IMG/VR virus record: IMGVR_UViG_3300011335_000335
Span: 1-36,320 of that record
DNA from: a virus
Lineage: Duplodnaviria > Caudoviricetes
DNA: 36,320 bases
Reading direction: 5' to 3' (one strand)
Positions 1 to 36,320 of this stretch are shown in pieces (the first letter of the stretch is position 1; each line of letters opens with the position of its first letter). Position numbers and translations under genes: made by a program. The notes beneath the pieces are model-generated. The model was given only the letters and a program-made list of their open reading frames with translations. It was not told where the DNA came from and did no database searches.

Positions 1-765
1 CACTACTCAGGAACAACTGACCATTACAAGGAAACGCATCTACCACGCCACCACGAAGCGGAACTTCTAATTGGTTGGCCACAGTGGTCACTGTGGGTTG
101 CCATGTTAGCGGTGCTTGGTTAAGTCCAAACGCTTGACTCCATTGTACTGTTACAGGATACTCTGACACAACACCATCTAAGTCTGTCACTGTGAGTCCA
201 CCAGCAACTAAAATATTACCCACATTGGGTGTTGAATACAAGCGCATGAACTTGGCGTAATATGATTTCCAAATTGGATTGTAGTTCCAGGCATATTTGG
301 GCGCAACACTTCCACCACCAGGATAACCAGCGCCAGGTACTGCGTAGTAATCAATTGTGTCAGCAGTACTGGCCGCTACTTTAAAAGTACCATTGAAGTA
401 ACTGTTGACTCCAGAGATCACAATGTAATCACCTGCACTGTAAGGTGGCGCTGATAAAGTAGTGCTTAATGTAATCTGCTGTAGGTTGGGTGCCAAGTAA
501 GCAATGTCACTTATGGTAGAAGGCAACTGATTACTGTACATTTGCAACAGCGGTAATGGATCACTAACACAACCAGAATCTGTCATGGGACCTGCTGTGC
601 TGCCAGCAAAACTCACTGTGGATGAAGTTACATCTGTCACTGTGTGCGTTCCTCTAAAGCCTGTGGGCACAATGCCACGCACCAATAATGTCTGTCCCAC
701 AGCAAATGGTGTGTAAACAAATGTTAGATCAGCAATGATACCACCATCAGTTGTGATTGGTGCGC
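1..765. repeat. Terminal direct repeat / circular overlap, copy A (matches 35556-36320)
   Basis: Base-by-base alignment with offset 35555 gives about 26 mismatches, 25 of them in the first 320 bp; the copies appear identical from about 414 to 765. Confidence 0.97.
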
Positions 766-2764
766 CACCATATGAAGTGCTGAGTTGGAATGTGCTGACT
801 CCGTTAGTCTGAATAATGTAATAAGTTGTTGGATCAGAATAGCCTGCAATGTTTGGTGCTTGCACACGAAACACCAGACCACTCACAGCACCACCAGTTG
901 TGACTATAGGATCACCTGCACCGTCTACCAGGGTAAACGCTGTGACACCATTGGTTGCTGAAATGTAGTAGTCGGTTGGATTGGAATAGCCTGTGATACC
1001 TGATGCAGCCACTGTGAAGGTTAAGCCTGTGGGCACGCCGCCTGCTGTTTCAATTGCAGTGGCAACTCCATCAATCATTTCAGCCAAGGTAAAACTGGTA
1101 GTGCCATTTGTGCTTACAACAAGATATGTTGTGGGGTCAGTATAACCTGTTATGGCCGGGATCTGTACTGTGTAAGTTAATCCAGTAGGAGTTCCACCTT
1201 GAGTAGCAACTTCAGTTCCATCAGCCACATTCACAATGGTAAACGAAGTAGAACCGTTAGTGGCACTGATGTAGTAGTCTGTTGGATTGGTATAACCTTC
1301 AATGGCTGGAATGCTGACTGTGTAAGTTAATCCAGTAGGTGTGCCTGCTGTGGTCACAACACCTGCACCTGTTAGTTCAGTTAGAGTGAATGTTGTGATA
1401 CCATTGGTGGCAGAGATCAGATAACTTGTGGGCGGAACATAACCAGCAATGCTGCCTGTGCCTCCTGCTACTCCAGAGATTACAACTGTTTGTCCAACTT
1501 GTAAACTTGTGGCCGTGCAACTGAATTGACCCGCTGTGCCTGTGATCACAACACCTGCTAATACTGTGGGCGTATTGGTTATGGTACCTGCAATGGTGAC
1601 CTTCTGCCCAACCTTTAGTGTTGTGGCAGCACATGTGAACTCACCTGCATTACCAGCAATGCTTACTGTGCTGAGTGCTGTGGGAGTATTGGTTATACTG
1701 CCTGCCACAGTGACACTTTGTCCAACTGCTAAGGTTGCGGCTGTGCAAGTGAACTCGCCAGCGTTGCCCACAATGTTAATGCTGCCCAGGGTCTGTGCGG
1801 CAGAAGTGTTTGTGCCACTTACTTCTACTGTTTGGCCAATGCTTAAGGCTGTGGTGTTGGTTCCTGTTATTGTGGTTGCTGCCACTGTTTGTGATATGCT
1901 GACACCATAAGTTCCTGTACTGCCAGGTGTGCCTGTTAACTGTCCAGTGATAACTGTGCCTGCTGTTACGCCTGTGCCTGTTAACTCTTGGTTGTTCATT
2001 GGGATACCACTACTGATAGCAGTGATGGTCAAAGTGGTGCCAGCAATGCTGCCTGTAAACTCTGCAGGTGTCAACAAGTTGGCACAACTGAACTCACCTG
2101 CGTCGCCTGAGATGGCCACTGTGCGTAAGCGTGTGTTGTATAAGTTGGCTGTATTGGTACCAGATATGGTCACCTTCTGCCCTGCTTTTAATGGTGCTGA
2201 GTTGGTATAACTGAATGTACCTGTATGGTCAGCAATCCTAACACCAGTTACTTCATCTGTCTGATTTAAAAAGGACACAGTAGAAGTACCAGCCGCACTG
2301 GTTGCACTCAGTATTTCAAAACTGTTGCCTGTGAAGTCTGGCCAAAACATAGGAGGATTTTGTTCATCATTGAAGAACGGTACTGTGCCGTTCCAGGCTT
2401 CTGTTATGTTTTGTGCTTGTGTATAAGTGCCTACACCTGCTGTGGGAGTAATTTCTTCATAATCACCTTCACCATTGTTGGCCCACCATTTGCCATCTGT
2501 GGTGGCTGTGATAAAGTAAAAGTCATTACCACTACCTGACATGGGCTGACGGTAGCCACCTGACACAAAGGTTGGTGTGCCAGGTACTCCAGGTAAGATA
2601 ATCTCATCGCCTGCTACTGATCTGACTCCACGCACATCAGTTTCAATGTTCTCTCCTGCGTTGTATTCATTTGGTCCCAGTGCTGTAGAAGGTACATCTG
2701 GTGAGAAGGTCATCTTCTGGAACGGTACTCTGACCTCGTCAAATGCTTTTTTAGTTTGTGCCAC
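1..2764 (-). CDS. Tail nozzle / stabilization-type virion protein, N-terminal part (continues through the overlap into 36320..34090; about 1409 aa in total)
   Basis: Absent from the ORF track because it runs off the edge. GTG at 2764 follows AAGGAG and a TAAATA box. Manual translation gives [25 protein letters not shown]...[20 protein letters not shown]..., in frame with 34090..36255. The nozzle call comes from position before the ejection genes and beta-rich character. Confidence 0.85.
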
Positions 2765-2791
2765 GGATAAAGGCTCCTTAGTAATATGGAG

Positions 2792-2797
2792 TATTTA
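2792..2797 (-). promoter_or_regulatory. T4-late-like promoter box cTAAATA upstream of the nozzle gene
   Basis: Same motif as in front of most structural genes; lies just downstream of a terminator hairpin. Confidence 0.7.
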
Positions 2798-2808
2798 GTG
2801 CCAAAGGT

Positions 2809-2839
2809 AAAGCCCCAGGCGCTGACAGCCTGGGGGCTT
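2809..2839 (-). terminator. Intrinsic terminator ending the early region
   Basis: AAGCCCCAGGC / GCCTGGGGGCTT GC-rich stem followed by T-rich sequence on the minus strand. Confidence 0.7.
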
Positions 2840-2859
2840 GTACAGTTACTTCAGATAAC

Positions 2860-3072
2860 TTACGCTACAAACTCCCAGCACCATCCTGTTTGTACTGTGG
2901 CACCTGTGTATTCAGGTTGGTCTTTAAATGGTGCCCATCTTGGAAACTTTTGTTGCCTAATGTCCCGTCTAATGCCACCTAACTTGGCCTTTGCATTTGC
3001 TTCTGTTGTGTTAACAAATACCTCTACGGTGGGCATGTGTTTAAGATAAACACGGATTGTCTTTGCTGTCAT
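2860..3072 (-). CDS. Hypothetical early protein (70 aa)
   Basis: ORF with AAGGA RBS, its own sigma70 promoter and a downstream terminator. Confidence 0.8.
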   Translation of the reverse strand: MTAKTIRVYLKHMPTVEVFVNTTEANAKAKLGGIRRDIRQQKFPRWAPFKDQPEYTGATVQTGWCWEFVA

Positions 3073-3116
3073 AATAGTCCTTAAATGTATAGCACTGATC
3101 TTTGCGCTATGCTGTT

Positions 3117-3145
3117 ATTATAACACAATCATAACGAAAAGTCTA
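3117..3145 (-). promoter_or_regulatory. Sigma70-type early promoter
   Basis: TAGACT-17 bp-TATAAT on the minus strand. Confidence 0.8.
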
Positions 3146-3192
3146 CAGCGTGTTTATCCATTTTAAGATTTGATAGAAATCAAGTGTGGCAG

Positions 3193-3273
3193 TTAGAACA
3201 TGCGTAGCACAAAGGTCAATGTGATATACAAGGTCACCAATGTAATAGCAATGTTGATGCAGTTTTGGATCAT
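3193..3273 (-). CDS. Putative 26-aa single-pass membrane peptide (MIQNCINIAITLVTLYITLTFVLRMF)
   Basis: ATG overlaps the methyltransferase stop (TGATG); uniformly hydrophobic. Confidence 0.5.
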   Translation of the reverse strand: MIQNCINIAITLVTLYITLTFVLRMF

Positions 3274-3911
3274 CACAGTACCCTGACAGCAACAGGTTGG
3301 TAGTTGCCACCATGCACATACCCAATGTATTCATAGGGTCGTCGCTCTTCTTGCCAGGCACGGAACTCATGTTGTTGCCAACCTGGATAGTTCCAATACT
3401 CATCAAACACAATGATAGTGCCTGCTCCAATGTAGTGCTTTAGATACTTAAACACATCCTTTGTTGCTGAGTATAGGTCACAGTCAATATGTATTAGACT
3501 GGCAAAACCTCGGTGTTGTTTGGTCCACCCTGGTAGTGTAGCATCAAAGCGTCCCACTACTAACTTGACATTTGGTGGTACTTGGGGTAATGGCTGTGCA
3601 AAGTGTCCTGCTGGTAATCCATTCCAAGGCTCGTAAATGCCTTCAAAGCCATCAAAGCCATAAATGTCATGCGTGGGGAATAGTTCAGCCCAGTGACGGA
3701 TACTGCGCCCTGTTGCTACACCAAACTCCAAGATGTAGCCTCCTTGTAGCACTTGAGTACTTACTGCACGATGTAAGCGTAGGTCACTGCGGTAACTGGG
3801 TACTGCTCCAAACCTACGGGCACAATAACCAATGCTGTCATCAGTCCAAGCAGGCTTGGGTGCGTTTCTATAACGCCACGCTTGTTTTATATCATCTATA
3901 AGATAGTTCAT
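3273..3911 (-). CDS. Class I SAM-dependent O-methyltransferase, TylF/MycF-like
   Basis: Motifs LEFGVATGRS, YGFDGFEG, LIHIDCDLYSAT and IVFDEY. Confidence 0.85.
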   Translation of the reverse strand: MNYLIDDIKQAWRYRNAPKPAWTDDSIGYCARRFGAVPSYRSDLRLHRAVSTQVLQGGYILEFGVATGRSIRHWAELFPTHDIYGFDGFEGIYEPWNGLPAGHFAQPLPQVPPNVKLVVGRFDATLPGWTKQHRGFASLIHIDCDLYSATKDVFKYLKHYIGAGTIIVFDEYWNYPGWQQHEFRAWQEERRPYEYIGYVHGGNYQPVAVRVL

Positions 3912-4216
3912 TTGTTCTCCTGAATGAATTGTAACGCACGGTCTACTAATGCGCTGCCTGGACGAGGTGTGCGTCCAATTGTGTTGTAGTCAAAGTCTGG
4001 ACTTGAGTATGCGGGGGTGGTTCTGTTGCGAAACAACTCATCATACGCAGATTCTGCCGCTCGTTTGGGCAGGGCCTGCGGTAACTTGTACAAGGCAATT
4101 TCTGTGTTGCCAGTTGACAGCATTGTTTTACCACGGCGTACTGCATCGCCGTTTGAGAAACGAATCTTGCGCTGGCCTCCACGCACAGAAGTGCCTACTA
4201 CTGTGTATGTGTTCAT
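3908..4216 (-). CDS. Hypothetical protein (102 aa, start MNTYTVVG)
   Basis: ATGA overlaps with neighbours at both ends; GGAG RBS before the ATG at 4216. Confidence 0.75.
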   Translation of the reverse strand: MNTYTVVGTSVRGGQRKIRFSNGDAVRRGKTMLSTGNTEIALYKLPQALPKRAAESAYDELFRNRTTPAYSSPDFDYNTIGRTPRPGSALVDRALQFIQENK

Positions 4217-4389
4217 TCGGCTGTCTCCAACTGACGCTTGCAATTACCAATGATTTCGTTCTCGCCTTGCAACTGCATATAAATTTGGTCGCATTTGACA
4301 TCGTCATATTTGGCTTGTGCGGCTTCTAAACGCCGGATCAGAGTAGCACGGCGTTTCTGTGCCAGGCTCATAATGTGTTGGTAGTTCAT
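4213..4389 (-). CDS. Hypothetical protein (58 aa, MNYQHIMSLAQKRR...)
   Basis: Not in the ORF track; AAGGAG RBS; ATGA-coupled to both neighbours. Confidence 0.75.
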   Translation of the reverse strand: MNYQHIMSLAQKRRATLIRRLEAAQAKYDDVKCDQIYMQLQGENEIIGNCKRQLETAE

Positions 4390-4619
4390 GCTTGCTCTCC
4401 TTCTGTGGCTTCTACTTCACGCTGAACTGCTTCAATGTGTCGGCAAGCAATGCTGATGGTGTCTGTTGCGTCCTGCAAAGCAATACGCATTTCAAACAAC
4501 TCATCACTGGTGAGTATCTCGTCACGCAAGCGGTAGAAATAAGTCTCTACTACGCCACGAGCCTCCTCCAACATTTCAGTTGCACGGTCTGCGTTGGTCA
4601 ATAAATTTACTGCGGTCAT
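4386..4619 (-). CDS. Hypothetical acidic helical protein (77 aa, start MTAVNLL)
   Basis: AAAGGA RBS before the ATG at 4619; the upstream ATG in the track falls in the promoter/leader. Confidence 0.75.
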   Translation of the reverse strand: MTAVNLLTNADRATEMLEEARGVVETYFYRLRDEILTSDELFEMRIALQDATDTISIACRHIEAVQREVEATEGEQA

Positions 4620-4679
4620 TTTGTATCCTTTAGTGTATGAACCAGTTAAGTGATCTACTTTACTGCTGTCCATGTATTT

Positions 4680-4708
4680 ATTATAACGGAAAAGGCTCAG
4701 GAGGTCAA
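4680..4708 (-). promoter_or_regulatory. Sigma70-type early promoter
   Basis: TTGACC-17 bp-TATAAT. Confidence 0.85.
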
Positions 4709-4781
4709 CCTATTTTTGAACTTTTTTGTGTTGTATTTTAGCAACGGTAACTTCTGCGTTAGTGAGCACTAACTTACTGGC

Positions 4782-4808
4782 AAAAAAAAGCACACCTGCG
4801 TGTGCTTT
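4782..4808 (-). terminator. Intrinsic terminator
   Basis: AAAGCACAC-loop-GTGTGCTTT stem running into a T8 tract on the minus strand. Confidence 0.85.
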
Positions 4809-4824
4809 GTTAGTGCTTGCTGAC

Positions 4825-5043
4825 TTATGCAAACTCAACTGCTAAGTCCTGCAACAACTGTTGGATGGTTGCTTGGTCCTGCGTTGACAACTCACCCCGC
4901 TCCATCACCAGCGTAACGCTGTCTGCGCTGAATGCTTGTGTGTAAACACAACCTGCTGGGACTGCATCCCAAAGCACTTCACCAGCAATAGCGTTGAAGT
5001 TGGCTTGTGTAGGCTTGTTGAACTTAAAAGTGTATGTAGACAT
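4825..5043 (-). CDS. Hypothetical early protein (72 aa)
   Basis: Own promoter, AGGA RBS and terminator: a self-contained cassette. Confidence 0.8.
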   Translation of the reverse strand: MSTYTFKFNKPTQANFNAIAGEVLWDAVPAGCVYTQAFSADSVTLVMERGELSTQDQATIQQLLQDLAVEFA

Positions 5044-5092
5044 TTTGTTTCCTATGTGTTATACACCTGCACTATTGCTGGTGTATGTATGT

Positions 5093-5121
5093 ATTATAGC
5101 AGGGTTGATCCTGCTTGTCAA
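5093..5121 (-). promoter_or_regulatory. Perfect-consensus sigma70 promoter
   Basis: TTGACA-17 bp-TATAAT. Confidence 0.9.
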
Positions 5122-5187
5122 CCAAAAACCCTACGCTGTGTAGGGTTGTTGTTTTTTCACAACAGTAGTACTTTCGTTGCGGTAATA

Positions 5188-5388
5188 CTATAGTAAAGTT
5201 TCAGTTCTTGTTCTTGCGCGGTGCAGGATTTCATGTACTGTGTCCCGCAACTGATGTCTTGTTTCCCGTGTTAGTCCATATCTGTTGCGAATAGCGCCCA
5301 AGCACCAATCCAATTCGTGTGCTGTGATCAAGCCTTGCAGAGCCATGTGTTTAAGTTCTGCTATTACTGATTGTTCTGTAGTGCTCAT
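5188..5388 (-). CDS. Hypothetical protein (66 aa)
   Basis: ATGA-coupled to the upstream ORF. Confidence 0.7.
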   Translation of the reverse strand: MSTTEQSVIAELKHMALQGLITAHELDWCLGAIRNRYGLTRETRHQLRDTVHEILHRARTRTETLL

Positions 5389-5534
5389 TCTGCTGCCTTT
5401 AGTTGTTGTAGTAGTGCATGTGCATCTGCTTTGACTTTATCACGCCACTTTTGCTGACGCTCTTTATTGCTGACAGGGCCACCTGGCTTTAATGGACGAC
5501 CCATTTTCTTTGGTTGTGTTGTTTCAGTTTTCAT
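5385..5534 (-). CDS. Small basic putative DNA-binding protein (49 aa)
   Basis: Not in the track. MKTETTQPKKMGRPLKPGGPVSNKERQQKWRDK has an AT-hook-like GRP plus an SNxERQxxWR basic helix; AAAGGA RBS. Confidence 0.7.
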   Translation of the reverse strand: MKTETTQPKKMGRPLKPGGPVSNKERQQKWRDKVKADAHALLQQLKAAE

Positions 5535-5535
5535 T

Positions 5536-5709
5536 TCATTTCCTTTTCATTGGGTAAACTTCTCGTGTAACAATTTTTCTTGTAGCAATTTCTTTAAGAA
5601 CTTGTCTGAGTTCTTCTTTGGTTTTAACTGGTATGCCTGCGGCTCGCATAAAGCGTTGTAGGCGTTCACTTGCAGTTTCATTTTCTGGTGCTGGGTCTAA
5701 TTTATACAT
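5536..5709 (-). CDS. Hypothetical protein (57 aa, start MYKLDP)
   Basis: AAAGGA RBS before the ATG at 5709. Confidence 0.7.
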   Translation of the reverse strand: MYKLDPAPENETASERLQRFMRAAGIPVKTKEELRQVLKEIATRKIVTREVYPMKRK

Positions 5710-5766
5710 TTCTATTCCTTTTATTAAAAATTGGCTCAATCGCGGAACTCTCTCTTACTCTCTCAT

Positions 5767-5904
5767 GACCCCTCTGACTTCTTCACGAGTGGAACGAAGT
5801 GATCCCGTAGGGGAAGAAATAGGCGAAGCGTCAGTGGTTTTGCAGAGCGAAATGCTGACTACTCTTTATACTTCTTAATACTACTTAATACTGTTAATAC
5901 TGTA
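5767..5904 (+). other. Candidate origin / single-strand priming signal: GNA-triloop minihairpin cluster plus three TTAATACT repeats
   Basis: Intergenic. CTGAC...GTCAG outer stem encloses GT-GGA-AC, CCC-GTA-GGG and GC-GAA-GC; TTAATACT at 5875, 5885 and 5894. Confidence 0.4.
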
Positions 5905-6558
5905 TTATGTTAGCGCCTTGTTAGATAGAAAACGGGCTAATCTATCATTGGCACTTTCACCTACTGTGGGCGTAAACTGTAATGGCTCCAACAACCAAGT
6001 GTCATGTGCAATAAAGCCCTTGGCCTTTTGTGCTTTACTCAGTTTAGTTGGCATTGTAACAATGCGTTTGAAGTGTCCAATTTGCAATCCAAATGTCATT
6101 GAGCCACGATCAAAGAAACCAAACACAGCAGGGTTCAATGGCTTATATCCTGGGCGCCCTGGAATAAAGAATCCTGTTTCACGACCAAAGCCACTACGCA
6201 AATATGCCTGCTTCCAAGTGGGATTGTTAGCGGCTGCAATTTCTGTAACTTCAGCACCTAATCGTGCTCGTTGTTCCAGCATAAAGTCTCTAATGGGAAT
6301 CTCACCATACTGCAAGCATAACTCAGTCAAGTCATACTCTTGCTTGCGTGTGTTGCGACTGCGACCTTGCAGTTTCATCTTCAGCATCAGCGCACAGTTG
6401 CCCCAGCGTTGAGTCTTGTCTGTTTTGCATTGTATAGTGGCTTCTACTGATTTGCCTTTTTCAGTGGCCCATTCACCAATTGTGATTTGTATAGCATGCC
6501 ATTTCAAATCTGGATTATATAGTGCTGGCATCACGCCTGGCATTAGTTCTGTTGTCAT
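5905..6558 (-). CDS. Hypothetical protein (217 aa, start MTTELM)
   Basis: ATGA-coupled to the upstream gene; largest unassigned early gene; no motif recognised. Confidence 0.8.
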   Translation of the reverse strand: MTTELMPGVMPALYNPDLKWHAIQITIGEWATEKGKSVEATIQCKTDKTQRWGNCALMLKMKLQGRSRNTRKQEYDLTELCLQYGEIPIRDFMLEQRARLGAEVTEIAAANNPTWKQAYLRSGFGRETGFFIPGRPGYKPLNPAVFGFFDRGSMTFGLQIGHFKRIVTMPTKLSKAQKAKGFIAHDTWLLEPLQFTPTVGESANDRLARFLSNKALT

Positions 6559-6779
6559 TTGCTTTTCCATCCTAAATGTTTGTTGCAGTCTGTGCAACGA
6601 TATGCGGCAGAGTGTACACTACCAGGCTTTGTTTTAGTAACAATTACTTGGTGTCCTTGTGCTTGGTGTTCTCTAACTGGTATCGGTGCCAGTTTGGGTA
6701 GTGTGACCTTTTCATATGTCTTACGCCAGGGTTCGCTTTCATAGCCACCGTTTGGTCTATTATAGTTCATTCTGCTCAT
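6555..6779 (-). CDS. Small protein with putative Zn-binding C-terminus (H..CxxC..H)
   Basis: HSAAYRCTDCNKHLGW; AAGGA RBS. Confidence 0.7.
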   Translation of the reverse strand: MSRMNYNRPNGGYESEPWRKTYEKVTLPKLAPIPVREHQAQGHQVIVTKTKPGSVHSAAYRCTDCNKHLGWKSK

Positions 6780-6916
6780 TGCTGGGTCCTTTCCAACTGT
6801 TCAAAGTATTCTACTTCTGTTAGGATATCTACTGCTTCGCCTGCGGCACGATACAGCATTACTATTTCTTCTGCTTCTTCAAGTGTGGCGCAGGCGTTGT
6901 GGTTTACATAGTACAT
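6776..6916 (-). CDS. Hypothetical acidic protein (46 aa, MYYVNHNACATLEEAEE...)
   Basis: Not in the track; fills the gap exactly and is ATGA-coupled downstream. Confidence 0.65.
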   Translation of the reverse strand: MYYVNHNACATLEEAEEIVMLYRAAGEAVDILTEVEYFEQLERTQQ

Positions 6917-6918
6917 GT

Positions 6919-7305
6919 TTAACCCCACAATGCTTCTGAGAATTCAATCACTTCTGTGCCAAACTCTTTGTTGAGACTGATGGAGATGTGCTGTATCCAA
7001 TCAATGTTGTCTTTGGTAAAGTCTTCTTGATAGCGTCCTGTTTTGTTGTTGGGTCTAAACAACTGATTGTTTAGGATGCCAGCAATATAACTGGTAATGC
7101 TGTTTTCTCGTCCACGGCTCATCTTGGGCATGTTGCTCATGCCTTCAAAATAAAAGCCCATGTCGTTCTTTGGATCACGCACGCCTTCGTTTAATAACGA
7201 AAGCCATTCAATTAGTACGCCAAGCACTTGTGTGTGCTGATCGCGGTCTAACTCTACATAGGTAGTGTTGGCACGAACATCTTTGGTTGTGTATTTTACT
7301 TTCAT
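6919..7305 (-). CDS. Hypothetical early protein (128 aa)
   Basis: First gene after the sigma70 promoter; AAAGGA RBS. Confidence 0.85.
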   Translation of the reverse strand: MKVKYTTKDVRANTTYVELDRDQHTQVLGVLIEWLSLLNEGVRDPKNDMGFYFEGMSNMPKMSRGRENSITSYIAGILNNQLFRPNNKTGRYQEDFTKDNIDWIQHISISLNKEFGTEVIEFSEALWG

Positions 7306-7348
7306 TCTGTTCCTTTGTTAAACAGTACTGATCTTGTGCTGTTGTTGT

Positions 7349-7377
7349 ATTATATAGCAGACATAACGGAAAGTCAA
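7349..7377 (-). promoter_or_regulatory. Sigma70-type early promoter
   Basis: TTGACT-17 bp-TATAAT. Confidence 0.85.
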
Positions 7378-7408
7378 GTGGTTATGGCGAAATAAATGCA
7401 GATTTTTG

Positions 7409-7437
7409 TTGACTTCTCCACTTTAATAAGGCATAAT
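7409..7437 (+). promoter_or_regulatory. Divergent plus-strand sigma70 promoter
   Basis: TTGACT-17 bp-CATAAT, back-to-back with the minus-strand early promoter. Confidence 0.7.
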
Positions 7438-7443
7438 TACTAT

Positions 7444-7760
7444 TAGCAGTGAGTGCAATGCTTGCTGTTAGGATCACAATTATAGCATCTTTTACAGCCA
7501 TTTGAGATGCCTCCGTAATACATGTGGTATTCCTTCGTGTGGTGATCCGGTATCTGTAGCCTGGGCTTCCTGATCAGTTGCTTACCGTGAGTTTTTAGTA
7601 AGGCATTTTCTCACAAAAGGGCTCTTATATTTTTCTAAACCAGGCGTTATAACCTGTTGATATCATTGAAGAAAAACCACCCTGTTTTGCTAAACCACTA
7701 CAAAAACGCCTGATCACTACCGCATGTACACGAAATAGTAAACCAGGCGTTTAAATGACT
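7444..7760 (+). ncRNA. Candidate structured non-coding RNA (3' end uncertain)
   Basis: Downstream of the plus-strand promoter with no long ORF. The 5' 11-bp hairpin relies on G-U pairs valid only on the plus strand. Nested stems GGATCAC/GTGATCC and GCATCT/AGATGC. Confidence 0.5.
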
Positions 7761-7764
7761 TATT

Positions 7765-7838
7765 TGGCAGGCCCACTTGGAATCGAACCAAGGACGACAG
7801 AATCAAAATCTGTTGTGATACCACTTCACTATGAGCCA
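7765..7838 (-). tRNA. trnQ: tRNA-Gln (anticodon UUG), CCA encoded
   Basis: TGGCTCA-TAGTGAAGTGGTATCAC-A-ACAGA-TTTTGAT-TCTGT-CGTC-CTTGG-TTCGATT-CCAAG-TGGGCCT-G-CCA folds as a cloverleaf. Confidence 0.95.
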
Positions 7839-7843
7839 GTATT

Positions 7844-8128
7844 TTATGTGATGTCTATTATTTTACCAGGGTTCATAACACCAACACTGAAGTCTGTGGT
7901 CTCGTAGGCCGCATTCAAACGACGAGCCAGAGCCACAGCATGTCCTGGTTCGGGAAATGCTGTTTTGTTATATTTCATTCCTTGATACCGTTTCTCTGGA
8001 TTGTGCTTGCGAATCTTAACAGGTCTACCTTGGTACAACACAGCATAGATAGCATCTGCTTCGCATACTTCAATAATCAAATTGTTATCACTATGGCTAC
8101 AGATCTGTGTTGGTTGTGGTCTTGCCAT
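7844..8128 (-). CDS. Hypothetical phage protein (94 aa)
   Basis: TAATG-coupled to the upstream HTH gene. Confidence 0.8.
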   Translation of the reverse strand: MARPQPTQICSHSDNNLIIEVCEADAIYAVLYQGRPVKIRKHNPEKRYQGMKYNKTAFPEPGHAVALARRLNAAYETTDFSVGVMNPGKIIDIT

Positions 8129-8823
8129 TATGCGGCTTTCTTTAATAGGTTGTATATGTATGCTTCGCTGACTTCAAACTTATCAGCAACTTTGCTAACT
8201 GGTAAGCCTGAACGATATGCTGTGATCAATTCATCTTGCTTGCAAAATCGTTTACGGTTTATCAATGGCACACCATTGCGCCACTTCTTCACAACATAGT
8301 CAATGTTGGGCGTGGGAAAATCTAACTCTTTGCTGATGTCAATGGCTCTCATACCAGCATCCAACATTGCATATACCTTAGCATGGTCCAGTTGACGGCG
8401 ACGAGGCTTTTCAGCCACAGCACGAACACTTTTGTTTTCTGGTGTTTTCCACCATGTGTAGGCAGCACCTGCTGAGCGATATGTTTTAATATAAGACATA
8501 ACTTCATGCATAGGCACAGCGGCAGCAATACCAATCACAGGATACATGACTCTGTTGGCTGTGCGAACCATGTGTTCAGGATCAGGCGCATCAAACCAAC
8601 GAATCAATTCTCTATGCTCGCTGTAAGGTAAGTTCGTGGCTGGCAGATACCAAATGCCTGCTACTGATATCTCATAAGGCGTAATTGAAGTAGCATGAAA
8701 TGTGGCATCATCAATGTTGGTCACATCCAAAGCCCTGCGTAACCAAGCCCGTGGACTACCCAATGGACCAGTTACTCCAGCAGTGGTATTTGTAGTTGTG
8801 TTAGTCCAGGTATCTTGTTGCAT
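8128..8823 (-). CDS. Putative transcription regulator with two C-terminal helix-turn-helix motifs
   Basis: AGMRAIDISKELDFPTPNIDYVVKK and SGLPVSKVADKFEVSEAYIYNLLKK fit the HTH pattern. Confidence 0.7.
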   Translation of the reverse strand: MQQDTWTNTTTNTTAGVTGPLGSPRAWLRRALDVTNIDDATFHATSITPYEISVAGIWYLPATNLPYSEHRELIRWFDAPDPEHMVRTANRVMYPVIGIAAAVPMHEVMSYIKTYRSAGAAYTWWKTPENKSVRAVAEKPRRRQLDHAKVYAMLDAGMRAIDISKELDFPTPNIDYVVKKWRNGVPLINRKRFCKQDELITAYRSGLPVSKVADKFEVSEAYIYNLLKKAA

Positions 8824-8865
8824 ACTGTTATGTATGCCGTTATTGGACCCTGGATTTTGTCAGAA

Positions 8866-9153
8866 CTATTTTAGGTGTGTTATTAGGTAGCCCATTGTGC
8901 CAAGTAGCGCAACAATAATAGTGCCTGCCACTGTGACCATTGTTTTAAACTTGTCATCCTTGGCACCACTTATCATTGTTTTAATTTCCCCAAACTGTTT
9001 GTCATTGGTTGTTTTAAGTTCTTTGAGGTCAGTGCTCAATGAGTCCATGCGGTTTTCAATATTGTCCATGCGGTTATCTAAGGCCTTATAACGCTCAGCA
9101 CACACTTGTTCATGTGTGCTGAGTCTTGCTTCTGTTGTGTCTATTGTTGACAT
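8866..9153 (-). CDS. XhlA/hemolysin-like coiled-coil membrane protein (holin-like)
   Basis: HEQVCAERY motif, coiled coil and single C-terminal TM helix; directly follows the tail fibre. Confidence 0.7.
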   Translation of the reverse strand: MSTIDTTEARLSTHEQVCAERYKALDNRMDNIENRMDSLSTDLKELKTTNDKQFGEIKTMISGAKDDKFKTMVTVAGTIIVALLGTMGYLITHLK

Positions 9154-9154
9154 G

Positions 9155-12100
9155 TTATGCGCCTACTGGAATCAATGTCAAGAACACAGCGGCTGCGCCT
9201 GGTCTTGGTGCGGCTGCCGCAATAAATGGTAGTGTAATTGAAGTATCGCTAACAGCATAGATCAATTCAAAGTAATCAGTGGTGTTGGCAGTTTGAACCA
9301 TGTTGTCCCAACCAACAATTAATGCACCTGAGGCAGCACCTGCTTTGGGAACAGTAAAGTAACCAGCACTATTGCTAATATCAGTGCCGTTCTTTCTCCA
9401 CCAGAATGAAACATTATGATCTTGTCCGTTGTCTGAGTTTTCAACTTGTGCTGAGAACTGCAACTTGAACATACCAGCCGCGCCAGGAATGATACGACTT
9501 GTTGAAGCCGCTGAAGCAATGTTGGCAAAGTCAATAGTTGCATTAGCGCCTTGGAATGGAACAGCATAACCAGTATTAGCAGCCGCTGGTGTCAGCGTAG
9601 CATCATACTGCCATTGTCCATACACACGGTTGTAACTGATTGCTGTGCCAACTAAAGCAACACCAGCATAAGTTTGTAATGTAAGAGCATCTGCTTTTAG
9701 CGTGTTGTTGGTTGGTGAAAACTGAGCAACAGTTGCAGTAGTGCCTGCGGCACCTGCTGTTCCAGCAAGAATTCTTGTGTTGGTTAACTTACTGCTGATA
9801 GTCTGAACTGAATCAACAATAGATCCTGTTTGATCACCTTTGGCCAAGCCCAAGTAGAATTCATGATCACTTCCAGATGCTGGTGTTTGGTATAGGTAGT
9901 TGAAGAAACCAATACCATAGTTTGTGCCAGAACTACCTGCTGTGCTGATACGCAGGCCAGTGCCATCATTGTCAATTGGAGCGGCAGTAGCAGTTGTAGA
10001 ACGCTTTAACAATAATGCTGGATTGGCACCAGAAGTTGTTGCTGTTCTAATAACTTCAGTTGCGCCACCTGTTGTAATAGTAGCACCACCTGTAGCAAAG
10101 TTAGCGTATGTGCTTGTGCCTGCTGTGTTTTTCAACGCAACAGTGTCACCGTTTAAAGTAGCACTTGTTGAGTTTAGAGTAGCATAAGTTGTAGTGCCTG
10201 CTGTGTTCTTTAGTGTAAATGTATCTTGGTTAATGCTACCTACAGTAGCACCCAAAGTCATGTAGTTGGTTGCAGTTAATGTGCTACCAGTGATAACTTC
10301 GTTGGCAAATGTATATGCGTTAGATTTAAATGTGGCCGCACTGGCTGTTAGATCCATAAAGTTGAATCTGTTGGCAGGAGTTATGTTGGTGCTGTTGGCA
10401 AAGCCACGAACACGGAAACCAGTGCCTGCGGCTGTGACAGTATTGGCTGCGGCAATTGTTCCACCTGATGTAAAACCAGTTGTGGCATTACTGTATGAAA
10501 TACTGCTGGTAGTGGCCGCACTAATTGTATAAGTGCCATTGTAGCCACTTGGTGTCATGCCAGCAATGGTCACACTTTGACCAGCCGCATAAGGTGCTGT
10601 GTTTTGTGTTGTAAATGTTAGTGTTGCTACTGAGCCAGTTCCTGACGCACCTGTCACTGCTGTTGTCACAGTAGTTGAGTTGGTAAATGCTTGACGAGCA
10701 TAACCTTGTGCTTGTATTGGTTGAACTGCAACAAAACCACCACCTGCATTGGCAGTAGCAATTTGTGAAACATAATTGTTTGAAGTGCCTGCAGTATAAC
10801 CATCAAAGTTCAATGCGCCTAACACCTGGTTTGCACTTGAACCAGCAGGTGCTGAACTACTACCTGTGGCACTTGACAATGCCAATGATGCGGCATTGTT
10901 GACACCTGCACTTGTATCACCTGAATGATATCTGGCTGCATAGCCTGCGCCATATCCATTGGCACCACCTGTGCTTGAAACAGCCACTACACCGTTAGTG
11001 CCTGTTACTGTGCTTAATGCACTGGTTGGTGGGACATAAGTTGTATTTTGTGTGATTAAAACTTGGCTACCGTTCACAGTCAAGTTGCCACTTGTGACTA
11101 CTCGTTCTGCATTATCAGTTGAATCAATTTTTAATAGGCCTGCTTTGCCTGTAGCACCAATGCTTAACGCACTGGCGTTGTTGTCAACTACGGTCCATGT
11201 TTGTGCTACTGTGCTTGATATGTTAGGATCAGCAAGTTGTATGATACCACTGGCGCTGTCTAAGATCAAATCACCAGTTGTTGTGCCAATAGTTTGGTCT
11301 GTGCCAACACCCACTGTGATATTACCTAATGTGGCACCTGATGCACTGAAATTGCCAGAAGCATCACGAGCAACAATAGTGTTCGCTGTGTTGGCATCTG
11401 TAGCATCACTACCAAGTGTGACTTCTGTAGCACTGGTATAAGTGGCTGTGATATGGTTGCCATTTGTTAGTTTAACTGTGTCAGTTGTAGCGTTTGAACC
11501 AGTTAAGTTTAAGTTAGCACCACCTGTTGCGCTACTTGCCGCAAAGTCATAAGTGACCACAGTTGGCAACACGCTGTTGACATAATCTACAGTTGTAAGG
11601 TCAGAGCCATTAACTGGACCAAATTGATTTACAGTAGCGTAAGTGCCACCCATTGGTGCTGTGTTAACAAAACTTACACCACCGTTGGCATTGACAGTTC
11701 CAGTTGTTACGCTATTTGTTGTAACGCCGTTAAACTGCACATTATCGCTTGTGCCTACTGCTTGTCCAATAGCAACGGTAGCAGTTGAAGCATCTGTATA
11801 ACTTACTGTGACACCAGTGCCATTAGCAAATTTAACAGTATCTGTTGTGCTGTCGCTGCCAACCAAGTTTAAGTTAGCACCGCCTGTTGTGCTACTGATA
11901 TTTTGTGTGTAGGTTGTGTTTGTATCTGGCGCATTGATTGTGATAGTATTAGCATCAGTTGCTACTACAGTCACATTGGTGCCACCAGCAAATTTAATAG
12001 TATCTGTAGTTGCATCGCTACCAACTAAATTAAAGTTTGCACCGCCTGTTGTGGCAGAAGCATCAACAGTATATGTTGTGTTTGAATCAACTTGAGCATC

Positions 12101-13444
12101 AACATAGGCTTTGGTTGTTAAATCTAATGGATTAGTAGGGCCAGCAGGGTTCACTGTGGCATATGGCGTTATGTAATCAATGAAAGTCACAACAGTTCCG
12201 CTGGCACCTTGCACTCCAGCAGTATACTTGCCAGTTTGAATACGCAAGTCATTGGTGGCAGCACCACGAGCCTGAATACCAATAAATTTACTATTCAGTT
12301 GATCACTGCTACTGGCTGCACTGATGTTGGCAATAGCACTGGTAGTTGTGTTGGGTGCTTCAACACGCCATCCTGAAGTGTTGCCAGTTGTGCTACGCAC
12401 ACTTGGACGATTTAAACGGTCATTGTTTTCACTATAAAGAATGTTAGTTGCAGGAGCCAATGACACAGTTGTGCCACCAATAGTTAGGTCATTGTCAAGA
12501 GCCAAACTACCTGTGCTGTCCAAGATCATCTTAGTAGCATAAGTGGCACCATTTTCCATTAGGCCAAAATACATTGAGAAGTCTTCGCTGCCTGCGGTAA
12601 TGTCAGTTAAGTTTACGCTGATATAACCTGCTCGTTCTGTGTTGCCTGGCTGTGCTTCAACTTGATATTCTAAAGTATTACCAAAGCCCACAGCAGGTGT
12701 AAGTGATGTCTGAGCACTTAATGCCAAGCCTCTAACAGCAGTATTAGTAACAGCACTATTTCTTGTTATCAATGTTGGAGCATCAAGACCACTGGTGATG
12801 TTGACACCATTGTTGCCAGTAGGAAGTAAGTTAAGATCACCAGAAGTTGTAGCAATAGTGTTTCCATCTACTACACCAATAGTGATGTTAGCAAAGTCAC
12901 CGCTGTCTGCTACCAAATTGTTGCGGATTGTAGTAGTGCCAGTAGGAGCACCCATTGTAAGTGTAGTAGCACCTTGGAATGCATTTACTGTTGTTGGACT
13001 ATTCACCAAAAAGAAACTACTGCTGTTGGTGCTTAAGATACTTGTTGTATCTGTGTCAATTTCACCTGTGGCACTTTTTAGTATAAGTTGTCCACTTGTA
13101 GTTGTAATTGTGTTATCTGTTGCTACACCAATGGTGATATTACCAAAGTCAGCACCAGGAGCATACAATGTGTTGTTGATTGTGGTTGTGCCTGTGCCAG
13201 CACCAATGTTTACTGAGGTGGCTGCAAGTCCTAAATTAATAGTAGTTGCGTTTGCTGGAAAAATATTACCAGTTGCGGCTGTGGTAAGAATGTTTCCGCT
13301 CAAGACATACAAGTCTCCGCGTACTACTACATTACCACTACTGTCTGGAATAGGTGTGCCAGCCTCACCATACAAACTTGTTGAGTTAGTTGAACTCGAA
13401 TTTTGTGTGGTAACTGTGCCGTATAAACTTGAAGAACTTGTCAT
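9155..13444 (-). CDS. Long tail fibre / receptor-binding protein (1429 aa)
   Basis: T/G/A/S-rich with internal repeats (3x TTGGANxNLxGSxxTTDTxK; 3x NITxGVxxDxTIxTTxGxLxL); C-terminal C1q/BclA-like beta-sandwich (GMFKLQFSAQV...WWRKNGTDI). Confidence 0.85.
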   Translation of the reverse strand: MTSSSSLYGTVTTQNSSSTNSTSLYGEAGTPIPDSSGNVVVRGDLYVLSGNILTTAATGNIFPANATTINLGLAATSVNIGAGTGTTTINNTLYAPGADFGNITIGVATDNTITTTSGQLILKSATGEIDTDTTSILSTNSSSFFLVNSPTTVNAFQGATTLTMGAPTGTTTIRNNLVADSGDFANITIGVVDGNTIATTSGDLNLLPTGNNGVNITSGLDAPTLITRNSAVTNTAVRGLALSAQTSLTPAVGFGNTLEYQVEAQPGNTERAGYISVNLTDITAGSEDFSMYFGLMENGATYATKMILDSTGSLALDNDLTIGGTTVSLAPATNILYSENNDRLNRPSVRSTTGNTSGWRVEAPNTTTSAIANISAASSSDQLNSKFIGIQARGAATNDLRIQTGKYTAGVQGASGTVVTFIDYITPYATVNPAGPTNPLDLTTKAYVDAQVDSNTTYTVDASATTGGANFNLVGSDATTDTIKFAGGTNVTVVATDANTITINAPDTNTTYTQNISSTTGGANLNLVGSDSTTDTVKFANGTGVTVSYTDASTATVAIGQAVGTSDNVQFNGVTTNSVTTGTVNANGGVSFVNTAPMGGTYATVNQFGPVNGSDLTTVDYVNSVLPTVVTYDFAASSATGGANLNLTGSNATTDTVKLTNGNHITATYTSATEVTLGSDATDANTANTIVARDASGNFSASGATLGNITVGVGTDQTIGTTTGDLILDSASGIIQLADPNISSTVAQTWTVVDNNASALSIGATGKAGLLKIDSTDNAERVVTSGNLTVNGSQVLITQNTTYVPPTSALSTVTGTNGVVAVSSTGGANGYGAGYAARYHSGDTSAGVNNAASLALSSATGSSSAPAGSSANQVLGALNFDGYTAGTSNNYVSQIATANAGGGFVAVQPIQAQGYARQAFTNSTTVTTAVTGASGTGSVATLTFTTQNTAPYAAGQSVTIAGMTPSGYNGTYTISAATTSSISYSNATTGFTSGGTIAAANTVTAAGTGFRVRGFANSTNITPANRFNFMDLTASAATFKSNAYTFANEVITGSTLTATNYMTLGATVGSINQDTFTLKNTAGTTTYATLNSTSATLNGDTVALKNTAGTSTYANFATGGATITTGGATEVIRTATTSGANPALLLKRSTTATAAPIDNDGTGLRISTAGSSGTNYGIGFFNYLYQTPASGSDHEFYLGLAKGDQTGSIVDSVQTISSKLTNTRILAGTAGAAGTTATVAQFSPTNNTLKADALTLQTYAGVALVGTAISYNRVYGQWQYDATLTPAAANTGYAVPFQGANATIDFANIASAASTSRIIPGAAGMFKLQFSAQVENSDNGQDHNVSFWWRKNGTDISNSAGYFTVPKAGAASGALIVGWDNMVQTANTTDYFELIYAVSDTSITLPFIAAAAPRPGAAAVFLTLIPVGA

Positions 13445-13453
13445 GTGTGATCC

Positions 13454-14662
13454 TTATTTGATTGAATATTGACGATACTGTCTTGGTTGCCATACGCTGG
13501 TTAAGCGTGTGTGTCCACCAGACCATTTGCCCAAATTGTTTTGGTCTTCAACAACATTCCATGCGGCATCAAACTTTTGCTGATATACTGCGGCATCTGT
13601 ATCATTGTGACGCTTGATGTAGTATTCACGCAAAGTAGCATACACATAACCTTCTGGCCATGTTTGTAAGACTGCGTTGTTTTGTACTGTTAGGCCAGTT
13701 TGTGTAATACCAGTAACTGTGCCTGCTGTGGGAATAGTGCCACCTGTTGTGGTTGCTGTGATACTGGTTGGACTTAAAATACTTGCTACACGGGTAACAC
13801 CAGCGGTGCTACCAAATGAGCCAGTGCCGGCTGCGGCGTAAATTTGATCACCAATTTCTAAATCGCCTACACTGGTCATGCCAGTGATGGTAAATGTCCA
13901 AGGTCCAGATCCTGTAATACTGCCAACTGTGCCTGTTACACTAATAACTTCATCTGTGACAGGTGCAAACAACAGCGGCCATGCTTTGTAGTAATACATG
14001 TTGATCAAGTCGCCTTGAGCAATGTAAGGCAAAAATTGATACTTGTTGTATACTTCTGAGAACTTGCCGCGAATAACTGCTGGCACATTCACTGGCTGTA
14101 GATACAACTGTGCAATCATGCCTTGTGTGATAACATCACGATCACCAATACGGTCATACACAATCCAAGGACCTGTTTGACTTGCTTGGTTGCCAGTTGT
14201 GGAGAATACTAATGTTCCACTAACTGTGCCTGTGTTGGCTGCACTCAGCGTGATAGTAGCACCACTAATGCCTGTGCTGACATTACTGATAATGGCGCCT
14301 GCACCAATGCCTGTACCTGTTACCAACATGTTGTTTGAGATTGAGCGTGATGGTGTACTTGTAAGGACAATAGTGTATTGACCTGTTGTGCCTGTTGCTG
14401 TTGCTGTTGTTGTAACTTGCTGACCTTGTTTGAAAAACAAGATAGGTTTGTTCATATCACCAGGAATAGGAATACGACCATTTTCATCAGCAACACCAAT
14501 GTTTTCTACTGCGTATGGATCTGAGCGTAGTGCTGGCAGTTCAATGTTTCTCATTGACATCTCTGCCATGAAAATACATTTTTTAATTTCGTCGTCGTTT
14601 GTGCTGCCTGTAAAGTCTTTGATGAATGTTACTAATGCATCACCTGTTGGAATTGTAAACAT
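13454..14662 (-). CDS. Head-tail adaptor / tail tubular A-like protein with two inserted beta-rich domains
   Basis: Position after the capsid; helical N-terminus (IKKCIFMAEMSMRN) and NAVLQTWPEGYVYATL C-terminal motif typical of podovirus adaptors. Confidence 0.7.
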   Translation of the reverse strand: MFTIPTGDALVTFIKDFTGSTNDDEIKKCIFMAEMSMRNIELPALRSDPYAVENIGVADENGRIPIPGDMNKPILFFKQGQQVTTTATATGTTGQYTIVLTSTPSRSISNNMLVTGTGIGAGAIISNVSTGISGATITLSAANTGTVSGTLVFSTTGNQASQTGPWIVYDRIGDRDVITQGMIAQLYLQPVNVPAVIRGKFSEVYNKYQFLPYIAQGDLINMYYYKAWPLLFAPVTDEVISVTGTVGSITGSGPWTFTITGMTSVGDLEIGDQIYAAAGTGSFGSTAGVTRVASILSPTSITATTTGGTIPTAGTVTGITQTGLTVQNNAVLQTWPEGYVYATLREYYIKRHNDTDAAVYQQKFDAAWNVVEDQNNLGKWSGGHTRLTSVWQPRQYRQYSIK

Positions 14663-14665
14663 TGT

Positions 14666-15250
14666 TTAATGTCCCTTAAAATATTTTTGTTCACCCTTTT
14701 TAGTTGGGTATGCAACCGCAACTGGGATTGGCAATTTACCGCCTGGATAGCACACATATTCTGGATACTCTGTTTCCACTACTCTGTAGAATTGTGCTTT
14801 GAGTGTTCTGTCATTCTTTAATGCTGTCCAAGGAATACCATTAAAGTACTGATCGCTGATACGAATACTAATAACACTTGGTAGTTCCATCCATTTGAAT
14901 GCAAGTTTACCATCATCACTTAAAGGTGCAAGTGGATCAGGGATACCAAGTTCTGCCGCATGTCTATAATTCTTAACACGAAGTTTGACTTCATCTGTGT
15001 TCATCTGTTCGCGCTTGATGTAAAATTTACCATCTTCGCGTCCAGTAGTTACTCGGATGTTGTTGCCTTTGTTCCATGCTGTGCGTGTCCAATCACCTTT
15101 CATGCTACGATAAAGGTCATCGTTTTGTAGCAGTTTATCTGCTAAACCATTATGGCTTGTTATCATACCACCATGGTCTTGGCGGTAGTAGTCCCAATTC
15201 TTTTCAGGATCGCTGTTATCTAAATATTCTGGATTGTTGTTTTCGCTCAT
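14666..15250 (-). CDS. Hypothetical virion-module protein (194 aa, start MSENNN)
   Basis: ATG lies 5 nt after a TAAATA box; sits between capsid and adaptor. Confidence 0.8.
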   Translation of the reverse strand: MSENNNPEYLDNSDPEKNWDYYRQDHGGMITSHNGLADKLLQNDDLYRSMKGDWTRTAWNKGNNIRVTTGREDGKFYIKREQMNTDEVKLRVKNYRHAAELGIPDPLAPLSDDGKLAFKWMELPSVISIRISDQYFNGIPWTALKNDRTLKAQFYRVVETEYPEYVCYPGGKLPIPVAVAYPTKKGEQKYFKGH

Positions 15251-15255
15251 AGTGT

Positions 15256-15261
15256 TATTTA
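15256..15261 (-). promoter_or_regulatory. T4-late-like promoter box, leaderless (cTAAATA-acact-ATG)
   Basis: Immediately after the capsid terminator; no SD before the ATG. Confidence 0.75.
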
Positions 15262-15268
15262 GTGTCAT

Positions 15269-15296
15269 AAGAAAGGACTCCTAAGAGTCCTTTCTT
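15269..15296 (-). terminator. Terminator after the major capsid gene
   Basis: Perfect 12-bp inverted repeat AAGAAAGGACTC-ctaa-GAGTCCTTTCTT. Confidence 0.85.
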
Positions 15297-15320
15297 TGTT
15301 CCTGCTAATTCTATTAAGAA

Positions 15321-16493
15321 TTAAGGAGTAACATCGCCTGCGCCTAAGTTGACACGGCTTACCAATGCCGCTGGGCGAGCACCTGGTAAACTTGCCTGAG
15401 CGGCTGTACCTGCTGTGATGTTGTTTAGAACAGCAACACCTGCTGGGTTACGCACAATCAATGTACCTTCCATGATGAACTGGTCCAATGAAGCGTCAGC
15501 ATTACTGAATACTTCGTTGTTAGGACCTAAGTCACGCAAACTACCCCACTGTACAACATCTTCGTTCAAGAAGTAAATTGCATTGGCGTTAACTTGATCC
15601 ATGATCCAAGAATCAAAGATTTCGTATGTGTAGTTGAAGTCGCCTTCGTAAGTTTGGATTGTGTCACCGCGAGCAGAATCAACACGGTTAATACCTCTTG
15701 ACTGAGGCATGTTATCACTGATAGAAGTACGGATACTTGTAGGAGCAACAACTGTGCGGATCTTTGCGTTGTAACGCTGTTCAGCAACTGTGACCAATTG
15801 CTTGTATAACGCTGGTGAAAAATACTGGTTAGTAAATGTACCAGAGTAGAACTGAGCACCGTTAGCATAAATCTGCAATGCGTTAGAGGCTTGAACTGCG
15901 CTGTCTGTAGATTCGTTGTTGTAGAAAGAATCTAAACCGCTTGTTGTGCCGCTGGTTGTATTGAAAGATTGTGTACCAGCGAAAGAGTTCAATGAACCCA
16001 TACGACGGCCTGTTTGACCACTTGGCAAGCCAGTAGCAGTACCTGTTTGGCCTGCATACTTTGTACCGATTTGGTCGTTACGAACTAATTGTAGTTCCAC
16101 ATCGAACATCAATTCGATTAACTGTTTAACTTCCTGATATGCTTGTGGATCACCACCAGATTGCATAACAGCGCGAGCAGTACCTGAAGCGGCAATAACT
16201 GTGCTGAAAATCTGTGTGTAGTTACCTAAGTTGTAACGCTGATTGCTTTCTGCTTGAGATGTAGCAACAGTAGCGCCTTCAACCTGGGCTTGAACTGCAG
16301 GAGCGCGATAAATGTCATCAGTCCACAATGGTAGTGTGCTGTTAACTTTACGCTTTTTGCTCATACACATGTTGAGCACTGGAGTGTCATCTTTGACACG
16401 GTTAGACACATCAAGGTCTAAGTCTTTGACAACGATGTCTGAGCCGTATGCTGTAGTACCGTTACCAATTTGACTGGTTGTAATTTCTGCCAT
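15321..16493 (-). CDS. Major capsid protein (DUF5309 / SU10-like family)
   Basis: NYTQIFSTVIAASGTARAV, AYQEVKQLIELMFDVE and FIMEGTLIVRNP motifs; follows the scaffold; has a terminator. Confidence 0.9.
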   Translation of the reverse strand: MAEITTSQIGNGTTAYGSDIVVKDLDLDVSNRVKDDTPVLNMCMSKKRKVNSTLPLWTDDIYRAPAVQAQVEGATVATSQAESNQRYNLGNYTQIFSTVIAASGTARAVMQSGGDPQAYQEVKQLIELMFDVELQLVRNDQIGTKYAGQTGTATGLPSGQTGRRMGSLNSFAGTQSFNTTSGTTSGLDSFYNNESTDSAVQASNALQIYANGAQFYSGTFTNQYFSPALYKQLVTVAEQRYNAKIRTVVAPTSIRTSISDNMPQSRGINRVDSARGDTIQTYEGDFNYTYEIFDSWIMDQVNANAIYFLNEDVVQWGSLRDLGPNNEVFSNADASLDQFIMEGTLIVRNPAGVAVLNNITAGTAAQASLPGARPAALVSRVNLGAGDVTP

Positions 16494-16520
16494 GATTAAT
16501 TTTCCTTAAAATTATGGTTA

Positions 16521-17684
16521 TTATCTTCCACCTCTGCCAGAACGAATACTCTGTAATCGCTGAACTAAGAGGTTGTCAGCGGCTTTTTTATCGCCGCCCT
16601 TGGCTTGTTCACGAAGTTTGCTAATATCGCTATCAGTACTGCTATTGCGTTGGCTTGAGCCTTTACGCGATGTCAATGCTGCCATACTTGCGCCTGCTGA
16701 CTTTGTAGCGGGTTTATCTCTATACTTCAATCCATCACGGACCAAACTTAGCAAATGTTCATCGCTTGAAATCAAGTCGATGTTGGGAATACCTGGAACC
16801 ATTTCACCTTTGGATAAAGGCCAAACCTTGGCAATCTTTTCGCGAATCTCATTAAAGACATAATCATTTTTCAACTCTTTGTCAGTAAATCCCTTGCGAG
16901 AAATTTCCACTTGTTCCGCTACCTGCTGAGCACGGGCTTGTCTAAACTGATCCACTCGCGGCTTCAACTTACCTATGGTCTGTTGTTGCTGGCGAATGTA
17001 CTGTTCATTCTGCGCCATCCCTGCATGAATCCTTGCAATTTGTGCTGGATCCTGTGTCCTTGCTAATTGTTGCTGAAATGTAGTTTGGTAATTTTGTGTT
17101 TTCACAATTTCCTTGTACGCTTTTTGCAACTTAGGTTGGACGGTAAATTCCATTGCTAAAAGTAAACCATCTTGTTGTTGCTTTGCTTGACTTTTATATT
17201 CATCAAACTCTGCTCTATCAACTTTCAGTTGGCGTGCTTCTTCGTGTATTGCGCTTCCTTGACCCAAAATTGCCGCGGCCTTCTTCGCATCAATAATAAC
17301 TTCTTTTCCATTTTTCATGAACTTGAATTTGGCTTTTGGATTTGAGTCCGCAAATTCTAAGAAGTCAATTAATTCATCTGCTGAAGAATCAGTACTATCA
17401 GTGCTTACATCTTCATGGGCATCTGTGTCTTGATTGTCACTGGCATATTCGTTGTCGCTGGAATCAGCAACTTCAGCATCAGCATTATCGCTGGGTGCCA
17501 CAGAGGTCGAATCTGCTGCCGCATCATCTTCTCCTGTTGCAGTCTGTTCAGTAGGGCGAATCTGGTTACGCATTGTGTTTTCACGCATTGCGGTCATCTT
17601 AGCGGCTATAGAATCTAAACTTGGAACTGCGCTTTGTTCAGTGCCCGTGCTCTGCGGAGCATTAGGGGTGATCGTTGTTTCCAT
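16521..17684 (-). CDS. Capsid scaffolding protein
   Basis: Acidic disordered N-terminus, coiled coil and basic C-terminus; lies between portal and capsid. Confidence 0.8.
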   Translation of the reverse strand: METTITPNAPQSTGTEQSAVPSLDSIAAKMTAMRENTMRNQIRPTEQTATGEDDAAADSTSVAPSDNADAEVADSSDNEYASDNQDTDAHEDVSTDSTDSSADELIDFLEFADSNPKAKFKFMKNGKEVIIDAKKAAAILGQGSAIHEEARQLKVDRAEFDEYKSQAKQQQDGLLLAMEFTVQPKLQKAYKEIVKTQNYQTTFQQQLARTQDPAQIARIHAGMAQNEQYIRQQQQTIGKLKPRVDQFRQARAQQVAEQVEISRKGFTDKELKNDYVFNEIREKIAKVWPLSKGEMVPGIPNIDLISSDEHLLSLVRDGLKYRDKPATKSAGASMAALTSRKGSSQRNSSTDSDISKLREQAKGGDKKAADNLLVQRLQSIRSGRGGR

Positions 17685-17728
17685 TAAATTTTCCTTTTGT
17701 TAAGGGCCTTGCGGTTACCTTGTACTTC

Positions 17729-17734
17729 TATTTA
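17729..17734 (-). promoter_or_regulatory. T4-late-like promoter box upstream of scaffold-capsid
   Basis: cTAAATA in the intergenic gap. Confidence 0.75.
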
Positions 17735-17742
17735 GTATCGTG

Positions 17743-18096
17743 TTATGGCTGACTATCCGTATTACCTGAATTTTCAGCCTTGACCATTACATTCTTTTTA
17801 TATACAGCACTTTTAAGTGTGTTGATAAAACTATCAATGCCACTTAACTGATTGGCCAATGCAATTCGTTCTGCATTTGCTTCTTCGTTGTGTGTGCGTA
17901 TATTTGCCAGTGCATCATTTACTTCAAATTTAAAGTGATGCACAAACATAGCCAGGTCGCGATTCTTTAGCAATGCTTCTGCTAATGAACCGTAGTTCTT
18001 AACAGCATCTCGCTGACCTGGTGTAAGTTTCTTAATATTACTTGTATCAATTGTTAAACGCTTGTTATATGCGTCCACTGCTTCTTCGCTGATCAT
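17743..18096 (-). CDS. Hypothetical helical protein between portal and scaffold (117 aa)
   Basis: AAAGGA RBS; typical podovirus synteny. Confidence 0.8.
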   Translation of the reverse strand: MISEEAVDAYNKRLTIDTSNIKKLTPGQRDAVKNYGSLAEALLKNRDLAMFVHHFKFEVNDALANIRTHNEEANAERIALANQLSGIDSFINTLKSAVYKKNVMVKAENSGNTDSQP

Positions 18097-18116
18097 TTCC
18101 GTTCCTTTTTAAAATC

Positions 18117-20405
18117 TTAACTGTATACTTTAGGATCGCCTGCTGCCATGCTCATAAAGTCCAATTGACTTTCAGCATCTGTTCCAGCAACTTCCATTTC
18201 AATTTGTTTTGCTTTGACATCATTCAAGTTGGCAGTTGATAGTTTAACTTTGTCTTCTGGACTTGATTGTTTGTTTTGTGCTTGCTTTTGTGCTGCCTGT
18301 ACCAGACCCATAAGTTCCTGATCACTTGGCAAGTAAGCATCACAATCTTTAACACCAAGTGCATACAAAGTATCTTCAAATGGCTTGATCATTTTCTTGA
18401 TTAGTTCAACACTGGCTGCACCTGAACTGGCAAGTCCATCAATTAGTTGTAGCACTTCGTTCTGACATTTGCGAATTAGTTGTAAACGGTTCAATGAGTT
18501 TTCATCACTCATCATACCCAATGCCAATTCCAAGTGAACTTGTTTGCGATCGCAGAAGTTCATGTCGTCCCAGGCCTGGTAGTCTAAGAATACAGGCTTC
18601 TTGTCTGGGTGACTTTCTGCCGCTAACTTTTTAACACCATAGTCATCACCATACTGAATCAGTGTACGCCAGATTAACCAAATTGCTTCTTTAAGACCTT
18701 CAGCACTATTACGAACTGTGTTGTCTTGAATAATTTGATTAGGGCTTAGAGCCATCTGTAATTTAATACCACTATTACCTGGTGCCATAACTTCTGGATT
18801 GAATACATCACTTGGAGTAGTCATACCAACCATGGCCATTGTGTCTTGTTGGATACGGTTCATAGCAACTTCTAAGAACTGTAGGTTGCCTGAAGGAGGA
18901 GGCAATTGATAAATGTCTGTTGCTGGATTAAACTTGCTGTCTAATACAAAGATTGCTGATTCGCCATCTTGCAACATTTCAAAGTCTAATCTATCTGGCT
19001 TGACACCAATGCGTGGTGTAGCAGTTAATAGACCCAATTGGATTTCTGCACGAGCCGCTGATGTGTTGTATTCCTGCATAGGAATAACTGACTCACCAAT
19101 ACTCATACCATAGAAGTTGCCTGGTAGTGGCTTTGGACACATGTTGGCCACAGGGATAAACTCTACTTCGCGAGCACTAATAATGTATGAGCCTGAATAA
19201 ATCAATTCAATTAGTTCTAATTCGCCATCACCATCAATGTCATACTTGTTCCAAACAGTAACGATACTGACCTGGCGTGAGTCTGGATCTGCACTTGCGG
19301 CTGAACTAACTGGGATACCCATAACTGGCACAGAGTCACGAGCATGAATAGCCAAGTTGTTTAGTACTGAACCTGCTTGATACGCACCGTTCATGTTGTA
19401 CTCAGCAAACTGTCTAAAGTTTTCTAAGTCGCCTTGAATGCCAGGATATAATTCAACTGCTTCTTGAATACTCATTGGATCGTAGTAACCACAGAATGGC
19501 TGATCCTTCATTTCAGGCACAGTAGGATCACAAATCCAATAGTGCTGTGCAATAGGGTGGAACTTGATGTTGATGTTCCAACCAGTTAATTTATATTTTG
19601 CTCTGTATGTTGTGTTGCGAGCAATAGCATCACGAACTGCTTGCTCTTGACTGTTTAGTTTTGCTTCGTTTGCGTCAACTTGTTCTGCATTAAATGCATC
19701 CATATCAACTTCATCACTTGGCATACGCATTGCTTCAACTTGACTATCAATCATACTTTCAGCATAATCATTTTGTTCTTGGCCAAATGCTTGTTTGCTT
19801 TCTGCCATGACTTTGGCCATGTCAACATTGATTTGACGCTTGCTTTGGCGTAATGCTGTGAGCCCTGAATCAGCGGCTTGTAATTCAAACGCTTTTAGTT
19901 GTTCGTTAGTACCTTCAGTTTCAATATAACGGTCAATTTTCTCACGCACAGGCTTGATCATCATCATACCGTTTTTGTGCATGTTAGCATCCATGGCCCA
20001 ACGATTGATAATAAAGTGCGGGTCATTCATCTGGTTAACAACTTTGCTGACCATACGACTTGCTTGTCTTGCGGCGTCACTGTCGCCTTCTTCTTCTGGC
20101 ACAAATTCAAAGTTAACTTCACCATTGGGCATTAGGCCCTTTGTGATAACTGCTGTGGCATAATCCACAACTGGCTTTACACTGGGGTGAATATAGTCAA
20201 TGCCATTTACAGGTGCTGTTGAGTCTGTAACTGCAAGACATAGGTAGTGATAATCTGTTGCACGGTTTACTGCGTTCTTTGTGCCAAGATAGCGCAAGTA
20301 GGATGCCATCTTAACATCCATTTGATTCTTCATGCGAACAAAAGTAGCGTTTTGCTTCTTATTCTGATTAATGTCCTGCACTGGGATATGTTTAATATCA
20401 AGCAT
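18117..20405 (-). CDS. Portal protein (P22-like size, 762 aa)
   Basis: Follows TerL; FEFVPEEEGDSDAARQA, DIDGDGELE and PGNFYGMSIGESVIPMQ motifs; C-terminal coiled coil. Confidence 0.88.
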   Translation of the reverse strand: MLDIKHIPVQDINQNKKQNATFVRMKNQMDVKMASYLRYLGTKNAVNRATDYHYLCLAVTDSTAPVNGIDYIHPSVKPVVDYATAVITKGLMPNGEVNFEFVPEEEGDSDAARQASRMVSKVVNQMNDPHFIINRWAMDANMHKNGMMMIKPVREKIDRYIETEGTNEQLKAFELQAADSGLTALRQSKRQINVDMAKVMAESKQAFGQEQNDYAESMIDSQVEAMRMPSDEVDMDAFNAEQVDANEAKLNSQEQAVRDAIARNTTYRAKYKLTGWNINIKFHPIAQHYWICDPTVPEMKDQPFCGYYDPMSIQEAVELYPGIQGDLENFRQFAEYNMNGAYQAGSVLNNLAIHARDSVPVMGIPVSSAASADPDSRQVSIVTVWNKYDIDGDGELELIELIYSGSYIISAREVEFIPVANMCPKPLPGNFYGMSIGESVIPMQEYNTSAARAEIQLGLLTATPRIGVKPDRLDFEMLQDGESAIFVLDSKFNPATDIYQLPPPSGNLQFLEVAMNRIQQDTMAMVGMTTPSDVFNPEVMAPGNSGIKLQMALSPNQIIQDNTVRNSAEGLKEAIWLIWRTLIQYGDDYGVKKLAAESHPDKKPVFLDYQAWDDMNFCDRKQVHLELALGMMSDENSLNRLQLIRKCQNEVLQLIDGLASSGAASVELIKKMIKPFEDTLYALGVKDCDAYLPSDQELMGLVQAAQKQAQNKQSSPEDKVKLSTANLNDVKAKQIEMEVAGTDAESQLDFMSMAAGDPKVYS

Positions 20406-20432
20406 TATATAGGGTTCCCTTTACTGATATCT

Positions 20433-20438
20433 TATTTA
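20433..20438 (-). promoter_or_regulatory. T4-late-like promoter box upstream of portal
   Basis: cTAAATA in a 36-bp intergenic gap. Confidence 0.75.
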
Positions 20439-20441
20439 GCG

Positions 20442-20693
20442 TCAATGAAAATCACCTGGCAGGATGATTTTGGGCTTGCTGGCTTCTTCTTCTACACGCC
20501 GCACATAGTCTTTGGCTTTTTGTAAATCACATGCTTGGCAATGCTGACTTGGATCCTCATCATCAAACTCATAGATTGTGTGTGGCACATCATTAGATAC
20601 CATTGCTATTTCAAATACTTGTGCGTGTCGTTCACACAAGATAACAGGGGGTTGTTCCCCAACTGTTGTTAAAAATCTTCCTGTCTTTTCCAT
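20442..20693 (-). CDS. Small putative Zn-binding protein (CxxH...CxxC)
   Basis: LCERHA and HCQACD motifs; AGGAGG RBS. Confidence 0.7.
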   Translation of the reverse strand: MEKTGRFLTTVGEQPPVILCERHAQVFEIAMVSNDVPHTIYEFDDEDPSQHCQACDLQKAKDYVRRVEEEASKPKIILPGDFH

Positions 20694-20694
20694 A

Positions 20695-22311
20695 TTATCC
20701 TCCTGGGTTCATTGTTTTTTTCCATGCAGGCAAGTTTGATTCGTCCTTTGGACGCATAATTCTATCTCTTGCTGCCATCATTCGTTGTTGTGATGTTCTA
20801 TTGTCCCACGGCTCAGCAATACCTTGCAAGCAAGCAAGTAAGGCATAACGAGCAGAGTCAATAGTGTCATCTGGATCACTAAAGCGTCCGCGTTCATCTA
20901 CATAGTAGTTTTGTGCATCACTTAGGAACTGTGTGCAGTTCTCATTGATCATTAGTGAGCCAACTTCCAGCATTTGTCGCATTTGGTTGATACCATAACT
21001 CTTATGATTAGTTACACGCCCTTCTTGATCAGGCGGATTCATAATTGCTTTGTGATACACATTGAGTTCATAACTTTCAAACAGTTCTCTAATGCTACTG
21101 CTACTCATTGTGTATCTGCCAGGAGTGCTTGCGTCAGCAGGTAGCACAATAGGAGTGCCAAACACTTCAGGACGAAGCAGATGATTGATATACTGGCTGG
21201 GGACTGCTTCTTCAATACCCTGCACACAAATCTGTTTATGCAAGTAAGCAACTCGTTCATAAGGTTCCCAATACATTAATGAAATAACTGTTTGGTCGTT
21301 TACTAAACCCAAGTCCAATGCAATGACTCGTTGAATGTTTGGTATACGAGCAAAGTCGATACTTCCTGTGGTGTATGTGGGCCATTGGCGTATCTGGAAC
21401 ACAGCACCTTTACCCATAACAGGCTTACCAGCAATACGGGCTTCTCGTTCATGTGGCAAATAATCACGCTCTAACTGACGGCGAGTCTCCTTCAGCAAGA
21501 ATGGTTGTCCCCAAGGATCATACTCAGGACAGTCATCCCAACTCACACGAATAAACTCATAGCCTTCTTCTTTGTTCCAAAATTTACTTACAAGTCCATT
21601 AAGGCCTTTGAGTGGTGTGAATGAACACAACACTTTACCTTGTGTGGTAGCAGTACGAGTAACAATCTCAGAGAAGAAAGCATCTGGTGGCTGTTCATCA
21701 AATACTGCAAGGTTCAATTTGAAACCTTGTAATTGACGAACTTCCTGCGTATAGTTTGCAAACAACAAATAACTGTTGCCACCTTTGGCATGTTTGATCT
21801 CTACACCAATACAGTTGGCACCATCATTACGCATGGTGTCAACTATGATGCAGTCGCGAGGAATAGCACCCGTGCCCAAGTTCTCTGTAATCTTGACATC
21901 TTGAGTGCCCAGCAGTTCATTCTGTAATACAAGCGCAACCTGTGCCCACCCTTCACCTGCTACCATGCAAGTGATTGGAGTGTTATAACGATAGCCTTCC
22001 CACCAGTCTGGATATTGACCAGTCAAGTGACATGCTGTTTCGTAGCAGGTGCTTACGGTTTTGCCAATACGGTTGGCAGCAAGAATACCTCGGCGCGGAC
22101 TTGAACCTGTCTTAAAGAATGTAAGTTGGTGTTCAAACGGCCTAAAGTATTTTATCTGGTTGTACCGCATGTCATCAGCAACATCAATAACTAAGTCTTG
22201 CAACTGTAATTGCATGTTTGTTGGCATCATTGCGTATGCGGCTGGATCTATTGCATTTGTGTCAAGGGTATGACGCAAGGCACGAGCCATTATGGTTTCT
22301 GTGCCCAGCAT
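20695..22311 (-). CDS. terL: Terminase large subunit
   Basis: Walker A AANRIGKT, Walker B AVFDEQPP, SFTPLKG coupling motif, nuclease ALDLG and DDTIDSARYA. Confidence 0.95.
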   Translation of the reverse strand: MLGTETIMARALRHTLDTNAIDPAAYAMMPTNMQLQLQDLVIDVADDMRYNQIKYFRPFEHQLTFFKTGSSPRRGILAANRIGKTVSTCYETACHLTGQYPDWWEGYRYNTPITCMVAGEGWAQVALVLQNELLGTQDVKITENLGTGAIPRDCIIVDTMRNDGANCIGVEIKHAKGGNSYLLFANYTQEVRQLQGFKLNLAVFDEQPPDAFFSEIVTRTATTQGKVLCSFTPLKGLNGLVSKFWNKEEGYEFIRVSWDDCPEYDPWGQPFLLKETRRQLERDYLPHEREARIAGKPVMGKGAVFQIRQWPTYTTGSIDFARIPNIQRVIALDLGLVNDQTVISLMYWEPYERVAYLHKQICVQGIEEAVPSQYINHLLRPEVFGTPIVLPADASTPGRYTMSSSSIRELFESYELNVYHKAIMNPPDQEGRVTNHKSYGINQMRQMLEVGSLMINENCTQFLSDAQNYYVDERGRFSDPDDTIDSARYALLACLQGIAEPWDNRTSQQRMMAARDRIMRPKDESNLPAWKKTMNPGG

Positions 22312-22312
22312 A

Positions 22313-22513
22313 TTACTTCCCAGGTTGTGAGTCTAAAAATTCAGTAATAACATCACGCAAGAAAGCAAGATCATACTGATCAAATTTATAATCAATTTCA
22401 CATTCGCCCATGCCATCTTCGTTTAAACGAAATGTCAATTGACAAAGTTCTCGACTGATCCACTTGCCTGTAACATCAAAGCCACTGTCTTCATTACTTG
22501 CTATGTTCGTCAT
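22313..22513 (-). CDS. Hypothetical protein (66 aa)
   Basis: GGAG RBS; tightly packed in the operon. Confidence 0.65.
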   Translation of the reverse strand: MTNIASNEDSGFDVTGKWISRELCQLTFRLNEDGMGECEIDYKFDQYDLAFLRDVITEFLDSQPGK

Positions 22514-22817
22514 TTGCAGGCTCCATTGGATAAACTTGACTGATCACTGTCAAATGCCATAATGCTTCACTTAGTTTGGCAATTTCATCTGCTGTGCTGG
22601 TCCATGTTTCAGGATTGCTCAAGTCAGTGGGCTTGCGAGTTAAGATTGCTTGTAAGCGTTCGGCAGTGAGTCTCATGCAATGTTCTACTTGCCCAGGGAA
22701 ACGAACTTTAAATCCTTCCCTGTGTGCGGCATTGACCTTTTGCATGATCATGGTGTCACGAGCAATGCGTTCTTGCTGTGCTTGATGGATCATACCGTCA
22801 CGGACTTCTGTGTTCAT
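22494..22817 (-). CDS. Hypothetical protein (107 aa, start MNTEVR)
   Basis: ATGA-coupled to the upstream gene. Confidence 0.75.
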   Translation of the reverse strand: MNTEVRDGMIHQAQQERIARDTMIMQKVNAAHREGFKVRFPGQVEHCMRLTAERLQAILTRKPTDLSNPETWTSTADEIAKLSEALWHLTVISQVYPMEPANDEHSK

Positions 22818-23614
22818 GACAATTCCCATGGATTGGAAGCAACTGAATCATTTAATGATACAAATTCACGATCAATCCAGGTGTCCCAATGATTGCTTTT
22901 GTTAACACGGAATGTCTGCATCATAGCACGCAGTTTACGACCCTGTGGAGTCATTGAACCGTCTTCACGCACAACAATTTGTTCACCAGTACGCGGGTCA
23001 ACCCATTTGATAATTTCAGGACGCTCACGACCATACTTGTCTAATTTAACACCATGTGGGCGTTGATCAACTGGACCTACGATTTCATAACTGATCTGAC
23101 CAGTTTTGTATTTGCGGAAGTACACTGACACTTTCTTGTCTTGCATACGGGCTTCAAAGTCAGGATGTGGAATACTATTGCTGACAAAGATGTTTTGTAA
23201 ATCTTCTGCACCAGGTAAAGCAGGATCTTTAGCAGGAATTGCTTTTAGGTCTTCAACTGGAATTAGTTCAGTACGATCAATGTAAGGGTTATCTCCACCA
23301 ACAAACTTGGCTTCTACTTCTTGTCCATTTAGAACATCCATAGCCACTTGGTACTTTAGTTTGTTGGCACGACCTTTTAAGTTTAAGACAATCCCCGTTT
23401 CATCAAATACAAATCTCTCGAGTTCTTTGGCAGTGGGAAAGTCGGTCATTAAACCGTCCATGTCAAAGTCGCCTGCATTGGCAGCAACAGGAGGAGCAGG
23501 TTTAACTACTACTACTTCTTCTACTTTGTTTCGTTTGCTTTTGCTTGGTTTTTCAGGAGCGGCTTCTGCTGAAGTGTCCCAGGGATTGACCTGTTGGTCA
23601 TTTGTGTTTTGCAT
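22814..23614 (-). CDS. Hypothetical protein (266 aa, start MQNTND)
   Basis: AAAGGA RBS; preceded by a TAAATA box (23664-23669) and a 10-bp leader hairpin. Confidence 0.85.
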   Translation of the reverse strand: MQNTNDQQVNPWDTSAEAAPEKPSKSKRNKVEEVVVVKPAPPVAANAGDFDMDGLMTDFPTAKELERFVFDETGIVLNLKGRANKLKYQVAMDVLNGQEVEAKFVGGDNPYIDRTELIPVEDLKAIPAKDPALPGAEDLQNIFVSNSIPHPDFEARMQDKKVSVYFRKYKTGQISYEIVGPVDQRPHGVKLDKYGRERPEIIKWVDPRTGEQIVVREDGSMTPQGRKLRAMMQTFRVNKSNHWDTWIDREFVSLNDSVASNPWELS

Positions 23615-23670
23615 TTCATTTTCCTTTTCTATGCGATACATGGTGGAGTCTGTCCACCATGTTTATTTAG

Positions 23671-24099
23671 TTAAAAATTTGATTGGAATTTGCTGTAATC
23701 TATGTCTGACATATCATCAGTTCTGTTTGGATTAACTGGGCCACCAACTTGCTGACCTTGTGGAGGCATGCCAAATCCTATTTGAGGCTGCTGTTGTGGC
23801 CTTGGTTGAAATGCATTAGGCATTGAAAGAGCAGGACCTGAATTGGGATTTACCATCTGATTAATGTCAAACAAACTACCTGGGCTAAACATCTGACCAT
23901 CTTGTTGTGGTGGCATACCAAATCCCATCTGCGGTCCAGGTGGCTGCTGTGGTTGTTGCATGCCATAGTCCATAGGATTTGCAGGGCCAGCAACTTGCCC
24001 AGGTTGCTGGGGCGAATAAGTAGGATCGTTTCCAGTTATAAATGATGGAGGGCCACCTGGCTGGGTGGCAATGTTACCAAACATCTGATTAAACAGCAC
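23671..24099 (-). CDS. Pro/Gln/Gly/Met-rich low-complexity protein (142 aa)
   Basis: GTG start after TAAATA (24113-24118); repeated QxGFGMPPQ. Confidence 0.7.
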   Translation of the reverse strand: MLFNQMFGNIATQPGGPPSFITGNDPTYSPQQPGQVAGPANPMDYGMQQPQQPPGPQMGFGMPPQQDGQMFSPGSLFDINQMVNPNSGPALSMPNAFQPRPQQQPQIGFGMPPQGQQVGGPVNPNRTDDMSDIDYSKFQSNF

Positions 24100-24102
24100 G
24101 GC

Positions 24103-24384
24103 TTACTTCTTGTATTTAGAAGGCAACTTGGTGCCATCAGCAGTGGGATTCTTTTTAGGTCCTGTGTTGCTGTGTAGGCCTTCTAATGCTGGATTAGTTT
24201 TACCTGCTTGACCGCGACCACGCATTTCAAGTGCGTCTGTTACCATGCTGGCCAACTTAGACTTTTCACTTGAACTTGTGCTTTTCTCAGCCATGAAAGC
24301 ATTACGCTTTGTTGTGCTACCTGCGTTGCCTGTTGTGGGGCCACGCTTTTGATTGATAGGCTTGCTTTGTGGGTTTGAACTCAT
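24103..24384 (-). CDS. Small basic disordered protein (93 aa)
   Basis: AAGGA RBS; K/S/T/G-rich. Confidence 0.75.
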   Translation of the reverse strand: MSSNPQSKPINQKRGPTTGNAGSTTKRNAFMAEKSTSSSEKSKLASMVTDALEMRGRGQAGKTNPALEGLHSNTGPKKNPTADGTKLPSKYKK

Positions 24385-24394
24385 TTTGTTTTCC

Positions 24395-24727
24395 TTATAC
24401 GATTGTTACTGGAGTAACATATACTGTTACAGCACTTGCGGCGCTGGCAGCAACATAAACAGTTTGGAATGCACCAGAATTTAGAACCTGGATGAATTCA
24501 GTTTGGCCTGGAGCAATAACTGTTCCTGCTGTTGCCACACTTAAACTTGCTGTGTCAGCATCAAAGAACACTGGCACAGTTGTGCTTGGGTTTGATACTT
24601 TTAAAAATAAAGGTGTTTGTGCGCCAGCCAAGTTGCCCGTGACTTCAGCAAAAGTAACATCACCAGTGGCTGGTGTAGCATCTGCCGCTAATGTAAATGC
24701 GGCACCTGCGATCTGATATGCAGTCAT
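24395..24727 (-). CDS. Small beta-rich protein, probable virion decoration protein (110 aa)
   Basis: A/T/V-rich beta-strand pattern; TAATG-coupled. Confidence 0.65.
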   Translation of the reverse strand: MTAYQIAGAAFTLAADATPATGDVTFAEVTGNLAGAQTPLFLKVSNPSTTVPVFFDADTASLSVATAGTVIAPGQTEFIQVLNSGAFQTVYVAASAASAVTVYVTPVTIV

Positions 24728-25098
24728 TATCGTTGGTTCCCTTTAGTTGGTCCACGGCCTACATTAATTTTGCTGGCGTCGCCTTTGTAATTTTGTTCGC
24801 ACTTGGGTTCCCATGCACGAGTTCCACCAGGTGTACGCACTTGTGGATTTGAACTGCCACGGAACATGTCTGTGCCAGGTGTAAACTTTGGCAAGCGAGC
24901 CGCATCAGGATATGTGCTGTCGTCATCACTGTGATTACCAACTGTGGGTCCACGACCTTTGTTGATTAGTGCATCTGGATTTGTTTTAGTGTGCTGATTG
25001 CCACTGTACTTTGTAGTGGCTTTATCAAAGCCAGGATTTGTTGTGCCTGTGGCCGCATTGTAACCAGGAACGGCTCGTTGGCTTTTTGCTTCATTCAT
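24727..25098 (-). CDS. Small basic disordered protein (123 aa)
   Basis: AAAGGA RBS; INxGRGPTxGN occurs twice. Confidence 0.75.
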   Translation of the reverse strand: MNEAKSQRAVPGYNAATGTTNPGFDKATTKYSGNQHTKTNPDALINKGRGPTVGNHSDDDSTYPDAARLPKFTPGTDMFRGSSNPQVRTPGGTRAWEPKCEQNYKGDASKINVGRGPTKGNQR

Positions 25099-25244
25099 TT
25101 TGATTTTCCTTTTGATTTCTTGGCCGCTTCGCGTTTGGTTGAATACGCTATAGCCACGGCTTGTTTAACAGGTCTACCTGCTTTTACTTCTGCGGCAACA
25201 TTCTTATTGAATGCTTTCTTGCTTGTTGATTTGCTTAGTGGCAT
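25095..25244 (-). CDS. Small basic protein (49 aa, MPLSKSTSKKAFNKNVAAEVKAGRPVKQAVAIAYS...)
   Basis: Not in the track; leaderless after cTAAATA-actct; the KQAVAIA motif is common near terminase genes. Confidence 0.8.
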   Translation of the reverse strand: MPLSKSTSKKAFNKNVAAEVKAGRPVKQAVAIAYSTKREAAKKSKGKSK

Positions 25245-25248
25245 AGAG

Positions 25249-25599
25249 TTATTTAGTCTCTGGGCTTACACCCACAAGTTTAGCCAGTGCTTCTGCAAAA
25301 GCCGCTTGCTTGGCTTCAATAGCATCTTTGCTATCTGTTACTTCAATCTTAGCAAGGCTACTCATAACCTTGTTTAGAATTAAATTGTGATACTTCAGTG
25401 TTAACTGCGTATCGCTGTTGTTTCTGGCTTGTAAAAAGTCTTGTACCAACAATTCTTCATAGTCTTGCCCACCAGTGTGTTTGTCCAGGGCTTCTAATAA
25501 GTTTTTAATGCTTACTTGATCACGCGAGCCTTTGGGGCGGCCTGCGCCTTTACGAGTACCTCCATGGCCTTTGCTATTCTTTTCTTTAGTATTTTCCAT
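25249..25599 (-). CDS. terS: Terminase small subunit (116 aa, start MENTKE)
   Basis: GGTRKGAGRPKGS N-terminal motif typical of TerS; leaderless after aTAAATA-acaat. Confidence 0.65.
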   Translation of the reverse strand: MENTKEKNSKGHGGTRKGAGRPKGSRDQVSIKNLLEALDKHTGGQDYEELLVQDFLQARNNSDTQLTLKYHNLILNKVMSSLAKIEVTDSKDAIEAKQAAFAEALAKLVGVSPETK

Positions 25600-25711
25600 A
25601 TTGTTATTTATTAAGTGAACACGACACAAGCCACGCCTGCCTATTCGTTGATACCCAGGTTAGAAAGTTCCAAAATCTCCTGATTCTTGATAGTGTTCTG
25701 GGAACTTAACT

Positions 25712-26146
25712 TTACTCCTCTAATGTTGCTCTCTGCATCCAGATATGTTTCTCTAATGCAAGTACACGATCTTGTGCGTAGTTGGCAATTTGTTGTTCGC
25801 CTTCTTCTTCAGCAATAGTAATCAGTTCACGATGTTCTGCAACAAGGTGTTCTAAGTCTTCAGTGACTAATTCAATTAGTTCTGTGCTGGTGCCTTCAAT
25901 AGCATCTGTTTCAAGATGACTCAGTGTCAGAACTTCTTGAATATCGCATGGCATGTATTCTTTAAGTGTGCGTAGCAGTTCACCCAAGGTATCAATTTGG
26001 CCTTGTAGGTCTTCATAAGTTTTTTGTAGCAACTTATGGTCGCTGGCAAAGTTGCGCCCCACAATGTTTACATGTGCCACATGGCTACGAAAGTATGCTA
26101 CGAAGTTATCTCTAAAAATTTGTTGTAATGCTTCTACTGTTGTCAT
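25712..26146 (-). CDS. dps: Dps / ferritin-like protein
   Basis: HVAHVNIVGRNFASDHKLL...IDTLGE ferroxidase pattern and LEKHIWM C-terminus. Confidence 0.88.
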   Translation of the reverse strand: MTTVEALQQIFRDNFVAYFRSHVAHVNIVGRNFASDHKLLQKTYEDLQGQIDTLGELLRTLKEYMPCDIQEVLTLSHLETDAIEGTSTELIELVTEDLEHLVAEHRELITIAEEEGEQQIANYAQDRVLALEKHIWMQRATLEE

Positions 26147-27180
26147 TATTGTTGTCCTGGTACTACTGGGCCAAGCACTCGTTGTGCGGCTGTGTTGCGA
26201 ATACCGCTTTTGACGATATCATTTAATCTTGCTCTGCCCCCGTATATATTGATTGTGCGTTCATCCCCACTGGCCAACAAGTTGCTGGCTTCGTCTGGTC
26301 TAATAGGAGCAGGTGTAGGACGGCTTAACTGCATCTGCTGTGCCTGTGCCATTCTGTTTTGTGCGGCTCCAGAAGTTAATTCAGGACCTGCTTTGGCAAG
26401 ATATGGTGCAGCCTCATATAAGTTAGCAGCCATACCTATTGGACCAGCAACTCTTGCGGCACCTTTCAGCATGGGACTAATAACTTTCATAGCCTGAGCA
26501 CCTCTACTGGGCATTGCTCCAAGATATTGTTCTGCAATTTGTGCTGTTTTAGGGTCAGTTAGAAAGCGTTGACCTTCAGCAGTACTTGTTAACCAATTTT
26601 TAACACCTTGTCCACCACCTTGTGTGTGATAGATGTTGCTGATAACACGCTCAGTACCTGGATCTACCTTGGCAACTGCTTTCCATAGGTCTTGATACTT
26701 GCCAATGTCTGCTTTGTCTGCAAATTGACTGGCTAATCGCGTGGCTTCATTAAAACTTTCTTTGCCTGCTTGGTATCCTTGTACTGCGCCTTTGAGGCCT
26801 TCATTGGCTGCGTATGGTGGAGGTAAACCCATGCCACCTACTACCATGTCAACACCTGCTTTCCACGGAGCAGCCTTGTATGTTTGTAGCGTTTGTGGTA
26901 TAGCAGCCTTGAGTGGTTCTAACACTTGCTTAACTGCCGCTCCACTATAACCAGTAGGACCCATACCATAGCCAGTAACTGCTGGAGCAATTAAACTACC
27001 GCTGGGTTCTTCTGCTTCACCTGCTGTTGCTGTTTCTAATTGAGCCAACAACTCAGGATCTGTAACATAACCATCCCGGGCTGCTGATTCAGCACTGGGT
27101 GCTTTGCGTTCCGGCGTAGGAGCAAGATTATCCGCTCCCAATTGAGCAAGCAATTCTGGATCTGTTACATAATCGCTCAT
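26146..27180 (-). CDS. Putative DNA ejection / internal virion protein (344 aa, start MSDYVTDP)
   Basis: A/G/Q-rich; YVTDPELLAQL occurs twice; ATGA-coupled to the upstream ejection gene. Confidence 0.7.
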   Translation of the reverse strand: MSDYVTDPELLAQLGADNLAPTPERKAPSAESAARDGYVTDPELLAQLETATAGEAEEPSGSLIAPAVTGYGMGPTGYSGAAVKQVLEPLKAAIPQTLQTYKAAPWKAGVDMVVGGMGLPPPYAANEGLKGAVQGYQAGKESFNEATRLASQFADKADIGKYQDLWKAVAKVDPGTERVISNIYHTQGGGQGVKNWLTSTAEGQRFLTDPKTAQIAEQYLGAMPSRGAQAMKVISPMLKGAARVAGPIGMAANLYEAAPYLAKAGPELTSGAAQNRMAQAQQMQLSRPTPAPIRPDEASNLLASGDERTINIYGGRARLNDIVKSGIRNTAAQRVLGPVVPGQQ

Positions 27181-29834
27181 TTTGCTTTCCAACCTTTGCC
27201 ATCATGCACATAAGTTACACCGCCAATTACTTTTTCTGACTGTGCTGGTTTGTTAAAGTCCCAATCCAGGTCTGGAGCATACTTCTTATTAAGATCAATA
27301 ATGGTCTTAAGGGCCGCACTACGCTGTTTGATAGGCAATGTAGAGTCAGCAAGATTACCTGCGGCTTCTTTATACGAAGCAACATCCTTATCACTCTGCG
27401 GACCTTCAAAGCGCGGTACATTCTGTAGAATCTTTGCGCCTAATACTTTTAATTGAGCACTGGCTTCAGCACCCTTGGTTGAGCCACCAAAGAATGCCGC
27501 AATTTCATCAACTTTGGTACCAAGTCCAGAACCAGTAGCATCTTTGAGTGCTGCCTGAATTGGACGAACCAAGTCATGTACTTCTTTGGCATGTACTTTG
27601 TTTGTGAGTTCTTTACCAGCAATGCCACCTTCAACTTTGCCTGCTGTGACAGCGGCTTCTTTACGCCCTGCACGACCAACTTCTTCTTCTGCTTGACGGC
27701 GTTTGCCTTCATCAACAGTTTCACGACGACCTGGAACTGCTCCAGGAACTGCTTCTGGAACTGCTGGCGCTGTAACTGTGGCTGGAGCACCACCTGCTGC
27801 CATAGCAGTAGGACTTACTGGACGCAATCCACCACCTGCGGCTGGTGCGGCTGGTGCGGCACCTTGTTGTCTTGCTGGAGCAGGACCAATGTCAGGACGA
27901 TCAACGCCCATTGCACTTAGTTCTGAATCAGTAAATGCTGGCTCACCACGATTGATAGCAGCCTGCTGTGCTTGTTCAACTGCTTTGAGTTTGCTACCGT
28001 AGTCAAGTTTTCTAATACTGTTGGCAAACTGTGTAGTATCATTCTCTCTGCGGAAGCCTTGCTTTTGTTCTGCGGCTGCTTGTGCATCTGAAGTGCGTCT
28101 TGCTGTCAACGGTTCTGAACCTGTGTAGCGTTCATTTGTTTTGACATCAACAACACGAGTCTGACCTTTGTCATTGTGTTGTGTCTGATATAAATTACCT
28201 GCTTTGTCATTAAAGAATTCAGCAGTGGTTTGCCACTTGCCACCACCAATGCCTGCGGCTGCTTTTACCAGGTCTTTTTCATTTAGTTTCTCGCCTGTTT
28301 CAGCATTGAAGCCTGCTGTTACTTCTCCATTGGCTTTGACATTCAGCAAGTATGGCTTACCATCTGAACCTTGAACATAAGTGTCTTTGGCATTACGATC
28401 TAACTTGTCCAATTCACGAGAAGCCAATTGTTGGTTGCCCATTCTGGCATACATCAAGGCTCGTAAGCGAATGTCAAATTGACTTTCATTCTTTTTACCA
28501 TTGATGTGCTTGGCCATTTCAGTTGGAGCCATAGTGGACATCTTTTCAACTGCGGCTTTTGTTTCACGCTGATCTTGTACCAAGTCTGCGGCACGATTGC
28601 GAGCACGCTCTTTGATAAAGTCTGGAACTGTAGGATCATCACTGGATCCAATTTTCATGAGATTCGGTACACTATCCTGGGCATCCTGATAGGCTCTGAT
28701 TCCTGACTGTACAGGAGTGGTTCCATCTTCGCCAACTGCACCAGTAGCAGGACCGCCACCGCGTAGTCCAGGCTCCCCTCGGCCTGTCTCCAGGCTATAC
28801 TTGCTGGGTGCTTGTTGTGGTTGTTGGCGTTGTTCATTTTGTGCTACCTGATCATTAATAACGCTATCGTCTGGATATGCTTGTTCTGGATTGACTGGTG
28901 ATTCCATTGTGCCTTGAACACCATAGCCTGTGGCCACTGCTGTGCCAGGACCTGGTTGCACTTGTGGCATACCATAATTGCCGCGCCCAGCGCCGGCTGA
29001 TTGTACAGGAACTTCGCCTGCTTGAGCACTTGGGATAACTGCATTGATGCCACGACCCAGGGCTGCCATGGCTCGTTGTCCGTAGCCTGGCCCACCTGTG
29101 CCTGCCAAGCGTTGTTGTGCAATTTGCATTGTCTTTTCCAAGCCACCATTTGCTTGTGCGGCTTGTGGACTAACTTGTCCTGTCTGCAAGTATTTGGCTG
29201 CACCAGAAGCACCTAAGAAGTGTGCTAATCTTGCGTTCTCAGGAGTTGCAGGAATTCCCAAGCGACTTAGTTGCTTTTGATTTACTGCTTGTAATGTTTG
29301 AAATGCTTCGCCTTGTTCTTCTGGGCTTAGATCTGTAATGGCACGACCAGCAAACTTTGGATTTGCTTTTTGAATGTCAGCATACGCAGGAGCAGTGATA
29401 CCATATGTACCATATGCTGTGCCTTTGCCTGGAGCGTGAAAGCCAATGCCAGGCCGATTGCCACTTTCCATTTGTGCTGTGTATGCTTGGTTAGCATCCA
29501 TTGGCGCACGATTGGTAGCAGTCTCTTGTCCAGGGCGTACAGGACCAGCAACACGCTGTCCTGCAGGAATTTCTTGTTTGGTTTCAACAGTCTTACTACC
29601 ATTTTCATAGGTAATAACTTTTTGTTCATGTGCTACTGATTCATCAGCACGACGGGCTTCTTCTTCAGCCTTCTTACGGGCTTCTTCTTCACGCTTTCTG
29701 CGTTCTTCTTCTGATTCACTGTAGATTGGATTGCCAAACGGATCATAACTGTTTGGCGCTTGATCAGGAACAACAGGAGCAACCATTGGCTCCTCATCGT
29801 ATCCTGTGTAATTTCCCATTTCATCGTATGCCAT
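27177..29834 (-). CDS. Internal virion / ejection protein with lytic transglycosylase-like domain (885 aa)
   Basis: AQMESGN...AYGTYGIT...ARLAHFLGASGA fits the lysozyme-like/SLT pattern; the rest is helical and A/Q/G-rich. Confidence 0.8.
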   Translation of the reverse strand: MAYDEMGNYTGYDEEPMVAPVVPDQAPNSYDPFGNPIYSESEEERRKREEEARKKAEEEARRADESVAHEQKVITYENGSKTVETKQEIPAGQRVAGPVRPGQETATNRAPMDANQAYTAQMESGNRPGIGFHAPGKGTAYGTYGITAPAYADIQKANPKFAGRAITDLSPEEQGEAFQTLQAVNQKQLSRLGIPATPENARLAHFLGASGAAKYLQTGQVSPQAAQANGGLEKTMQIAQQRLAGTGGPGYGQRAMAALGRGINAVIPSAQAGEVPVQSAGAGRGNYGMPQVQPGPGTAVATGYGVQGTMESPVNPEQAYPDDSVINDQVAQNEQRQQPQQAPSKYSLETGRGEPGLRGGGPATGAVGEDGTTPVQSGIRAYQDAQDSVPNLMKIGSSDDPTVPDFIKERARNRAADLVQDQRETKAAVEKMSTMAPTEMAKHINGKKNESQFDIRLRALMYARMGNQQLASRELDKLDRNAKDTYVQGSDGKPYLLNVKANGEVTAGFNAETGEKLNEKDLVKAAAGIGGGKWQTTAEFFNDKAGNLYQTQHNDKGQTRVVDVKTNERYTGSEPLTARRTSDAQAAAEQKQGFRRENDTTQFANSIRKLDYGSKLKAVEQAQQAAINRGEPAFTDSELSAMGVDRPDIGPAPARQQGAAPAAPAAGGGLRPVSPTAMAAGGAPATVTAPAVPEAVPGAVPGRRETVDEGKRRQAEEEVGRAGRKEAAVTAGKVEGGIAGKELTNKVHAKEVHDLVRPIQAALKDATGSGLGTKVDEIAAFFGGSTKGAEASAQLKVLGAKILQNVPRFEGPQSDKDVASYKEAAGNLADSTLPIKQRSAALKTIIDLNKKYAPDLDWDFNKPAQSEKVIGGVTYVHDGKGWKAK

Positions 29835-29844
29835 GGTTGCGTCC

Positions 29845-30825
29845 TTAATGTAATGTTGGCAACTTACTGTAGTTTACAGTATAGTAGCCTGATGCGTTTG
29901 ACATAACTGCATCAGCATGTTTTGTCTTTAATAGTTCCTGTGCCATTACACCAACTTGTGGCTTGTCATCATAGCGATAGTTGTATGAATATACTTTGAT
30001 ACCATCAACTGTCTTAATGTGCTTGATATTTTCTTTTAGTCTTTCATCACTGAACAAACCAGCAATGCCAGCAACACCGCCAGCAAGATCCCATAGTTGC
30101 ATACCTGTATCAAATGCACTATCAGACTTGTTTTGTGTTGTACTTTGTTGACTTGGGTATGGAGCAGTATATGCGCCTGCTGGAACACCATACATGTCGC
30201 GAGCAAACATACTTGCGCTTTGATACGGAAGTTGTGCAGCCTGTACGCCCGTTTGTGCGTTGCGTACTGCTTGATCCATTGCGTTTAAACCTGTGCCTGT
30301 CATGTATTGACCAACATTTTGTCGTTGACCTTCAATCTGTGCCATCAAGTTTGCGGCTGTGTTAAATTGATTGGCTTCGTTTTGTCCAGCAAGTTGTTGT
30401 CCTGCTAAGGCTTGACGAGCACTACCTAAGTTTCCAGCGCCGCCAAAGTTGGCTGCTTGGTTAGCAAGGTTAGTTTGATACTGTGCTTGTCCTGGAGCAA
30501 GTGCGGCTCTTAATTGCATCTGTGCGTATTCTGGACTGAACAAGTTTGATAAGCCTTGTGAACCCATACGAGCCATGCCCTCACCTATTCCGCCTTGTGT
30601 CTCTTGTGCTTGTCCAGCAACGCCAGCAAGATTTTGTCCTGCTCGTAACACGCCTTCTCTACTGCCTGCATATTGATTGCCTAACTCGTCCATGACATTC
30701 TTGAACTGTGGCAATACTGTACCATGACGGAAGTCATTGGTTCTGTTAATGTCTTCTATTTGTTGTGGTAGATAGTTAACTTGACTTGTTGTCTCGCTAC
30801 CAAATATGTCTCCGAATAAACTCAT
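29845..30825 (-). CDS. DNA transfer / ejection protein with C-terminal peptidase S74 (intramolecular chaperone) domain
   Basis: Q/A/G-rich body; FSDERLKENI...GVMAQEL...YYTVNYSKL. Confidence 0.85.
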   Translation of the reverse strand: MSLFGDIFGSETTSQVNYLPQQIEDINRTNDFRHGTVLPQFKNVMDELGNQYAGSREGVLRAGQNLAGVAGQAQETQGGIGEGMARMGSQGLSNLFSPEYAQMQLRAALAPGQAQYQTNLANQAANFGGAGNLGSARQALAGQQLAGQNEANQFNTAANLMAQIEGQRQNVGQYMTGTGLNAMDQAVRNAQTGVQAAQLPYQSASMFARDMYGVPAGAYTAPYPSQQSTTQNKSDSAFDTGMQLWDLAGGVAGIAGLFSDERLKENIKHIKTVDGIKVYSYNYRYDDKPQVGVMAQELLKTKHADAVMSNASGYYTVNYSKLPTLH

Positions 30826-30848
30826 ATTATAGTTTCCTTATCATTGGT

Positions 30849-30854
30849 TATTTA
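30849..30854 (-). promoter_or_regulatory. T4-late-like promoter box upstream of the ejection genes
   Basis: gTAAATA in a 31-bp intergenic gap. Confidence 0.7.
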
Positions 30855-30856
30855 CC

Positions 30857-32151
<1,295 letters not shown>

Positions 32152-32152
<1 letters not shown>

Positions 32153-33156
32153 TATTGTCCTTTGAACTTGGCTTTGAGAAGGGGATATTTCTTTAAGCAC
32201 TTTTGGTCGCTGAGATTGGCCGCTTCTATGGCGCATAAACTATTTAGTTCATTCTGGGTCAGCGTCAGTGACTTGCCATCATTGGTTGCTACTGAGGTTG
32301 TGTTTGTCTTTAATGCTGTTTCTAATGCTGAAGGGCGACGAATATCGCGAAACAATTCTACCAATTTGGTTGCTGGTTCGCCTATGATTCGAACCACAAT
32401 GTCTCTGTGCTCAGAACCCAGGGTGGCTGTTTTAAATGCATTGGTTCCAAAGATACTGTGTAAGCCACCTGCTCCACATGTTTCTGAATCATATCCTGCT
32501 GCCTTTAAGATGTCATACACATTCAGCAAGTGTGTCATTAAGTTACGACCTGAATGTTTAATCTTGTCTGCATTGACTGCTGTGAGTGCTCGTTGTATGT
32601 TGTCACGCTGTACATCACAGTTGCGAGGTGCAAACTTAAACATCAGAGTTATTCGCTGTGCTGGGCATACGCGAGTTACTGATCTTGCTTGATGCACTTT
32701 GGTACCAGGAAAGATAAGTCCACGATTGTATTTGGGCAACTCAGCATGTACAATAGTGTCATCTTCATATACTGTGGTTTCACCGCCCCACTCACGCCGC
32801 CATTCCGGGTTCATGTAAATCACAATGGTGTAATCTGAATCACGCTTGCTATCTGTATGAGGATAACCTTCTACACCATAAGTGTGGCTGTTGGTATAAC
32901 AGCGCAGTAGTGTTTGGTCGCCCAGGTAATTTACTTTGAGATGATTCCAAGCACGCAAGATTGGTTCAGGTAAGTTGGCACTGATATCTAAACCGTTCTC
33001 TGCTGAACCTTTTGCAAAACTGTGATTCCAATGTGTAAATTCAAAACTACGATTACTGGCCCATCCATACCGCCATGGTACTGAGTCAATATGTTCACTT
33101 ACACTCCGAAGTAAGTCTTCGGGAAATACTTGTGCTATCTGATTAATGCTGTTCAT
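32152..33156 (-). CDS. 2OG-Fe(II) oxygenase (prolyl-4-hydroxylase-like) fused to an HD-like (DUF6817-type) domain
   Basis: HTD...WGGET...H-QARSV...R-ITLMFK facial triad; C-terminal HSGRNLMTHL...GGLHSIFGT. Confidence 0.85.
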
Positions 33157-33172
33157 TGCTGTTCCTTTGCTA

Positions 33173-34090
33173 TTACTGTTTAACCACTTGTGCGCTTAAA
33201 CTTCTTAAACTCATTAAGTCTCCTGTGACTTGTCCATTTGAAACAGGAACCTTGTCTACCAGGTGCGTGTTAAACACAAACTTAACTTCAAGTATATACC
33301 AATAATAGCCAGGGTCTGGTTTATCTAAGATTGAAGTGAATACTGTTTCAGTTACTGGCAGCGTGCCACTTGAGCCCAGGCCATCTTTGATATAAGTTTT
33401 GGAAGCAACAGTTTCATCAAAGTCAAAGATAAAGTCTGGGTTAACTGGATTGTTATTAGGCTCACCTTTGTAACGATTAACTGCCACTGTGTAATTCAAT
33501 AGTGCAGGGAATGTATTGGCTGTGTAAGCAATCACGCTGTCCAACTGAGCACTGATAAAGACTCTGTCAGTGCCACCTGTCACTGTGACACGAGCATTGC
33601 AGTCAGTTGAGTTAAAGCCAGTTCCAGTAGTTAAACTTACTGTGCCACCAGAAGCAGAGTTCTGCACTGAGTAAGTGCTACTGGTTCTGATGATAACATA
33701 AGTTGTGGTACATTTGGTAACACCAATAACAGCATAGGTATCATTGTACCAACTGTTGACACCTTTGATTGTGATACCATTACCCAGGGCAAACGGTGCT
33801 GTCTTTTGTGCTGTGGCAAATGTAAACTTAAATGTTCTACCGTCCAGCATTTCACTTGTGCTTAGATCAATAGGACTCACATACAGCCTTGCGGGCGTGT
33901 TTATTGTTTTGTTGGCAGCATCAGCAAAGGCCAGACTGTAAGGCACACGGAAGTTGCCAGTAAGCCAAGCAGGAGCAAAACTACTGAAGCCAGCAAAGTT
34001 TTGTCCCAGGCCTGACGGGCCACTCAGCACATAGTTGACAGCCTCAACTATGCCTTCCTTGTCACTAATCTCTACAGGAAACTTTGCCAT
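33173..34090 (-). CDS. Putative tail structural protein (305 aa)
   Basis: Beta-rich; TAATG-coupled to the nozzle gene; contains a PFALGNGITIKGV-type domain. Confidence 0.7.
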   Translation of the reverse strand: MAKFPVEISDKEGIVEAVNYVLSGPSGLGQNFAGFSSFAPAWLTGNFRVPYSLAFADAANKTINTPARLYVSPIDLSTSEMLDGRTFKFTFATAQKTAPFALGNGITIKGVNSWYNDTYAVIGVTKCTTTYVIIRTSSTYSVQNSASGGTVSLTTGTGFNSTDCNARVTVTGGTDRVFISAQLDSVIAYTANTFPALLNYTVAVNRYKGEPNNNPVNPDFIFDFDETVASKTYIKDGLGSSGTLPVTETVFTSILDKPDPGYYWYILEVKFVFNTHLVDKVPVSNGQVTGDLMSLRSLSAQVVKQ

Positions 34091-36320
34091 TATCTGTCAT
34101 CCTCTGTTTGTGTATACTGCCATGTTGTGGCTGAGCACATCCAAATGTTTTGTGTTGTGCTGTTACTAATGACTAAACTGTTGACACGATGTGCATTCTG
34201 ACTGATCTGAACCCAAGGATAATCAGTGTTGGTTGCCATTGTTTCAGCAGTGGTCTGCAGTGGTGCTTGTCCTACTGAATTGGCACCACGCACTTTGATA
34301 TCAACGCTGCCTACACGAGTTGGTGCTGACTCTTCATTGATTGGTAAGCCTGCTTTGTCCAAGTTAACAACTTCTGGTAATAGTCTATGCACCAACAACT
34401 TGCCAGAATAGTCAGGCAGTAGTTTAAGGTTGTCTCTACGGAAGTAACTGATGATTGGATACTCACGAGTTTGTGGGCCTAAGAAGTTGTAGCCATCATC
34501 CTTCTGCACCAGGTTTCTATTGGCCAGGCCACGAGCATACACAACTCCACGATCACCTTCATTGTAGATCCAGGTTGCTAATGGCGTGCCTGTCATTGTC
34601 ACTGTGGTGATTCTACCGCCTGTGTCTGTTGCTGTCACAGTGGCCACTGCATCGTTGGCTGGTGATTCACCACCAACTTCAGTTCCCAGGATCAGTATGG
34701 TATCACCCACTGAGTATCCAGAGCCTCTACGGTTAGGAGTAGGGCCGGCAATATACTGCACACCAACTTGACGCTGTATGTTAAAGTATGCTCCAGAACC
34801 TGTGGCGCTGATGTTGGTGCCTGGCACATCATAATACCATTCAGTACTGCTCCAGTACGGACTTTCAGTTGAGAAGGTTGCTGCCTGTACTTGTCTTGGT
34901 GGATTGAAACAATCAATATCATAACGATAACTCAGCATCATGTTGGGCACACCATCGCTGACAAATTCAAAAGCAACACCTGTCACTGTGCCCACTGTGG
35001 TTGTTAGGCCTGCGCCTTGTGGTGTTGCACTTAGTTGGAAGTAAACAAATCCATCTGCTTCATAACTGTCAACCACATAGTATGTTGCGGGTCCACCAGA
35101 ATAACCAGAGATGCTGCCTGTGCCGGACTCTGTGCCAGTTAAGATCACGCTTAGGTTATTGTGAATTGGTCCAGACTGATAGCCAACACCATAACTGGCT
35201 TTAAACAAACCAGTGGTTGAATCAATTGTGATGCTTTGTACAATAGGAGGTCTTGTTGGATAGTAAATTTCAATCTGATTCTTCTGTGTGTTGGTGTCCA
35301 TGAACACACGGTCCACATACGCAGGATCCAATTGATCAAAGAACCAATTCTTCACACGCTGATTACCAAGTCCTTGAAAGTCTTGTCCATTGAATACCCA
35401 AATGTCTCGAGCATCAATACCATACACCAACTTGTCTGTGTTGGCCCAGCAATTGCTACTCAGCATACCACGGCCCTGGTTGGCAAGACGCACACCTAAG
35501 ATAGGAGCACTTGTTGTTGAATAGTTAAGCGGACTGAACACCACAGTATCCCATACACTACTCAGGAACAGTTGTCCATTACAAGGAAACGCATCTACCA
35601 CGCCACCACGAAGCGGAACTTCTAATTGGTTGGCCACATTGGTCACAGTGGGTTGCCATGTAAGTGGTGCTTGGTTAAGTCCAAACGCTTGACTCCACTG
35701 TACAGTCACAGGATACTCAGACACTACACCATCTAAGTCTGTCACAGTGAGTCCACCAGCAACTAAAATATTACCCACATTGGGTGTTGAATACAAGCGC
35801 ATGAACTTGGCATAGTACGAAGCCCAGTTGGGATTGTAGTTCCAAGCATACTTGGGCGCAACACTTCCACCACCTGGATAACCAGCGCCAGGTACTGCGT
35901 AGTAATCAATTGTGTCAGCAGTACTGGCCGCTACTTTAAAAGTACCATTGAAGTAACTGTTGACTCCTGAGATCACAATGTAATCACCTGCACTGTAAGG
36001 TGGCGCTGATAAAGTAGTGCTTAATGTAATCTGCTGTAGGTTGGGTGCCAAGTAAGCAATGTCACTTATGGTAGAAGGCAACTGATTACTGTACATTTGC
36101 AACAGCGGTAATGGATCACTAACACAACCAGAATCTGTCATGGGACCTGCTGTGCTGCCAGCAAAACTCACTGTGGATGAAGTTACATCTGTCACTGTGT
36201 GCGTTCCTCTAAAGCCTGTGGGCACAATGCCACGCACCAATAATGTCTGTCCCACAGCAAATGGTGTGTAAACAAATGTTAGATCAGCAATGATACCACC
36301 ATCAGTTGTGATTGGTGCGC
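34090..36320 (-). CDS. Tail nozzle / stabilization-type virion protein, C-terminal part (true start at 2764)
   Basis: The frame is open to the window edge and continuous with 1..2764 via the overlap. Confidence 0.85.
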   Translation of the reverse strand, partial: APITTDGGIIADLTFVYTPFAVGQTLLVRGIVPTGFRGTHTVTDVTSSTVSFAGSTAGPMTDSGCVSDPLPLLQMYSNQLPSTISDIAYLAPNLQQITLSTTLSAPPYSAGDYIVISGVNSYFNGTFKVAASTADTIDYYAVPGAGYPGGGSVAPKYAWNYNPNWASYYAKFMRLYSTPNVGNILVAGGLTVTDLDGVVSEYPVTVQWSQAFGLNQAPLTWQPTVTNVANQLEVPLRGGVVDAFPCNGQLFLSSVWDTVVFSPLNYSTTSAPILGVRLANQGRGMLSSNCWANTDKLVYGIDARDIWVFNGQDFQGLGNQRVKNWFFDQLDPAYVDRVFMDTNTQKNQIEIYYPTRPPIVQSITIDSTTGLFKASYGVGYQSGPIHNNLSVILTGTESGTGSISGYSGGPATYYVVDSYEADGFVYFQLSATPQGAGLTTTVGTVTGVAFEFVSDGVPNMMLSYRYDIDCFNPPRQVQAATFSTESPYWSSTEWYYDVPGTNISATGSGAYFNIQRQVGVQYIAGPTPNRRGSGYSVGDTILILGTEVGGESPANDAVATVTATDTGGRITTVTMTGTPLATWIYNEGDRGVVYARGLANRNLVQKDDGYNFLGPQTREYPIISYFRRDNLKLLPDYSGKLLVHRLLPEVVNLDKAGLPINEESAPTRVGSVDIKVRGANSVGQAPLQTTAETMATNTDYPWVQISQNAHRVNSLVISNSTTQNIWMCSATTWQYTQTEDDR
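35556..36320. repeat. Terminal direct repeat / circular overlap, copy B
   Basis: Matches 1-765. Confidence 0.97.

Follow-up and report, generated by a model that had tools for sequence, protein, structure and literature searches.

A phage nozzle-like protein is predicted to carry an arm of small barrels nested within copies of themselves

Does a protein in which five N-terminal domain halves are followed by five C-terminal halves fold as a string of small domains, or as one domain inserted repeatedly into itself? The virus record IMGVR_UViG_3300011335_000335, whose whole analysed stretch of 36,320 nucleotides is referred to as the window, raises this question. An earlier note on this DNA read the AAAAA-BBBBB order of its nozzle-like protein as recursive insertion of a domain into the same loop of itself, giving an out-and-back stalk. 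Our analysis points to five nested barrels, pairing A1 with B5 through to A5 with B1, within a sixth barrel, which together would form an arm likely projecting from each nozzle subunit. We assign this reading a probability of about 0.9. It is well supported by prediction and by sequence.

The two ends of the window repeat each other over 765 bases, and the window is therefore a circular genome of 35,555 bases net. Across this overlap, the ORF starting at 2764 and the ORF ending at 34090 join into a protein of approximately 1410 aa. The join is supported by a 1409-aa relative with 88% identity and by a public contig (run X1, perhaps the source sample itself) that crosses position 1 and extends as far as 982, differing at 26 bases. 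We call the protein nozzle-like because a profile of 15 orthologues matches nozzle gp16, whose structure is solved (8zkk_O; 107 positions, E 3.4e-10), and this sequence-based assignment is also supported by the match of the 3' part to phrog_3287. Other genes of the window encode a terminase, an SU10-type portal and capsid, a 1429-aa fibre-like protein and ejection-like proteins. The portal, capsid, terminase and ejection-like genes make up a podophage-type structural set, and no match to a sheath or tube protein was found among the 19 window ORFs scanned.

Translation of the strand running from 2764 to 2 confirmed the five A and five B units where the earlier note had placed them, in the order of five A halves and then five B halves (window 2254-710; Table 1). 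The region can be written in brackets as X( A1( A2{Y}( A3( A4( A5 B1 ) B2 ) B3 ) B4 ) B5 ) X. The motif GVAGGTGS indeed joins the A run to the B run, and in the outer layers the corresponding loop position is occupied by the next domain. The second A unit was also correctly described as split by a different domain. This domain, Y, is a barrel unlike A/B (structural match Z 7.5, rmsd 2.4, 70 aligned; VIA); it forms a side branch and is absent from the list of predicted A-B interfaces. The whole nest was said to interrupt a further domain, and this agrees with two orthologues: L008 has X whole and empty, and L004 is without the entire 591-aa block. The model of the nest-free L004 has a pLDDT of 42.6, with the X2 barrel as its sole confident stretch and a low-confidence nozzle core. 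Identity is 32-68% among the A units and 40-62% among the B units. Thr, Gly, Ala and Val abound in the nest, which has little charge.

Table 1. Features of the nest, the nozzle-like gene and the window termini.
Feature	Position	Strand	Remarks
Terminal overlap	1..765 (= 35556-36320)		96.6% alike, 26 mismatches
Nozzle-like gene, 5' part (921 aa)	2..2764	minus	leaves the window edge, resumes via the terminal overlap
Nozzle-like gene, 3' part	34090..36318	minus	phrog_3287, E 1.7e-18; orthologue profile matches 8zkk_O
Outer domain X, N-terminal part (res 148-168)	2261..2323	minus	undivided in L008; model ends align to one FCCH barrel
A1 (res 171-205)	2150..2254	minus	predicted partner B5
A2, first part (res 212-231)	2072..2131	minus	predicted partner B4; VIA range 61..489
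Domain Y inside A2 (res 233-302), 70 aa	1859..2068	minus	phrog_21413; VIA model range 82..159
A2, second part (res 305-320)	1805..1852	minus	translation, contact list
A3 (res 325-358)	1691..1792	minus	predicted partner B3
A4 (res 363-396)	1577..1678	minus	partner B2 from bracket order, absent from the 25 listed contacts
A5 (res 401-432)	1469..1564	minus	with B1 the sole uninterrupted nest domain, at the tip; profile E 4.7e-36
Turn-around linker GVAGGTGS	1451..1474	minus	translation
B1 (res 439-485)	1310..1450	minus	translation, intact-domain profile
B2 (res 488-534)	1163..1303	minus	translation, intact-domain profile
B3 (res 538-586)	1007..1153	minus	translation, profile, contact list
B4 (res 590-635)	860..997	minus	translation, profile, contact list
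B5 (res 639-685)	710..850	minus	translation, profile, contact list
Outer domain X, C-terminal part (res 686-735)	560..709	minus	translation, model, L008 comparison
X2, intact X-like barrel after the nest	332..514	minus	also in nest-free orthologues
Divergent intact A+B copy, later in the protein	34966..35238	minus	profile E 7.9e-14

The A/B pattern is more than chance. Reversed-sequence decoys reached at best 2.1 bits for A and gave no B match at all, and they scored at most 3.5 bits against the quarter-profiles. A profile built from 77 intact domains (86 positions) finds A5+B1. The same profile detects the intact A+B copy that had been proposed later in the same protein, covering positions 3-85 of 86. 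The existence of this copy is thus borne out, and it belongs to the same protein only through the terminal overlap.

The AlphaFold2 model of residues 147-735, computed with 56 sequences, has a pLDDT of 93.9 and a pTM of 0.79. An E1 FCCH domain aligns to model range 1..589 (Z 9.1, rmsd 2.1, 72 aligned; VIA), and both chain ends therefore lie in one barrel, X. Another barrel aligns to range 61..489, which corresponds to A2+B4 (Z 5.6, rmsd 2.5, 67 aligned), and further barrels align to about 252..339, which corresponds to A5+B1. Compared with UBA6, A5+B1 gives Z 6.8, rmsd 2.7 and 74 aligned, tied with EF-Tu- and reductase-type barrels. In the predicted model, X and A5+B1 each form a closed six-stranded antiparallel barrel, and we predict that A+B is an FCCH-like six-stranded beta-barrel. 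The overall shape of the nest differs between two models (TM 0.63, rmsd 10.2 against the BFVD model of an 88% relative).

Given to ESMFold2 as separate chains, the A run and the B run scored 0.82, with 0.00 for the best of three controls; halves of a split domain can pass this test through likeness to solved barrels. The score mark is reached by 116 of 157 solved pairs and 2 of 215 mismatched pairs, figures that apply roughly here because a custom alignment was used. Repeated predictions agreed in at least 98% of contacts, and partner pLDDT was at least 91. With unrelated partners, pLDDT falls to 52-53 for the A run and 34 for the B run, and the two halves are predicted not to fold apart. All 25 listed A-B contacts are in nested register (21 A2-B4, 3 A3-B3 and 1 A1-B5), and A4-B2 and A5-B1 are absent from this list. 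The anti-diagonal contacts expected by the earlier note are therefore seen both in the model ranges and in the two-chain contacts, two predictions that share one alignment (alignment A1) and hence are not independent.

Comparisons of sequence alone also bear on the pairing. Similarity among A units mirrors that among B units under nested pairing, with a mean rho of 0.40 versus 0.00 under parallel pairing (30 of 37 proteins); the window's own values are 0.83 and -0.22 (Mantel p 0.07). Cross-half covariation agrees with that of intact domains at 0.21 for nested, 0.12 for parallel and 0.11 for shifted pairing, and the maximum of 60 random pairings is 0.18. A log-odds partner test gave no signal, with nested pairing better in 25 of 41 cases (median p 0.48; window p 0.63).

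We then compared homologues. With residues 165-690 as the query, 837 of the 7,992 candidate proteins scored were matched and 120 of these were listed; scanning viral contigs twice contributed another 19 and 79 loci. The 207 proteins with a match were reduced to 148 representatives at 90% identity and parsed into A/B strings. Equal A and B counts with variable depth, as predicted, were found: the counts are equal in 129 of the 148 representatives, and 127 are bracket-closed. For the 94 representatives with at least five units, 80 have as many A as B units (10,000 permutations: mean 17.9, maximum 33), 79 are bracket-closed (2,000 shuffles: mean 14.3, maximum 25) and the two counts correlate at r = 0.91; these nulls ignore kinship, and searches using both halves favour balanced proteins. 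Reading by eye showed that in 8 of the 21 strings parsed as unbalanced an A half, either divergent or interrupted, had escaped the parser; 4 others carry a partial flag, 1 comes from a contig of 1,911 bases, and for 8 we found no explanation. One protein with B halves only (P0220) was not counted as a natural counter-example, as it joins the beginning of a primase-like protein to part of a nozzle and comes from a contig of 1,872 bases. Two giant proteins (P0122 and P0257) were not parsed into A/B units.

A later search with the intact domain returned 683 clusters at E 0.001, and 135 of the 150 listed were new and unused in training. Among these listed matches, 114 of 135 are bracket-closed and 21 unbalanced, 40 of the 52 with at least four units are closed, and the parser assigns a depth of at least 2 to 23 of the 135. 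The least biased sample consists of 19 loci found by the N-terminal core alone, with a query that contains no repeat: 14 have neither half, 5 have balanced nests and none has one half only. In the nozzle group the depth series comprises 0, 2, branched 2 (AABABB), 3, 4, 5, 6, 7 and 8, and the deepest proteins (P0006 and P0121) have eight self-nested layers plus the outer barrel.

How do such nests grow? In all six sister pairs, hand-picked for unequal depth, the deeper protein gains a block of A length plus B length (39+49, 40+49, 76+100, 38+51, 38+50 and 36+46 aa), with gap placement among the repeats being uncertain. Nests also branch: the relatives include AABABB, AABAABBB and A7B6ABB, and the branch of the window is Y in A2. 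The step from AABABB to AABAABBB occurs at three separate places on a quick tree of 56 rows with many open forks, which was used only for picking neighbours. In close relatives of the window, we notice whole 85-aa A+B blocks inside A3 or B4; the complete domain therefore moves as a unit, using loops beyond the main one. The new inner domain of one protein (P0045) is 82/83% identical to an intact neighbour domain of another (P0058), a likeness that fits copying. Thus, of the proposed recursive self-insertion, the nesting stands and the restriction to the same loop holds only in part, as A+B blocks also enter the A or B halves and nests branch.

We speculate that growth starts with the insertion of a whole A+B block, after which out-of-register double crossovers would swap the inner cassette for a deeper one. 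Layers gained off-centre need two distant changes, and an out-of-register double crossover would make both. Such an event would keep A and B balanced in a single step.

Similar nests occur in other virion proteins. A second, distant nozzle group (phrog_3287) has the balanced nests A6B5AB-B and A7B6AB-B, tail sheaths carry A4B4, and balanced nests are also present in P22-gp10-like proteins (PF11134, head closure Hc3) and in a fibre-type protein. By eye, the outer host domains of these families look different. The best match of a split layer lies in its own family in 95 of 97, 125 of 125, 9 of 9 and 4 of 4 cases, with 5 of 7 and 0 of 2 in small groups; this fits separate growth, and shared ancestry within a family would give the same. 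In many other proteins the domain is present as one copy or as a row of beads. The domain is almost confined to viral DNA, with four loci in bacterial or archaeal genomes that hold one copy, whole or incomplete.

Because most copies are split, these proteins escape domain libraries. Pfam has no family above cut-off for the nest and no E1_FCCH (PF16190) match for A5+B1 or either window ORF; weak FlgD-Tudor and OB matches fall below cut-off and were set aside. Among GenBank phages, none has the nest, and one uncultured record has the nozzle core. A sequence search of solved structures gave no match to A+B (best E 0.25), and Foldseek gave no real match of the whole nest to the PDB. In the ESM Atlas all matches are below 0.9, and neighbours with E1_FCCH reach only 0.81-0.83.

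A wider picture can be drawn from these distributions, tentatively, and we consider it possible rather than probable. A plug-in barrel of freshwater phages would build tree-shaped virion arms by a bracket grammar, inserting at several loops of itself and of related barrels. At least four protein families (two nozzle groups, tail sheath and P22-gp10-like) would each have acquired nests on their own. Arm length would be tuned layer by layer, from 0 to 8, each change being one recombination event and selection favouring arms that reach through the surface layers of the host, as an out-and-back counterpart of tandem-repeat length variation.

Three other readings of the A/B order have to be weighed against the nested arm. 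The nest could be an assembly artefact, produced by repeated DNA or by two merged strains. The terminal copies of the record do show 26 mismatches in 765 bases, which could reflect a mixture of two strains, and no contig among those compared covers all 2,800 bases. Nevertheless, repeat mis-assembly is unlikely because DNA copies of at least 35 nt within the nest are only 63-79% alike and a contig from another study (run X3) equals 722-2031 without any difference. The same build also recurs in dozens of separately assembled homologues, and we regard an artefact as extremely improbable. A less remote reading, still very unlikely, is that A and B are independent small domains in tandem, as beads on a string, whose counts are equal through shared history. 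The silent log-odds test and the A/B strings that stay unbalanced would agree with this. Against it, each run is predicted with low confidence when the other is missing, single-copy proteins have A followed directly by B (47 'AB' proteins), and paired gains recur in separate branches of the quick tree.

The halves might also pair across subunits, the A run of one nozzle subunit packing on the B run of its neighbour in nested register and cross-linking the ring. Such pairing is physically possible, given that unlinked halves are predicted to bind, and the nested HABAS domains show domain swapping (PMC11515920, in the portion of the text available). However, A5 and B1 are connected by a turn of eight residues, just like the two halves of intact copies that stand alone, the fold of the single chain is predicted with confidence, and the same nests are found in sheath and P22-gp10-like proteins of other geometry. 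We consider pairing across subunits improbable, marginally less so than beads on a string, and retain nesting within one chain.

The nested arm would form a stalk projecting from the nozzle. There would be six arms per virion if the nozzle is hexameric as in SU10, each roughly 15-18 nm long at an estimated 2.5-3 nm per barrel. FCCH domains on siphophage tubes are described as facing outward in the available part of one report (PMC13576161). Agreement with the consensus is 76.7% for tip domains (n=133) and lower, 65.1%, for split layers (n=255), and the tip is therefore not the variable part. Our best explanation, to which we give slightly less than even odds, is a surface arm of variable length, whose many similar barrels reach the host surface or bind it weakly, and which does not act as a specificity tip. 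The missing arm in 14 of the 19 core-found orthologues counts against it. That the arm is a tolerated accretion is appreciably less probable.

A little more doubtful again is the idea that contact with the host makes the arms straighten and so lengthens the DNA channel, as happens in SU10 with its four Ig-like nozzle domains. The portal and capsid proteins of this genome are of the SU10 type, and the nest is inserted approximately 145 residues into the window protein. In SU10, the insert between propeller blades 2 and 3 straightens to a 277 Å nozzle, according to the text available of PMC9509320. On the other hand, the predicted fold is a barrel where SU10 has Ig-like domains, decoration accounts better for the side branches and for the identical nests of sheath proteins, and the arm is absent from most core-found orthologues.

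What is new here is a predicted self-nested arm on a phage nozzle-like protein; the principle itself is already known from Si3. Our searches of the open-access literature turned up no paper describing a phage nozzle or tail arm nested in itself, and essentially one published case of a domain recursively inserted into itself, Si3, with few intermediates. The present proteins offer a graded natural series (0 to 8 layers) in one orthologous protein for studying growth by self-insertion. With sister genomes one layer apart and separate nests elsewhere, growth without an unbalanced state becomes testable on DNA. An arm whose two ends lie together would fit any surface loop and leave the host fold intact, which would explain where the arm occurs. 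It is also a candidate length-tunable spacer for protein design.

Among known systems, the E1 FCCH barrel (PF16190) resembles the predicted fold of X and A5+B1 and faces outward on tail tubes. It differs in that A+B has no Pfam match and that the phage examples published are single, neither split nor nested, in the accessible part of PMC13576161. Podophage nozzles (VP1 gp16, 8zkk; SU10 gp17; PHROG 3287) share a propeller-region sequence match and the podophage-type gene set. The SU10 nozzle also bears a multi-domain insertion, whereas its four insert domains are Ig-like and are not called nested in the portion of PMC9509320 at hand. VP1 gp16, at 521 aa, is too short for such an insert.

In flagellin, D0-D3 are nested domains of different kinds. 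The flagellin analogy drawn in the earlier note captures the nested topology, and Si3, with one domain type nested in itself, is the closer published analogue. Contractile tail sheaths have a 'Russian doll' order, with domains of unlike folds nested in one another, as stated in the available text of PMC6088184. Sheaths and flagellin thus share with our protein an out-and-back chain and domains inserted in one another, and differ in that their folds are unlike, whereas a single domain recurs here, to a depth that varies between sister genomes. We rejected a nest of unlike folds of the flagellin or sheath type, as the five layers are homologous at the identities given above.

Si3 of the cyanobacterial RNA polymerase beta' subunit is, in the available parts of three reports, six levels deep with branching (PMC13114784), built of HABAS domains inserted into HABAS domains (PMC11515920) and seen in its crystal structure to contain non-tandem SBHMs (PMC10895346). 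As far as those texts go, the likeness lies in a small beta domain inserted in its own copies, in branching nodes and in an arm that leaves and re-enters the host at one loop. By prediction and sequence, the nest here has the same architecture of homologous domains that are nested and discontinuous in sequence, with branching nodes. We rejected membership in Si3 (SBHM/HABAS): the host is a phage nozzle-like protein, and the domains align best to FCCH-type barrels. Foldseek rows for Si3 (8emb) have E about 1e-3 and TM 0.10 or less, and the resemblance is analogy, not homology. The fold in Si3 is SBHM in RNA polymerase beta', whereas here it is a predicted FCCH-like barrel in a virion protein. 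The nest here is, unlike Si3, plainly repetitive in sequence, with up to eight self-nested layers plus the outer barrel, variable among close relatives and present in several unrelated host proteins.

Nests of the A+B domain, in which small FCCH-like barrels are predicted to be set one inside the next, occur in several kinds of proteins. Among P0066, P0068, P0073, P0084, P0047, P0074, P0108 and P0117, the tail sheath proteins and one fibre-type protein contain nests four-deep, and the P22-gp10-like proteins contain nests two-deep. An additional insertion loop appears to be used in P0117. Two nozzle orthologues, P0121 and P0006, carry eight-deep nests. The mixed nests of the giant proteins P0122 and P0257 (2806 and 3614 aa) are tangled and lie beyond the A/B parser. 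In P0220, on a contig of 1,872 bases, a primase-like N-terminus is joined to the B3-X2 portion of a nozzle protein, and this fusion is a chimera or a mis-assembly. One intact A+B domain is present in an ORF of a bacterial contig (L107), and by eye we notice that this ORF adjoins phage-like genes.

The terminal copies of the window (1-765 and 35556-36320) differ at 26 bases. The contig of the public run X1, which crosses window position 1, carries the letters of the 3' end where it runs on into the nest. On the basis of these two observations, two strains may be mixed in the window record.

Other genes of the window, including those of structural proteins with barrels similar to X, the outer domain interrupted by the nest, are listed in the table. 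No polymerase, helicase or integrase was found in the 19 scanned ORFs of the window, a set that covers a minority of the small ORFs of 3911-8823.

Features in the window and on the bacterial contig
Feature	Coordinates	Remark
TylF-like methyltransferase	window 3273-3911	among structural genes
X-like barrel in fibre-like protein	window 9155-13444	match 38 bits
Two Thr/Gly-rich inserts in 402-aa adaptor-like protein	window 13454-14662	by eye only
Dps/ferritin-like gene	window 25712-26146	among structural genes
DNA-ejection-like protein	window 29845-30825	C-terminal end is a Peptidase_S74 chaperone domain
459-aa protein with long Gly/Asp/Ala/Thr low-complexity tract	window 30857-32236	family search, zero matches
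2OG-Fe(II) oxygenase fused to DUF6817	window 32152-33156	among structural genes
X-like barrel in 305-aa protein	window 33173-34090	match 16 bits
One intact A+B domain in 611-aa ORF	L107:3987-5819	Pelomonas nitida contig

Domain Y, the different barrel inserted in the second A half of the window protein, is itself mobile. In the nozzle orthologues at L002, L003 and L008, it sits within X2, the intact X-like barrel that in the window follows the nest, and in the homologous protein P0003 it lies close to the N-terminus.
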